Translations under genes and position numbers: made by a program | Assembly (NCBI GenBank): GCA_043819555.1 | Contig: JBDREQ010000003.1 | Coordinates: forward strand, 32,001 to 96,000 | DNA: 64,000 nt | From: Candidatus Zixiibacteriota bacterium | GTDB taxonomy: Bacteria > Zixibacteria > MSB-5A5 > GN15 > JAAZOE01 | Direction of reading: 5' to 3' | Shown: in pieces, positions 1 through 64,000 of the stretch | Layout of the letters: each line of letters begins with the position of its first letter | Numbering within the stretch: the first letter of the stretch is position 1 | Notes under the pieces: model-generated | Told to the model about the DNA's origin: nothing | The model's database searches: none | What the model saw: the letters and a program-made list of their open reading frames with translations, nothing else

Positions 1-456
1 GCCCATGGATTTTTGTATCGTGCCGGACCTTTGAAATTGACCATTTTCCCATATAAAGTCCAATTTAAAACTCTGCGTTCTCATTTGATATTGCCGGAAC
101 CGCTCTCACGAGATTTTATGACAGCGAAAAGACAAGTTTACGGAGCTATTCGAGACGCACGCGTATTTATGTCAAATTATCGGTGGGGCGACGCCAGCAA
201 TTTTAGATTTGATATTTCAAATGGCACAGAATTGGTGACGATAGGAGGCACAATTCATATCGACGATAATACTAAGGTAAAGATATCGGTCCCTACTAAA
301 AACAAGATAAGGATTATTCATGACGGCAATTGTATATTTGAATCTCAATCGCGAGAAATAGAATTAAATATAAGCGAAGCTGGCACGTATCGGGTGGAAG
401 TTTATCGCAGCCGCAAAGGCTGGATATTTACCAATCACATCAGGGTAATTTCTTAG
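1..456 (+). CDS. PHP-like (CehA/McbA-type) metallohydrolase, C-terminal part; 5' end lies outside the window
   Basis: Frame open from base 1 (AHGFLYR..., fitting a PHP 'DAH' motif); C-terminal 'G.YRVEV....WIFTNHI' is typical of this family. Confidence 0.55.
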   Translation, partial: AHGFLYRAGPLKLTIFPYKVQFKTLRSHLILPEPLSRDFMTAKRQVYGAIRDARVFMSNYRWGDASNFRFDISNGTELVTIGGTIHIDDNTKVKISVPTKNKIRIIHDGNCIFESQSREIELNISEAGTYRVEVYRSRKGWIFTNHIRVIS

Positions 457-594
457 CCTCTGGCATCTTATTTTATAACCCAGGATCATTGTTTGGTTGT
501 CCTAACGTATTGCAAATGATATGATTATAATAAGGGCCAATCGACCTGCGAAAATTGCGCCTGAGTTGCCATACTCAATAAATCTAAATATTTA

Positions 595-623
595 TTGACA
601 CAATTGGGTATTGTTATTACTAT
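595..623 (+). promoter_or_regulatory. sigma70-type promoter of the nuo operon
   Basis: TTGACA (595-600), 17 bp spacer, TACTAT (618-623), about 25 bp upstream of nuoA. Confidence 0.7.
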
Positions 624-651
624 GGCGGTCAACTATTTGGGACGGATGCAA

Positions 652-1008
652 ATGTTTGAAATATTCTACCCGATACTGGTTTTAGTTCTTCTGGCAAGCG
701 GTGCGGCAGCGGCCATGTTTGTTTTGTCGATTATTGTCGGCAAAAGAACCAAAGGTGAAACCAAGTCTGAGCCGTATGAAAGTGGAATTGCACCGACCGG
801 CGATACCAAAGAGAGATTTTCCATAAAATTCTATATGATTGCCATTCTCTTCATCGTTTTTGATCTGGAAGTGGTATTTTTATATCCCTGGGCAGTAATC
901 TACAATGAATTAGCATTGTTTGGGCTAATAGAAATGGCAGTTTTTATCGCGATTCTGCTGGTTGGCTATATTTATGTTTTAAGAGCGGGAGCTTTGAAGT
1001 GGGATTAG
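652..1008 (+). CDS. nuoA: NADH-quinone oxidoreductase subunit A (start 646 or 652)
   Basis: PYESG and [15 protein letters not shown] motifs; first gene of the operon. Confidence 0.95.
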
Positions 1009-1487
1009 AAGAAAAAATCCCGGATGGGGTCATTCTATCCACCGTTGATTTCTTTGTCAACTGGTCGCGCAAATCGTCGATGTGGCCCTTTGGTTTCGGA
1101 CTGGCCTGTTGCGCGATAGAAATGATTTCGACCTTCGCTTCTCATTATGATCTCTCTCGTTTCGGAATGGAAGTAATGCGGCCATCGCCGCGTCAAGCCG
1201 ATTTGATGATTGTCGCGGGACGGGTTTCCAATAAAATGGCTCCGGTTATTAAACGGCTTTACGAACAGATGCCTAATCCCAAATGGGTCATTTCTATGGG
1301 AGCCTGCGCTTCGTGCGGCGGAGTTTTTAATAATTATGCGATATTGCAGGGTGTTGATCGGATAATTCCGGTTGATATTTACATCCCCGGATGTCCGCCG
1401 CGACCCGAACAACTGATTGACGGTATTATGAAGCTGCATCAGAAGGTAATGAAAGAGTCGCTGAAAGATAAAAAAGGAGCGGCCTGA
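999..1487 (+). CDS. nuoB: NADH-quinone oxidoreductase subunit B
   Basis: [15 protein letters not shown] and PGCPPRPE motifs. Confidence 0.97.
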
Positions 1488-1524
1488 AATTAAAAAGGCC
1501 ACTTTATTTCTTGAATAGATTAGA

Positions 1525-2058
1525 ATGAATCAGGAAAAGCTGACAATTAAAGAACAGGAAGTGCTGAACGCGCTCAAAGATCAGTTCGGTGATGTCGTAT
1601 CCGGGCATGATAAGATTCGCGATCAACTATCGATATTTGTTGACAGCAGCCTGATATTCAATATCGCCCAGTTTCTAAAAGATAATGAAAAATGCGGATT
1701 TGAGATCATTTCCGATATTTGCGGGGTTGACTGGATCGACTGCCCGGAAATGCGATTCGAAATCGTTTATGTCTTTTACTCTGTTCGAAACAGTACGCGG
1801 ATATTAATTCGTACGACAATACCGGATGAGGAAGAACCAAAGATTCTATCGATACAGCCGGTTTATCCCGGTGCGGATTGGCTGGAGCGGGAAGTTTATG
1901 ATATGCTGGGTATCGTCTTTGAAGGACACCCCGATCTCAGGCGGATTATAACGCCTGAAGGATTGGAAGGCTGGCCGCATCGCAAAGATTTTCCATTGAC
2001 TTATGAAATGCCTCAATTCAGTCATAATAAAAATAAACCGCCGGAGATTATTAAATGA
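1525..2058 (+). CDS. nuoC: NADH-quinone oxidoreductase subunit C
   Basis: ADWLEREVYDMLGI.FEGHPDLRRI; P.RKDFPL. Confidence 0.95.
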   Translation: MNQEKLTIKEQEVLNALKDQFGDVVSGHDKIRDQLSIFVDSSLIFNIAQFLKDNEKCGFEIISDICGVDWIDCPEMRFEIVYVFYSVRNSTRILIRTTIPDEEEPKILSIQPVYPGADWLEREVYDMLGIVFEGHPDLRRIITPEGLEGWPHRKDFPLTYEMPQFSHNKNKPPEIIK

Positions 2059-3236
2059 GCGCCGTCGCTTCTGAAAAAACGATGACGATTAATCTCGGGC
2101 CGCAACACCCCGCGACTCATGGCGTTCTGCGCGTTGTCCTTGAAATCGACGGTGAAACAATCATTAAGGCGACGCCTCATCTTGGATATCTGCATACCGG
2201 AATTGAGAAAACGGCTGAAAGCAAGCTTTATTATAAAGTAATCCCGATGACCGACCGCATGGATTATCTGTCACCAATGTCAAATAATCTTGGCTATGTT
2301 CTGGCGATCGAAAAGCTTTTGGGTATTGAAGTTCCGGAAAAAGTTAAATTTGCCCGAGTTCTCCTTTCGGAAATAACCCGGCTCAATAGCCATATTGTAT
2401 GGCTCGGCACACATGCTCTTGATGTCGGAGCCATGTCGATGCTGCTTTATACTTTTCGTGAACGCGAACTTATTATGGATGTATATGAAGCGGTATCCGG
2501 ACAGCGCATGATGTCGACGTATTTCCGTGTTGGAGGTCTGGCGCACGATTTACCTCTTGATTTTGACGAAAAGATCAAGAAAATCCTGAAAGTATTCCCG
2601 GAAAAACTTAAAGATTATGAGAGGCTTCTTTCGAACAACCGAATTTGGATTAAAAGATTAAGCGGAATTGGTACTCTAACGGCAGAAGAAGCTCTTGATT
2701 TATCCCTGACAGGACCGCTTTTGCGTTCGACCGGGGTTAATTATGATATCCGTAAGGCTCAGCCGTATTCAGGTTATGAAAAATTTGATTTTGATGTTCC
2801 CTTGGGCAAAACCGGTGATTGTTATGACCGTTATTTAATCCGGATGGAGGAAATGCGGCAATCGTTGAAGATTATCAAGCAGGCTCTGGATGGTATGCCT
2901 GAGGGGTCCTACCAGGCTGATGTTCCGGGTGTAGTATTGCCTCCCAAGCCAAAAGTTCTGACGGAAATGGAAGCCCTGATTTATCATTTCAAAATAATCA
3001 CAGAGGGCTTTAAGGTTCCGGCCGGTTCTTATTATCAGGCGATTGAGGCGCCCAAGGGTGAATTAGGCTATTATATGGTCTCTGACGGTTCGGCCAAACC
3101 GTATCGGATGCGAGTGCGTCCGCCATCGTTTATTAATTTGCAGGCTTTGGAACCGATGGTCCGAGGGGCTCTAATCGCTGACGTCATAACCTGTATTGGT
3201 TCGATAGATATTGTTCTGGGTGAGGTTGATCGATGA
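2055..3236 (+). CDS. nuoD: NADH-quinone oxidoreductase subunit D
   Basis: NLGPQHPATHGVLR at the N-terminus; GEVDR at the C-terminus. Confidence 0.97.
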   Translation: MSAVASEKTMTINLGPQHPATHGVLRVVLEIDGETIIKATPHLGYLHTGIEKTAESKLYYKVIPMTDRMDYLSPMSNNLGYVLAIEKLLGIEVPEKVKFARVLLSEITRLNSHIVWLGTHALDVGAMSMLLYTFRERELIMDVYEAVSGQRMMSTYFRVGGLAHDLPLDFDEKIKKILKVFPEKLKDYERLLSNNRIWIKRLSGIGTLTAEEALDLSLTGPLLRSTGVNYDIRKAQPYSGYEKFDFDVPLGKTGDCYDRYLIRMEEMRQSLKIIKQALDGMPEGSYQADVPGVVLPPKPKVLTEMEALIYHFKIITEGFKVPAGSYYQAIEAPKGELGYYMVSDGSAKPYRMRVRPPSFINLQALEPMVRGALIADVITCIGSIDIVLGEVDR

Positions 3237-3724
3237 TATTGAAAGATACCACCATTCAGGAAATGAAGAAGCGCATGGAGCGTTACCCATCGCGCCGTTC
3301 AGCTATTTTGCCGGCCCTGACGGCGGCCTATAAGCAAACCGGGCATCTCAACGAAGAAATATATCGAGAGATTTCAAGGGCGATACAGGTTCCTTATGTT
3401 GAAATCGCTGAAGCGGCGACGTTTTATACCATGTTTCCCAAGAAGGAAGTTGGCCGGTATTTAATACATGTATGTCATAATATCTCCTGCTCACTGCGGG
3501 GAGCCGATAATATGCTTGAATATCTGCAGGAAAAGCTTGGAATTGGCATGGGCGATACCACCCCGGATAAAATGTTCACTCTGATTTCGGTTGAATGTCT
3601 GGGAGGATGTTCGGCGGCTCCAATGATGCAGATATGGGATACTTATTATGAAAATTTGACGCGCGATAAGATTGATAAGATTTTAACCGATTTGCGGGCT
3701 CATGCGGAAAAGGACAGTGTTTGA
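3233..3724 (+). CDS. nuoE: NADH-quinone oxidoreductase subunit E
   Basis: CHNISC and ECLGGC..AP 2Fe-2S ligands. Confidence 0.95.
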   Translation: MILKDTTIQEMKKRMERYPSRRSAILPALTAAYKQTGHLNEEIYREISRAIQVPYVEIAEAATFYTMFPKKEVGRYLIHVCHNISCSLRGADNMLEYLQEKLGIGMGDTTPDKMFTLISVECLGGCSAAPMMQIWDTYYENLTRDKIDKILTDLRAHAEKDSV

Positions 3725-3725
3725 T

Positions 3726-5006
3726 ATGGAAAAAGTCCTTTTCAAATATATCGATGAACCGGAACAGTGCTGTATTGACAATTACATCAAGAATGGCGGT
3801 TATCGGGCAATTCAGAAGGTGTTCAAAGAGTTTACTCGTGAGAAAGTCATCGAAACGACCAAGCAATCGGGAGTACGGGGAAGAGGCGGGGCCGGATTTC
3901 CGGCCGGTCTTAAATGGGGTTTTGTACCTCAAAATACCGGAAAGCCGATTTATCTGTGCTGCAATGCCGATGAGTCGGAACCGGGAACCTGCAAAGACCG
4001 GGTGTTGATGGAACGAGATCCGCATATGATTATCGAAGGAATTATGATCGCATCGTTTGCCATCAATTGCCATCAGGCCTTTATTTATATCCGGGGCGAA
4101 TTTGTCTATCCTGCCCAGCGTGTTGAACAGGCAGTTGATGAAGCGTACAAGAAGGGATATCTCGGCAGGAATATTTTTGGTTCCGGTTATAATTTGGATA
4201 TTGTCGTACATACCGGAGGCGGGGCATATATTTGCGGTGAAGAAACTTCTTTATTGTCCTCGCTCGAAGGCAGGCGCGGCAATTCGCGTATCCGTCCCCC
4301 ATTTCCGGCCGTCAAAGGACTATATGGCTGTCCGACGGTTGTTAATAACGTCGAAACGCTGGCCAGTTTACCAAGCATTTTTAACAACGGCGTGGAATGG
4401 TATCGTTCGCATGGGACGGAAAAATCTCCGGGGACCAAAATATTTTCATTATCGGGAAACGTTAATCGACCGGGCAACTATGAAGTCGATCTGGGAACGC
4501 CTTTGTCTTATGTCATAAACGATCTGGGCGGCGGTATTCAGGATGGTCACAAGCTCAAAGCAATTATACCGGGCGGATCATCGACGCCTCTTTTGATGCC
4601 AGATCAGATAGATACGCCTCTTGATTATGAATCGATGGCCGAGGCCGGCTCGATGCTTGGCTCCGGTGCCATAATTGTCATCGACGAGCGAGCATGCATG
4701 GTTTGGGTAGCGATGAAGTTGATTAATTTCTATGCCCATGAATCATGTGGCCGGTGCACGCCTTGCCGAGAGGGTACGGCGTGGTTAAAACAAATTATTA
4801 ATCGCATCGAAAACGGCGATGGCCGTACCGGCGATATTGAACTGATCCTGGATATTTGCGACAATATTATTGGCCGGACGATTTGTCCTCTGGGGGATGC
4901 GGCGGTGATGCCAACCAGATCTATAATCGAGCATTTTCGGTATGAGTTTGAATATCACATAGAGCACAAAAACTGTAAAGTGAAAACGGATTATCCGTTT
5001 GTGTAA
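3726..5006 (+). CDS. nuoF: NADH-quinone oxidoreductase subunit F
   Basis: GRGGAGFP, GAYICGEET and ESCGRCTPCREG motifs. Confidence 0.97.
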   Translation: MEKVLFKYIDEPEQCCIDNYIKNGGYRAIQKVFKEFTREKVIETTKQSGVRGRGGAGFPAGLKWGFVPQNTGKPIYLCCNADESEPGTCKDRVLMERDPHMIIEGIMIASFAINCHQAFIYIRGEFVYPAQRVEQAVDEAYKKGYLGRNIFGSGYNLDIVVHTGGGAYICGEETSLLSSLEGRRGNSRIRPPFPAVKGLYGCPTVVNNVETLASLPSIFNNGVEWYRSHGTEKSPGTKIFSLSGNVNRPGNYEVDLGTPLSYVINDLGGGIQDGHKLKAIIPGGSSTPLLMPDQIDTPLDYESMAEAGSMLGSGAIIVIDERACMVWVAMKLINFYAHESCGRCTPCREGTAWLKQIINRIENGDGRTGDIELILDICDNIIGRTICPLGDAAVMPTRSIIEHFRYEFEYHIEHKNCKVKTDYPFV

Positions 5007-5011
5007 ATAAA

Positions 5012-7567
5012 ATGGCTGGAAACGGAAACAACAACCAGATAACTTTTATCCTTGATGGCCGGCAGGTGACGGTCGCCAAGGGTACGACGATTCTTGAGGC
5101 GGCCCGGCAGGTTGGAGTCGATATTCCCTACTTTTGCTGGCATCCCAAGCTTGATTCAATCGGCGCTTGCCGGATGTGTTTGGTTTCCGTGGAAAAATCC
5201 CCCAAACCGGCAGTGGCCTGCGCGACCGAGGTAATGCCGGATATGATTGTCCGCACCGATACCGAAGAAATTATTAAGGCTCGCCGCGGCGTTTTGGAAT
5301 TTTTGCTTCTTAATCATCCTCTTGATTGTCCCACCTGCGATAAAGGCGGCGAGTGCGATCTTCAGGATAATGTTTTTCGATATGGCGCCGATAAATCACG
5401 CCAGACATTTACTCGTCTTCGCGTTCGTGATGACAGGACGATGCCGACTTTTGATGATAAGCGGATCGGTCCGGAAATCATCCGCAATATGGATCGCTGC
5501 GTTACTTGTTATAAATGCGTTCGTTTTAATAAGGAAATCGCCGGTGAATACGATCTCGGTTCTTATGAACGAGGCCATCATACGGTTATCGATACACCGC
5601 CGGGTGAGCAGATAGATAATTTTTATTCGGGGAATGTGGTTGAGATCTGTCCGGTGGGAGCTTTGACCAATACCGATTGGCGATATAAAGTCAGGGTATG
5701 GAAGACCGAACAGGCTGATTCAATTTGCAGTCACGACGCGGATGGTCAGAATATCAAACTATGGTATGATCATCGTCAGCTTTTCCGGGCTACATCAAGG
5801 CGCAATGATGACGTCGATGAAGGCTGGATTTGCAATGTGGCTCGGTACGGCTATCAATATATCAATAGCCCCGATCGCTTGAAAAAACCGATGATAAAAA
5901 AAGAGGGCAAGCAGGTTGAGGCATCGTGGGATGAGGCGATCGGTCTTATTGCGCGGCGGTTTAAGGAGATTAAAGAATCTAAAGGCAGCGTTTGCATTGC
6001 CGGATTAATAGGCGGAAACCAATCAAATGAAACCTGTTATCTCTTCAATAAATTTTTACGCGGAAAATTGCATTCCAACTCTATCGATTACCGGCTCGAA
6101 TATGCGGAATTGAAACATGACGATGAAAATGAAGCCTATGATAGTTTATTTTGCGCTCCTTGCAAGATAGCTGATTTGGAATCAGCCGATACGGTATTTG
6201 TTTTCGCAAGTAATTTTATTAAAGAGCATCCGGCTGTCAATCTGCGATTACGCAAGGCATATCGAACTGGAGGCGCAAAAGTATATACCGCTAACCCCTA
6301 TGAGACAAAATCGGCCGATATCTCCATTGATGAGTTGATCTATAATCCGGATATGGAAACGGTTTTTCTGGTGGCTGTAATCCACGCCTTAATAGACAAT
6401 AAGCTATGCAAAGGCATCGGCAATGAAAAAGCCGCGGAAATTAAAAATATGCTTGCCCCTGCAACATTGGGCGAAGCGGCAAATTTATGCGGAATCGAAG
6501 AAGTCAGAATTGTGAATCTGGCGCGGGCGCTTTCTGAAGCTGAAAATCTGTTTATTTTGGGTGGAGATTTTATTGCTCGATCTCCCAAACGGCATCGTAT
6601 TGCCAACGCCTTGAATAATCTGGCCAACTTATTGGGCGTTAGCGATCAAAAGGCGGCGATATTGGCATCAAATGCAAATTCAATGGGAGCCGCACGTTTG
6701 GGATTGCGTCCCAATATCCCCAAATCACTGGCAAATCTACTGGCCCAAAAATGGGGTCAAAAAATACCTGATTCTGATGGAGCCAACACATCTCAAATAT
6801 TCAAACGAGCCTTAGATGAGGAAATTGACGCGATATTTATAATGGGCGCCAATCCGGCAATGCGATATCCCGACGGTAATTTCGTCAACGCGGCTTTGGA
6901 TAAGCTTGATTTTCTGGTTGTCGCCGATTTGTTCGAGACAGCGACAAGCGCCAAAGCAGACGTGGTTTTACCATTGGCGGGCTGGTCGGAACAGGACGGA
7001 TCATATCTAAATCTCGAAGGCAGATATCAAAAGTTCTGTCAGGCTTTGGAGCCCGGGCATGGAATCAAAACCGGAGTTGAGATAATCAGGCTGATTGCCC
7101 GCGCCATGGATATGGAACTTGGTCTGGATAATGATGATGAATTGCAATCTGAAGCTCTTGAAATTATCAATGGTTATCAGCGCACGTCTCGAGATATAAA
7201 TGAATTTTACGCGGTTGAACAGCATCAAATACAGGAGCATGGGAAATATCCTTATCGGTTATATGTCGGCAATGATTTGCATCATTTTGGACATTATACT
7301 GAGCATTGCCCTTCGCTGATGCGATTTACATCCGAGCCTTATTTGGAAATATCTCCCAACCTGGCTGAGAGGTTGGGCATTGAAGAAGGCTCACTGGTTA
7401 GAGTTGAATCATCATCCGGGAAATTGGTATTGAAAGCGCATTTATCCGAGCATTTTGAAGGCGAAGTGTTGTTTATCCCGAATAATTTTGCCGCAACCGA
7501 AGTTAATATGTTGATGTCCAAAGAAAACGGCGGTTGGGCAAAAATAGAAAAACTGGACGATAAGTAA
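5012..7567 (+). CDS. nuoG: NADH-quinone oxidoreductase subunit G
   Basis: GACRMC, NHPLDCPTCDKGGECDLQD and CVTCYKC motifs; molybdopterin-oxidoreductase-like C-terminus. Confidence 0.95.
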   Translation: MAGNGNNNQITFILDGRQVTVAKGTTILEAARQVGVDIPYFCWHPKLDSIGACRMCLVSVEKSPKPAVACATEVMPDMIVRTDTEEIIKARRGVLEFLLLNHPLDCPTCDKGGECDLQDNVFRYGADKSRQTFTRLRVRDDRTMPTFDDKRIGPEIIRNMDRCVTCYKCVRFNKEIAGEYDLGSYERGHHTVIDTPPGEQIDNFYSGNVVEICPVGALTNTDWRYKVRVWKTEQADSICSHDADGQNIKLWYDHRQLFRATSRRNDDVDEGWICNVARYGYQYINSPDRLKKPMIKKEGKQVEASWDEAIGLIARRFKEIKESKGSVCIAGLIGGNQSNETCYLFNKFLRGKLHSNSIDYRLEYAELKHDDENEAYDSLFCAPCKIADLESADTVFVFASNFIKEHPAVNLRLRKAYRTGGAKVYTANPYETKSADISIDELIYNPDMETVFLVAVIHALIDNKLCKGIGNEKAAEIKNMLAPATLGEAANLCGIEEVRIVNLARALSEAENLFILGGDFIARSPKRHRIANALNNLANLLGVSDQKAAILASNANSMGAARLGLRPNIPKSLANLLAQKWGQKIPDSDGANTSQIFKRALDEEIDAIFIMGANPAMRYPDGNFVNAALDKLDFLVVADLFETATSAKADVVLPLAGWSEQDGSYLNLEGRYQKFCQALEPGHGIKTGVEIIRLIARAMDMELGLDNDDELQSEALEIINGYQRTSRDINEFYAVEQHQIQEHGKYPYRLYVGNDLHHFGHYTEHCPSLMRFTSEPYLEISPNLAERLGIEEGSLVRVESSSGKLVLKAHLSEHFEGEVLFIPNNFAATEVNMLMSKENGGWAKIEKLDDK

Positions 7568-8559
7568 TGGCTGATTTAACGTTTGCAGCTATAATAACCG
7601 CCAAAGTGATTGTGATATTCTTAGCTGTTTTGACAGGTGTCGCTTACTCCACCTGGCTGGAACGCAAACTGCTTGGCCATATTCAGCATCGTATGGGTCC
7701 GACTTATGTAGGGCCGTTCGGTCTTTTGCAGCCGCTGGCAGACGGATTAAAACTCCTATTTAAAGAAGATTTGGTGCTAAGCCGGGCGGAACGGATGATA
7801 CATGCCATCGCGCCTCTTATCGCATTTGTCCCGGGATTCCTGGCTTTTGCCGTGGTTCCAATCGGGGAACCAATCGAACTGTTTGGATATACTATTCCGC
7901 TTACAATTTCGGATTTAAATATTGGCATTCTATTTATTTTAGCGACGACGTCTCTTGGAGTTTATGGAATCGCCCTTGGGGGCTGGGCATCCGGCTCGAA
8001 ATACTCGCTTTTGGGAGGAATTCGTTCCTCGGCCCAGATGATTTCTTATGAAGTTTCATATGGACTGGCATTAGTTCCAATATTAATGATGGCCGGGACT
8101 TTTTCTTTAAAAGAAATTGTTGCCCAACAGGCATCGGTCTGGGATTGGTATGTATTTAAAAATCCGGTGGCCTTTTTGATTTTCTGGATTTGCGCCATCG
8201 CGGAAACAAATCGAGCGCCATTTGATATGGCCGAAGCGGAATCGGAGTTGGTCGGCGGGTATCATACCGAATATTCATCGATGCGTTTTTCGATGTTCTT
8301 TATTGGTGAATATGCCAATATGTTGACAGCCTCGGCGGTAGTGGTTACTCTATTCTTTGGCGGATGGAATGGACCGTTTTGGCCGGGTCCGTGGTGGCTG
8401 GCAGCCAAGATAGTTTTCTTCATGGCGATGTATATCTGGATTCGCGCAACATTCCCGCGCGTTCGTTATGATCAACTGATGAAAATGGGCTGGAAAGTGT
8501 TTTTCCCCATTGCCCTTTTAAACGTCCTGGTAACGGGAATAGTAATGTATTTGTGGTAA
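7567..8559 (+). CDS. nuoH: NADH-quinone oxidoreductase subunit H
   Basis: GPFGLLQPLADGLKL; AETNRAPFD.AEAESEL. Confidence 0.97.
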   Translation: MADLTFAAIITAKVIVIFLAVLTGVAYSTWLERKLLGHIQHRMGPTYVGPFGLLQPLADGLKLLFKEDLVLSRAERMIHAIAPLIAFVPGFLAFAVVPIGEPIELFGYTIPLTISDLNIGILFILATTSLGVYGIALGGWASGSKYSLLGGIRSSAQMISYEVSYGLALVPILMMAGTFSLKEIVAQQASVWDWYVFKNPVAFLIFWICAIAETNRAPFDMAEAESELVGGYHTEYSSMRFSMFFIGEYANMLTASAVVVTLFFGGWNGPFWPGPWWLAAKIVFFMAMYIWIRATFPRVRYDQLMKMGWKVFFPIALLNVLVTGIVMYLW

Positions 8560-8560
8560 T

Positions 8561-9049
8561 ATGTGGCGATTATTTATTGACATAATCAAAACAACGGTCT
8601 TTGCTTTGCCGGTGGGGATGTATACATCCATTAAACACTTGTTTAAAAAACCGGTTACCAGGAAATATCCCCGTGAGAAAATGGAGATGGCTCCGCGCTA
8701 CCGGGGATTACATTATTTGGAAAGATATGATGATGGCACCGAACGCTGTGTTTGTTGCGGTCTATGTGCTGCGGCCTGCCCGGCCGACGCGATTTATATG
8801 GAACCGGACGAAAACGAAAAGGGCGAGCGGCTTGCCAAAGTCTATGAGATAAATATCATCCGGTGTATTTTTTGCGGATTTTGCGAAGAGGCTTGCCCCG
8901 AGGAAGCGATTTTCCTCGGACATGAATATGAGCTTGCGGATGACCAGCGCGATAAGTTTATTAGGAGCAAGGATGATATGCTGGTCGAGTATCCTCGCAA
9001 AGATCGGCCGTATAAAACGATTCATCGGCGGGTCCGGAAGCATTATTAA
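8561..9049 (+). CDS. nuoI: NADH-quinone oxidoreductase subunit I
   Basis: Two CxxCxxCxxxCP ferredoxin motifs. Confidence 0.96.
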   Translation: MWRLFIDIIKTTVFALPVGMYTSIKHLFKKPVTRKYPREKMEMAPRYRGLHYLERYDDGTERCVCCGLCAAACPADAIYMEPDENEKGERLAKVYEINIIRCIFCGFCEEACPEEAIFLGHEYELADDQRDKFIRSKDDMLVEYPRKDRPYKTIHRRVRKHY

Positions 9050-9070
9050 ATTGGATTTGGAGGTTAGTCT

Positions 9071-9574
9071 GTGACAGTAGAAATGATTGTATTCGCGGCC
9101 GCGGCGATTGTTGCCCTGGCTTCGGCAGTCATGGTCATTACGGTACGGAATCCGGTCGGTTCGGTATTGTATTTGATACTGTCGCTTTTGGCTCAGTCGG
9201 TTTTATATGTTCAATTGTCGGGCCTGTTCATCGCAGCATTTCTGGTGCTCGTTTATGGCGGAGCTATTCTGGTTTTATTCCTTTTTGTTATCATGCTTCT
9301 CAATATCAAATATGCTGATCTGGGACCGGATAGTTATCCGGGAATTAAACCGATGGCCTGGGTATTCGGGGCGGTTTTGCTGGCAGAGATGGTCTGGGTG
9401 TCGATGGGTGTTTCGACTGGCATACCGGCTACCAATGGAGATTTTGGATCGGTTCCGGAAGTAGCTCGGCTTCTCTATGGTAAGTTTGTTTTTCCTTTTG
9501 AATTGACATCAGTATTGTTATTGGCGGCGATTGTCGGCGCGGTTATTATGGCCAAAAAGGAGCTTTCGCGATGA
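9071..9574 (+). CDS. nuoJ: NADH-quinone oxidoreductase subunit J
   Basis: VY.GAILVLFLFVIMLL; PFELTS.LLL. Confidence 0.95.
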   Translation: MTVEMIVFAAAAIVALASAVMVITVRNPVGSVLYLILSLLAQSVLYVQLSGLFIAAFLVLVYGGAILVLFLFVIMLLNIKYADLGPDSYPGIKPMAWVFGAVLLAEMVWVSMGVSTGIPATNGDFGSVPEVARLLYGKFVFPFELTSVLLLAAIVGAVIMAKKELSR

Positions 9575-9873
9575 TACCGCTTGATTATTATATAATACTT
9601 TCCGCCTTTCTGTTTGCGACAGGTGTGATTGGCGTGGTTATTTCTCGAAATATGATTGTCATGTTCATGTCGATTGAGATTATGCTTAACGCCGGTAATC
9701 TGGCAATGATGGCTTTCTCAAGATATCTGCAAAATATGGACGGCCATGTATTTGTTTTTTTGGTGATGGCGGTTGCGGCGGCTGAAGCCGCTGTCGGGCT
9801 GGCGATTATTATTGCCGTGTTCCGAAATCGTGAATCGGTGAATTCCGATTCGCTTAATTTAATGAAATGGTAA
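9571..9873 (+). CDS. nuoK: NADH-quinone oxidoreductase subunit K
   Basis: MSIEIMLNA; VAAAEAAVGLA. Confidence 0.96.
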   Translation: MIPLDYYIILSAFLFATGVIGVVISRNMIVMFMSIEIMLNAGNLAMMAFSRYLQNMDGHVFVFLVMAVAAAEAAVGLAIIIAVFRNRESVNSDSLNLMKW

Positions 9874-9875
9874 AT

Positions 9876-11807
9876 ATGTTTGATTATTTATACATAGTTC
9901 CCCTCCTGCCGCTTTTGGCTGTGCTTATAAATGGACTGCTGTTTAGCAAAATGTCTAAAACCGCTGTTCAAAGCCTTGCTGTTGGTTCGGTAGGATTATC
10001 ATTTGTCGCATCGGTTATATTGTTTTTTAATCTCTTGGGTTTTGATCCCGCGCATCGCACGATTGAGCAGGTATTATTTTCCTGGATTCCAGTCGGCTCG
10101 TTACAACTTAATATCGCTTTTTTATTAGATCCTCTTTCGGCCGTGATGATTCTGGTAGTATCCGGCGTCGGATTTTTGATTCATGTTTATTCAATTGGAT
10201 ATATGGCCCATGACCCGGGTGTAAAAAGATATTTTATTTATCTTAATCTATTCATGTTTTCAATGCTGACGCTAGTATTGGCAAATAACTTGATTCTGCT
10301 ATTCGTCGGTTGGGAAGGTGTCGGGCTCTGCAGTTATTTGTTAATTGGTTTCTGGTTCCACAAGAAATCTGCTTCAGATGCGGGCAAAAAAGCTTTTATA
10401 GTCAATCGCGTCGGTGATTTTGGTTTTATATTGGGCAGTTTTATTATTTTCTGGATGGCCGGAACGCTTGATTTTGTCGCGATGCGAAATGTTTCAACCG
10501 AAGTATTCACTATCGGCGGAACGACAATGGTTACAGCGGCTACGCTGCTTTTGTTCTTCGGCGCGACCGGAAAATCGGCCCAGATTCCTTTATATATCTG
10601 GCTTCCAGACGCGATGGAAGGCCCCACTCCGGTATCAGCATTGATTCATGCCGCGACAATGGTGACTGCCGGAGTTTATCTGCTGGTGCGTTTGAATTTC
10701 CTGTTCGTGATGGCTCCGACAACAATGCTGGTTGTCGCTATTGTCGGATGCCTGACCGCGTTTGTGGCGGCTACAATTGGGCTTGCCCAAAATGACATCA
10801 AAAGAGTATTGGCTTATTCGACTGTCAGCCAGCTGGGGTATATGATGATGGCCTGCGGAGTCGCGGCCTTCACCGCCGGCATTTTTCATCTCATGACCCA
10901 CGCATTTTTCAAAGCCCTATTATTTCTTGGTTCCGGTTCGGTTATTCATGCTATGTCGAATGAACAGGATATGCGTAAGATGGGCGGACTAAGGAAGCAG
11001 CTTCCAATTACATATTTGACTTTTTTAATGGGCACTCTGGCAATTGCGGGTATTCCCGGTTTTTCTGGATTCTTTTCCAAAGATGAAATTTTGTGGAAAT
11101 CATTTTCGTCAGGAAATGGCCATTGGATTTTCTGGGCGGCAGGCGTTGTTACCGCGGTATTAACCGCCTTCTATATGTTCCGATTATTGTATTTGACGTT
11201 TTATGGCGAGGGCCGTTATGACCAGCATACCGCCGATCATTTGCATGAATCACCAAAGGTTATGACAATGCCGCTGGTGATTCTGGCGATCCTGGCGGTA
11301 ATCGGCGGCTGGGTTGGGATTCCTCATGCTCTAAAGGGCGGCGCGCATTTTGAAAAATTTCTTGAACCGGTTATTCGCAATTACAGTTCACACACTCTTG
11401 GCGCCGATGCGCATCATGCTGCCTCTTTAGAATATGGCTTGATGGCTTTGACTGTAGGCTTGATCTTAATTTCAATATATCTGGCATGGTATTTTTATCG
11501 GAAAAATATCGCCAAAGCCGGCTCGTTGCGAGAAACATTCTCAGGGATCCACAAAACCTTGCTGAATAAATACTGGGTCGATGAATTTTACGGCTGGTCG
11601 ATTATTCGGCCGGTTGTCAATGGTTCTGTCTTCTTATGGAAAGTATTTGATGTTCTGATTATCGATGGTATTGCCAATGGGTTGGCCCAAATTACTCGCG
11701 ACGTGTCCGATAATTTTCGTAAAATGCAGACGGGTAATTTGCGGGGCTACATGGCGGTGTTTTTAATTGGAGCCGTTTTATTAATTGGTTTTTTGGTGGT
11801 GAGGTAG
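9876..11807 (+). CDS. nuoL: NADH-quinone oxidoreductase subunit L
   Basis: GKSAQIPL..WLPDAMEGPTPVSALIHAATMV. Confidence 0.97.
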   Translation: MFDYLYIVPLLPLLAVLINGLLFSKMSKTAVQSLAVGSVGLSFVASVILFFNLLGFDPAHRTIEQVLFSWIPVGSLQLNIAFLLDPLSAVMILVVSGVGFLIHVYSIGYMAHDPGVKRYFIYLNLFMFSMLTLVLANNLILLFVGWEGVGLCSYLLIGFWFHKKSASDAGKKAFIVNRVGDFGFILGSFIIFWMAGTLDFVAMRNVSTEVFTIGGTTMVTAATLLLFFGATGKSAQIPLYIWLPDAMEGPTPVSALIHAATMVTAGVYLLVRLNFLFVMAPTTMLVVAIVGCLTAFVAATIGLAQNDIKRVLAYSTVSQLGYMMMACGVAAFTAGIFHLMTHAFFKALLFLGSGSVIHAMSNEQDMRKMGGLRKQLPITYLTFLMGTLAIAGIPGFSGFFSKDEILWKSFSSGNGHWIFWAAGVVTAVLTAFYMFRLLYLTFYGEGRYDQHTADHLHESPKVMTMPLVILAILAVIGGWVGIPHALKGGAHFEKFLEPVIRNYSSHTLGADAHHAASLEYGLMALTVGLILISIYLAWYFYRKNIAKAGSLRETFSGIHKTLLNKYWVDEFYGWSIIRPVVNGSVFLWKVFDVLIIDGIANGLAQITRDVSDNFRKMQTGNLRGYMAVFLIGAVLLIGFLVVR

Positions 11808-11810
11808 GGA

Positions 11811-13382
11811 ATGGATAGCTGGATACTGACAATTGTTACTTTCCTGCCGATGGTCGGAGTTTTGGCGCTTCTCCTGATTCCCAAATCTCACCATATATCG
11901 TTGCGCCATACGACGCTGTTTTTTACCATTCTGACATTTGCCGCGTCTTTATGCCTGCTCTTTCGTTTCGACATTGCCGCCAGCGGGATGCAATTCGATG
12001 TCAATCTGCCATGGGTTGAACATTTTGGAATCGGTTATCATCTTGGCGTCGATGGCATCAGCCTGCTTTTGATTCTACTTACAACATTTTTGACGGCAAT
12101 TGCGGTTCTATCAACATTCAAGGCCGTCGAACATTCTCATCAGGGATTTTATATATCGATCCTGCTTTTGGAAACCGGTATGTTGGGCGTTTTTGCCGCT
12201 TTGGATCTGTTTTTGTTTTATGTTTTCTGGGAATTAATGCTGATTCCGATGTATTTCCTGATTGGTATCTGGGGCGGGAAACGACGCGTTTATGCCGCAA
12301 TCAAATTTGTTCTCTTTACGATGGTGGGTTCGCTTCTCATGCTGGTCGCGATTCTGGTTATCTATTTCCAATATCAAAGTATATTTGGTGAATATACCTG
12401 CGATCTTATTAAGATAACTTCCCTGCCTTTGGCGGCCAATTTACAGCTCTGGCTTTTTGCCGCATTTGGGCTGGCTTTTATAATAAAGGTTCCTATGTGG
12501 CCGTTCCATACCTGGCTTCCTGATGCTCACGTTGAAGCGCCTACCGCCGGTTCGGTAATTCTGGCCGGGGTTCTTTTGAAGATGGGGACTTACGGTTTCA
12601 TTCGTTTTTGTCTGCCGCTTTTCCCGATCGCGACTTTCGAATTTATGCCATTGATTTCTATTCTGGCGGTTATCGGAATTATTTATGGCGCGCTGGTTGC
12701 CATGGTTCAAAAAGATATCAAATCCCTGGTCGCGTATTCCTCAGTGTCGCATATGGGATTTATTATGCTCGGTATGATGGCAATGAATCTGCAGGGTATG
12801 CAGGGTTCCATCATTCAGATGATAAATCACGGCATATCAACCGGCGCTTTGTTTATTCTGGTTGGGATGATTTATGAACGCCGGCATACTCGCTTGATTT
12901 CAGAATATGGCGGTCTGGCGCATCGATTGCCTGTATTCTCGACACTCTTTATGATAGTCCTTCTCTCCTCAATCGGCGTACCCGGTACAAACGGATTCGT
13001 TGGCGAGTTTCTCATACTTCTGGGTACCTGGTCGTATAACAAAGTGTACGCGGTGCTGGCCGCTTCGGGAGTTATCTTTGCCGCATGTTATATGCTGTGG
13101 ATGTACCAGCGAGTATTCTTTGGCAAGTTGACCAACCCGGCCAATGAAAAGTTGCTGGATCTGGATTTGCGAGAGAAGATAGTTCTGATACCATTAGTCA
13201 TCATGATATTCTGGATTGGGATTTATCCTAAACCGTTTTTCACTCTCTTGGAACCCGCTGTTAAGGATGTGATTGCCCGGGTTGAGCAGGGCCGGGCTGA
13301 GTATGAAGCGTACAGTCAATTAACGGATGATGAAATTGCCGTCTCCAAGATGATTGTCGAAGCCACCAGGGAGAGCGAATAA
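11811..13382 (+). CDS. nuoM: NADH-quinone oxidoreductase subunit M
   Basis: KVPMWPFHTWLPDAHVEAPT. Confidence 0.97.
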   Translation: MDSWILTIVTFLPMVGVLALLLIPKSHHISLRHTTLFFTILTFAASLCLLFRFDIAASGMQFDVNLPWVEHFGIGYHLGVDGISLLLILLTTFLTAIAVLSTFKAVEHSHQGFYISILLLETGMLGVFAALDLFLFYVFWELMLIPMYFLIGIWGGKRRVYAAIKFVLFTMVGSLLMLVAILVIYFQYQSIFGEYTCDLIKITSLPLAANLQLWLFAAFGLAFIIKVPMWPFHTWLPDAHVEAPTAGSVILAGVLLKMGTYGFIRFCLPLFPIATFEFMPLISILAVIGIIYGALVAMVQKDIKSLVAYSSVSHMGFIMLGMMAMNLQGMQGSIIQMINHGISTGALFILVGMIYERRHTRLISEYGGLAHRLPVFSTLFMIVLLSSIGVPGTNGFVGEFLILLGTWSYNKVYAVLAASGVIFAACYMLWMYQRVFFGKLTNPANEKLLDLDLREKIVLIPLVIMIFWIGIYPKPFFTLLEPAVKDVIARVEQGRAEYEAYSQLTDDEIAVSKMIVEATRESE

Positions 13383-13603
13383 TGCCAAACGTTAAAATGT
13401 TTACCAAGCCCGGTTGTCCTTATTGCGCAGCGGCGCGAGAGAATTACAACGACCGGGGCGTTGAGTTTGAGGATATCAACGTTATAGATAATCCTCGGGC
13501 ACAGGAAGAATTATTAAAGTTATCCAACGGTGAGAGGATTGTGCCTGTTATCGTAGATAGTGGTGAAGTAAAATTAGGCTGGGGCGGAAGCTGAGGGTTT
13601 TAA
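13382..13603 (+). CDS. Glutaredoxin-like protein, probable Uxx-star selenoprotein (Sec at TGA 13592-13594; C-terminus GGS-U-G-F-stop)
   Basis: CPYC active site and cis-Pro VP motif; in-frame TGA GGG TTT TAA; SECIS-like element downstream; start overlaps the nuoM stop (TAATG). Confidence 0.8.
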
Positions 13604-13604
13604 C

Positions 13605-13637
13605 TCTTGAGCGGTCGTGAACCGCGCCTTTCGCTAA
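13605..13637 (+). promoter_or_regulatory. Putative bacterial SECIS element
   Basis: Counting the U of UGA as 1, U17 and GGUC at 22-25 match the E. coli fdhF register; hairpin GCGGT-cgtga-ACCGC at 13611-13625. Confidence 0.6.
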
Positions 13638-13649
13638 CGGAGAAAAACT

Positions 13650-15104
13650 ATGTCGCAATTAAGTGCGGCCATCAATTTGAATATATTACTGCCGGAAATA
13701 ACTCTGCTTACGGCGGCTTTTATCCTATTGGTTTTTATTCCCCTGATGAAGCAAAAGATATTTTCAGTCGCATTGACAGTAATAGCCGCCCTGGCTTCCC
13801 TGATGTTCGTTGTCAAGTCATGGAATGATCCGCAGTCCGCTTATTTTGGCATGGTTGTCTGCGATAATTTCTCTCTGTTTTGCAAAGCTATTTTTCTATT
13901 CACCTGCGGTTCGGTCGCCATGCTATCGCGCGATTACCTGAAAAGCCGGGGATTGGATCGCCCCGAATATTATGCAATGCTATTGATATCTACGGCCGGT
14001 ATGATGTTCATGGTCTCATCTTCGGATTTGATGGTCATTTTTATCGGACTGGAAATCATGTCGCTCCCGCTTTATGTCCTGGCCGGCTACTTGCGAGATA
14101 ATCTGCGCTCAAACGAATCGGCCGCCAAGTATTTCTTTATGGGCGCCTTTGCTTCTGCCTTTCTTCTATATGGCATCGCGCTAGTATACGGCGGTACAGG
14201 GACAACCGATCTGGTCAAAATATATACTTCAACCGGTATTGCGATTCATCAGTTCCCAATGTATTTCCTGATTGGGGCGGCGCTGGTATTGATCGGTTTC
14301 GCCTTCAAAATCGCATCGTTCCCGTTCCATATGTGGGTGCCTGATGTATATCAGGGCGCCCCTACGCCGATTACTGCTTTTTTCTCAATTGGGCCAAAGG
14401 CGGCCGGAGTGGCAACTTTGTTGCGTATTTTTATGATTGGATTCTGGAGTGTATTTGATACCTACGGACCGCTCTTCTGGATGCTGGCCTTCCTGACCAT
14501 GACGGTTGGCAATATTCTGGCGTTGATGCAAATCGACGTCAAACGAATGCTGGCCTATAGTTCTATCGCCCATGCCGGATATCTATTGGTGGCGGTGACG
14601 GCTGGAAGCAATGACGCGGTTTCGGCGGCGCTGTTTTATCTGCTGGCATACAGCTTTTTCAATATGGGCGCCTTCGCGATTGTCACGCTAATAGAAAACA
14701 AAACCAAATCAAATGATATTCAATCGTTCCGGGGATTGAGCTCAAAACATCCCTGGTTGGCCGTGTTTTTAGCTTTATTCATGTTCTCGCTGGCGGGATT
14801 TCCACCGACGGCCGGATTTATGGCGAAATTTTATGTCTTCTCGGCGGCGGTGAAATCGGGTCTGGTCTGGCTGGTTGTCGCAGCTGTAATAAACAGTTTG
14901 ATATCCGTTTATTATTATTTTCGCCCCCTCAAGGTGGCTTTTTTTGATAAAGCAGAGGGCGATGATATTCCCGCCAAGGGTTTAACGCTTAGTCCGTTAT
15001 TTGTGATAGTCTTAATTTTGACCGGTTTGGGTTCAATTGGATTGGGGATATTTCCAGGTTATTTCATCGACCTCGCCGCGTCTTCTGGTCTGATAATTCT
15101 GTAA
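13650..15104 (+). CDS. nuoN: NADH-quinone oxidoreductase subunit N
   Basis: FKIA..PFHMWVPDVYQGAPTP; KRMLAYSSIAHAGY. Confidence 0.97.
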   Translation: MSQLSAAINLNILLPEITLLTAAFILLVFIPLMKQKIFSVALTVIAALASLMFVVKSWNDPQSAYFGMVVCDNFSLFCKAIFLFTCGSVAMLSRDYLKSRGLDRPEYYAMLLISTAGMMFMVSSSDLMVIFIGLEIMSLPLYVLAGYLRDNLRSNESAAKYFFMGAFASAFLLYGIALVYGGTGTTDLVKIYTSTGIAIHQFPMYFLIGAALVLIGFAFKIASFPFHMWVPDVYQGAPTPITAFFSIGPKAAGVATLLRIFMIGFWSVFDTYGPLFWMLAFLTMTVGNILALMQIDVKRMLAYSSIAHAGYLLVAVTAGSNDAVSAALFYLLAYSFFNMGAFAIVTLIENKTKSNDIQSFRGLSSKHPWLAVFLALFMFSLAGFPPTAGFMAKFYVFSAAVKSGLVWLVVAAVINSLISVYYYFRPLKVAFFDKAEGDDIPAKGLTLSPLFVIVLILTGLGSIGLGIFPGYFIDLAASSGLIIL

Positions 15105-15140
15105 AAGAAATTCTGAATTCTGCATGGCTCTCAATTGATT

Positions 15141-17873
15141 CTATAACGCATACATACAGGGCAACGGGCCGCCTTTGAAGATATTATTAATCATATAAAC
15201 CGCATCGCCGACATTGCCCTGGCCATCACAGTTGGCGTCGGCTTCTTTGGGATGTACCGGGCCGGGACCGCCTTTGAATACCATGTTGATGATATAGACG
15301 GCATCGCCGACATTGAAATTGCCGTCGTTATTGGCGTCGCCTGACATTTCCCAGACCGTGTAAGTATAATCAAATAAGATTGCTGTTTCATCGCCGATGA
15401 TATTTTCCTCAGGTAATCCCCGAATGACATAAGGCGTAGTCGAGCAACCCTGGGCCGCGATGCCAATCGTCGCGGTTTGCTCCAGACCGGTAGTGCCGAC
15501 CGATTTATATTGGAATTTTATATTTCCATTTTTACTCAGAATAATCTGAAAGGTCGTCAAAGTATCATCGGATGAATTGAAATTGCCGACCTTATTGTAT
15601 TGAACGATAAATGTATCCCGTTCAGGCGAACGATAATAATATACTCGTCCATGTCCGCCAATTCCTGGATCCATATTAAGATCATTCCAGAAAGGCGAAA
15701 TTACCGTTTTAAAAGGCGCCCCGGGAATATCAAGATCATCGTAAAATCCTTCAAAATTGACATCGGCATCGGTAAAGGAAACGGCTCCGTTGGCACCCAA
15801 ATAAATTTCACTATAAGCGGTATCATAAAAGGGAAAATCAAATTCCAGGGCGATCGGCCCAAACGAACCATCATCAAGGATATCAACCGATGTATAATTA
15901 TTATACCACAGATGAGACGGAGCGATATAACCCATCGATTCGATATTGATCCAGTTGTATTCGGCATCGGCATGATCAGGATATATCGTCGGAAAATAAG
16001 TCGTATCTTCGCATAGGACTTCAAGAAAAATTGGTAATATAATTTCATCATCGAGTGCTTCCCCGGAAGTCCCGAATTGGACCAATACTTGACCTTTCAA
16101 TGTGCCCACATTTTGGTCACCGATTTCAGGTGAGAGGTCAAAATCGAACGGAACCGAACTCCCGGAAAAAATGACTCCGGATGGATTTTGGATATTTATC
16201 CATTCGGCGGTGTTGTCTTCGCCCATGGGTTGAGCCGAGGCGGTAAAATCATAATCCTGATCAATGGATATATTCTCCAGCAGGACCGACATATTAAGAA
16301 CCGATTGATTGACGGCGGCTGTATCGATAAAATATGGAGTGATTGTCAAATCATATGGAAGGGGCAAAATTGCGTCTGCGGCTTGAATATCAGGACGGGG
16401 TCCTATATGCCGGTTAGTGATTCCCTGTTGAGGTGATCCGGTTGAAACCAGGATGTCGCGCATCCTATCGGCGTCTAAATCAACTCCATTGAATCTGTTT
16501 TTATATATTCCCTGCAATGACGCGACGACTCCGGCGACTATTGCTGTTGCCGAAGATGTGCCGTTAAAATCTCCGGTATAATATTGGTGTTCATCGCCCC
16601 CACCATTGAATAAATCGCCATAACCGGCAGTGACAACTTCGCGGCCATGTCCCTGAACGTTGACCCTTTCGCCATAATTGGAAAAATCAAGCCAGGAACG
16701 ATCAGTGCCGAAATTCCCCGAAGGAGGGGCTCCCGCCCCAACCATAATAGCGTGAGAATTTCTCCATGTTGTATCGAACATGTTTTCATAAAGGGCATCA
16801 CCAAGATTTTCGGCGCCATTTCCCGCTGCTTCAACAACAATTATACCCTTAGCCCAGGCATATTGAAGGGCATCGTATATATCCTGCCAGTACTCTATGC
16901 AAATATAACCGCGCTGGTCGGTGCGAACCGCGAAATTATATCGAGGCCCCGGCGCATTAATCTCGATTAATATGATATCGCCGGCGTCCAATTGCTCAAC
17001 CGCGAGCAGTATCCCTTCGCTAATATTGTAAGTCAAATAAGAAGCCATGCCGACTTCGACTGACGATGATATTCCTGAAACTCCAAAGCCATCAACTCCT
17101 GCCTTAATAATACCCATTACCGCTGTTCCATGATTACGAGTAAGAAAATCTCCAGCGGGGTCACCGCCGAGTATAGCATCAGGGCTGAGGTCTAAATCTT
17201 CATGGTCTACAATCCAATCGCCTTCAATATCAAATAGTTTAACTGCGGCGCCATCGCCCCCCGATACCGTTTGCGCGTAATCGGCATCAACTCCGCCGGG
17301 AGCGGGCCTGAGAAAATCCTGATTGCCGGAGTAATTCGGAGTTGGAGGATCAATGTCTCCGGCCGGTTCAAAATGTGGCTGAGCATACGCAATCTCCACT
17401 TCGGGAAGCGCATTTAATTGGTTTATTATATTTTGGGCTTCGTTGGTGGAAGAAACAGTAATGGTGATATAATTGTTAAAGTCGGCTAATTCATGACCGC
17501 TTTTATTTTCAAGAATATTTTTTTTCCGTTCAAGAATGTCAGCCGGTTTGGAAACGAGCTTTTCAATTCCGGCATTTGATTTAGCTGAAAGGATTTTATT
17601 GATTCCGGCCAGATTTTTTCCAGATAGAGAAACTAATTTATTTCCGAACAATCTTAACTTAGTATCCTTGACCAGCTTGACGATAACACGATCAATATTG
17701 GCTGAAGGATCGATTGTAGTTTTACCCGGCTTTGAAACCGGTTGACGTAATCTCAGGATATATGAAGACCCAGTTGTTTTATCATTCTCAACTTGCCGAG
17801 GCATGCAAATTGATGACATGACAAACAGGCAAATGACTATTGTAAGCCGTCGTTTACCCAATAATCCAATCAT
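15141..17873 (-). CDS. Secreted S8 (subtilisin-like) serine protease with C-terminal dockerin-like domain
   Basis: Signal-like N-terminus; triad DIE / NHGT / GTSSA and AAGN; twin GDAN.DG..NVGDAVY.IN..FKGGP repeats. Confidence 0.85.
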   Translation of the reverse strand: MIGLLGKRRLTIVICLFVMSSICMPRQVENDKTTGSSYILRLRQPVSKPGKTTIDPSANIDRVIVKLVKDTKLRLFGNKLVSLSGKNLAGINKILSAKSNAGIEKLVSKPADILERKKNILENKSGHELADFNNYITITVSSTNEAQNIINQLNALPEVEIAYAQPHFEPAGDIDPPTPNYSGNQDFLRPAPGGVDADYAQTVSGGDGAAVKLFDIEGDWIVDHEDLDLSPDAILGGDPAGDFLTRNHGTAVMGIIKAGVDGFGVSGISSSVEVGMASYLTYNISEGILLAVEQLDAGDIILIEINAPGPRYNFAVRTDQRGYICIEYWQDIYDALQYAWAKGIIVVEAAGNGAENLGDALYENMFDTTWRNSHAIMVGAGAPPSGNFGTDRSWLDFSNYGERVNVQGHGREVVTAGYGDLFNGGGDEHQYYTGDFNGTSSATAIVAGVVASLQGIYKNRFNGVDLDADRMRDILVSTGSPQQGITNRHIGPRPDIQAADAILPLPYDLTITPYFIDTAAVNQSVLNMSVLLENISIDQDYDFTASAQPMGEDNTAEWINIQNPSGVIFSGSSVPFDFDLSPEIGDQNVGTLKGQVLVQFGTSGEALDDEIILPIFLEVLCEDTTYFPTIYPDHADAEYNWINIESMGYIAPSHLWYNNYTSVDILDDGSFGPIALEFDFPFYDTAYSEIYLGANGAVSFTDADVNFEGFYDDLDIPGAPFKTVISPFWNDLNMDPGIGGHGRVYYYRSPERDTFIVQYNKVGNFNSSDDTLTTFQIILSKNGNIKFQYKSVGTTGLEQTATIGIAAQGCSTTPYVIRGLPEENIIGDETAILFDYTYTVWEMSGDANNDGNFNVGDAVYIINMVFKGGPGPVHPKEADANCDGQGNVGDAVYMINNIFKGGPLPCMYAL

Positions 17874-18017
17874 TAAAACTCCAATATACCGGTTCGGCGG
17901 CAAGACAGGAAATAGAAGTAGTTACTAATACAATATACACTGATACCCTTTTTTGTCAAACATGTTTCCATGCAGTTTAATATATTATCGGTAAAAATCA
18001 GGAAATATTGGAGTATA

Positions 18018-19421
18018 TTAACCGAGACGTAATTTATTCTTTAACTTGTCGTTAGCTTCAATTTTTATCGGATATTTTCCGGTGAAACAACCTACACAAA
18101 AATCCTCATGAGGTAATGACGGCATAGCCAGCATCCCATCCACCGAAAGGTATCCGAGAGATTCAACTTTCAGAAATTGCCTAATTTCCTCGATTGTCTT
18201 ATGATTGGCAATAAATTCATTGCGTCTGGGCATATCAATCCCAAAGAAGCAGGGAGATATCACCGGCGGCGAGGAGACCCTAAAATGAACTTCTTTGGCT
18301 CCTGCCTGACGGACAAGTTGTACGAGCTTTTTGGAGGTCGTTCCGCGGACAATGGAATCGTCAACCAAAACAACCCTGCGGCCATCCAATACGCCTTTGA
18401 CTGGATTGAATTTTACTTTGACATCGAGGTCCCGTATTTTCTGATCAGGATCAATAAATGATCGGCCGACATAATGATTTCGAATTAAGCCGATTTCAAA
18501 TTTGATACCGGACTGTTCAGAATAACCCAGCGCGGCCGTGTTGGCCGAATCGGGTATTCCGATTACAATATCGGCATCGACGGGATGTTCTTTGGCCAGA
18601 AGGCGTCCCAGGCGGCGCCGAACTTTATCTACGTTTTCTCCAAATACCACCGAATCAGGCCGGGAGAAATAAATATATTCAAATATACAAAATGCCTTGC
18701 GGGATTTGCGGATGGGGAATTCAGATTTTAAACCTCCGTGCGATATTTCGAGAACCTCACCCGGTTCAATATCCCTGACGTATTTCGCTCCAATGATGTC
18801 AAAAGCGCATGTTTCTGATGCAACGACATGATGCCCATTGATTTTGCCCAGAGCCAGGGGACGAAAGCCCCACGGGTCACGGGCGGCGATTATTCTGTCT
18901 TCGGCGCAGAATAAATAGCAAAAGGCTCCCCGCAATGCCTTGACCGCCTCACATACCTGCCCAAAAGTATCGCTGGCCCGGGATTTGGCGACGAGGTGGA
19001 GAACAATTTCGGTATCGGATGTTGTCTGAAAAATCGAACCGCGATTCTCCAGCATTTCCTTTAATTGCATGGAATTGGTCAGATTCCCGTTATGAGCAAC
19101 GGCCAGCATGCGATCACGATTGGTAATTACAAATGGTTGAATATTCGTCAGGGAACTGGCTCCGGTAGTGGAATAGCGAGTATGGCCAACGGCGATTGAA
19201 CCCTTTAAATTATTAAAAATCGACTTATCCGAAAAAACATCAGAAACTTGTCCCATGCCTTTATAAAGATTTAGACGATTATTATATGAGGTGACTATTC
19301 CAGCAGATTCCTGTCCGCGATGTTGCAGAGAGTACAGGCCAAAATATGTCATTTCGGCTGCCCGACGGGAACCAAATATCCCGAATATCCCACATTTGTC
19401 GTGAAATAACTCTTCCGTCAT
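18018..19421 (-). CDS. purF: Amidophosphoribosyltransferase
   Basis: Propeptide followed by CGIFG; QHRGQESAG; VDDSIVRGTT; Fe-S cysteines. Confidence 0.97.
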   Translation of the reverse strand: MTEELFHDKCGIFGIFGSRRAAEMTYFGLYSLQHRGQESAGIVTSYNNRLNLYKGMGQVSDVFSDKSIFNNLKGSIAVGHTRYSTTGASSLTNIQPFVITNRDRMLAVAHNGNLTNSMQLKEMLENRGSIFQTTSDTEIVLHLVAKSRASDTFGQVCEAVKALRGAFCYLFCAEDRIIAARDPWGFRPLALGKINGHHVVASETCAFDIIGAKYVRDIEPGEVLEISHGGLKSEFPIRKSRKAFCIFEYIYFSRPDSVVFGENVDKVRRRLGRLLAKEHPVDADIVIGIPDSANTAALGYSEQSGIKFEIGLIRNHYVGRSFIDPDQKIRDLDVKVKFNPVKGVLDGRRVVLVDDSIVRGTTSKKLVQLVRQAGAKEVHFRVSSPPVISPCFFGIDMPRRNEFIANHKTIEEIRQFLKVESLGYLSVDGMLAMPSLPHEDFCVGCFTGKYPIKIEANDKLKNKLRLG

Positions 19422-19716
19422 TCCAGCTATCCCTACCGAAAAAACATTAAGTTTATAAAGATTTTGAACGCCTGTCAAGCCTTCTTCGAAATATTCTTAT
19501 GCAATATATATGAAACCCTATTCACATTTGGTACAGTGTTGAAATGTGTTTGTTGAATGAATTATTTTTGGATTATTACTGAGCATCTCTCAAGTATAAA
19601 TATCAAAAGAAGTTACCTCCCCTATTTTTTGTAAAGTATGGACCAGTACCCATACTCATTATTGATATCTGTAATTCCTCAAATAAGGCACAAGGTTTGC
19701 TCAAACAGGATTTAGT

Positions 19717-20532
19717 ATGGATAATTCTATGTCCAGAGAAGAGTTGAAATACCAGGCATTGGCCAGTGTCGCCATTGCCGCCACCGAAGGAATGGCGGTT
19801 GATATGGCGGCCAGGCGAGGCCTTGCGGCGGCTATGAGATATATTGAGCTGAACGCAGGAGCTATGCTTCTCTGGGATGAAAATGGCGAGATTACTGTCA
19901 AAGCAGTTGAAGCAAATCTGATAGAAGATAAACAGACCTTGCTTGACGCAGAAGAGAATATTCTCAATACCCTCCGCAAAGACCACAAACTCGGACAGGC
20001 GTACATGGAATTCGGGGGAGAGGCGGAAAAATCTATATTTTCGGTCCCTCTCGAAATTGGAAATACTCAGTTTGGAGCTGTAATCGGAATCAAGTATGGC
20101 AAAGCGCATTTGCATGAGCACAATGACTTCCTAAAAAGCCTGGCGGCGGTGATGGCGCTTGCGGCCGGACCCAGAGGAATCGGAGAAGGCATGCCGATCG
20201 ATGAGGTCACCAAAAAAGTATCCTCAGAAAGAAACGCGGCCCGGGTTGAGCTGGCGGTTGCCGTCAATCATCATATCAACAATCCCCTGACGGCCCTGTT
20301 GGGTAATCTTCAACTTCTGAACCTCAAACATCATGATTTGCCCGAAGATGTGCAGAAAAGACTGGAAGTGATTGAAAGCTCCGCCCGGCAAATCAGCGAA
20401 GTAACCAAGCGGCTGATGTCGGCCAGCCAGGCTGAAACAATCGAATATATCAACGGCCTCAAAATGACGGATTTTTTTGGTGAAGGAAAGGAAAATAATA
20501 ATATCGCTGACGGGGATAATAAGGAAGAATAA
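19717..20532 (+). CDS. GAF-like plus HisKA phosphoacceptor domain protein, no HATPase domain
   Basis: H-box AVNHHINNPLTALLG; protein ends about 80 aa later with no N/G boxes. Confidence 0.7.
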   Translation: MDNSMSREELKYQALASVAIAATEGMAVDMAARRGLAAAMRYIELNAGAMLLWDENGEITVKAVEANLIEDKQTLLDAEENILNTLRKDHKLGQAYMEFGGEAEKSIFSVPLEIGNTQFGAVIGIKYGKAHLHEHNDFLKSLAAVMALAAGPRGIGEGMPIDEVTKKVSSERNAARVELAVAVNHHINNPLTALLGNLQLLNLKHHDLPEDVQKRLEVIESSARQISEVTKRLMSASQAETIEYINGLKMTDFFGEGKENNNIADGDNKEE

Positions 20533-20571
20533 AGCACTCATCATTCTACCCCTCCTCTCATCCATGTTTGG

Positions 20572-20598
20572 AAAAGCCGGTTCCCCACCGGCTTTTTT
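20572..20598 (+). terminator. Intrinsic terminator, probably bidirectional
   Basis: AAAAGCCGGT-tcccc-ACCGGCTTTTTT. Confidence 0.75.
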
Positions 20599-20618
20599 AT
20601 AATCTTCCCCGCTGGCAT

Positions 20619-20830
20619 TTAATCGGTATGGTCAATATACCAAAAATAATACTTTCCTGAGTCGGCTGAATTAGGAGGTTGTTGGCTTGAACAGAATATA
20701 ATCCGGTTGTTATCCCACGAGAGTGAAGTCCCGCCACCGTGTACATCGCCGGTATAAGCAATAATTTCCGGCTCGGATAATTCGTTGCCGTTTTTGAATT
20801 TCCAATCATACTTTCCCAGCCATTAGGATT
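20619..20830 (-). pseudogene. Possible gene remnant (beta-propeller/PD40-like C-terminal fragment)
   Basis: Unlisted frame reads WKFKNGNELSEPEIIAYTGDVHGGGTSLSWDNNRIIFCSS...YFWYIDHTD-stop, with no start of its own. Confidence 0.3.
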
Positions 20831-21468
20831 AATTTAAATTTTGACACTAAAGGTTTTCGCTCGGCAAATTCCAATTGTTCGCGCTTGGTCGGCTTCCTGG
20901 ATGATTTTATATAGCTTACTCCTATCGAATCAGGATTGGCTTCCTTAAGGGAGTCTTTGCGCTGCCTCTCGTAATATTCGCGCTCTAATCTTCGTTTGGT
21001 GCTATCTGCCAATCGATCAAATGCTCGTGCTGGAATTTGTTTTACCGGCTTGCCCAAATACATCTCCACCGTATCCCCGGTCGTGACAAACCATAAATCA
21101 GTGGCATTCCAATGGCCTTTAGTACCATCAATAGAAAGATCAATCGCCGACGTGTCATTAGGCGGCAGTGTGATATCGAGGATAAATTCGAGCTCTTCCT
21201 CAATTTTACATTCAAAAGTGAACGGATTTTCGCCATGATATTCCAGTCCATTTATGACATCCACCGTTATAGTCATTGTTTCGTTCATCCAAAAGTGTGT
21301 AAAAGTGAATTTCAGCTGGGCCGGACCAACCGTCAACGGTTTTGTAATCGGTTCCAACTTGAAATCAAGCGGGTAAACATGTTTTGAAGACTGAGAAAAA
21401 CATTGCCCGGCCATCACACCGTAAGCAATGATTGTCACTACTAAAATCTTAATCAATGAACTTCGCAT
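20806..21468 (-). CDS. Secreted hypothetical protein, paralog A (possibly truncated)
   Basis: Signal peptide and GGAGGG RBS; paralogous to 21542-22105. Confidence 0.7.
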   Translation of the reverse strand: MRSSLIKILVVTIIAYGVMAGQCFSQSSKHVYPLDFKLEPITKPLTVGPAQLKFTFTHFWMNETMTITVDVINGLEYHGENPFTFECKIEEELEFILDITLPPNDTSAIDLSIDGTKGHWNATDLWFVTTGDTVEMYLGKPVKQIPARAFDRLADSTKRRLEREYYERQRKDSLKEANPDSIGVSYIKSSRKPTKREQLEFAERKPLVSKFKLILMAGKV

Positions 21469-21639
21469 AACCCCTCCTTGTTTTAACTATAAATATTATA
21501 CAAAAATCTCATGTAATATTCCAAAAGAAAATCTGTTGTCATCATTGTACTCCTATCGAATCAGGATTGGCTTCCTTAAGGTAGTCTTTGCGCTGCCTCT
21601 CGTAATATTCGCGCTCTAATCTTCGTTTGGTACTATCTG
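20917..21639. repeat. 92-bp near-identical direct repeat (20917-21008 and 21548-21639)
   Basis: 2 mismatches in 92 bp by manual alignment. Confidence 0.9.
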
Positions 21640-22105
21640 GCATACGGTCTCGAAGTGGGATTGTTAATCTTGATGGAGCCACCGGCTTGCCCAGATACAT
21701 CTCCACCGTATCGCCGGTCGTGACAAACCACAAATCAGTTCCATACCATAAAATCCTTTCACCATGAATATTGAGATGAATTGAAGATGTGTCGTTGGGC
21801 GGTAATGTAATATCAAGAATAAATTCGCGCTCTTCCTCTATTTTGCCCTCAAAACTAAACGGATTCTCGCCGTGATATACAAGCCCATTGATAACATCAA
21901 CCATTATTGTCATTGTCTCATTCTCCCAAAAGGGAGTGATTGTGAACTTTAGCTGAGCCGGACCGACCGTTAATGGTTTTGTGATCGGTTCAAGCTTGAA
22001 ATCATGAGAGTAAACGTATTTTGAAGACTGAGAAAAACATTGCCCGGCCAAAGCGCCGCACATGACAACCGCCCATATCAAAATCTTAATGTTTGAGATT
22101 TTCAT
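21542..22105 (-). CDS. Secreted hypothetical protein, paralog B (possibly truncated)
   Basis: Signal peptide and GGAGGG RBS; ends immediately after the tract shared with paralog A. Confidence 0.7.
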   Translation of the reverse strand: MKISNIKILIWAVVMCGALAGQCFSQSSKYVYSHDFKLEPITKPLTVGPAQLKFTITPFWENETMTIMVDVINGLVYHGENPFSFEGKIEEEREFILDITLPPNDTSSIHLNIHGERILWYGTDLWFVTTGDTVEMYLGKPVAPSRLTIPLRDRMPDSTKRRLEREYYERQRKDYLKEANPDSIGVQ

Positions 22106-22256
22106 CTCCCCTCCTTAGTGATATTCTTTAAGTAGCTAATATAATAACGAATATTGATACTATTCAGTCAAATCGAATTTGAAAATTTCTCAAATTTCCA
22201 ACATTAATGCACGAAAATCGGTGGACAAGGATTTTGGTATCGTATAGATTGTAATC

Positions 22257-22799
22257 ATGGCAACCTTAGATTATAATCAAATGGTTCGGGCGATGACGTC
22301 CTGCGACGCAACTCAGGATGGAAAATTCTATGTCGGCGTGATATCGACCGGGATCTATTGCCTGCCGTCATGTCCGGCGCGGATTCCGCTTCTGAAAAAC
22401 GTTGTTTTCTTTGATAGCCGGGAAGAAGCAATCGCAGCTGGCTTTCGAGGATGCAAACGGTGCAAATCGGAAAGCTATCCAGATGTCCTGCCGGGATGGC
22501 TGCATGCCTTGATTGAATATATGACAGAGCAGAAAAAAGAACGCCTGACTGAACAGACACTTATGAAAATTACCGGTGTCGATATTTCGACCATCAGGCG
22601 GCATTTCAACAATCATCTCAGCATAACACCGTTGGCGTTTCATCGAAAACTCAGGCTCAATCATGCCCGGCACCTGATTGAACACGGAAGCGATTATCTC
22701 TCGGCGGCCTATGAATGCGGATGGGAATCATCGAGTGCGTTTCGAGAGGCATTCGATAATCAGTTTGGATTTCCGCCGGGGAGGATTAATGCTCGCTAA
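22257..22799 (+). CDS. adaA: Ada-type methylphosphotriester-DNA alkyltransferase / AraC regulator
   Basis: TGIYCLPSC..R and GFRGCKRC zinc site; AraC HTH. Confidence 0.88.
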   Translation: MATLDYNQMVRAMTSCDATQDGKFYVGVISTGIYCLPSCPARIPLLKNVVFFDSREEAIAAGFRGCKRCKSESYPDVLPGWLHALIEYMTEQKKERLTEQTLMKITGVDISTIRRHFNNHLSITPLAFHRKLRLNHARHLIEHGSDYLSAAYECGWESSSAFREAFDNQFGFPPGRINAR

Positions 22800-23322
22800 T
22801 CAAATCGTATATACCGAGTTTCCCAGTCCGATGGGGGATATGATTGCCGGCGCGACGGACAATGGCGTCTGTTTTCTTGAATGGCAAGATCGCGGCGGAG
22901 TCGAACGGATATTCAAAAGAGTTACCAAGCGATACAAATCCGAACCAGTCGCTGATAAAAACAATAATCCGCATTTGGCCAAACTGCAATCAGAACTCGA
23001 ATCGTATTTTGATGGCACGTTAAGAAAATTCAAAGTCAAAATGGATGTGACCGGAACGCCATTTGAAAAATCTGTCTGGGAACAGCTTCTCAATATTCCA
23101 TACGGCCAGACCCGATCATACGCCCAGATTGCTCAAGCTATCGGGAAACCTCAGGCGGTGCGGGCGGTCGGACGCGCCAACGGAGCCAATTATCTGGCGA
23201 TTGTGATTCCGTGCCATCGGGTAATTACATCGGCCGGGACATTGGGAGGATACGGTGGAAAAATCTGGCGCAAAAAACGGTTGCTGAATCTCGAATCCGG
23301 CGCAGAAGATCTTTGGGAATAG
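22789..23322 (+). CDS. ogt: Methylated-DNA-protein-cysteine methyltransferase
   Basis: IPCHRV active site; RAVG.ANG.N. Confidence 0.92.
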   Translation: MLANQIVYTEFPSPMGDMIAGATDNGVCFLEWQDRGGVERIFKRVTKRYKSEPVADKNNNPHLAKLQSELESYFDGTLRKFKVKMDVTGTPFEKSVWEQLLNIPYGQTRSYAQIAQAIGKPQAVRAVGRANGANYLAIVIPCHRVITSAGTLGGYGGKIWRKKRLLNLESGAEDLWE

Positions 23323-23332
23323 GTATCGATTC

Positions 23333-23767
23333 CGTCGGGTTACATTTTCGCAATGCGAATTCAGAACCTGACGCCACAGTAAGAAGTTATCCACATAATT
23401 TTTCATAAAATTCCGTGTAATGTTATGTCTACATTATGGTTAAAGCGAATTGGGTTCGTTTTGTCGTTTTTAAAGTTTCGTTGTTCCAATCTCCTCGATT
23501 TAAAGATTAACCATTGGCGTCTGTTAATTGGGAATAATTCTGAAATAACGATGGTTTTGATGATTAATTGCAAATGCTCCACGCGGGAACCCACCCGAAA
23601 AAATGCTACGCTTATTTTTCGGACGGGCCACCGGTTATAATTGCAATTAGAATTATTCGTGTGAGCATAAAACGAAACCTCCTAATGCCCCCATTAGGTT
23701 TATTCGCGAGTCACGCGCATGGCTGGAGCCCTTCAGGCTCCATCCTTATAAGGCTGTGGGCCACCCG
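23333..23767 (-). repeat. Cluster of GTGG-headed REP-like palindromes
   Basis: Hairpins at 23333-23377, 23590-23632 and 23740-23767, each ending in CCAC on the + strand. Confidence 0.5.
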
Positions 23768-23776
23768 ACAGTTGTC

Positions 23777-24340
23777 TTACACAAGATTTTTGGCAAGCGA
23801 TTTAATATCATGGGATATCATAAAATCAGTCTCTGCTGATTGAGCAAACATTATATAAGCTATATCAAGTTCTTTACCATAAATGCTCGAGATATTTTTT
23901 CCAAATTCCCAAAATAAGGTGCCCTTTGGACTGTCATCATCTTTATTAATCAATTCCGCGTATCCAGAGTATTCAGCAACCGCATTATTATAATTTTCCA
24001 GGCATTCATCTACAATTTTAGATTTTGTTTGTTCAGGCCAATCTTTGCATATCGTATTTACGGTTAAAAGTATTGCTTTATAAATGATTCCATCCATGAT
24101 TTCAAACCTTTTAGAAGTATCCTTTATATATACCGATAAAAACCTGTCTAAAAGATGCACATTTATAAATATATATTCAAAAATAATGCGGAACCATATT
24201 TCATCTCCAATCCTTGGAGCATCATCTTTTGTTTTATTTTCGATTTGGAAAATGCTATTAGTAGTATTAACCGCAAATTCTACCAATTCAAAAATAAATT
24301 TTTTAATTAGCTTATCCTTCTTTATCCTAAATAAAACCAT
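23777..24340 (-). CDS. Hypothetical protein (AT-rich)
   Basis: 187-aa ORF in AT-rich DNA; no recognised motif; start uncertain. Confidence 0.6.
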   Translation of the reverse strand: MVLFRIKKDKLIKKFIFELVEFAVNTTNSIFQIENKTKDDAPRIGDEIWFRIIFEYIFINVHLLDRFLSVYIKDTSKRFEIMDGIIYKAILLTVNTICKDWPEQTKSKIVDECLENYNNAVAEYSGYAELINKDDDSPKGTLFWEFGKNISSIYGKELDIAYIMFAQSAETDFMISHDIKSLAKNLV

Positions 24341-24404
24341 TATACAGCCAAAATTCTCTAAAGTCTAGGAACGTACATCTCTTCATAAATATCGATTTCA
24401 GATC

Positions 24405-24641
24405 CTAATCTTTCATGTTTGGATTAAATCTTCCGTCGGTATCTATGAATTTATAAAAATAATCTTTTTCAGCTTTATTAGTTTTTTCCTTAATTCTATG
24501 GGCTTGATGCAGAGCCTCATAATCTTTAGGTTCAAGTAGCTCGCCTGGTTTCAAGGGCTCTTTTCGAATAAATTTCATATATTCTTGGGAAGCTCTTTCA
24601 GCTTCTGCAATAAGTATTAAATGGTGTTCATGATTATACAT
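24405..24641 (-). CDS. Hypothetical protein
   Basis: 78-aa ORF with GGGAGGG RBS. Confidence 0.6.
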   Translation of the reverse strand: MYNHEHHLILIAEAERASQEYMKFIRKEPLKPGELLEPKDYEALHQAHRIKEKTNKAEKDYFYKFIDTDGRFNPNMKD

Positions 24642-24704
24642 TTTCCCTCCCTTATTTCAGTTCTCAATTGTGAAATCTAATAATATGTTTCATGTTTCCC
24701 CCCC

Positions 24705-26240
24705 TCACAACCACAAACTCCGATCTAACGAACGGTAGCCGATGGCTTCGGCGATGTGGGGTGTATCAATATTCTCGGTGTCTTCGAGATCGGCGATCGT
24801 GCGAGCAACTTTTAAGATGCGATCATAGGCGCGGGCGGAAAGGCCCTGTTTGGTGATGGCCAGATTGAGAAGCGATTTGCCTTTTTCATCAATTGTGCAA
24901 ATTTCGCGTATTTTCTGCGATTCAAGATGCGCGTTGCAATATACACCGTTCATGTCTTTATATCGTTCAAGCTGTTTCTGGCGGGCGTTGTTTACCCGTT
25001 TTCGGATTATTTTGGATTTTTCACCGCATGCATCGGATGACAAATCTTTGAAATTAACGGCCGGGATTTCGATATGAATATCAATACGATCCATCAACGG
25101 CCCGGAAAGCTTGGACATATACTTTTGAATTAACATCGGACTGCAGGTGCAATCGTGATTACTGTCGCCGTGGTATCCGCATGGACAGGGATTCATTGCC
25201 GCCGCCAGCATGAAATTGGCCGGATACGAAAGCGACATAGCCGCGCGCGCAATCGTCACACGGCCGTCTTCGAGAGGCTGGCGCATAACTTCAAGCACCT
25301 CCCGGCGAAACTCGGCGATTTCATCGAGGAATAAGACGCCGTGATGAGCCAGCGATACTTCGCCCGGCTTTGGGAAAGTTCCTCCGCCTATCAACCCGGC
25401 GTTTGAAATCGTGTGATGCGGATCGCGGAAGGGGCGAGTTGCCACGAGGGGAGTATCTTTGGGAAGTCTTCCGGCGACAGAATGAATCTTGGTCGTTTCC
25501 AGCGCTTCATCAAGAGTCATATTCGGGAGAATAGTCGGCATGCGGCGGGCCAGCATGGTTTTGCCGGAACCGGGGGGACCGACCATAATGATATTGTGCC
25601 CTCCGGCGGCGGCGACTTCGAGCGACCGCTTGGCGGTTTCCTGGCCGCGCACATCGGAGAAATCGACATCGTATACTCGGGAATCTTCAAAGACCGAATT
25701 GATATCAATCTCGTACGGCTTAATATCGAGAGAACCTTCGAGGAATCCGATAGTATCGGTCAGTGATTTGACCGGATAAATTTTGACCCCCTGAGCCATT
25801 GCCGCTTCTTTGGCGTTTTGGACGGGGACGATCATTTTGCCGCTTCCGTTTTTTGAGGCATGGATAGCCATCGGTAGCATACCATGCACTGGGCGGATTT
25901 GTCCGTCGAGAGCCAGTTCGCCGACAACAACAAAATCGTCATAGTTGTCGCGGAGGATTTGGCCGGTAGCTCCGAGGATGCCGACGGCGATGGGAAGGTC
26001 GAAGCCGGAACCTTCTTTTTTTATATCAGCCGGGGCGAGGTTGATCGTTATTTTTTTGGCCGGAAAGACAAAATCGGAATTTTTGATAGCCGATTGAACG
26101 CGCTCTTTTGATTCCTTGACGGCGGCATCGGGCAGCCCGACGGTCGCGAATGAGGGCAGCATTTGCTGGACATCGGCTTCAACTTCGACAGTATAGGCGT
26201 CGATTCCGGCGGTAGCCGCTGAAATTATTTTGGCAAGCAC
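24705..26240 (-). CDS. comM: YifB/ComM family Mg-chelatase-like AAA ATPase
   Basis: VGLPD.AVKES; GPPGSGKTM; PGEVSLAHHGVLFLDE; LSARAYDRILKVARTIADL. Confidence 0.93.
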   Translation of the reverse strand: MLAKIISAATAGIDAYTVEVEADVQQMLPSFATVGLPDAAVKESKERVQSAIKNSDFVFPAKKITINLAPADIKKEGSGFDLPIAVGILGATGQILRDNYDDFVVVGELALDGQIRPVHGMLPMAIHASKNGSGKMIVPVQNAKEAAMAQGVKIYPVKSLTDTIGFLEGSLDIKPYEIDINSVFEDSRVYDVDFSDVRGQETAKRSLEVAAAGGHNIIMVGPPGSGKTMLARRMPTILPNMTLDEALETTKIHSVAGRLPKDTPLVATRPFRDPHHTISNAGLIGGGTFPKPGEVSLAHHGVLFLDEIAEFRREVLEVMRQPLEDGRVTIARAAMSLSYPANFMLAAAMNPCPCGYHGDSNHDCTCSPMLIQKYMSKLSGPLMDRIDIHIEIPAVNFKDLSSDACGEKSKIIRKRVNNARQKQLERYKDMNGVYCNAHLESQKIREICTIDEKGKSLLNLAITKQGLSARAYDRILKVARTIADLEDTENIDTPHIAEAIGYRSLDRSLWL

Positions 26241-26465
26241 AAATAATCTTTTAGTTATAGGGTTTATCAATTATAATATGTCAATTACGGTTTGCCAATT
26301 AAATTTTAGTCTTCTTCTTTTAAATGTGATATCAGGAAATTGAAAGGTTTTTTAATTTTGGCTTGGAGAAATAACAGTAAATTAGACTTGCCAATCGCTG
26401 CCTCGGGGGATATTATAATACTGAATTTGACGGCACTTTTTGGATAACCTTTTGTATAATAGGCT

Positions 26466-27716
26466 ATGATGAATAAAGATAACAGGCATATAGGGATAAC
26501 GGTTTCGTTTTTGGCGGCTCTCTCATTGACGATATTCGGCGCGGTCGGATGCGAGGATCCTGGTCCGGCCGGAACACGAATAATCTATGACAGAGTGGAA
26601 GTTCTCAGTTCCAATACCGCTCCGCCGATGAATGATCCCCAGAGTGATATCTGGGATGAAGCGGCGCGGTGTTTTATTAAATACGGTGAAGTCAACGCCG
26701 ATTATGTTTCTGAGCAAGCGTTAGATTGGGTAGAGATTCGAGCAATTAAGGCCGCCGGCCGGCTTTACCTGATGGCGGAATGGAGCGATGACAGTTACAG
26801 CGCTTATCCGGAGTTTATTGAGCATCATCGTGATAGTCTATATGTTCCTATCAGTGATACGTCGGTCGTTATTGTACTTGATACTTTTACGGTCACGGAT
26901 ACGATTGATGATGTTATAACAATTGATACCTTTTTGCTCACTTACCTTGATACTTCCTGGGTTCAACAGTCGAGATTTATTAGGCAATACACTGGTACTA
27001 ATCCCGATGACAGCGGCGTCTATCAGGATTCGATAATTTCCAATGCCGGGCGCGATCAGGATCGGATTGCCATTATATGGGATATGGGGAGTAACGGAAC
27101 CGAAAAGGCCGATTGCGCGATTATGTGTCATGATGCCGGTGATACATCCATTTTGGGTCACCGGATGTTTACTAATAACGCCGGGTTTGTCGATGTCTGG
27201 CATTGGCAGTCGGCCAAAACCGATCCGGCCTTTTTGGCCAGTGATGAATATTGGAGCGACCAAGGCCGTGTATCCGATGGAATTCTCAGTCCGATATTCG
27301 AATCCAATTTTGATACGATACTTGAACAGCCAATTTATATGCATCCCGATGATGCTACTCATCCGACAGAAACATTTGTTCATGACCGGTTTATTCATAA
27401 GGATGAAGCTGTGCCCTTCTTATCGGTGGCTGATGGCATACCGTGGCAGGATGGTTATAAGATCCCGGGATTTATTGTCGATGATAACGCTTCCGGTTCG
27501 GTGGCCGACGTTTCGAGTTTTTCACGGTTTACGATGACTTTAGGGACGGAGCACTGGACGGTGATAATGAGCCGGGAATTGACGACCGGTAATGATGATG
27601 ATATTGAATTTGGGGCGATTCAACCCGGTGATTCGGTTCAGGTGTCGATTGCCGTGATGGACAATGCCGACCGGTTGCATGCCGGTTCGAAACCATTTTA
27701 TATAGTTTTTCCGTAA
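26466..27716 (+). CDS. Lipoprotein with ethylbenzene-dehydrogenase-gamma-like (heme-binding DOMON) domain and CxxxCH motif
   Basis: Lipobox AVGC; LYLMAEW.D, DQDRIAI.W, CAIMCH, DVWHW, W.V.M.R.L.TG, AVMDN...H. Confidence 0.7.
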   Translation: MMNKDNRHIGITVSFLAALSLTIFGAVGCEDPGPAGTRIIYDRVEVLSSNTAPPMNDPQSDIWDEAARCFIKYGEVNADYVSEQALDWVEIRAIKAAGRLYLMAEWSDDSYSAYPEFIEHHRDSLYVPISDTSVVIVLDTFTVTDTIDDVITIDTFLLTYLDTSWVQQSRFIRQYTGTNPDDSGVYQDSIISNAGRDQDRIAIIWDMGSNGTEKADCAIMCHDAGDTSILGHRMFTNNAGFVDVWHWQSAKTDPAFLASDEYWSDQGRVSDGILSPIFESNFDTILEQPIYMHPDDATHPTETFVHDRFIHKDEAVPFLSVADGIPWQDGYKIPGFIVDDNASGSVADVSSFSRFTMTLGTEHWTVIMSRELTTGNDDDIEFGAIQPGDSVQVSIAVMDNADRLHAGSKPFYIVFP

Positions 27717-27738
27717 ATAAAAATATTAGATATTAAAG

Positions 27739-27767
27739 GGCGCGCCAAAAAAACGCGCCTTTTTTTT
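27739..27767 (+). terminator. Intrinsic terminator
   Basis: GGCGCG/CGCGCC stem followed by T8. Confidence 0.7.
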
Positions 27768-27789
27768 GGAAATTTATGGAGAATAATAA

Positions 27790-28242
27790 TTGAGTCGTGC
27801 TCCCTTTCAGGTTTTGGTATTTCCATATCGGTTATTGCCCAATGGTGAGATTTATTACGCTCTCTTCAGGCGAGAAGAATCGACGGGAGGTTACTGGCAG
27901 GGTATTGCCGGGGGTGGTGAAAGCGGCGAAAGTCACCTTCAGGCCGCAATGCGAGAAGCGAAAGAAGAGGCCGGGATTGATCCCGAGAATGAATTCGTGA
28001 AGCTCGAAAGCCGGGCAATGATCCCTGCCAAAGATATTTGCGGTTTAATCTGGGGGGATAATGTTACCGAAATTCCCGAATTCTGTTTTGGACTAGGGAT
28101 CGATAAAGAAAAGTTAGTTCTATCAGATGAGCATTCTGAATACTGCTGGGTTGATTATACTCAAGGCATGAGATTACTACATTGGGAAAGCAATAAGAAG
28201 GCGCTTGAAGAACTATACAATATACTTCGTACGACTCTTTGA
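27790..28242 (+). CDS. NUDIX hydrolase (NudB-like)
   Basis: WQGIAGG.E.GE...AA.REAKEE.G Nudix box; LSDEHSEY.W. Confidence 0.88.
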   Translation: MSRAPFQVLVFPYRLLPNGEIYYALFRREESTGGYWQGIAGGGESGESHLQAAMREAKEEAGIDPENEFVKLESRAMIPAKDICGLIWGDNVTEIPEFCFGLGIDKEKLVLSDEHSEYCWVDYTQGMRLLHWESNKKALEELYNILRTTL

Positions 28243-28369
28243 TTTTCAGACCTATTTCAATATCCCTCAATATGGATGAAACGGTCGGATAAAAGCTGCC
28301 GCTTGCGCATAAGTTTTTCGGTGCGTATATTATTAATGATTAAAATCGAATGACAAATTTGGAGGCAAA

Positions 28370-29836
28370 ATGGCGATTAAGACTTATGACCAATACAAAG
28401 AATCATTGCAAAAGATGCGGCCCAATATATATAAATTTGGCGAACTTATCGAAGATGTTACGACTCACTCGGCGACAAGAAGAACAATTGAGGGGCATGC
28501 CAATTTGTTCAAGAAATCGCACGAGGATAAATTTAAAGAACTATTGACGACGACCTCGCATCTGACCGGCGAACCGATCAGCAGATATCTGTCGATTATT
28601 CAATCGGTCGATGATATGATCGCAAACTGCAAGATGAAGCGATTCGGATTTCAATATACCGGCACCTGCACCGGCGGGCGATGCGTCGGGTGGACAGCTC
28701 TCAATTCGCTGTTTGTTACCACTTATGATATGGATCAGAAATTTGGAACTGATTACCACCAGAGATTATTGAACTGGCTTAAGGACGCTCAGGCGCGGGA
28801 CATCACTATTGCCGGGGCATTAACCGATCCCAAGGGGGATCGAACCAAAACGCCGTCGCAACAGGATGATCCCGATATGAGCCTGCATATCGTCGAAAAG
28901 CGCAATGATGGAATAGTTGTACGGGGCGCCAAAGTGATGATTTGCGGAGTGGCGGCATCGAATGAAATATTTGTTCTGCCGGGAAGCGCATATGGCGAGG
29001 CCGACAGCGATTATTCGGTGGCGTTTGTTATTCCGAGAGATGCTGAAAATCTCACAATAGTCGAGGCGCGGCATCCCTCGGACGACCGCGACGGAAAAAA
29101 GAGTCCCGATAGCCCCAATGAATTCGGCGGCATCACTCAGGCTTATTTATTCTTTGAAGATGTTTTCGTTCCCAACGAGCGGGTGTTCATGCGCGGGGAG
29201 TATCAATTTACCAAAGATGTTATTTTCAATTTTATCGCTCCTTATCGCGCGGCCATTGGCGGATGCGTGGCCGGACAGGGGGACGTTAAAATCGGCGCGG
29301 CGATTTTGACGGCCCGAGCCAACGGTTTATCGGCCAAAGTATTTCGCGACAAACTAACGCAAATGTATGTCAATAATGAAACGACTTATGGGATGGGGAT
29401 TGCCGCGTCAGCTCTGGGCAAAAAACATCCGTCGGGAGCGTGGCAACCTGATTTATATCTGGCCAATATCAATAAGGTGCATGTGGCGACATTGCCGTAT
29501 GATACCAATCGGCTGGCTCAGGATATTTCGGGGGGGATATCCGAGACGGGGTGCATGCCTTCGTATGAGGATTTCCAAAGCGAAAAATATGGACATCTGG
29601 TTAAAAAATATATGAAAGCGGTGGCGTCGGGCGAATCGCGGGCGCGAGCGGCGCGGCTGGTCGAATGGGCGACGATCGGCGCTGGCGTTCCGGGATGTAT
29701 GCACGGTGGAGGTTCACCTGATGGCGCTAAGCTGATCGTGAGTATGCTGGCCGGTTTGGAAGAGAAAGTCGAAAACGCCCGCCGTTTGGCCGGTATCACT
29801 GAAGAGATTCCGGAGCCGGGGAAGAAAAAGGTGTAG
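28370..29836 (+). CDS. 4-hydroxybutyryl-CoA dehydratase / 4-hydroxyphenylacetate 3-hydroxylase family flavoprotein
   Basis: GALTDPKGDR; DGIVVRGAK; F.DVFVP.ERVF; MHGGGSP. Confidence 0.85.
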   Translation: MAIKTYDQYKESLQKMRPNIYKFGELIEDVTTHSATRRTIEGHANLFKKSHEDKFKELLTTTSHLTGEPISRYLSIIQSVDDMIANCKMKRFGFQYTGTCTGGRCVGWTALNSLFVTTYDMDQKFGTDYHQRLLNWLKDAQARDITIAGALTDPKGDRTKTPSQQDDPDMSLHIVEKRNDGIVVRGAKVMICGVAASNEIFVLPGSAYGEADSDYSVAFVIPRDAENLTIVEARHPSDDRDGKKSPDSPNEFGGITQAYLFFEDVFVPNERVFMRGEYQFTKDVIFNFIAPYRAAIGGCVAGQGDVKIGAAILTARANGLSAKVFRDKLTQMYVNNETTYGMGIAASALGKKHPSGAWQPDLYLANINKVHVATLPYDTNRLAQDISGGISETGCMPSYEDFQSEKYGHLVKKYMKAVASGESRARAARLVEWATIGAGVPGCMHGGGSPDGAKLIVSMLAGLEEKVENARRLAGITEEIPEPGKKKV

Positions 29837-29843
29837 GTATTTT

Positions 29844-29866
29844 ATCGAAGTCGCAGGGATTTCGAC
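29844..29866 (-). repeat. Degenerate copy of the REP hairpin
   Basis: atcgaagtcgcagggatttcgac matches the reverse complement of the left REP at 18/23 positions, including a compensatory pair change. Confidence 0.55.
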
Positions 29867-29902
29867 GCAGTGAAAATTATCAAGCTGTCGCTACGAAAAA
29901 TA

Positions 29903-29941
29903 ACACACCCCGCCCTTCGGGCACCCCTCTCAAGAGCGGAA
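29903..29941. repeat. Small palindromic intergenic repeat
   Basis: CACCCC-GCCC-TTC-GGGC-ACCCCTCTCAAGAG; resembles a widespread intergenic repeat (from memory). Confidence 0.4.
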
Positions 29942-30011
29942 TAAAGAACCTGCTTTAATTCTGCATATATATTTTCATTAAAAATAAAGCATCTTTATTA
30001 AAAAGCAGTAA

Positions 30012-30040
30012 TGTAGGTCGAAACCCTTGCGGTTTCGACA
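30012..30040 (+). repeat. Left REP (GTAG type)
   Basis: GTAG followed by the hairpin GTCGAAACC-cttgc-GGTTTCGAC. Confidence 0.85.
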
Positions 30041-30082
30041 ATAATTTATTGAACTATTATTCTTGGTGACTTATTATATATT

Positions 30083-30586
30083 ATGACGAAAATTCGGAGA
30101 TATTTTGAATCTAATCAATCAATCTTTTTGACGCATGTGACACATCAACGAAAACCTTTATTAATTGAAAACGTGAATTTATTACACTCGGCCATAAAAG
30201 AGGTTAATTTGGATTATCCGATTACAATAATCGCGTGGGTAATAATCCCGGACCATTTTCATATGATTATTGAGTCAAATTCTTCGAATGTGTCGGAATA
30301 TTTTAAAAGATTAAAATTGATATTTTCCGCCAAATACAGGATTAAGAATAAATTGAAAAGCGGTCGCATCTGGCAATATCGTTTTTGGGATCACATAATT
30401 CGAAATCAGGATGATTTGAATTCGCATATAGATTATATTCACTATAATCCGGTTAAGCATTGTTTGATAGATGACCCATTCCAATATAATCATTCGTCAT
30501 TAATGAGTTATTATAAAGAAGGCATATATGAGAGTGATTGGGGAGTCAATGAAGAGAAGTTATTCGATAGAGATTTTGGAGAATAA
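30083..30586 (+). mobile_element. REP-associated tyrosine transposase (RAYT, TnpA-REP)
   Basis: HUH motif PDHFHM; WQYRFWDH; catalytic YIHYNPVKH; flanked by inverted REPs. Confidence 0.92.
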
Positions 30587-30592
30587 ATTTAT

Positions 30593-30662
30593 TGTCGAAA
30601 CCTCCTCCGCTCAGTCCCGTCGGGACTTTGAGTCGGACCTACGGCAAGGGTTTCGACCTACA
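30593..30662 (-). repeat. Right REP (inverted copy of left REP) interrupted by a 41-bp nested GTAG hairpin
   Basis: TGTCGAAACC-[30603-30643]-GCAAGGGTTTCGACCTACA equals the reverse complement of the left REP once the insert is removed. Confidence 0.85.
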
Positions 30663-30791
30663 AAGAGATAACATAAGTTGCTCCAAGCTTGCAAACATCT
30701 ATCTACCAACACAATTACAATTATTTAGGATTTGCTGTATTTGGGTTGACTGGAGTCAATCTCAATTACTGCCGAAGAGTATAAAAAGGGC

Positions 30792-30820
30792 TTGACCGCG
30801 ACGGTTTGGATTCGTATAAT
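30792..30820 (+). promoter_or_regulatory. sigma70 promoter of the tRNA pair
   Basis: TTGACC, 17 bp spacer, TATAAT. Confidence 0.75.
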
Positions 30821-30840
30821 GCTTGTCTAACATAAATTTG

Positions 30841-30914
30841 GGGCCCATAGCTCAGTCGGTTAGAGCAGCTGACTCATAATCAGCGGGTCCCAGGTTCGAG
30901 TCCTGGTGGGCCCA
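30841..30914 (+). tRNA. tRNA with CAT anticodon, most likely tRNA-Ile2 (lysidine); CCA not encoded
   Basis: Cloverleaf: GGGCCCA/TGGGCCC acceptor stem, GCTGA-CTCATAA-TCAGC anticodon arm, GTTCGAG T-loop; lacks initiator-tRNA features. Confidence 0.9.
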
Positions 30915-30942
30915 TATTGTTCTTTGAATTGTGAATTTAACC

Positions 30943-31016
30943 GGGCAATTAGCTCAGTTGGTTAGAGCGTTCGGTTCACATCCGAGAGGCCACTGGTTCG
31001 AATCCAGTATTGCCCA
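30943..31016 (+). tRNA. tRNA-Val(CAC); CCA not encoded
   Basis: GGGCAAT/ATTGCCC acceptor stem; TTCGG-TTCACAT-CCGAG anticodon arm; GTTCGAATC. Confidence 0.93.
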
Positions 31017-31128
31017 GTATTTGAAGATATTATTTTGGTGAGAAGACGAATTAAACATAATATCCGGCGAACACAGCGTTTTGACAAACGCGGAAAAATG
31101 TGCGCCGGAATGCGACAGAAAAAAATAC

Positions 31129-31164
31129 AAAAGTGCCCCCCGGGACAAGGCGGGCACTTTTTTT
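31129..31164 (+). terminator. Intrinsic terminator of the tRNA transcript
   Basis: AAAAGTGCCC...GGGCACTTTTTTT. Confidence 0.75.
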
Positions 31165-31197
31165 ATTCTCTATTTCAGTATGTAGAAGGAGCATGAA

Positions 31198-33395
<2,198 letters not shown>

Positions 33396-33435
33396 ATTTG
33401 ATAAGTTGTGTTGTATATATAAATTAACAGTAGTA

Positions 33436-33811
33436 GAAAGCAGGAAAAACGGTCGCGTCATATGACTTAGTTATCATGATGAGGAAAGTCCGGACTCCGC
33501 AGGGCCGGGGTGCCCCGTAACACGGGGGCGAAGCGATTCGACGGAAAGTGTCGCAGAAAATAACAGCCAACCTTTCCGCGATTTTCGCGGGGAGCGGCAA
33601 TGGTGAAAACGCGGTGTAAGAGACCACGGATTAACCCGGCAACGGGATAATCGGATAAACCCCACCCGGAGCAAGGCCAAATAGGGAAGGATGAGGCAGG
33701 CCCGCCTCGTTTGACTTCCGGGTAGGCCGCATGAGGATATGGGCAACCATATTCCGAGATAGATGATCGTTAACCCGCAAGGGTACAGAATCCGGCTTAT
33801 TTCCTGCTTTC
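33436..33811 (+). ncRNA. rnpB: RNase P RNA (class A)
   Basis: GAGGAAAGTCCGGACT, GAGCAAGGCCAAATAGG and ACAGAATCCGGCTTAT signatures; P1 GAAAGCAGGA/TCCTGCTTTC. Confidence 0.96.
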
Positions 33812-33835
33812 TTCTACAGACATAGGAAAATTCCC

Positions 33836-35590
33836 ATGGCTTGGGGTGATACATCGGTTTCTCAACAGTGGATCCTTGCCGAAGAACCATTGGCCGCGTT
33901 GGTGGATGAAATTGTTTCCAAATGCGAACTGCCAATTCCGGTTGTCAGAGTGCTGATCAATCGTAATATTGATACTCCCGAAAAAGTTAAGAAATTTCTC
34001 GATCCTCAATTAAGTGATCTCACGGATCCGTTTATTCTCAAAGGGATGACGGATGCGGTTGATCGAATAACTGCCGCTCTACGAAATAACGAAAAAATAA
34101 TGATCTATGGCGATTATAATGTCGATGGCATTACGGCGACTTCTCTGTTGTTTTTGGTTCTTAACCGTTTGGGGGCGCAGGTCGATTACTATTTGCCCAA
34201 TCGCCTGACCGAAGGCTATGGTCTTTCCGAGGACGGTATTATTGAGGCCGAACAGAGGGGTATCACGCTGATTATTTCAGTTGATACCGGAATCACGGCC
34301 AATCAGGAAGTGGAATTCGCACGCGAACACGGCATTGACTGTATAATAACAGATCATCACGAAGAAGGTGATAATCTGCCAAAGGCGGTTGCTATTGTCA
34401 ATCCCAAGCAGACCGATTGCGCTTATGATCTGGCTGAATTAGCCGGGGTTGGAGTGGCTTTCAAAGTAGCCCAGGCATTATATCAGAGACTGGGTCAGGA
34501 TAGTTCGGAAATCGAGGAACATCTCGATCTGGTCGCTTTGGGAACATCAGCCGATATTGTCCCTCTTCTCGGTGAGAACAGGACGCTGACTCGTCATGGA
34601 TTCAATCAAATTGTACGAACGACCAAACCGGGCTTGAAATCGCTGACATTTGTTTCCGGTTTGATGGGCAAGGAAATCGGAACAGGACAAGTAATTTTTG
34701 TACTGGCCCCGCGTATAAATGCCATTGGTCGGCTGGGAGACGCTAAGCAAGCGGTTAAACTATTGACAACCCGCGATGAACAGGTCGCGTCAAAGATTGC
34801 CCGGACACTTGACAGCGAGAACAAGCGACGCAAAAATATCGATGAAACGACTCTCAAAGAAGCCCTGACAATGATGGATGAGATATGTGATCTTGAACAC
34901 GAAAAAGCAATCATTCTATCTTCCGAAGGGTGGCATCAGGGAGTTATCGGGATTGTCGCTTCGCGCCTTGTAGAAAAGTATCATTTGCCGACAATCCTAA
35001 TTGCGATAGATAAGGGTGAAGGCAAAGGATCGGCACGTTCCATTCCCGGATTTCATTTGACAGAGGCGTTGAAAGAATGTGAGGATTATTTAATTAGATA
35101 TGGCGGCCATAAATACGCCGCCGGACTGACGATTCGCCCCGAAAAGGTTGAAGCCTTCAGAAAGAAAATGATCGAGGTTTCAAAACGTCGCCTGACAGAA
35201 GATGATCTTATCCCGAAATTATATATAGATTCTGAAGTTGAACTGGACCAGATAAATGACCGATTTCTCGATACTCTGGAGAGGTTTTCTCCGTTCGGAC
35301 CGATGAATATGCGCCCGATATTTCTGACGCGGAATCTGGCAGTGGTCGGCCAGCCATATCTGGTCGGCAAGAATCATCTTAAGATGAAAGTCACAAAAGG
35401 CGAAAAAACATTTGATGTTATCGGATTTGGCTTTGGCGATTTGGTGCGGCCGCTGTCGATGCGAGCAGGGACAATCGATATGGCCTATGTGGTCGAGTAT
35501 AATCACTGGAACGGCATGACGCGCATCCAGCTCCGGGTAAAAGACATAAAGTTTGATGCCGGTCTAATACCAAGAGGGAATGCGAATTAG
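33836..35590 (+). CDS. recJ: ssDNA-specific exonuclease RecJ (motif I reads DYNVD)
   Basis: TDHH, APRINA.GRL, GSARS and GGHKYAAG motifs. Confidence 0.93.
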   Translation: MAWGDTSVSQQWILAEEPLAALVDEIVSKCELPIPVVRVLINRNIDTPEKVKKFLDPQLSDLTDPFILKGMTDAVDRITAALRNNEKIMIYGDYNVDGITATSLLFLVLNRLGAQVDYYLPNRLTEGYGLSEDGIIEAEQRGITLIISVDTGITANQEVEFAREHGIDCIITDHHEEGDNLPKAVAIVNPKQTDCAYDLAELAGVGVAFKVAQALYQRLGQDSSEIEEHLDLVALGTSADIVPLLGENRTLTRHGFNQIVRTTKPGLKSLTFVSGLMGKEIGTGQVIFVLAPRINAIGRLGDAKQAVKLLTTRDEQVASKIARTLDSENKRRKNIDETTLKEALTMMDEICDLEHEKAIILSSEGWHQGVIGIVASRLVEKYHLPTILIAIDKGEGKGSARSIPGFHLTEALKECEDYLIRYGGHKYAAGLTIRPEKVEAFRKKMIEVSKRRLTEDDLIPKLYIDSEVELDQINDRFLDTLERFSPFGPMNMRPIFLTRNLAVVGQPYLVGKNHLKMKVTKGEKTFDVIGFGFGDLVRPLSMRAGTIDMAYVVEYNHWNGMTRIQLRVKDIKFDAGLIPRGNAN

Positions 35591-35592
35591 AA

Positions 35593-36537
35593 ATGACGCT
35601 GTACGAGCAATTTCTCAAAGGTTCGGTTCCCGCCCTCTCAAAAATTATCAGCCATATTGAAAATCTTGGCGAGGAATATCATAAGCTTTTATCAAAACTG
35701 TATCGTCTTACCGATGGCATATATCGGATTGGCCTGACCGGGCCTCCGGGAGCCGGAAAATCATCAATTGTTAATCGTTTGGCCGGCCTCCTGATTGACC
35801 AGGGGAAAAAAGTAGCGATAATTTGTGTTGATCCCAGTTCGCCTTTTACCGGCGGAGCGCTTCTCGGTGATCGTTTACGGATGCAGGATATTCCTCAGGA
35901 TAAGGGCGTTTTTATTCGCTCCATGGGCAGCCGCGGATCATCGGGCGGTTTGGCCTCGGCGACTTCAAATGTGGCCGTCGCACTGGACGCTTTCGGATTC
36001 GATACTCTAATAATCGAGACAGTTGGGGTCGGCCAGATGGAGTTGGACATTATTGATGCCTGCGATACCGTTGTGGTAACGCTTGTTCCCGAATCGGGCG
36101 ATGCCATTCAGGCTCTTAAGGCCGGTCTTATGGAGATCGCCGATGTTTTTGCCGTCAATAAGGCCGATCGGGCCGGCGCGGAACAGATGATTTATGATTT
36201 ACAATCGGCATTCGAAATGCGAACTAAGAGATCGGATTGGGATGTCCCGGTTCTTGCGACACAAGCCTTGCATAATAAGAATATCGATGCATTATTATCT
36301 CATATCATTGCGCACAAGGAATATCTCCTGAAAAGCGGAGATTTAGTTAAAAAACGAGGGCTGCAAATTAAAAAGCGGATCGAGGAGGAAATTACCAGGC
36401 TAATTAAGGGCGATCTGGTGACTTCCGTTCTTGATGATCAGCTATTGAATGAAATTGCAGATAAGGTATTGAAAGGCGAGCAGGACCCATATACAGCCGG
36501 TAAGGAGATATATCAGCGCTTTAAAATAGGCTCTTGA
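35593..36537 (+). CDS. meaB: Acyl-CoA mutase-associated GTPase MeaB
   Basis: GPPGAGKS; DPSSPFTGGALLGDR.RM; ETVGVGQ; NKAD. Confidence 0.95.
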   Translation: MTLYEQFLKGSVPALSKIISHIENLGEEYHKLLSKLYRLTDGIYRIGLTGPPGAGKSSIVNRLAGLLIDQGKKVAIICVDPSSPFTGGALLGDRLRMQDIPQDKGVFIRSMGSRGSSGGLASATSNVAVALDAFGFDTLIIETVGVGQMELDIIDACDTVVVTLVPESGDAIQALKAGLMEIADVFAVNKADRAGAEQMIYDLQSAFEMRTKRSDWDVPVLATQALHNKNIDALLSHIIAHKEYLLKSGDLVKKRGLQIKKRIEEEITRLIKGDLVTSVLDDQLLNEIADKVLKGEQDPYTAGKEIYQRFKIGS

Positions 36538-36609
36538 TTTTTCCCGGTGATGGCGTATATTTATCGCTTGCAATGTTTTTGCGAATTTGATTGTTCACGG
36601 AGTTAATAA

Positions 36610-38277
36610 ATGTTTGACAAAGATTTTTTGGCTCGACTCAAAGAAAAGCACAATAAATGGCTCGAAGAAGCCAGCCAAATGCCTCAGAAATCCAAACCCC
36701 GATTTATTTCCGTCTCAGGCGATGAAGTAGATATCCTTCATGATCCCAATTCGGCTAACATGTCGGATTATGAAGATAAAATCGGATTGCCCGGGGAATT
36801 TCCCTATACACGGGGCGTTCATAAAACCATGTATCGTGGCAGAATGTGGACAATGCGCCAGTTTGCCGGTATGGGATCGCCAAAGCAGACAAACGAGCGT
36901 TTCCTTTATCTGCTTCAGCAAGGTCAAACCGGACTTTCGACCGCATTCGATTTGCCGACTTTAATGGGATTGGATTCCGATAGCCCGCGTTCATTGGGAG
37001 AAGTGGGGAAATGCGGAGTCGCAATTGACTCATTGGCCGATATGGAAATTTTATTCGGCGGCATTGATACCAGCCAGGTTTCGACGTCTATGACAATAAA
37101 TGCTCCGGCTTCGATTCTACTGGCAATGTATATCGCTTTATCGGAGAAGAAGGGCGTAGCTTCTGAAAAATTGACCGGAACGCTTCAGAACGATATTCTC
37201 AAAGAATACATCGCACAGAAGGAGTGGATTTATCCCCCGGAACCGTCAATCAGATTAATTACCGATATGATGTCTTTTTGCGCCGATCATGTTCCGAAAT
37301 GGAATACGATTTCGATTTCCGGCTACCATATACGCGAGGCAGGCGCAACCGCTGCCCAGGAGCTGGCATTTACGCTGGCCGATGGTTTTCAATATGTTGA
37401 ATCAGCGATCGCCGACGGTCAGGATATAGATGTTTTTTCAAAGCGATTATCCTTTTTCTTTAATGCTCATCAGGATTTTTTCGAGGAAATAGCCAAGTAC
37501 CGGGCGGCTCGGCGCATCTGGGCCAAACGGATGCGATATAAATATGGCGCCAAAAAGGAACGAAGCTGGCTGCTTCGTTTCCATACGCAAACAGCGGGAT
37601 GTTCACTAACGGCCCAGCAACCGGAAAATAATTTAATGCGAACGGCTTTTGAAGCGCTATCCGGTGTTTTAGGCGGGACGCAATCACTCCACACCAATTC
37701 GATGGATGAAACTCTGGCTTTGCCTTCTGATAAGGCGGCTTTGCTGGCATTGAGAACTCAGCAAATAATTATGCATGAAACGGGTGTGGCCAATACTATC
37801 GATCCTTTGGCGGGCTCGTATTATGTCGAATATCTCACCGATAAGTTGGAAGCCGAGGCGGAAGCATATTTCGACGAGATTGAAAAGCGCGGCGGGGTTC
37901 TGCAATGTATTGAAGATGGGTATTTCCAGCGCGAGTTAGCCAAATCGGCCTATCGGTATCAAAAAGAAATCGAAAAAGGCGAGAGGATAATCGTCGGTGT
38001 CAACGGTTATACGATGGATGAGAAAATTGAAATCCCTCTACTGAAGATTGATGAATCCGTGGCGCAGGAACAAACTGACCGGCTGATAGAAATTAAAAAA
38101 AGCCGTGATAACGATAAGGTTAAGCGGACATTGGATGATTTGACGGAGTGCAGTAAATCAGGCGGCAATACCATGAAGGCGATTTTGGATTGTGTTCGCG
38201 TGTATGCCACCGAAGGTGAAATTGTTGACGCGATGAAGGTGGTTTTTGGAGAATACACCGAGCCTCCGATGTTTTAA
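36610..38277 (+). CDS. B12-dependent acyl-CoA mutase large subunit, isobutyryl-CoA mutase-like (F85/Q203)
   Basis: TMRQFAG; QNDILKEYIAQKEW; SISGYHIREAG. Confidence 0.9.
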   Translation: MFDKDFLARLKEKHNKWLEEASQMPQKSKPRFISVSGDEVDILHDPNSANMSDYEDKIGLPGEFPYTRGVHKTMYRGRMWTMRQFAGMGSPKQTNERFLYLLQQGQTGLSTAFDLPTLMGLDSDSPRSLGEVGKCGVAIDSLADMEILFGGIDTSQVSTSMTINAPASILLAMYIALSEKKGVASEKLTGTLQNDILKEYIAQKEWIYPPEPSIRLITDMMSFCADHVPKWNTISISGYHIREAGATAAQELAFTLADGFQYVESAIADGQDIDVFSKRLSFFFNAHQDFFEEIAKYRAARRIWAKRMRYKYGAKKERSWLLRFHTQTAGCSLTAQQPENNLMRTAFEALSGVLGGTQSLHTNSMDETLALPSDKAALLALRTQQIIMHETGVANTIDPLAGSYYVEYLTDKLEAEAEAYFDEIEKRGGVLQCIEDGYFQRELAKSAYRYQKEIEKGERIIVGVNGYTMDEKIEIPLLKIDESVAQEQTDRLIEIKKSRDNDKVKRTLDDLTECSKSGGNTMKAILDCVRVYATEGEIVDAMKVVFGEYTEPPMF

Positions 38278-38334
38278 TAAATTAATTTAAAGAGAAGATA
38301 AAGGTTTCGAAAATTTACTTTAGGATTTATTACG

Positions 38335-38754
38335 ATGCCAGATAAAATTAGAGTACTCCTCGCCAAACCGGGTCTTGATGGCCATGACCGCGGCATTAAA
38401 GTAATTGCGGCGGCCTTGCGCGACGCCGGATTTGAAGTTATTTATACCGGACTGCGCCAGACTCCGGAACAGATTGTAACAGCGGCCATTCAGGAAGATG
38501 TCGATGCCATCGGCGTTTCGATTCTGTCCGGCGCTCACATGACCCTGTTTCCATCGATTCTGAATTTACTGAAAAAACAGGGCGGGGAAGGGATAATGCT
38601 ATTTGGCGGAGGCATAATACCCGATGAAGATATTGCCAAACTTGAGAAAATTGGCGTGGCCAAGTTATATACGCCGGGAGCGGCAACGACTGATATAATT
38701 GAATGGCTCAAAAAAGCTGTTTTGGAAAAGAAAGATAATCAGAAGATAATGTAA
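38335..38754 (+). CDS. Mutase cobalamin-binding small subunit
   Basis: [10 protein letters not shown] (DxHxxG); S.LSGAH; GGIIP. Confidence 0.95.
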
Positions 38755-38790
38755 TTTTAGGGTTTGTAATAACCATACGGAGGTTTTTTA

Positions 38791-39954
38791 ATGATTAAAC
38801 GGTATAATATTGACCCCAGACAGCAGGCGATCAGGGATCGGGTTGCGGAATTTGGAGAAAAGGAAGTCGCCCCGGTAGCCTGGGATTTGGATCGCCGTCC
38901 GGAACCACAAGTGTTTCCCAAGGATTATTATAGGATACTCGGCAAAGCTGGTTATCTCGGTTTTGCTATGCCCAAGGAATACGGTGGAGGCGGGTATTCA
39001 AATCTGGAATATATAACCATGATTGAAGAGCTGGCATTTTGGGATCCGACGACGTCTCTTATGACTGCCATACCCCAGTTGGCGACTTTTCCTCTCCTGG
39101 TATATGGTAATGCCGAGCAAAAGCAAAAATATATGCCGGGGGTAACTTCAGGTGAGTTGATTCCGTCGTTTATCCTGACTGAAGAAAATGCCGGTTCGGA
39201 TGCCGCCAACCAGAAAACTACAGCTATAGAAGATGGCGATAATTATGTGATCAATGGCAAAAAGCATTTCATCATGCATGGGGATGTCTGCGATTTTGGC
39301 ATTCTCTTTTGCAAAATAGGAGCCCAGGAAGATGCCAAGCGTCCCAAAATTTCAGCTTTTCTTGTAGACGCCAACACACCCGGTTTTAAGCAGGAAACTT
39401 TGCTCTATAAGATGGGTATGAAAGCCGCCACAACCGGCCGTATATACCTTGAGAACGTCACCATTCCCAAGACTAACCTCCTCGGTGAAGAAGGCGCCGG
39501 TTTCCGGTATGCCATGCATACTCTCGACGGCGCCCGAATCGGAGTTGCGGCACAGGCATTGGGTACGGCTCAAAGAGCGTTGGAAGAGTCGATCAAATTC
39601 GCCAATAATCGTATTGCCTTTGGCGCGCCAATTTCAAAACTCCAGGCTATTCAATGGATGATCGCGGATATGGCCACGCGGCTCGAGGCTTCTCGTCTGA
39701 TGACGTATAAAGCGGCCAAGATGCAGGATGATGGCGAGCGCTATGGAGTGGAAGCGGCACAGTGCAAGATGTACGTTACCGAATCTGCCAGATTCTGCGT
39801 TGACCGCGCCATGCAGATCCATTCGGGATATGGATATATCGGTGAGTTTTCCGTCATAGAGAAATTGTACCGCGATCAGCGCGTTACCGAAATCTATGAA
39901 GGAACTAATGAGATTCAACGCCTGATTATCGGCGGCGCTTATTTGCGCAAATAG
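38791..39954 (+). CDS. Acyl-CoA dehydrogenase (short-chain type)
   Basis: LTE..AGSD; R.AFG.PI..LQAIQW; EIYEGTNEIQR. Confidence 0.93.
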   Translation: MIKRYNIDPRQQAIRDRVAEFGEKEVAPVAWDLDRRPEPQVFPKDYYRILGKAGYLGFAMPKEYGGGGYSNLEYITMIEELAFWDPTTSLMTAIPQLATFPLLVYGNAEQKQKYMPGVTSGELIPSFILTEENAGSDAANQKTTAIEDGDNYVINGKKHFIMHGDVCDFGILFCKIGAQEDAKRPKISAFLVDANTPGFKQETLLYKMGMKAATTGRIYLENVTIPKTNLLGEEGAGFRYAMHTLDGARIGVAAQALGTAQRALEESIKFANNRIAFGAPISKLQAIQWMIADMATRLEASRLMTYKAAKMQDDGERYGVEAAQCKMYVTESARFCVDRAMQIHSGYGYIGEFSVIEKLYRDQRVTEIYEGTNEIQRLIIGGAYLRK

Positions 39955-39971
39955 GCATTATCAATTTTGAC

Positions 39972-40000
39972 AAGGGGCCATTGATTGGCCCCTTAATTTT
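39972..40000 (+). terminator. Hairpin, possible intrinsic terminator
   Basis: AAGGGGCCA-ttgat-TGGCCCCTT followed by AATTTT. Confidence 0.55.
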
Positions 40001-40011
40001 ACAGGGGATTC

Positions 40012-40848
40012 GTGTACAGATTCGGTGATTTTACCATATATCATTTAGTTGAACAGCGATTCAAACTCGACGGGGGCTCGATGTTCGGTGTTATCCCAAA
40101 GAAGATTTGGGGCAAAATGATCGCTGCCGACGATGATAATCTGATACCGATGATTACCAATTTGTTTGTTGTGGATACCGGCGATAAAAAAATTCTATGC
40201 GATACCGGTCTCGGCGATAATCTTTCCGACCGGGAAAAAATAATCTATGCTACTGAGGGAAAGTCAAATATTGAGGCAGGTCTTGAAGAGATTGGACTTT
40301 CCTCCGGAGATATAGATGTCGTTTTTTTATCGCACTTGCATTCCGATCATTCCGGCGGAGCTGTTATTGAAAAAAAAGGGGAAATTATACCCCGTTTTGA
40401 AAATGCCAGATATCTGGTTCAAAAGGAAGAATGGCATGATGCTATGAACCCGGATGAACGCGCGGCGGCTGTTTATATTCCGAAGCGGATAAAACCGATT
40501 GAAGAATCGGGACAACTTGAATTATTGGATGGGGATTGTGGATATTTGCCTGGAATAAAAATAATCAAAACCGGCGGGCATACGCAGGGTCATATGGGGA
40601 TTGAATTTTCTTCGGGCGGAACGACAATTGTATATTATGCCGACATTATTCCGTCGTCGCATCATTTCAAAGTTCCATATGTATCATCGACGGATTTATT
40701 CCCCCTCGATACGATGAAAGTAAAGCGGCGATTAACTCAGCGGGCGCTTTCCGGCGAGATAGCCATTGCGTTCGATCACGATATCGAAATCCCGATTGGG
40801 AAGGTCCGGGAAGAATGCGTCAATACTATTATAGAGCCATTAGGTTAG
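40012..40848 (+). CDS. MBL-fold metallohydrolase (YtnP-like)
   Basis: LDGGSMFGV.PK; HLHSDH; GHT.GH. Confidence 0.9.
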   Translation: MYRFGDFTIYHLVEQRFKLDGGSMFGVIPKKIWGKMIAADDDNLIPMITNLFVVDTGDKKILCDTGLGDNLSDREKIIYATEGKSNIEAGLEEIGLSSGDIDVVFLSHLHSDHSGGAVIEKKGEIIPRFENARYLVQKEEWHDAMNPDERAAAVYIPKRIKPIEESGQLELLDGDCGYLPGIKIIKTGGHTQGHMGIEFSSGGTTIVYYADIIPSSHHFKVPYVSSTDLFPLDTMKVKRRLTQRALSGEIAIAFDHDIEIPIGKVREECVNTIIEPLG

Positions 40849-40883
40849 ATTTTTTGAATAAAATTATTCGATAAGGATAGCTC

Positions 40884-42434
40884 ATGTCGATTGAGAAAAA
40901 ACTGGAGGAGCTGGAAGCCAAGCGGGCTGAGGCGCGTCTTGGCGGCGGGCAGGCTAAAATAGACGCTCAGCGTGCCAAAGGGAAATTGACCGCTCGCGAA
41001 AGAATCGAGCTGTTTCTCGATAAAGGCAGTTTTGAAGAATTTGATATGTTTGTGACGCATCGCAGCCGTGATTTTGGCCTTGATAAGAAAAAAATATTGG
41101 GCGATGGGGTGGTTACCGGAGTCGGCGAGGTCAATGGACGGCAGATTTTCATATTTTCGCAGGACTTCACTGTTTTTGGCGGATCACTGGCTGAGGCGCA
41201 TGCCGAAAAGATTTGTAAAATTATGGATATGGCGATGAAAGTCGGCTCGCCGGTTATTGGTCTCAATGATTCCGGCGGCGCGAGAATTCAGGAGGGGGTT
41301 GTTTCATTGGGGGGTTATGCTGATATTTTTCTGCGCAATACTCAGGCTTCGGGAGTCGTTCCACAGATTTCGATTATTCTCGGTCCGTGCGCCGGAGGCG
41401 CTGTTTACAGTCCCGCTATCACCGATTTTACAATCATGGTTAAAAACCTGAGCCATATGTTTGTGACAGGACCGAACGTCGTCAAAACCGTAACGCATGA
41501 AGACGTGACATTCGAGGATCTGGGCGGAGCCGATACGCATGCCTCGATTTCCGGCGTGGCCCATTATGCCGCCGCCAACGAGCCGGATGCGATCAGGTTC
41601 GTAAAGGAATTGGTCAGTTTTATCCCGGCCAATAATATGGAAGATCCTCCATTTGTAAAAACTGACGATCCGAATGATCGAATGGATGAGGAGTTGAACC
41701 ATATTGTACCGCTCCATCCCAACAAACCGTATGATATTAAAGAAGTGATTAATCATATTGTCGATGACGGGAAATTTCTTGAGATACACGCCGATTTCGC
41801 GCAGAATATCGTGGTTGGATTTGCCCGTTTGGGCGGGTACTCGGTCGGTATCATAGCCAATCAACCGGCCGTTCTGGCCGGAGTGCTCGATATCAATTCA
41901 TCACGGAAGGCCGCGCGGTTTATTCGCTTCTGTGATGCCTTCAATATTCCGATTGTGACTTTTGAAGACGTCCCCGGATTTCTGCCCGGAACCGACCAGG
42001 AACATAATGGAATTATTGTTAACGGAGCCAAATTACTATTCGCTTATTGCGAAGCAACGGTTCCGAAAATCACGGTCATTACCCGCAAGGCATATGGGGG
42101 GGCATACGACGTTATGAACTCCAAGCATATTCTGGGCGATATGAATTACGGCTGGCCGACGGCGGAAATCGCGGTGATGGGCCCCAAAGGGGCTGTTGAG
42201 ATTATTTTCAAAAAGGAAATCGCGGCGGCGGAAGATAAAGAAAAAGCGATTGATGAGAAAGTCGCGGAATTTACCGAGATGTTTGCCAATCCGTATATTG
42301 CCGCCAAGCGAGGATATCTCGATGATGTCATCGAGCCGAAAACGACGCGTCCGCGCTTGATTCGGGCGCTTAAGATGCTGGAAAACAAACGGTATAATAA
42401 TCCACCTAAGAAGCATGGGAACATTCCGTTGTAG
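40884..42434 (+). CDS. pccB: Acyl-CoA (propionyl-CoA) carboxylase carboxyltransferase subunit
   Basis: [28 protein letters not shown]. Confidence 0.9.
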
Positions 42435-42456
42435 GGGGGAATTAAGAAAAACACTT

Positions 42457-43977
42457 ATGGGTAAGATAAATAAAATATTAATCGCCAACCGGGGTGAGAT
42501 TGCCGTTCGGGTTATACGCGGATGCCTGACGGCGGGAATTAAATCAGCTGCTGTTTATTCCGACCCCGATAGGACAGCTTTGCACGTTCGCATGGCCGAT
42601 GAAGCGTATCCTCTTTATGGTACGACGTCGGCGGAAACCTACCTGGTACAGCAAAAAATTATCGATATCGCCAAAAAATGCGGAGCGGACGCGATTCATC
42701 CCGGATACGGATTTCTGGCCGAAAACTCAACATTCGCAAAACTGTGCGCTGATAATGATATTATTTTTATTGGACCCTCCCCGGAAGCGATTGCCCTACT
42801 CGGTGATAAACTCGAAGCTCGAGAAGCGGCCATCAAAGCAAATCTCCCGCTCGCGCCGGCCAGCACTCAGGATATCGAGAATATAGAAGCGGCCAAAAAA
42901 GAAGCAGCCGAGATCGGATTTCCCGTATTAATCAAAGCTGCTGCTGGTGGAGGCGGCAAGGGTATGAGAATCGTGCACAACGCCGGCGATTTTGAGGCGG
43001 CGGCAAAAATGGCGGCGTCGGAAGCAGGCTCTGCTTTTGGCGACAGCCGCGTCTATATTGAAAAATATATTGCCCGACCGCGCCATATCGAAATACAGAT
43101 TATGGCCGACACTCACGGCAATGTCGTTCATCTGGGAGAGCGTGAATGCTCGATTCAGCGCCGGCATCAAAAAGTTATTGAAGAATCCCCCTCCCCTGTC
43201 GTAGATGAAAAACTTCGAAAGCGAATGGGCGAAGCGGCAAAAGCCATCGCCCGTGAAACCGGTTATGTTGGAGCCGGAACGGTGGAATTTCTGGTCGATG
43301 AAAATTTCAATTTTTATTTTCTCGAAGTCAACACCCGTTTACAGGTCGAACATCCGGTCACGGAAATGGTCTCCGGTTTTGATCTGGTGGCCGAACAAAT
43401 TCGAGTTGCCAACGGCGAGAAGTTATCATTTACTCAGGATGATGTGGTTCAGCGCGGGCATTCGATCGAATGCCGGATTTACGCTGAAGATGCCGCGGCC
43501 GGATTTGTGCCCAGCGTGGGGAAACTTGCTTCATATCAGGAGCCGGCCGGACCGGGCGTGAGAATCGATTCCGGTTTTGTTGCCGGAGATACTATCCCGG
43601 TTTATTATGATCCGCTGATTGCCAAACTTGTTTCCTACGGCCGCGACCGAACCGAGGCGATTAATTGTATGAAGCGGGCATTGAATGAATATACCGTTCA
43701 TGGCGTAGAGACGACGATTCCGTTTAACCTGCTGGTGATGAATAATGAGAGCTTCATCAAGGGAAACCTCTCGACACATTTTATTGCCGACGAGTTTCCG
43801 GAACTTAATGAAAGCCTGAGACGTTCCGAAGAAGATTTGGAACTTTCGGCCATGGTCGCCGCTATAATTGACCACCGCCAGCAAAGGCGGCTGGCTAAAT
43901 CGGCCCAAAAGAAGGAAGTTACGATAAACAATTGGAAGCTCTCCGGGAGAATCGGCGGTATAGGAAAGAATCGGTGA
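42457..43977 (+). CDS. Biotin carboxylase subunit
   Basis: IANRGEIA; HPGYGFLAEN; RECSIQRRHQK; EVNTRLQVEH. Confidence 0.95.
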   Translation: MGKINKILIANRGEIAVRVIRGCLTAGIKSAAVYSDPDRTALHVRMADEAYPLYGTTSAETYLVQQKIIDIAKKCGADAIHPGYGFLAENSTFAKLCADNDIIFIGPSPEAIALLGDKLEAREAAIKANLPLAPASTQDIENIEAAKKEAAEIGFPVLIKAAAGGGGKGMRIVHNAGDFEAAAKMAASEAGSAFGDSRVYIEKYIARPRHIEIQIMADTHGNVVHLGERECSIQRRHQKVIEESPSPVVDEKLRKRMGEAAKAIARETGYVGAGTVEFLVDENFNFYFLEVNTRLQVEHPVTEMVSGFDLVAEQIRVANGEKLSFTQDDVVQRGHSIECRIYAEDAAAGFVPSVGKLASYQEPAGPGVRIDSGFVAGDTIPVYYDPLIAKLVSYGRDRTEAINCMKRALNEYTVHGVETTIPFNLLVMNNESFIKGNLSTHFIADEFPELNESLRRSEEDLELSAMVAAIIDHRQQRRLAKSAQKKEVTINNWKLSGRIGGIGKNR

Positions 43978-43979
43978 TT

Positions 43980-44483
43980 ATGAAAAAAGTCCAGGTGACA
44001 ACGGCGGATAAGAATTGGGCCTTCGAATTAAACGAAGATAAAGGGCAGCTTTGCATTACCAATAACGGCGTTAATCATCAGGTTAATCTGGTTCCCCTTG
44101 AGCATAATTGTTTTTCACTTATAATTGATGGTCGCTCTTATACGGTGGGGGTCAACGGATCGAATAATGGTTATACCGTGTTTTTGGGCGCGCGCTCGGA
44201 AAAGTTCGCAGTTGAAGATTTTGAAATCGCGAAGGTTAAGCGCAAAGCGGGAATCATTGATGAAGAGAAGGACAAAAAAGTCATAGCTCCAATGCCGGGC
44301 ATGATAGTCTCCGTTGCCTGTTCTAAAGGCGAGAGCATTTCCAGGAATCAACCCCTGTTGATTATGGAAGCGATGAAGATGGAAAATGACATAAAATCAC
44401 CGGTGTTGGGAATTGTTAAAAATGTTTCCGTTGCCGCGGGGGATAATGTTAACAAGGGCCAGGTGTTGATTGAATTTGAATGA
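43980..44483 (+). CDS. Biotin carboxyl carrier protein
   Basis: APMPG; EAMKMEN biotinylation motif. Confidence 0.93.
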   Translation: MKKVQVTTADKNWAFELNEDKGQLCITNNGVNHQVNLVPLEHNCFSLIIDGRSYTVGVNGSNNGYTVFLGARSEKFAVEDFEIAKVKRKAGIIDEEKDKKVIAPMPGMIVSVACSKGESISRNQPLLIMEAMKMENDIKSPVLGIVKNVSVAAGDNVNKGQVLIEFE

Positions 44484-44554
44484 CTTTTTGGTTGAAAAGG
44501 AACCAACATGGCCGATAATATTCTAAAACAGATAACTTCTATTCAGAGGCGATA

Positions 44555-45073
44555 ATGCGATATAAAAGAGTAAGTATTTTTCTGGCGGTGATAATAATCG
44601 CAATTTCGTTTTTTTCGGGATGCAAAGAGGAAGTACCGCTCAATTCGACTGAAGCAATTTTATTCCAAAAATGCGAAGAACTTTTTACGCGCATAAAAGT
44701 TGGCGACTTCGATGCGGCTTATGAAAACGAATTTCCTTATCTGCGCGAAGAAGCCAGTCTTGAAGAATACTTGAAGCATCCAAGATACAAAAATTACAGT
44801 ATAGATACGCTGGTTGCTCTCCAATTGGATTCTATCCGGGATATGACCGATAGCGCCTTTCTTTATATCCAACTGGAATGGTTGTTAGCCGACAGCAGTT
44901 TGTTTATACAACCGATAGGTTTGCGTTATTATTATTCGGGTGATGAATGGATTAAACCATCGCTGTCCAGAATTGATGACCAGAGGCAATTTGAAGAAGA
45001 GTTGCGAGTTTACTGGGATGCGGTAGGGGAGATTCAGGAAAAGGAAGCGCTGGAGAATAAGGATAGTCTGTGA
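44555..45073 (+). CDS. Hypothetical lipoprotein
   Basis: Signal peptide with FSGC lipobox. Confidence 0.7.
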   Translation: MRYKRVSIFLAVIIIAISFFSGCKEEVPLNSTEAILFQKCEELFTRIKVGDFDAAYENEFPYLREEASLEEYLKHPRYKNYSIDTLVALQLDSIRDMTDSAFLYIQLEWLLADSSLFIQPIGLRYYYSGDEWIKPSLSRIDDQRQFEEELRVYWDAVGEIQEKEALENKDSL

Positions 45074-45474
45074 GTCGAAAGATTGACCATATCGGCATCG
45101 CCATAGAAAATCTGGACCAGGCAATTGAAACATATTCTCTATTACTAAATCAAGAACCGAACGAAATCGAAACGATTGAAGATCAAAAAGTAAGAGTTGC
45201 GATTTTTAAGACCGGTAATAGTAAAATCGAATTGCTTGAAGGACTTAGGACCGACAGCCCGATATCGAAATTTATCGCCAAACGGGGTCCCGGAATTCAT
45301 CATCTTTGTCTTATCGTGGAAAATCTTGAATTGGAATTGAAACGACTTAAAGCATCAGGAAGGCAGTTAATCGATGAAACGCCTCGGATCGGAACCGGAG
45401 GAAGCAAGGTCGCGTTTATTCACCCCCGTTCATCTTCAGGAATACTAATAGAGCTTAAGCAATTGGCGCAATAG
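45070..45474 (+). CDS. mce: Methylmalonyl-CoA epimerase
   Basis: IDHIGIA; IELLE; GPGIHH; AFIHP....G.LIEL. Confidence 0.9.
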   Translation: MSRKIDHIGIAIENLDQAIETYSLLLNQEPNEIETIEDQKVRVAIFKTGNSKIELLEGLRTDSPISKFIAKRGPGIHHLCLIVENLELELKRLKASGRQLIDETPRIGTGGSKVAFIHPRSSSGILIELKQLAQ

Positions 45475-45907
45475 AATATCCGAATTCATCGCGCAGTAAA
45501 TCATCTATTTTCCCCTTAATTAAATCACGGACAGTATCATAGGCTTGCTCGCGGGTTAAATCCTTTCCGCACATAGCATCCGGATTGGGGATTGACCAGT
45601 GAATATGAGTTGCCGAATCGGGGAAATATGCGCTATAACGCTTTATAGAATCGGCCAAAGTTATGATGTAATTGGCCCGGTTGAGGATATTTTCATCCAG
45701 ACCCCGGCTGTCATGGTGAGAGATGTCGATTCCGACTGATCTCATAGTTTCGACAGCAAGAGGATGGACCCCGGAGGGTGAGATTCCGGCCGAAGTAAAA
45801 TAGATTTTTCCATTACACAGATGTTTGCCCCAGCCTTCGGCCATTTGCGAGCGGACGGAATTTCCAGCGCAAACAAACAGGACATTTACAGTTTTTTTAT
45901 CATCCAC
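45455..45907 (-). CDS. LMW-PTP / ArsC-fold protein
   Basis: P-loop CAGNSVRSQMAEG; SAG. Confidence 0.85.
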   Translation of the reverse strand: MDDKKTVNVLFVCAGNSVRSQMAEGWGKHLCNGKIYFTSAGISPSGVHPLAVETMRSVGIDISHHDSRGLDENILNRANYIITLADSIKRYSAYFPDSATHIHWSIPNPDAMCGKDLTREQAYDTVRDLIKGKIDDLLRDEFGYSIAPIA

Positions 45908-45973
45908 AGGTGCAAATATAGAAAAAAATCGATAATTTGGAGATAAAAAAATCAATCTCGATGCGGTTTGTTT

Positions 45974-46002
45974 TTGACTTGTCGCGTTTATCGATTTATA
46001 AT
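45974..46002 (+). promoter_or_regulatory. sigma70 promoter
   Basis: TTGACT, 17 bp spacer, TATAAT upstream of the dCMP deaminase gene. Confidence 0.7.
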
Positions 46003-46048
46003 AAGGGCGTTAACCATAGCATAAATTATTTTTTGCGGGGAAAACCGG

Positions 46049-46570
46049 ATGGAGCGCACCATGACTCAAAAAATATCCAAGCGCGAAGATTATATCGGCT
46101 GGGATGAATATTTTATGGCTCTGGCGATATTATCGGCCAGGCGCAGCAAAGATCCTAATACACAAGTGGGGGCTTGCATTGTAAATGAAGAAAACCGCAT
46201 CGTCGGGATTGGCTACAATGGTTTTCCCGCCGGATGCAGCGACGAAGAATTACCCTGGGGGCGCGAGGGAGAATGGCTCGATTCCAAGTATCCTTATGTC
46301 TGTCACGCCGAAGTTAACGCCATTCTCAATAGTCATTTCGGACGTATGAACAATTGCCGCATGTATGTCAGCTTGTTTCCCTGTAACGAATGCGCCAAGA
46401 TGATTATTCAGGCCGGCATCAAGCAGGTAGTTTTTCTAAATGATAAATATCCCGATGATGAAAAATTCCTGGCCTCTCGAAAAATGTTCAAATTGGCCGG
46501 GGTTCTTCTAAGACAAATGCCGATTCCAGAAAAAAATATAACTCTGGATTTTAGGCAGTATTTTAATTGA
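46049..46570 (+). CDS. dCMP deaminase
   Basis: WDEYFM; RSKDP.TQVGA; HAE.NA; PCNEC. Confidence 0.93.
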
Positions 46571-46590
46571 TAGAAGAAAAATATCCCAAA

Positions 46591-46620
46591 AAAAACCCCC
46601 ATGGTTCCACGGGGGTTTTT
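46591..46620. terminator. Bidirectional terminator
   Basis: AAAAACCCCC...GGGGGTTTTT between convergent genes. Confidence 0.75.
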
Positions 46621-46636
46621 AAAATCCAGTAAAATT

Positions 46637-47578
46637 TTATCTAAATCGTTTAGGGCTGCGCGCTTCCCACTCGACAACAATCGGACTGGCGACGAAGACC
46701 GAACTGTATGTCCCGACCGCGATTCCGATGGCAAGAGCCAGGGAAAAAGTGAAGAGCACCTGACCGCCGACGAATAAAATCGTCAAAACCGCCATAAGCG
46801 TTGTCAGCGACGTAATAAGGGTTCGAGAAATTACTTCATTGATGCTCGAATTTATCGTCGCCACGAAATCGCCTTTTTTGCGGAATAACTTCAGGTTTTC
46901 TCGAATCCGGTCAAATACCACGACCGAATCGGTCAAAGAATATCCCCCGAGTGTCAATAACGCTGTTATAACCAGAGAATCAATCTCAATATTTAAAAGC
47001 CAGAAAATTCCCAGGACCGCCAGGACATCATGAAAAGTCGCTACCGTCGCGGCGACTCCGAAACGAAGATCGAAACGGATCCAAATATAGACCAGGATAA
47101 TAACGACAGCGAGAAGGACAGCATTGCGCGCGTCGGTCTTCAATTCCTCCCCGACCAGTGCGCCGATTGTTTGCTCCGAATCCTTATGGAAGTGATTTTC
47201 TGCAAATCTCGAATCGGAAGCGATAATATTCATGATTTTATCGACTGTCGATTCCGCATTGGGTAAATTTGATTCAGCCAAAGTCTTAACCCGAATCAAA
47301 TACGAGTTCTCAACACCTTCTATATTCAGGGCTTGAATGGTCGCCTCCGGGAACCCGTTGCCGGTTAACGCGTCGCGCAATTCCTCAATCGCAGCGGATT
47401 TGTCGAAATTACCCTGAATCATCGTGCCGCCGGTAAAATCAATCCCCATTTTGGCGGTTCCCATTAGAATATTCGCAAAGGCTGTCAGTCCCAGCAGGAT
47501 CAATATTGCTGAAAGGACGAAGGAGATTTTCCTTTTGCCGACAAAATCAATATTTGTTTTTCCAATTATCTTAAACAT
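46637..47578 (-). CDS. secF: Protein translocase subunit SecF
   Basis: GIDFTGG; FHDV; GYSLTD.VVVFDRIRE. Confidence 0.96.
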   Translation of the reverse strand: MFKIIGKTNIDFVGKRKISFVLSAILILLGLTAFANILMGTAKMGIDFTGGTMIQGNFDKSAAIEELRDALTGNGFPEATIQALNIEGVENSYLIRVKTLAESNLPNAESTVDKIMNIIASDSRFAENHFHKDSEQTIGALVGEELKTDARNAVLLAVVIILVYIWIRFDLRFGVAATVATFHDVLAVLGIFWLLNIEIDSLVITALLTLGGYSLTDSVVVFDRIRENLKLFRKKGDFVATINSSINEVISRTLITSLTTLMAVLTILFVGGQVLFTFSLALAIGIAVGTYSSVFVASPIVVEWEARSPKRFR

Positions 47579-47599
47579 ATTTTCAAATCTCCCAATCGT

Positions 47600-49300
47600 C
47601 TATATTGAAAGCGTTTTGTATTTTTTGCGCGAGACAAAAATTGATCTCGTGATTACCAACGCCGTGTATAGCGAAATTAAAACACCTAAAAAGAGCGATA
47701 CCGCAAATCCTTTAATCGATCCACTGCCGAACATGAATAAGATTCCCGCCGCCGCCAGAGTTGTAACGTGGCTGTCGATAATTGTGATTACAGCGCGATC
47801 ATATCCGGCGTCAATTGCCGCCCGGACCGTCTTGCCGGTTCGAAGTTCTTCTCGGATACGTTCGAATATTAAGACATTGGCATCAACTGAGATACCGATT
47901 GTTAAAATAATTCCCGCAATACCGGGCATCGTTAGAGTAGCGCTTAGGCCGGCAATAGCAGCAAGCAGGAAAAACAGGTTCGCAATAAGCGCCATATCAG
48001 CAATGAGGCCCGACAAGCGATAATAAACAGCGACAAACAACAGTACCAGGCAGAGAGCAATGATAACTGAGCGAATTCCACGCCTGATTGAATCTTCACC
48101 CAGCGACGGCCCGACAATACTGCTTTCGATTATCTCAACATCGGTCGGCAGGGCGCCGGCCTTTAAGACAATTGCCATATCATGCGCTTCCTGATAAGTT
48201 GATCCGGTACCCATCGTAATTGTTCCCTGGTCGCGAATACGGTCATTGATGCGCGGGGCAGATTCGACCTTATCATCCAGAACAATTGCCAGCGGTTTGC
48301 CAACATTGGGTCCGGTAACGCGTGAAAATCTTCGGCCGCCCTCGCGAGTTAAACGAAATTCAACTCTGGGCTTTCCATATTGGTCGTAAGATGGGTTAGC
48401 ATCAGTAAGGTATTCTCCCGACATTTGAACACGGCTGTTTAAGAGATATAACCTGAGTACTCTGCGGCCGCCGACGATTTCCGATTTGGTTCCCCAGGCA
48501 AACTGAACGTCGCTGGGGATAAGCTGTTTAACCGCCGGTTTATCGAGTTTACTTTTCATGGTCGCGACGATCTCTTCCTCGACAAACCACTCCGGCCCTA
48601 GGGCCTGCGGGGCCGCTTCCAGATATATTGAAAACGGCATGTCGAGTTCTTCTTCGGTCAAAGCTTCGAAATCGTCAATTGAATCGCCCGGTTGTTCACC
48701 CATCAAATCAGCCATAACATCAACTTCTGTGGTATCGGAGTCAGGTTTTTTTTCGGCAGTTTCTGGAGCCGGTTCCGTTTGATCGCTTGAAGATTCTTCG
48801 GGTGATTCTTCCATTTCAGATAATGCCTTGTCAATTTTAGACAAAAGTAATTGAGCGTTTTCCGCTGATTCCAGGAGCTTAAACTCCAATCGAGCCATGT
48901 CGCCAATCATTTTGCGGGCGCGTTCCGGATCGGTAAAGCCCGGTAAATCGACAATTATGCGATCGTTGCCTGATTTTTGAATAACCGGTTCAGCCACACC
49001 CAGTCCATCGACACGGTTTCTTATAATCGCAATGGCACGATCAACGGCTTCTTTGCGAGCAACATCGCTTAGCTTTTCGAGCTGAACTCGCAGAACCATA
49101 TGAATTCCGCCCTGCAGGTCAAGACCCAGCCGAATCGCTTCCTGTTTCATTTTAAGTAATTTAGAGGGATCTGTTTCCTTGAGTTGTTGCTTTTCTGTCT
49201 CCGGAGTTGTCCAGTACCGTACGGTCGGCCAGGAATAATAGACGGCGGTAAATAACAATAAAGCCGTAATAACAACTCGCCACATCTGTGTTCTGTTCAT
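47600..49300 (-). CDS. secD: Protein translocase subunit SecD
   Basis: LGLDLQGG; VGPSLG; VDANVLIFERIREE. Confidence 0.96.
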   Translation of the reverse strand: MNRTQMWRVVITALLLFTAVYYSWPTVRYWTTPETEKQQLKETDPSKLLKMKQEAIRLGLDLQGGIHMVLRVQLEKLSDVARKEAVDRAIAIIRNRVDGLGVAEPVIQKSGNDRIIVDLPGFTDPERARKMIGDMARLEFKLLESAENAQLLLSKIDKALSEMEESPEESSSDQTEPAPETAEKKPDSDTTEVDVMADLMGEQPGDSIDDFEALTEEELDMPFSIYLEAAPQALGPEWFVEEEIVATMKSKLDKPAVKQLIPSDVQFAWGTKSEIVGGRRVLRLYLLNSRVQMSGEYLTDANPSYDQYGKPRVEFRLTREGGRRFSRVTGPNVGKPLAIVLDDKVESAPRINDRIRDQGTITMGTGSTYQEAHDMAIVLKAGALPTDVEIIESSIVGPSLGEDSIRRGIRSVIIALCLVLLFVAVYYRLSGLIADMALIANLFFLLAAIAGLSATLTMPGIAGIILTIGISVDANVLIFERIREELRTGKTVRAAIDAGYDRAVITIIDSHVTTLAAAGILFMFGSGSIKGFAVSLFLGVLISLYTALVITRSIFVSRKKYKTLSI

Positions 49301-49637
49301 CTTTCGCCAACTTCCTTTACAAATTTAATTTGAGAAACGGCAATATAGTCTGGCAATATAGCAAAATAGCATAATATGTCAATTGTTTTAAACGTCGGCA
49401 AATGATGATGGTACTGAAGGCGATTATGTCGTAAGTTGCTTATTTTAGATAAGTTATAAAATTGAAAGGCCGATGATAATGAGTTATTGCCAAAGCAATA
49501 TGTAGAAATAATGAGCAGTCACCTGAAATGATTTGTGTTCCCAAAAAAGTAACGTTGACTTTTGACTTGAACGTAAATAGTTTACGTTTTTTCGCGTTTC
49601 CTCTATCGTAAAGATTGTATTTGGGAGTAGACAGATT

Positions 49638-52244
49638 ATGCAAAAAAATCATTACAAATATCTAAATGCATTAGCACTTGGCATTATTGTATTCTTAGTA
49701 TTAGGCGCCGCCGTTCAAGCCAATACGAGCCGCTTGACTTTGGAAAATGGAATGGAAGTAATCTTTAAGGAAAATCATTCAAGTCCAATGATTTCTTCGT
49801 TGGTATTTATCCGGGCCGGGGCCAAGTACGAAGACGAATTTAATAATGGCGTGACGCATCTTCTGGAGCATCTCCTGTTTGACGGAACTAAAAACAGGTC
49901 GCGCGAAGAAATTTCGAAAGGGGTAGAAAATTATGGCGGCTATATCAACGCCTTTACTCGAAAAGATCTGACCGCCTTTATGGTTTTAATGCCCAAAGAA
50001 TATATTGAAATGGGGCTTGAAATTCAGGCCGATCAATTATTCAATTCAATTTTTCCCGATGAGGAATTACCTAAAGAACGAAAAGTAGTTATCGAGGAAA
50101 TTCAGCAGGGTAATGATCGCGAATCGGAAGAGGCTTACCAGTTTTTCAATGCCAAATCAATGGCGGGAACAGCATACGAAAGAACCGTCCTGGGATATAA
50201 AAATATAATCGCATCACTTCCCAAAGAAAAGATCATTGAATACTGGAAACAATTTTATGCTCCCAACAATATGATCGCTCTGGTCATCGGAGATTTCGAG
50301 ACCGATAAAATGATCGAACAGTTTCGTTCGGTTTTTGGAGTCATTCCTCCGGTTGATTTGCCCAATCCCCCTGAAGTGAGCTATTTCCCGCCCACCGAGA
50401 AAAGAGTTTTTGCCAAAGCCGGGCCCACGAAACAAACATATATCAATATTGGAATTGACGCGCCCCATTTTACTGATCCCGATTATTACGCATTTGATTT
50501 GCTCGCGGAATATTTGAGTGATGACGCCAATTCACCGCTTGCGCAACAGCTTGTAGACGCCGAAGGCAGTCCTTTATATAGCTCCTTCTCGGCCAGTATT
50601 GAGACGCAGGAAGAGTTTTCTCGATTGACGATTGACATTATTACCAACGATGAAGGCAAAAGCGATCAGATTATAGCGGCAGTGGAAGATGTTCTGGAAA
50701 ATCTTAATGAATATCTTCCTCCAACCGAAATCCTGGATGGTATTAAAGTTTCCAAAAAAGCTAATGAGATATTCATGCAGGAGAAGTTGCACTATTATGG
50801 CTTTATCATCGCGCCTTTGATGGTTACGACCGGTTATGATTTTCTTGAATCATATCTTGAGGCAATCGACAAAGTTAATCCTTCGATTATATCCCGTGCG
50901 GCTGATCGATGGCTGAGTGATTTGAAATATATCGCGACTGTGTATCATCCTGCGGAAGAATCAGAAGCGGAAGAAGCTGCCGCATCAAAAACGGTGTATC
51001 GCAAAGAAACTCTTGAAAACGGTTTGACTTTGATAGTAAAATCGAATCCAGATAGCCGGGTATTTGCTCTGAATGTTATCGGGAAAAACCGCTCGGCATC
51101 CGAACCTCCGGGCAAAGAAGGCATAACCGATTTTGTTAATCGCATGATAAAGAAGGGAACGACGTCATTGAATGCCGAAAACCTAGGTAGCCGCCTGGCT
51201 TCAATCGGCGCCAACGTGACTCTCAATGATAATCCCTGGATTCCTTATGATGATCGCTATACTACTCGCCAGTTTTCGTTTATGAAATTCGAGACTATTG
51301 ATGAATTTACTTTGGATGGCCTGATTTTATTTTCCGATATGATTCGAAATCCGTCGTTCGATACGACCGAGGTGGAAAAAGTCCGGGGGCAATTGATGGG
51401 CGTTATCGGACAGGAGTCAGGATCAACTCTCAATTCATGCCGAAATCTCTTTTATGCTACTCTATTTGAAAAAGAAGCATTCGCCAAAACGATAAACGGT
51501 TCATCGGGCACAATTGGTTCGATTACTCGTGAGGATTTAATCGCATATCATCGCCATTTTTATTCGGCGGGGAATATGATTATTACAATCGGGACTAATT
51601 TCGACGCCGATTCGATGATGATAACGGCAAAAGAAGTCTTTGGCGATATGCCGGCGGTTGATTTTGCCGCGATGCCGGTTAAGGCGGGCACATCAGTGGC
51701 GGGAGCCAAGACTGCACATATTGATATGGATAAGGAACAGGTTTATATATTTCTCGGTGGATTACTGCCGGGCGCCGGGCATGAGGATGCTCCGGCGATT
51801 CGTCTGGCCGCTACAATCCTTTCAGATCGACTGGGGGCTAACTTGCGCGAAAAGCAGGGCCTTGCCTATTCAGTCGGGGCGGGGGCGTCATTCGATAAGG
51901 AGTTTGGATGGTATACCTGTACGATTGGCACCGGTCCCGAAAATTTTAAAATTGCCCGCGATGGAATTCTTACCGAAATCAATAAACTGCGAGATGAAGG
52001 AGCAACATCAGAAGAAATTGAAGTAGCCAAAAACAGCTTATGGGGGTCGACCTTGACCCGGCAATTATCACGAATTAATCAGTTGTATTATATGGGCATT
52101 AATGAATATCTGGAACTGGGATATGATTATTACGACAAATATGTTTCTGAATTGCGGGCTGTGACCGCCGAACAGATTAAAGCCGCGGCTCAAAAATATT
52201 TCGATACTCAAAATTATGTCATGACAACAGTCGGGAAAATATAA
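49638..52244 (+). CDS. Secreted M16 (pitrilysin-family) zinc peptidase, two fused halves
   Basis: Signal peptide; HLLEH (HxxEH) in the N-half; C-half has LREKQGLAY but no zinc motif. Confidence 0.92.
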   Translation: MQKNHYKYLNALALGIIVFLVLGAAVQANTSRLTLENGMEVIFKENHSSPMISSLVFIRAGAKYEDEFNNGVTHLLEHLLFDGTKNRSREEISKGVENYGGYINAFTRKDLTAFMVLMPKEYIEMGLEIQADQLFNSIFPDEELPKERKVVIEEIQQGNDRESEEAYQFFNAKSMAGTAYERTVLGYKNIIASLPKEKIIEYWKQFYAPNNMIALVIGDFETDKMIEQFRSVFGVIPPVDLPNPPEVSYFPPTEKRVFAKAGPTKQTYINIGIDAPHFTDPDYYAFDLLAEYLSDDANSPLAQQLVDAEGSPLYSSFSASIETQEEFSRLTIDIITNDEGKSDQIIAAVEDVLENLNEYLPPTEILDGIKVSKKANEIFMQEKLHYYGFIIAPLMVTTGYDFLESYLEAIDKVNPSIISRAADRWLSDLKYIATVYHPAEESEAEEAAASKTVYRKETLENGLTLIVKSNPDSRVFALNVIGKNRSASEPPGKEGITDFVNRMIKKGTTSLNAENLGSRLASIGANVTLNDNPWIPYDDRYTTRQFSFMKFETIDEFTLDGLILFSDMIRNPSFDTTEVEKVRGQLMGVIGQESGSTLNSCRNLFYATLFEKEAFAKTINGSSGTIGSITREDLIAYHRHFYSAGNMIITIGTNFDADSMMITAKEVFGDMPAVDFAAMPVKAGTSVAGAKTAHIDMDKEQVYIFLGGLLPGAGHEDAPAIRLAATILSDRLGANLREKQGLAYSVGAGASFDKEFGWYTCTIGTGPENFKIARDGILTEINKLRDEGATSEEIEVAKNSLWGSTLTRQLSRINQLYYMGINEYLELGYDYYDKYVSELRAVTAEQIKAAAQKYFDTQNYVMTTVGKI

Positions 52245-52319
52245 ATTGAAATTTCGATAAAATTAAATTTTCCCTCAAGGCAGCGGGATAGTTCTTTTTA
52301 AGGAGGTAAACTACGGGGA

Positions 52320-53210
52320 ATGAATATACCTTACTGGGGTGAGATTCTTGCCTTGATAACGGCAGTTATCTGGGCCAGCGCTGTTATTCTTTTCAAGAAA
52401 AGCGGTGAAACGGTTCATCCTATTGCGCTAAATTTATTCAAAAATTCTCTGGCGGCTGTATTGTTTGTCCCGACCCTGTGTATTGCCGGGCAGACTTTGT
52501 TTTATGACGCACCCGCCAATGATTACTGGTTACTTTTGCTGAGCGGAGCCTTAGGAATCGGTATTTCCGATACTTTCTTTTTTATCAGCCTCAATAAAAT
52601 TGGCGCCGGGCTTTCGGCGGTTGTCGATTGCCTTTACAGCACATTTATAATTGCATTGTCATTTATATTTATCGGCGAAAGTATGAGCTTTTGGCAGATT
52701 TTTGGAGCGATGTTGATTATATCGGCCGTATTAACTGCCGCCAGCCGCAAAGGAAGCGAACATCTTTCTCGCTCAGATCTTATCTGGGGGATTATCTGGG
52801 GCGCGCTGGCGATGCTCGTTACTGCCATCGGTTTGGTTATGATAAAACCGCTTCTTGATCGTTCGCCGCTTTTATGGGTAGTCGAAATCAGGCTCATCGG
52901 CGGGATACTGATTTTACTTTTATTCCTCGCTTTTTATAGAAAAAGAAAAATGGTTATCAAATCATTAACAACCGCAGGGGGGTGGAAATTCACGATATCA
53001 AGTTCCATTGTCGGGGCGTATCTGGCGATGATGTTTTGGCTGGGGGGGATGAAATATACACAGGCATCGACGGCGGCCGCTCTCAATCAAACAACGACAA
53101 TTTTCATATTTGTTTTTGCCTGGTGGTTTCTCAAAGAACCGGTTAATAAAATCCGTTTGATCGGAATCGGCCTGGCCGTCATCGGTTCGTTTTTTGTGAC
53201 GTTTGGGTGA
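52320..53210 (+). CDS. DMT/EamA family transporter
   Basis: About 10 transmembrane segments in two EamA repeats. Confidence 0.88.
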   Translation: MNIPYWGEILALITAVIWASAVILFKKSGETVHPIALNLFKNSLAAVLFVPTLCIAGQTLFYDAPANDYWLLLLSGALGIGISDTFFFISLNKIGAGLSAVVDCLYSTFIIALSFIFIGESMSFWQIFGAMLIISAVLTAASRKGSEHLSRSDLIWGIIWGALAMLVTAIGLVMIKPLLDRSPLLWVVEIRLIGGILILLLFLAFYRKRKMVIKSLTTAGGWKFTISSSIVGAYLAMMFWLGGMKYTQASTAAALNQTTTIFIFVFAWWFLKEPVNKIRLIGIGLAVIGSFFVTFG

Positions 53211-53247
53211 GGTGGAGTAATTAAAACAATTGCCCAATTAAATTTTG

Positions 53248-53827
53248 CTAAAAACTTACCGCAAAACGAATAACAAAAGCATCAAATCTATCATTAAATA
53301 TATCACTGGAGAACATCCCTGTACCATTATTATACCTGAATGTTATTCTCCTAAAATATTGAAATCGGTAACCTAGGTCTATAGAAGCATAGTATTTGCC
53401 GCCACGATTTGTTCTAAATCCGAATCCAGAAAATAACATACTGCCAGCATTCTTTTGGAAAAATGGCTCTACTCCTTCGGAAAAGGAATACCCATAATTC
53501 CCAAAGAAATATATTGTTTCTTTTAGACGACTAAAATAAATTCGCAAATCGCCAAATATCGGAAAAACCGTTTGCTCGGCTATTTTATCTACGCCCAACC
53601 CAACTGCCATCGAAAAATAATCATTTAAATAAAGTCCGTGAATCGTCCTGAAGCCGATCCCGAATTTCTCAAAATCACTATTAATTTCAACTCCAGATAA
53701 GTTGAGGTAAAGTGGTTTATATCTTTTTGGGTTCATCTTCAAATGGAGGGCGGGTATCAAAAGTATCTTGTGCAACCAGAGGAGACGTTAGAATTACACT
53801 TGTCAGAATAAAAACTATTACTCGCAA
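53248..53827 (-). pseudogene. Outer-membrane beta-barrel-like protein with a 1-nt frameshift at 53724-53728
   Basis: TTG 53827 with AGGA RBS gives signal peptide LRVIVFILTSVILTSPLVA-QD..., which stops just after an A5 run; removing one A joins it to the barrel ORF ending in F. Confidence 0.6.
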
Positions 53828-53992
53828 AATAATATCCTATTTTTGTATAAATATATCCATATTTCACTTTTTGTCAAATCAATTAGATATAAATTTTGAC
53901 CAAAGAATTCAAACTTAGCCTTCCTATTGGTCTTTTGTCCCAATAAGTTGTCTTTATCTGCATTGATACTTATTGACAAATTGAAAGGCGAT

Positions 53993-54838
53993 ATGATGAA
54001 GTTGGATTTGAGAATGGTAATATGTTTGGGATTAATGGCGATAATTACGCTCGGCGGGTGCAAGACTCAGGAAGTTGAAGGGATATGGGCGGAGAATACT
54101 GTTCAAATTGACGGTAATAATAATGACTGGCCGGATAAGGCGAGCATATTCTTCTCCGAACAAAACGCCGCGCTTTCGATCAGTAATGATAATGATTTTC
54201 TGTACATTCTATTCCGGACGACTGATGCACAGTGGGCGAAAATTATTAAAATGACGGGACTGAAATTATCGCTTAATAGTAAGGGTAACAAGGATATTTC
54301 AATTCTATACAAGGGCGGGCCTACCGAGGATGAACTTCGGGCGACATCCGGGCAGGCCGGTGTTCGCATGGGGCAAATACCAATGCAAATGAGAGACAGG
54401 ATGGGGACAAGCGGCCAAATGGAAAGTTTTACGCTTAATATTGAAGATGAGAATTTTGAGAAGATGATATCACCAAATGGAAATAATGGTCCGGCCGTGG
54501 CCTTTGATACATGCCAGGGATTTTATACTTATGAATTTCGTATTCCACTGGAGGTGGGTTCTGAAAATTATTTTGGCATCGGGGTAAAACCGGGTGATAA
54601 AATCGGAATCGGAGCTGAATGGGGCGATATGGGCGATATGAAGCGAACTCTGCCGAGCGAAGCTGGTGTCGGCCGAGGCGGTTCCGGCGGAGGCAGGGGA
54701 GGCCGAGGAGGAGGTAAAAGCGGTGGACGCGGAGGTGGTGGAGGAAGTGATATGCGTTTAGAAATGCCCCAAAAACAGGAAGTCCGGATAAAGACTCAAT
54801 TAAGTCTGTCACCTGAAGATAAGATATTGGATAAATAG
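53993..54838 (+). CDS. Hypothetical lipoprotein with Gly-rich segment
   Basis: Lipobox LGGC; IDG...DW; YE.RIPL; GGRGG stretch. Confidence 0.75.
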   Translation: MMKLDLRMVICLGLMAIITLGGCKTQEVEGIWAENTVQIDGNNNDWPDKASIFFSEQNAALSISNDNDFLYILFRTTDAQWAKIIKMTGLKLSLNSKGNKDISILYKGGPTEDELRATSGQAGVRMGQIPMQMRDRMGTSGQMESFTLNIEDENFEKMISPNGNNGPAVAFDTCQGFYTYEFRIPLEVGSENYFGIGVKPGDKIGIGAEWGDMGDMKRTLPSEAGVGRGGSGGGRGGRGGGKSGGRGGGGGSDMRLEMPQKQEVRIKTQLSLSPEDKILDK

Positions 54839-54872
54839 AAGAACCGGAGTATTGGGAACTCCAGTAAATATA

Positions 54873-55084
54873 TTATGGTTTTTCTTCTTCGTTTTCTTTT
54901 TTCATCGCATCGGCGTCGTAAGAAAAATGCATCTGAGTAATCACCCAATTGCCTTCTCTTTTTTCCAAAACGCCAGTATATCGGACATTTATCCAATTTG
55001 CAGGTTGGCCGTTCCATTCATTGATATCATCAAGAATCGTCGAAAACCATGCAACCGTTCCCGATTGAGACAAATTAATCCTCG
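54873..55084 (-). pseudogene. SnoaL/NTF2-like protein, C-terminal fragment only
   Basis: RINLSQSGTVAWFS...R.TGVLEKREGNW.I.QMHFS; the N-terminal half is missing. Confidence 0.7.
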
Positions 55085-55963
55085 TTTCCCACCTCGCTGG
55101 CGGCGACTGTTACCCTGGGAGTAGCCCCACTATTGTTTTTGCAGGTGATTTATGGAGAGTTTTTTTACTCGGCGACAATAATTTCCGGATGGAATTGGTT
55201 CATGATTGTACCGATTGTGATTGTCGTTTATTATTTACTGTATATCGCGTCTCTAAAAAAGAACCTGGCGGATAAGAAAAGGATAACATTACTATCGATT
55301 GCGGCCGTTGGATTGGTTTATGTTTCATATACCCTTACGATGATTTCCGATTTGGCATCCAAGACGGAACTGTGGGCAGGCTTATATCAAACCTCGCCGG
55401 AAGGCTTCAGCCTCAATCCCAACTGGGTTCAGACATTTTTCCGCTGGGGGCATTCAATCGCCGGAGCCTTGACAGTCGCCGGAATCATAATTCAGCTATT
55501 CGCGCTGTACTATAAAAAAGTCAAAGGCAATCTTGAGCTATTTGTTTATGGACGCAGAATATTTATGATTGGGATGATAAAGGCAGCTATTTTGGCGACG
55601 ATTTATTTACTGGTTATAGACTGGGACATCCTGATAGGTTTTCTATCGTCGCCGGGACTGCATGTGCTTTTGATGGCGATAGCCGTTAATATCGTCGCGA
55701 TTATAATAAATTATCGAGTGTCCGATGCGGAGAAAAATCGAGGGACGATATTGACCACGGCTGGATTGGTATTTGTGGGAATGTTCCTGATGGTTATGGC
55801 CAGACATTTCCTGCGCCTGGTTTATCTCGATGGAATTTTTGACCCGGCCCGCCTTGATATACAGACCCAGATGGGGCCGTTAATTTTATTTTTGACATGC
55901 TTTGTATCGGGAGTAATCGTTACAATCTGGATGATCCGAAGATATTTTTCGACGATCCAATAA
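55085..55963 (+). pseudogene. Polytopic membrane protein lacking its N-terminus
   Basis: Frame opens after TAA 55076 directly into FPTSLAATVTLGVAPLLFLQVIYG; no proper start codon or RBS. Confidence 0.6.
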
Positions 55964-56090
55964 ACCCAGGCGCTCAAGTAAGTTGGGGGGGACTCACCCG
56001 AAAGGACTTAGTTAGAGGTTGGGTAACCGGACCACAGCTCCCCCGAACAGAAAAAACAGGGAACTGACATATAAAAATGATATTTTCTCC

Positions 56091-56131
56091 TTGACATATA
56101 ATTTCTATATAGTATAGTACTATATAGAAAT
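56091..56131 (+). promoter_or_regulatory. Promoter overlapped by a perfect 14-bp inverted repeat (putative MarR operator)
   Basis: TTGACA 56091, 16 bp spacer, TATAGT 56113; ATTTCTATATAGTA-tag-TACTATATAGAAAT at 56101-56131. Confidence 0.75.
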
Positions 56132-56154
56132 AAAATAATTTAAGAGGACTTAAA

Positions 56155-56619
56155 TTGAATACTGATGAAATGAAACAAAAATGCCTTAGCCTGATGAACA
56201 GTACCGATATTTTGTACATGTCAACAATTGGGAATGACGGCTTCCCTCATATCAGAGCGGTTATGAATCTAAGAAACAAGAATAATTATCCAAATCTGAC
56301 AGAGATTTTCAGTCAAGCTGACATGGACTTTCAGACATATTTTGCCACCAAAACTTCATCGGATAAGGTCAAACATATTGCTGCCAATGACTCGGTCTGT
56401 TTATATTATTGCTTTCCCGAGAAATTTCAGAGCGTTATGCTGACCTGTCAGGCTCAACCCGTCCTTGATTTGAAATTGAAACAAATGTTCTGGCAGGATG
56501 ATTGGCAGCAATTTTTCCCGGATGGTTATAACGATCCCAACTATACTCTGTTGCATTTTGTGCCGTTGTATGCAAAAGGCTGGTGGGTAAACTCCGTATT
56601 TGATTTCAAATTACGCTAG
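56155..56619 (+). CDS. Pyridoxamine 5'-phosphate oxidase-like FMN-binding protein
   Basis: LST...DGFP.IRA; F.T..SS.KV..I..N; G..DP.Y.LL.F. Confidence 0.85.
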   Translation: MNTDEMKQKCLSLMNSTDILYMSTIGNDGFPHIRAVMNLRNKNNYPNLTEIFSQADMDFQTYFATKTSSDKVKHIAANDSVCLYYCFPEKFQSVMLTCQAQPVLDLKLKQMFWQDDWQQFFPDGYNDPNYTLLHFVPLYAKGWWVNSVFDFKLR

Positions 56620-57060
56620 GTGAATATGAAGTTAAAACGTCAAGGCGGATTTTTGATTGCAAAGATACACAGATTAGCCGGTCGAATATTTACCAAAAAG
56701 CTCAAGGGTCATAATATAGATATTATTAATCCGGCGCAGGGCAAAATTATGTTCGTGCTATGGAAAAACGATGGCCTTTCAATAAGTGAGCTAGCCGCCA
56801 AAACATCGCTCGGTAAATCAACCCTGACAAGTATGCTCGACCGCCTGGAAAATGCCGGTCATCTGAAACGGGTTGCCTCAGATTCTGACCGGCGCAAATT
56901 TCTATTATATCGTTCCTGCAAGGATAAAAAGATGGAAAAATTGTATACCGAGGTATCGGAAGAAATGAACAGGCTTTTTTATAAAGGTTTCACCAGTACA
57001 GAGATTTTGCAATTTGAGGATAATTTGCTGAGAGTGTTAAATAATCTTGAATCATTTTGA
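56620..57060 (+). CDS. MarR family transcriptional regulator
   Basis: ISELA..TSLGKSTLTSMLDRLE..G...R....DRR. Confidence 0.92.
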   Translation: MNMKLKRQGGFLIAKIHRLAGRIFTKKLKGHNIDIINPAQGKIMFVLWKNDGLSISELAAKTSLGKSTLTSMLDRLENAGHLKRVASDSDRRKFLLYRSCKDKKMEKLYTEVSEEMNRLFYKGFTSTEILQFEDNLLRVLNNLESF

Positions 57061-57096
57061 AAATGGAAATCTGAACAGATAGAGAAAGGATGTTTT

Positions 57097-57702
57097 ATGG
57101 GTAAACTCGATTTATTATTTATGTCAAATCGGCGGGAATTCATGCTGGAGACAGTACCGGTATGCGGAATGTCATGCCTCGCTCTCGCCAATTTTTCCAG
57201 CCTGATCAATGCCGGAAATGGGGGTAACGAGCAACCGGAAAAACATAAATTTCAAAAAGATTTTATCCAGACTTATGAACAAGCATTTCGCTGGCGGTAC
57301 GAATACTTTATTGAATATATGACCCGGTTCGGTGAATACCTTGGACGGGAAAACCTTGTCAATATGCTATTAAAGGCAGTTGATGATAGTAATCCGCCGG
57401 CTACAAAATCAGATCCTGATTTTTCATTCAGTAAATGGCTTGAAGGCGGCAAGATATATGAAAATATGATGAGTAAGATTGTTATTGAAAAAACTGATAA
57501 CGTTTATGAAATGAAAGTCACCGAATGTCTGTGGTGGAAAATATTTAAGGAGCATAACGCCACCGATATCGGTTATGCCGCTGTTTGTTATACAGATTTT
57601 TCATACGCACAGATGGTTCACCCTCAGTTACACTTGAAGCGTACCAAAACGTTGATGCAAGGTCATGATTGCTGCAACCATCGCTGGGAGTTTAATGGTT
57701 AG
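57097..57702 (+). CDS. L-2-amino-thiazoline-4-carboxylic acid hydrolase-like protein with Tat-like signal
   Basis: VTECLW, C..D and RTKTLMQGHDCC.H motifs; SNRREFM twin-arginine motif. Confidence 0.78.
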   Translation: MGKLDLLFMSNRREFMLETVPVCGMSCLALANFSSLINAGNGGNEQPEKHKFQKDFIQTYEQAFRWRYEYFIEYMTRFGEYLGRENLVNMLLKAVDDSNPPATKSDPDFSFSKWLEGGKIYENMMSKIVIEKTDNVYEMKVTECLWWKIFKEHNATDIGYAAVCYTDFSYAQMVHPQLHLKRTKTLMQGHDCCNHRWEFNG

Positions 57703-57825
57703 TTGGGTTCGGCGAACCCTTCAAGAATAAACGCAGCGTTTCTTCGAATGGATTCTCTCAAGGAAATTAGACTGGTTCAAATATGGGATCAAAACAAATT
57801 CAGAATATGGGTAACATTATTCAGA

Positions 57826-58404
57826 CTAAATTATTTTTTCAAATTCCGCTCGGAAGATATGTTCCGGTTGGGCGCCAATCAAGCGGCCGGTTTCCTTGCC
57901 GTTGGCATCGAGGAAAACAGTAGTTGGGATGCTCTGCCCCAAACCAAATTCACGGGTTGAATATGCATCGCCATATACGATCACCCAGGGAATATCCATT
58001 TGCTCCACATAAGGGACAACACGTTCGATTGTGTTTTGCTGGTCAACCGAAATTCCAATAATTTCTATTCCATGAGATTGATACTCGGCATAAAGTTTTT
58101 TCAGAGTCGGTAGTTCTCTCAAACAAGGCCCGCACCAGGTCGCCCAGAAATTTATTACAACCGGTTTACCGGCGAACTCGGACCATTTCCGAATGTTTCC
58201 GTTAAGGTCGCGTAATGAGAATCGTTCACGATTCATTGATGGAAGGTTTTTATCCGTACTTTGCGAAGTTCCCGCGGATTCTTTCTGAATCGTTCCGGCT
58301 TGAGTAGTATCCGTATCGCTTTTCCCACATGACGTATTGAAAACCAAGGCGCCTAAAATGATTAATACCGAGAAACTCAGGAGTGCTTTGTGATTTAATT
58401 TCAT
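57826..58404 (-). CDS. TlpA/ResA-like thiol-disulfide oxidoreductase lipoprotein
   Basis: NFWATWCGPC..ELP; lipobox NTSC. Confidence 0.92.
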   Translation of the reverse strand: MKLNHKALLSFSVLIILGALVFNTSCGKSDTDTTQAGTIQKESAGTSQSTDKNLPSMNRERFSLRDLNGNIRKWSEFAGKPVVINFWATWCGPCLRELPTLKKLYAEYQSHGIEIIGISVDQQNTIERVVPYVEQMDIPWVIVYGDAYSTREFGLGQSIPTTVFLDANGKETGRLIGAQPEHIFRAEFEKII

Positions 58405-58433
58405 AATTGAATTATGCAAGGCGTTGAGTCAGT

Positions 58434-59012
58434 TTAGGGTTTGTCTTTATTCTTATCTTGTTCTTTTTCGGCAAGAAACTGCTTGAAGTCCATTGTTTCG
58501 TATTTGTCATCTTTGAGGTATAGCAAAATGTTTATCAAATTTTCAGCCGTTTGATATCCGCGGAGCGGCGCGAGTTTTTCTCCATCTGATTTCAAAAACC
58601 AGAAATAAGGAAAAGAATGAACCCCTAATTCACCGGCCAGTTTTCGGCCGGAAGTGAACCATCCGTCAACATTTATTGTGTCGCGGGATTCGCCATCAAG
58701 GGTGATAGAAATATAGTACTCATTCAGGGCTTTGATGATTTCCGGGTCTTTAAATGTTGTGGCGTGCATTCGCTTGCACCAACCGCACCAGACCGCCGAA
58801 AATTCAAGAAAAATCTTTTTGCCGCTTTCTTTGGCCAGCTTCAAACCTTCAGGATAGCTGACCCAGTTTATCTCGTCCCTCGAGGCGGACTTATTTTCCT
58901 GAGATTTCGCAGCCGGGTCCTTTTTGGGAGACGAATCGGCAAAAATTAAGCCTGAAAATATAATAAGGATAAAAACTGACAGAGGAAAATTAAGTTTATT
59001 TACGGTGCTCAT
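58434..59012 (-). CDS. Exported thioredoxin-fold protein (SoxW/DUF255-like)
   Basis: Signal peptide; WCGWCKRM; FP cis-Pro. Confidence 0.85.
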   Translation of the reverse strand: MSTVNKLNFPLSVFILIIFSGLIFADSSPKKDPAAKSQENKSASRDEINWVSYPEGLKLAKESGKKIFLEFSAVWCGWCKRMHATTFKDPEIIKALNEYYISITLDGESRDTINVDGWFTSGRKLAGELGVHSFPYFWFLKSDGEKLAPLRGYQTAENLINILLYLKDDKYETMDFKQFLAEKEQDKNKDKP

Positions 59013-59117
59013 AATGCTCCAATGTATCCCCAAATCAATGCCGGCAATAGATTATACAGTACCATTAGCCTTTAGTTTACCTCAATATCGAAAAAAATCA
59101 AGAGCTTTCTTGTTTCT

Positions 59118-62100
59118 TTAGTTATTTGCCGGCGCCAAATATGCTCTTCCACCGCCAAGAAGCTCTTTGATTTTATCGACCATTTCGCCTTCCAGGCTTA
59201 CCTGCAAGTTGCGGGGTTTAATCTGCAATTCCTCACCGTTGTGGCGCGTCAAAATTATTACCTCATTTTTACCGCGATGAGATTCTAATATCGGCCAAAT
59301 CGCGTCTATTTTGGAAAGATCCCGAGTATCCAAATTCAGTACCAGGCGGCAATGGTAATAATCACTTAAGTCCTTAAGCGGTACGATATTGGATACGATC
59401 AATTTGGCCGCCTGGCCCTCCCGGGTCGAAACTCTGCCCGAGGCCAGCACAATCCCATCAACCTTAACAAAGCTTTTTGCCTTTTCATAACAGTCAGAAA
59501 AGACGATAAGTTCCATACTTCCCGCAAAATCCTCGATGGTGACGAAGGCCATTTGATTGCCGCGCTTATCGAGCATAACCTTGATATTCTGAATTATTCC
59601 CCCAATACGAACTTCCCGGCCATCATCCTGAGAACCTATTTCACTTGAATTAAGCCCAGCGAATCTCTTTATCTCGTTTCGGTAGCGCATCAGAGGGTGG
59701 CCGGAAACATAAAATCCCAACATCTCTTTTTCTTTGCCCAGCCGTGCGGAAACCGGCCAATCATCGATAGCCGGTAATTCCGGAGCACGCCGAGTGGCAT
59801 CTTCTTTGCCTCCCCCAAACATATCCACGGTGTAAGATTTTTCCTGGATAGTCTGACCGTAGGATATCATTTGTTCCATAACCTCAGTCATGGCGGCACG
59901 ATTATCATAAAGAGAATCAAATGCTCCTGCGGCAATCATTGATTCCAATGCCCGGCGATTAAGAGCATGCAAATCGACGCGGGAGACAAAATCGGCCATC
60001 GAACTGAATTTGCCGCCCTTTTCCCGAGCTTTGATGATTTGTTCAACCGGCCCGGATCCAACGTTTTTGATAGCCATCAACCCAAAAAGAATCTTATTTT
60101 CAGAGACGGTGAATGAACCCAATGACTCGTTTACATCGGGTGGAGTCACTTCAATACCCATCCTGCGGCATTCATCCATGAAAGCCACAACCCGGTCGGA
60201 ATCACCCATTTCCGAAGACATAACGGCGGCCATGAATTCATGAGGATAATGAACTTTGAGCCAGGCCGTTTGGTAGGCAACAATGGCGTAGCAGGTTGAA
60301 TGAGCGCGGTTAAAACCGTATCGGGCAAAAGTTTCAATCAGGTCAAAAATTCTCTCGGCAACATTTTTTTCAACTTTATTGTCAATTGCGCCGTTAATAA
60401 ATCGGGTTTTTTGTTCCTGCATTATCGCGACATCTTTTTTGCCCATCGCTTTGCGCAATAAATCGGCCTGGCCAAGGCTATATCCGGCCATCTTGTTGGC
60501 AATTTGGAGGACCTGCTCCTGAAAGACAATAACACCGTAGGTATCCTTGAGAATTTTCTCGAGCATGGGATGGTCATAGGCAATTTTTTCTTCTCCATGC
60601 TTGCGTTTGATATAAATATCGATCATGCCGGAATCGAGAGGCCCGGGACGATAGAGAGCGTTCATCGCGATCAGATCGGTTAAAACGGTCGGTTTCAGTT
60701 TTTTTAGATAATCGCGCATCCCGGCCGATTCAAATTGGAAAACGCCGATGGTCTGGCCTTTGCCAAAAATATCATAAACTTCATTAACATTCAGATCGAT
60801 ATTATCGAGATCGATTTGATTATTGTGATTGGCGGCTATCATTGTTTTCGCATCATCAATAACTGTCAGGGTTCTCAAGCCCAGAAAATCCATTTTCAAA
60901 AGGCCGATCATCTCAATGTTTTTCATTGAATACTGGGTTGTGACCTCGCCTTTGGATCCTTTGAAGAGCGGTACATAATCAGTCAAGTTTGCGGGAGCAA
61001 TGACAACTCCGGCGGCGTGAGTCGAAGCATGCCGGCACAGACCCTCCAGTGTTTTAGATAACTGAATCAATTTCCCGATTCGCTGGTCTTCAGTGACCAG
61101 TTTTTTAAGATCAGGATTCTGCTTGAGGGCTTTTTCAAGAGTCATATCCGGAGCCGCGGGGATCATTTTGGCGATCTTATCGACTTCGGCATAAGGCATG
61201 TTCAGCACTCGTCCAACATCGCGAACGACGGCACGGGCGGCCATAGTACCGAAGGTAATAATCTGCGTGACGTTATCGGACCCGTATTTTTTCTGAACAT
61301 ACTCAATAATTTTATCGCGATACCGGTCGGCAAAATCAATATCAATATCCGGCATTGATATTCGTTCCGGATTTAAAAATCTCTCAAAAAGCAATTCGTA
61401 TTTTATAGGATCAACATTGGTTATACCAAGGCTGTATGAAACCAGCGAACCAGCCGCTGATCCGCGTCCGGGCCCAACGGCAATACCGTTATCACGGGCG
61501 TACTGGACAAAATCCATTGTGATCAGGAAATATCCCGCCCAGCCAAGCTGGCTGATTACACCCAGTTCGAAAATCAGACGCTCTTCCAACTCAGGTGTTA
61601 TTTCAGGATAAAGCTTTGCCAGACCTTCGCGGCATAGACCTTCCATATATTCATCCGGGGTTTTGTCTTTAACAGGAATTGGAAAAGTGGGGAGCAGCAG
61701 TTTGCCGAATTCTATTTCAAGATTACATTTTTCGGCAATTTTAATGGTATTCTCGATCGCGGCTGGATAGTCAGAAAATAATTCCTGCATTTCCTCGGCC
61801 GATTTGAAATATATTTGATCGGTATCATAGCGCATTCGATCTGTATCGGAGACCAGTTTTCCGGTTTGGATGCATAATAAGGCATCGTGCGCTTCGGCGT
61901 CTTCACGGTTAATATAGTGGCTGTCATTTGTCGCCACGAGAGGCAACCCCAGCTTTGAAGCAAGATCAATTAACTTTGGTCTGACATCGTTTTCCACCGC
62001 CAAATTGTGGTTCTGTATCTCAATAAAGAAATCTTCGCCGTCGAATAGTTCTGCGTAGAATCGGGCGGCTTCTTCGGCTTTATCCTGATCATTGCGGCTG

Positions 62101-62552
62101 AGCCAGTATGGTATTTCTCCCTTAAGACAGGCTGACAACGCGATCAATCCTTTACTATGTTCCGATAATAATTCGCGGTCAATGCGGGGGCGGTGATAAA
62201 ATCCCTCACGGTAAGACGACGACGAAAGTTTCATCAGGCTCTTGTAACCGACTTGATTTTTGGCCAGAAGGACCATATGGAAACCGCCATCAGGATATCC
62301 GGGAACCCGCTTGTGGTCGAGCCTGGAAGTTCCGGCAACGTAGGCCTCAATTCCAATAATGGGCTTAATTCCGGCTTTCCTGACGGCTCTGTAAAATTCG
62401 ATGGCGCCGAACATATTACCGTGATCAGTTATGGCCATAGCCGGCATTTTGAATTTTCCGGCCGCGGTAATCAGATCGGAGATACGACTGGCTCCGTCAA
62501 GGAGAGAGTATTGGGTATGATTGTGGAGGTGGACAAATCCGCTGTATTTCAT
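59118..62552 (-). CDS. dnaE: DNA polymerase III alpha subunit
   Basis: FVHLHNHT.YS.LDG; GPGRGSAAGS; MPDIDIDF; OB fold. Confidence 0.98.
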   Translation of the reverse strand: MKYSGFVHLHNHTQYSLLDGASRISDLITAAGKFKMPAMAITDHGNMFGAIEFYRAVRKAGIKPIIGIEAYVAGTSRLDHKRVPGYPDGGFHMVLLAKNQVGYKSLMKLSSSSYREGFYHRPRIDRELLSEHSKGLIALSACLKGEIPYWLSRNDQDKAEEAARFYAELFDGEDFFIEIQNHNLAVENDVRPKLIDLASKLGLPLVATNDSHYINREDAEAHDALLCIQTGKLVSDTDRMRYDTDQIYFKSAEEMQELFSDYPAAIENTIKIAEKCNLEIEFGKLLLPTFPIPVKDKTPDEYMEGLCREGLAKLYPEITPELEERLIFELGVISQLGWAGYFLITMDFVQYARDNGIAVGPGRGSAAGSLVSYSLGITNVDPIKYELLFERFLNPERISMPDIDIDFADRYRDKIIEYVQKKYGSDNVTQIITFGTMAARAVVRDVGRVLNMPYAEVDKIAKMIPAAPDMTLEKALKQNPDLKKLVTEDQRIGKLIQLSKTLEGLCRHASTHAAGVVIAPANLTDYVPLFKGSKGEVTTQYSMKNIEMIGLLKMDFLGLRTLTVIDDAKTMIAANHNNQIDLDNIDLNVNEVYDIFGKGQTIGVFQFESAGMRDYLKKLKPTVLTDLIAMNALYRPGPLDSGMIDIYIKRKHGEEKIAYDHPMLEKILKDTYGVIVFQEQVLQIANKMAGYSLGQADLLRKAMGKKDVAIMQEQKTRFINGAIDNKVEKNVAERIFDLIETFARYGFNRAHSTCYAIVAYQTAWLKVHYPHEFMAAVMSSEMGDSDRVVAFMDECRRMGIEVTPPDVNESLGSFTVSENKILFGLMAIKNVGSGPVEQIIKAREKGGKFSSMADFVSRVDLHALNRRALESMIAAGAFDSLYDNRAAMTEVMEQMISYGQTIQEKSYTVDMFGGGKEDATRRAPELPAIDDWPVSARLGKEKEMLGFYVSGHPLMRYRNEIKRFAGLNSSEIGSQDDGREVRIGGIIQNIKVMLDKRGNQMAFVTIEDFAGSMELIVFSDCYEKAKSFVKVDGIVLASGRVSTREGQAAKLIVSNIVPLKDLSDYYHCRLVLNLDTRDLSKIDAIWPILESHRGKNEVIILTRHNGEELQIKPRNLQVSLEGEMVDKIKELLGGGRAYLAPANN

Positions 62553-62640
62553 GTTCAAAAACTCAAGTTAAGGGTTCTGAGGATATGGTAACAGAGTAAT
62601 CGCTTCGTTCAAAGATAAATATTGAAAAAGATAAAATTTC

Positions 62641-64000
62641 CTATTTTCGTGATGCTTTTTTACCTCGTGCAAGGATAATATCATCCGGGTCAAAGCGGAC
62701 ATTTTTGATTTTATTGGGGAATGGCCCCAGTTCAAATGAGTGATTTTGACCGACTCCGTCAACACGGAACAGCTGTCGTTGACCGTTATCATACTCAATC
62801 TCAATAGGATACGGCGTTGAAAACGATTTGTCGACATCGGATACGGAAATCTCAAAGCCAAGTTTATCTCGGCCTTTCTCATCTTTTAAAACCTGATATA
62901 TACTGGTGAAACTGGGCACTCTCCATTCGTAGAGCCACTGGCCAAAAAACTCCATTGCACGCTTTTCGCCCATCGCCCGTGCCGCGACCAGAATAAATTC
63001 GTTGCTCGTCACCCGCTGTCCCTGATATTTACGATTGAATTCCCCGAGCATATTGAGAAAAAAATCAGTCTTGTAATCGGGGCCGTCAATTTCAAAATGA
63101 AGCATACGCAGCATATAGGCCGCCTTGGCATAGATGAGAGCGATATAATCTCCGGGAGAATATGATTGCACAAAACGGCCTCCCAATGCAATCGGCCCCG
63201 CTTTGTATCCTCTGGAATATAAATTTCCGATTTTTCCTTCCTCGATTATTTGCCTTTTCCATTCGTCGACTATTTCCCGGCAGTAGATAGAATTATGTTT
63301 TATCTTCCAAAGATATAAAAACGAGGAATATTCTGCGATGCCTTCCGCCAGCCATGCATCGCGATAAGTTTTGGGGGTGACGGAATGTCCCCACCATTCA
63401 TGCGCGACCTCGTGAGCAATGAGATTTGTCAAATCTTTCATTTTCAAATATGAATAACCGGGGAAGTGAATTAATCCCGGGCTGCTTATACCGGCGAAAT
63501 AAGGCTGGTCAACTACGCGAAGTTCTATAGTTTGAGATTTTCCAAACCAAAATTCAAATGCGCCGAAAGAAGCGATGATATCGGAAAGTACAAAACGCGG
63601 AATATCCTGATTAAATATTCCGATATTATTCTGGGGTTCCACATATAAAGTGATTGGTATGGCTAAACTGGAATCGCAGTAAATGTCATATTTCCCTGAC
63701 GCAAAACTAATATACGAGATGAGATTATGGCTATGATACGTTATCATCCTGATATCACCATCAATCGCTTCCGATATTTTTTCCCCAACCGAATTTAGAG
63801 TCAGGTCTTTATGCAACGTATAATTGATGATAAAATAAGAGAGATTTGGGCGGGGTGTATGTGGAAACCATACCGCAATTGACTCGCGATAATCATATCC
63901 CTCATAACGCGCCGCGACAAATTTGCCCCGATAATAAACTGTAATAAAATCACTACCCACATCTGGTTTTTCTCTTTGGGATACATATAGATTCGTTCGG
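62641..64000 (-). CDS. M1 family aminopeptidase-like protein; 5' end lies outside the window
   Basis: AHEVAHEWWG...WLAEG.AEY (HExxH-x18-E); Y.KAA; frame open to the window edge. Confidence 0.88.
   Translation of the reverse strand, partial: RTNLYVSQREKPDVGSDFITVYYRGKFVAARYEGYDYRESIAVWFPHTPRPNLSYFIINYTLHKDLTLNSVGEKISEAIDGDIRMITYHSHNLISYISFASGKYDIYCDSSLAIPITLYVEPQNNIGIFNQDIPRFVLSDIIASFGAFEFWFGKSQTIELRVVDQPYFAGISSPGLIHFPGYSYLKMKDLTNLIAHEVAHEWWGHSVTPKTYRDAWLAEGIAEYSSFLYLWKIKHNSIYCREIVDEWKRQIIEEGKIGNLYSRGYKAGPIALGGRFVQSYSPGDYIALIYAKAAYMLRMLHFEIDGPDYKTDFFLNMLGEFNRKYQGQRVTSNEFILVAARAMGEKRAMEFFGQWLYEWRVPSFTSIYQVLKDEKGRDKLGFEISVSDVDKSFSTPYPIEIEYDNGQRQLFRVDGVGQNHSFELGPFPNKIKNVRFDPDDIILARGKKASRK

Follow-up and report, generated by a model that had tools for sequence, protein, structure and literature searches.

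Of the redoxins associated with respiratory complex I, mitochondrial Grx2 is reportedly linked, together with glutathionylation of the 75-kDa subunit, to the thiol state of the complex (PMC2529008); it uses free glutathione and is encoded elsewhere. In sections of one study, Escherichia coli GrxD, a monothiol cluster carrier of glutaredoxin fold which also uses free glutathione and is encoded outside the operon, was tied to the Fe-S loading of complex I, since without it complex I is less active and the clusters of NuoF are less fully occupied (PMC11327457). Passages of two further studies describe NDUFA2 (B8), a small Trx-fold subunit and proposed redox sensor without a CxxC motif, located on the NuoG homologue (PMC8762328), and MSMEG_2064, an operon-encoded extra subunit of mycobacterial complex I that binds NuoB (PMC10068793), has a response-regulator fold and is encoded 5' of nuoA. 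The redoxin gene described below resembles MSMEG_2064 as an additional gene of a nuo operon, and NDUFA2 in its small Trx-type fold, but differs from the former in fold and position, from the latter in its CPYC motif, and from Grx2 and GrxD in combining an operon location with a selenocysteine (Sec, U) tail. MSMEG_2064 and NDUFA2 are demonstrated complex I subunits, neither of them a selenoprotein; the redoxin is at most a candidate subunit.

The protein family to which it belongs is already catalogued as the Uxx-star family (NF041212, with sub-models NF041114, NF041211, NF047338 and NF045501), whose members share its fold, size and C-terminal U-x-x-stop. Passages of a recent review describe family 1 of this group as having a UxxT motif and two Sec residues, and tentatively tie the group to metal binding or detoxification (PMC13188914). 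The main text of that review mentions neither nuo genes nor complex I, whereas the present redoxin is a single-copy gene in a respiratory operon. No link between such a redoxin and a nuo operon was found in the literature searched, with Haft and Gwadz 2023 and Haft and Tolstoy 2025 lying outside that search.

The window, a stretch of 64,000 nucleotides from Candidatus Zixiibacteriota, carries on its forward strand a complete nuoA-N run of the 14-subunit, NADH-oxidising kind. Open reading frames and NCBIfam matches placed nuoA-B-C-D-E-F-G-H-I-J-K-L at 595..11807 (the best A and J scores being below cut-off), followed by nuoM at 11811..13382 (TIGR01972, 632 bits against a cut-off of 264) and, as the last gene of the operon, nuoN at 13650..15104 (TIGR01770, 454 bits against 333). 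Between these two well-supported flanks lies the redoxin gene (13382..13603), as the preliminary description had proposed; its ATG (13382-13384) shares one base with the nuoM TAA (13380-13382) in the sequence TAATG, and a GGAG that may serve as its ribosome-binding site lies within the 3' end of nuoM (13370..13373). The in-frame TGA predicted to encode Sec (U71) occupies 13592..13594, and is followed by GGG TTT and a terminal TAA (13601-13603), bearing out the GGS-U-GF-stop ending read previously. Downstream of this stop is a SECIS-type hairpin (13611..13625) with a 5-bp stem and its loop at 13616-13620, and 13 bases beyond the hairpin a second GGAG (13639..13642), the putative ribosome-binding site of nuoN. 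Promoter-like and terminator-like matches in 12800-15300 (7 against 4.8 expected, and 4 against 3.1, respectively) revealed no clear internal promoter or terminator, and the hairpin was not among the terminator-like matches. The genome's second nuo operon is of the 11-subunit kind and has no redoxin insert.

With TGA read as U, the product is a 73-residue protein with CPYC at 12-15, V54-P55, and the tail G-G-S-U71-G-F. Its assignment as a Uxx-star glutaredoxin was upheld by a score of 110 bits against the NF041212 cut-off of 66, covering positions 1-70 of the 70-position profile with U read as C. The family 1 cut-off was also exceeded (NF041114, 81.9 against 72), despite the CPYC motif and single Sec of the protein, while the scores for families 2 and 3 and for the fusion model fell below their cut-offs. 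The model fold closely matched those of NrdH-redoxins and small dithiol glutaredoxins (BC3987, 3zij; Corynebacterium glutamicum NrdH, 4fiw; cGrx1, 7c10; E. coli Grx3, 3grx), with Z values of 11.2 (rmsd 1.6 over 66 residues) and 11.0 (rmsd 1.1 over 64), and with CPYC and Val-Pro in common; unlike them, the redoxin lacks a C-terminal helix and ends in a Gly-rich Sec tail. It scored well below the NrdH cut-off (TIGR02194, 33.8 against 85.75) and showed no linkage to nrd genes, the ribonucleotide reductase gene being on another contig. Similarly, the CxxC and Val-Pro motifs of classical glutathione-dependent glutaredoxins are present, but the relevant score was below cut-off (TIGR02181, 46.9 against 90), and the classical helix after the GG kink is absent, the model containing no helix past residue 47. 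Among homologues the Val-Pro motif is invariant, as are C12, the adjacent Pro, P55 and U71 in an 80-row alignment in which the active site is fixed and surface positions vary freely; CPYC occurs in 82 of 95 loci, C15 being replaced by Ser in three. Crude pN/pS values of 0.02-0.31 in ten pairs indicated purifying selection.

The redoxin is almost certainly a genuine selenoprotein in which TGA is read as Sec. Each of selA, selB, selD and tRNA-Sec (selC) was found in the genome, and selA exceeded its cut-off in 190 of 201 genomes of the phylum. TGA occupied the Sec site in all 95 homologous loci, with neither TAA nor TAG there in any, and a stop followed exactly three codons later in every case, all three kinds being used. 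The intervening codons varied synonymously: the first was GGN in 90 of the 95 loci, with all four third bases represented, and the second TTY (73), ATH (12), TAY (8) or GTC (2). Cys replaced Sec in three homologues (P0043, P0059 and P0080) among 150 distant representatives, but at none of the 95 loci within the phylum. Most database copies, at 70-71 residues, are cut at UGA, and family 3 relatives with neither Sec nor Cys exist; nevertheless, genuine termination at TGA, with a product of 70 residues as annotated in databases, is extremely improbable given the codon-structured conservation beyond TGA, the consistent identity of the first stop and position of the second, the Cys homologues, and the covariation described below. 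The three outcomes which the preliminary description had named as telling against it, namely a genome without sel genes, variable stop codons at the site and absence of the insertion from relatives, were not observed, and its selenoprotein call is strongly supported.

Considered alone, the hairpin is unremarkable (-7.2 kcal/mol, z -0.8), its significance emerging from comparison across homologues. A perfect stem of at least 6 bp was present in 85 of 95 homologous segments, against 52 of 380 control segments from coding sequence, and RNAalifold, applied to a 34-row alignment chosen from the 95 for similar spacing, recovered the same six pairs, all with double-sided changes and with a covariation score matched by none of 500 shuffles. 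The rules for bacterial SECIS elements given in parts of the review cited above specify a loop of 3-9 nt, a stem of 4-16 bp, a G in the first two loop places, a spacing of 16-37 nt after UGA, and an energy of -7.5 kcal/mol or lower (PMC13188914); the window hairpin has a 5-nt loop, a 5-bp stem, G in second place and a spacing of 21 nt, with folding energies of -7.2 on its own and -11.5 within the 49-base stretch that runs from UGA. Counting the U of UGA as 1, the conserved loop bases are G26-U27, of which G26 is invariant; this G-U is kept in 86 of the 95 intact loci, and the genome has three other UxxC genes in which an identical loop follows UGA. The letters U17 and G22-G23-U24-C25, previously taken to place the element in the register of the E. 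coli fdhF SECIS, are indeed present, but because G22-G23-U24 lie paired in the stem, the resemblance is coincidental and that argument was abandoned.

The redoxin was present in 137 of 201 sampled Zixibacteria genomes. Of 95 loci, 89, drawn from 11 families, had nuoM and nuoN on either side of it, the remaining six being interrupted by contig ends or a gap. The expected synteny in related genomes was thereby borne out, and conservation of this placement across much of an uncultured phylum is strongly supported by genome comparison. In 77 of 89 scored loci the start lay between -14 and +5 bases relative to the nuoM stop, and a median of 40 bases separated the terminal stop from the nuoN start; all 20 carrier operons fetched whole were of the 14-subunit kind. 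Identities of redoxin and Nuo proteins were correlated across 21 genomes (Spearman 0.41, equalled in 2 of 2000 permutations). A genome-collection scan with a single protein query returned four loci, one of which, labelled Ignavibacteriales (nuoL-M-redoxin-N), was considered as a case of spread outside the phylum and rejected, its proteins being of the Zixibacteria type. In a metagenome scan covering family-3-type proteins only, none of 40 loci lay beside a nuo gene, from which it follows that the Uxx-star family as such is not tied to complex I.

Since a complete nuoA-N operon occurs in 15 relatives that lack an intact redoxin, and the 11-subunit operon also does without one, the gene is, on this genomic comparison, dispensable for carriage of a full nuo operon. 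A quick tree of Nuo proteins from 36 genomes required at least eight gain/loss state changes, with loss seen even among genera-level neighbours, and several non-carrier junctions retained deletion relics, although 23 of 28 readable junctions had no remnant.

With regard to mechanism, the AlphaFold model suggests that the U-G-F tail may dock at the site occupied by glutathione in classical glutaredoxins, as read from secondary-structure codes with Cys in place of Sec rather than from coordinates. Bridge residues appeared at 53-54 and 71-72 in the full-length model, whereas in a model cut at UGA the 53-54 bridge was lost and tail pLDDT fell below 50; the motif preceding the cis-proline is described in part of one study as belonging to the glutathione site (PMC3530482). 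No match to glutathione synthetase (gshB) was found in the 97% complete genome, in which BshA and TrxR are both present. Were the tail a tethered seleno-glutathione, this would explain both the U-x-x ending of the family and the operation of a glutaredoxin fold in a glutathione-free cell.

The reading we tentatively favour, with the complex I link included in that caution and the case as a whole falling a little short of even, is that the NADH-oxidising complex I is served by a selenium redoxin which is non-essential and resolves its own intermediates. A minimal protein of glutaredoxin/NrdH fold would be produced from the operon by translation coupled to that of nuoM, with SelB, bound at the downstream hairpin, directing Sec insertion at UGA and translation stopping two codons later. 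Cys12 would then attack a target disulfide or mixed disulfide, the flexible Gly-Gly-x-Sec-Gly-Phe tail would fold back into the groove filled by glutathione in classical glutaredoxins, and Sec71 would resolve the intermediate to give a Cys12-Sec71 selenenylsulfide, re-reduced by thioredoxin reductase or bacillithiol. The invariance of C12 and U71, with C15 replaceable by Ser, is consistent with this scheme. It would act chiefly on cysteines in the arm that carries the flavin and Fe-S centres (NuoE/F/G), either in assembly or after oxidative damage, making the redoxin a helpful accessory rather than a core subunit; the partnership with complex I in redox or Fe-S chemistry put forward in the preliminary description is likewise inferential. 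No Nuo cysteine co-segregated with the redoxin in any of the 14 subunits (21 carriers, 15 non-carriers): NuoF C87 (18 of 21 carriers against 6 of 14 non-carriers) and C97 (15 of 21 against 4 of 14) are distributed according to relatedness. Complex prediction with NuoG (851 residues, 20-row alignment) and the UGA-truncated redoxin (70 residues, 80 rows) gave 0.00 against a mark of 0.32, with controls not folded and NuoG only one of many possible partners, a result that speaks neither for nor against an association.

The redoxin is the only glutaredoxin-family (PF00462) gene above cut-off in the genome, a fact which, taken with its repeated loss from lineages with complex I intact and the lack of any tracking Nuo cysteine, makes a general role possible. 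The leading alternative, conceivable if somewhat doubtful, is accordingly that a general selenium redoxin, acting on ribonucleotide reductase or in protein de-bacillithiolation, came to lie between nuoM and nuoN in some early ancestor, where good operon expression and the fact that only precise deletions would spare both neighbours have kept it. Ribonucleotide reductase is present, no BrxA/B-family bacilliredoxin was found in the genome despite the presence of BshA, other inserts occur in these nuo operons (a methyltransferase, a TPR protein, and transposase-like and nuclease-like ORFs), and homologues elsewhere adjoin unrelated genes. Yet no relocated copy was found among the 95 loci, even though Nuo proteins average only 56% identity across carrier families, and bshA does not follow the redoxin across the phylum, being present in most genomes of the redoxin-lacking families f6, f7, f9, f10 and f14 and not found in f12 genomes, one of which is a carrier. 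A gene encoded in the nuo operon and translationally coupled, implying near 1:1 synthesis, might alternatively specify a stoichiometric fifteenth subunit, a selenium counterpart of NDUFA2 or MSMEG_2064 stabilising the peripheral arm or acting as its redox switch. Those precedents notwithstanding, this is unlikely: Sec is generally inserted with low efficiency, as would befit a catalyst more than a subunit needed in 1:1 amounts, independent loss is frequent even between close neighbours, and the surface varies freely around a fixed active site.

That the redoxin is an Fe-S carrier, a dimer in which Cys12 and, instead of glutathione, the tail Sec would ligate a [2Fe-2S] cluster for delivery to the peripheral arm, is decidedly improbable. 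The modelled tail position would suit such ligation, but cluster binding is not usual among CPYC glutaredoxins, Cys12 is followed by an invariant Pro, and the 11-subunit complex has no copy although it too depends on Fe-S clusters. The GrxD phenotype described at the outset favours a carrier, as does the suggestion, in part of the review, that the Sec of these proteins may coordinate metal (PMC13188914). The short distance from hairpin to nuoN start raises the further idea of control in cis, with UGA, SelB and hairpin gating nuoN translation according to selenium or ribosome traffic, and the protein of secondary importance. In four relics (L105, L107, L108 and L110) the redoxin core has been lost but the stem remains, two also keeping the U-x-x-stop codons; however, deletions sparing the nuoN start would leave the hairpin end in any event, and the loop G-U is lost in three of the four, as against its retention in 86 of 95 intact loci, indicating that, where the protein has gone, the signal for SelB degenerates. 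Purifying selection on the protein itself, and the absence of any remnant from most readable non-carrier junctions, render control in cis highly improbable.

It is possible, though doubtful at this strength, that most Zixibacteria devote a dedicated selenoprotein to biogenesis or upkeep of the NADH-oxidising complex I, a minimal glutaredoxin with a tethered selenium analogue of glutathione, which would either reside on the peripheral arm or be brought to it. No other selenoprotein accessory of respiratory complex I was found in this search; the redoxin would be the first, and a convergent counterpart of the roles of mitochondrial Grx2 and NDUFA2, with relatives that have lost the gene and the second complex I without a redoxin serving as natural controls. 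It would also provide a mechanism for the Uxx-star family, so far a catalogued group, to which the fixed place in the complex I operon offers a concrete client.

The complete nuoA-N operon, as defined by its ORFs and their NCBIfam matches, occupies positions 595-15104 of the window, and between nuoM (ending at 13382) and nuoN (starting at 13650) it holds a further ORF. This starts at an ATG overlapping the stop of nuoM; CPYC forms its residues 12-15, and a TGA at 13592 is followed by two codons and then TAA. With this TGA read through, the 73-residue product (the redoxin) matched NF041212, the NCBIfam model for Uxx-star glutaredoxin-like (seleno)proteins, at 110 bits against a cut-off of 66; among its closest homologues, two at 88% and 74% identity were Zixibacteria by source label, from which the phylum name used here is inferred. 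A homologue at 60% identity from a short contig (P0018) ended in G-G-G-S-C-F, with Cys one place past the Sec position. Just before nuoA, a 147-aa ORF (13-456) that matched no NCBIfam model was kept in 13 of the 40 regions fetched, all of one order; on the minus strand, converging on the nuoN end, lies a gene (15141-17903) named by eye as a subtilase-like protease that carries a dockerin-like repeat at its C-terminus.

The status of the TGA was assessed with 95 homologous loci from 94 genomes, the source genome included, comprising the best 30 of 39 carriers of the gene among relatives, another 25 drawn from the top of a sample of the phylum, and 40 picked manually, chiefly so that further families were represented. 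All 95 had TGA at this position, followed by GGN in 90 (all four third bases used), then by a codon for Phe, Ile, Tyr or Val, and invariably by a stop (TAA 57, TGA 21, TAG 17), a pattern indicative of coding-sequence evolution rather than of a 3' flank. Cys replaced Sec in the distant homologues P0043, P0059 and P0080, and neither residue was present in family 3, a separate Uxx-star branch. The source genome (97% complete) contains tRNA-Sec, adjoining selA and selB, and a selD with a TGA within its own gene; selA was found in 190 of 201 phylum genomes. The selenoprotein conclusion of the preliminary description was thereby upheld, the sel machinery and Cys-containing homologues that it proposed to look for being present, and it is extremely improbable that the TGA is the true stop.

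Taken alone, the hairpin after the redoxin gene is ordinary (-7.2 kcal/mol, z -0.8). A perfect stem of at least 6 bp lay past the stop in 85/95 loci as against 52/380 coding controls, and the loop contained G-U in 86/95, the G lying at a distance of 20-29 bases when counted from the UGA's first base. RNAalifold, applied to 34 loci selected for similar spacing, returned six pairs with double-sided changes in each; 90.7% of cells paired, compared with 27-58% in slid controls, and none of 500 shuffles reached the covariation score. The hairpin matched the bSECIS model, in so far as its rules are set out in the relevant part of PMC13188914, on loop, stem, G place and spacing, with the energy falling 0.3 short. 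The E. coli fdhF register proposed initially was not borne out: G22-G23-U24 are stem bases, the invariant base being G26. The same loop follows UGA in three other UxxC-motif genes of the source genome (G000), probable selenoproteins at C15:21015 (-), C31:90246 (+) and C76:53747 (-); a G-G-U candidate lies at C10:6529 (+).

The redoxin was matched over cut-off in 137/201 phylum genomes, and the nuoM-redoxin-nuoN synteny recurred in relatives, with nuoM upstream in 91/95 loci, nuoN downstream in 93 and both in 89; of the others, five end at contig ends and one at an assembly gap, and no copy was seen elsewhere among the 95 loci. Coupling to nuoM was tight, the start falling within -14 to +5 of its stop in 77 of 89 scored loci, and crude pN/pS values were 0.02-0.31 (10 pairs). 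Redoxin identities tracked Nuo identities, which suggests vertical inheritance. Each of 20 carrier operons fetched whole included nuoE, F and G; the second, 11-subunit operon of the source genome (G000:C68:2007-11894) is without these three, and there nuoM is directly followed by nuoN. Separate nuoE/F/G-like clusters stand on C76 and C19. Two complex I types were described with the first Zixibacteria genome, in a main text that, as far as available, mentions neither glutaredoxin nor selenoproteins (PMC3903129).

These operons take other inserts too. Three genomes of families f9 and f14, all without the redoxin, share a conserved SAM-methyltransferase-fold gene with CxxC that separates nuoL from nuoM (L225:13892-14617, L226:3506-4252, L228:13810-14559) and is over cut-off for no NCBIfam model; it may be a further complex I accessory confined to particular lineages. 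Single loci carried a TPR protein between nuoE and nuoF (L248:12023-13039) and, named by eye, a transposase-like ORF between nuoD and nuoE (L243:12864-13478) and a nuclease-like ORF between nuoM and nuoN (L233:15336-15767). In nuoG (5012-7567), the four-Cys motif region (residues 239-274), which probably binds cluster N7, is degenerate in the source genome (C-D-Q-C) and in families f1, f2, f3 and f9 and intact in most others, independently of redoxin presence.

The best nuoN matches were taken from 65 genomes in which no redoxin match exceeded the cut-off, and the top 30 were read. The nuoM junction was visible in 28, of which 23 had no remnant, four were deletion relics and one a frameshift; all four relics retained a stem, two also the U-x-x-stop codons, and three had lost the loop G-U. 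The full nuoA-N operon was present in 15 of 20 non-carrier regions fetched, the other five showing a partial operon only. A quick Nuo tree of 36 hand-picked genomes, 21 carriers and 15 non-carriers, interleaved the two states, with at least eight changes; one early insertion followed by about nine losses appears the best fit to the single position. No Nuo cysteine tracked redoxin presence in these 36 genomes, nor did bshA across the phylum.

The redoxin model, with Cys in place of Sec, had a pLDDT of 89 and a glutaredoxin/NrdH fold of four strands and two helices, the last helix missing. C12, P13, V54, P55, G69 and U71 were invariant in 80 rows; C15 was Ser in 3/95 loci. The full model placed bridge residues at 53-54 and 71-72, whereas cutting at the UGA (same rows) abolished the 53-54 bridge, left the tail below pLDDT 50, and lowered the mean for residues 61-70 from 84 to 68. 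On the simplest reading of the models' secondary-structure codes, U71-G72 would pair with I53-V54, immediately ahead of the conserved proline. The Sec-Gly of this tail resembles the Cys-Gly of glutathione. The motif before that proline belongs to the glutaredoxin glutathione site, according to the pertinent section of PMC3530482. Glutathione synthetase was not found in the 97%-complete source genome, in which BshA and TrxR are present. The redoxin may thus supply the resolving selenol itself: Cys12 would make the attack, Sec71 would resolve, and a reductase would reset the protein. In many phylum genomes bshA (bacillithiol glycosyltransferase) lies within a few kb of selA on the same contig (G064:C1, G065:C1, G104:C1, G119:C6, G042:C22, G055:C3, G091:C6, G136:C14, G069:C8), which may reflect either a bacillithiol-selenium link or a mere housekeeping cluster.

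Complex I is indicated as client by the operon position, the coupling to nuoM and the gene's confinement to operons of the flavin-bearing type, and a catalytic accessory of that complex is tentatively favoured, at slightly less than even confidence. Precedents are MSMEG_2064 (PMC10068793), NDUFA2 (PMC8762328), GrxD (PMC11327457) and, for the 75-kDa subunit, glutathionylation (PMC2529008). Against such a role stand the repeated losses, the fact that the redoxin is the only glutaredoxin-family gene over cut-off in the source genome, and the finding of nuo genes near none of 40 family-3-type metagenome loci, many on short contigs. That the gene is a passenger of an operon that takes other inserts is a weaker though appreciable possibility. 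A stoichiometric subunit is improbable; an Fe-S carrier is more doubtful still, as, slightly further, is cis control of nuoN by the locus.

The high-GC family-3 homologues (L135-L174) end mostly in G-G-x-x-F without Cys or Sec, L140 of this type having TGA at the tail position, and neighbour acyl-CoA dehydrogenase, lytic transglycosylase, thiolase and class I tRNA synthetase genes; from these sequences, the Uxx-star tail may serve a function that does not depend on its chalcogen. No apparent description of the redoxin-in-nuo arrangement was found in the literature searched on UXX-star, nuoM/nuoN with redoxins or selenoproteins, selenocysteine or complex I in Zixibacteria, or selenoprotein-nuo links, although two Haft papers or the supplements of papers may mention it; 'nuo' and 'complex I' are absent from the main text of the 2026 review (PMC13188914), and 'nuo' and 'UXX' from the BSepDB text. 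The Uxx-star family was already known, and the nuo operon is a real new context for it.
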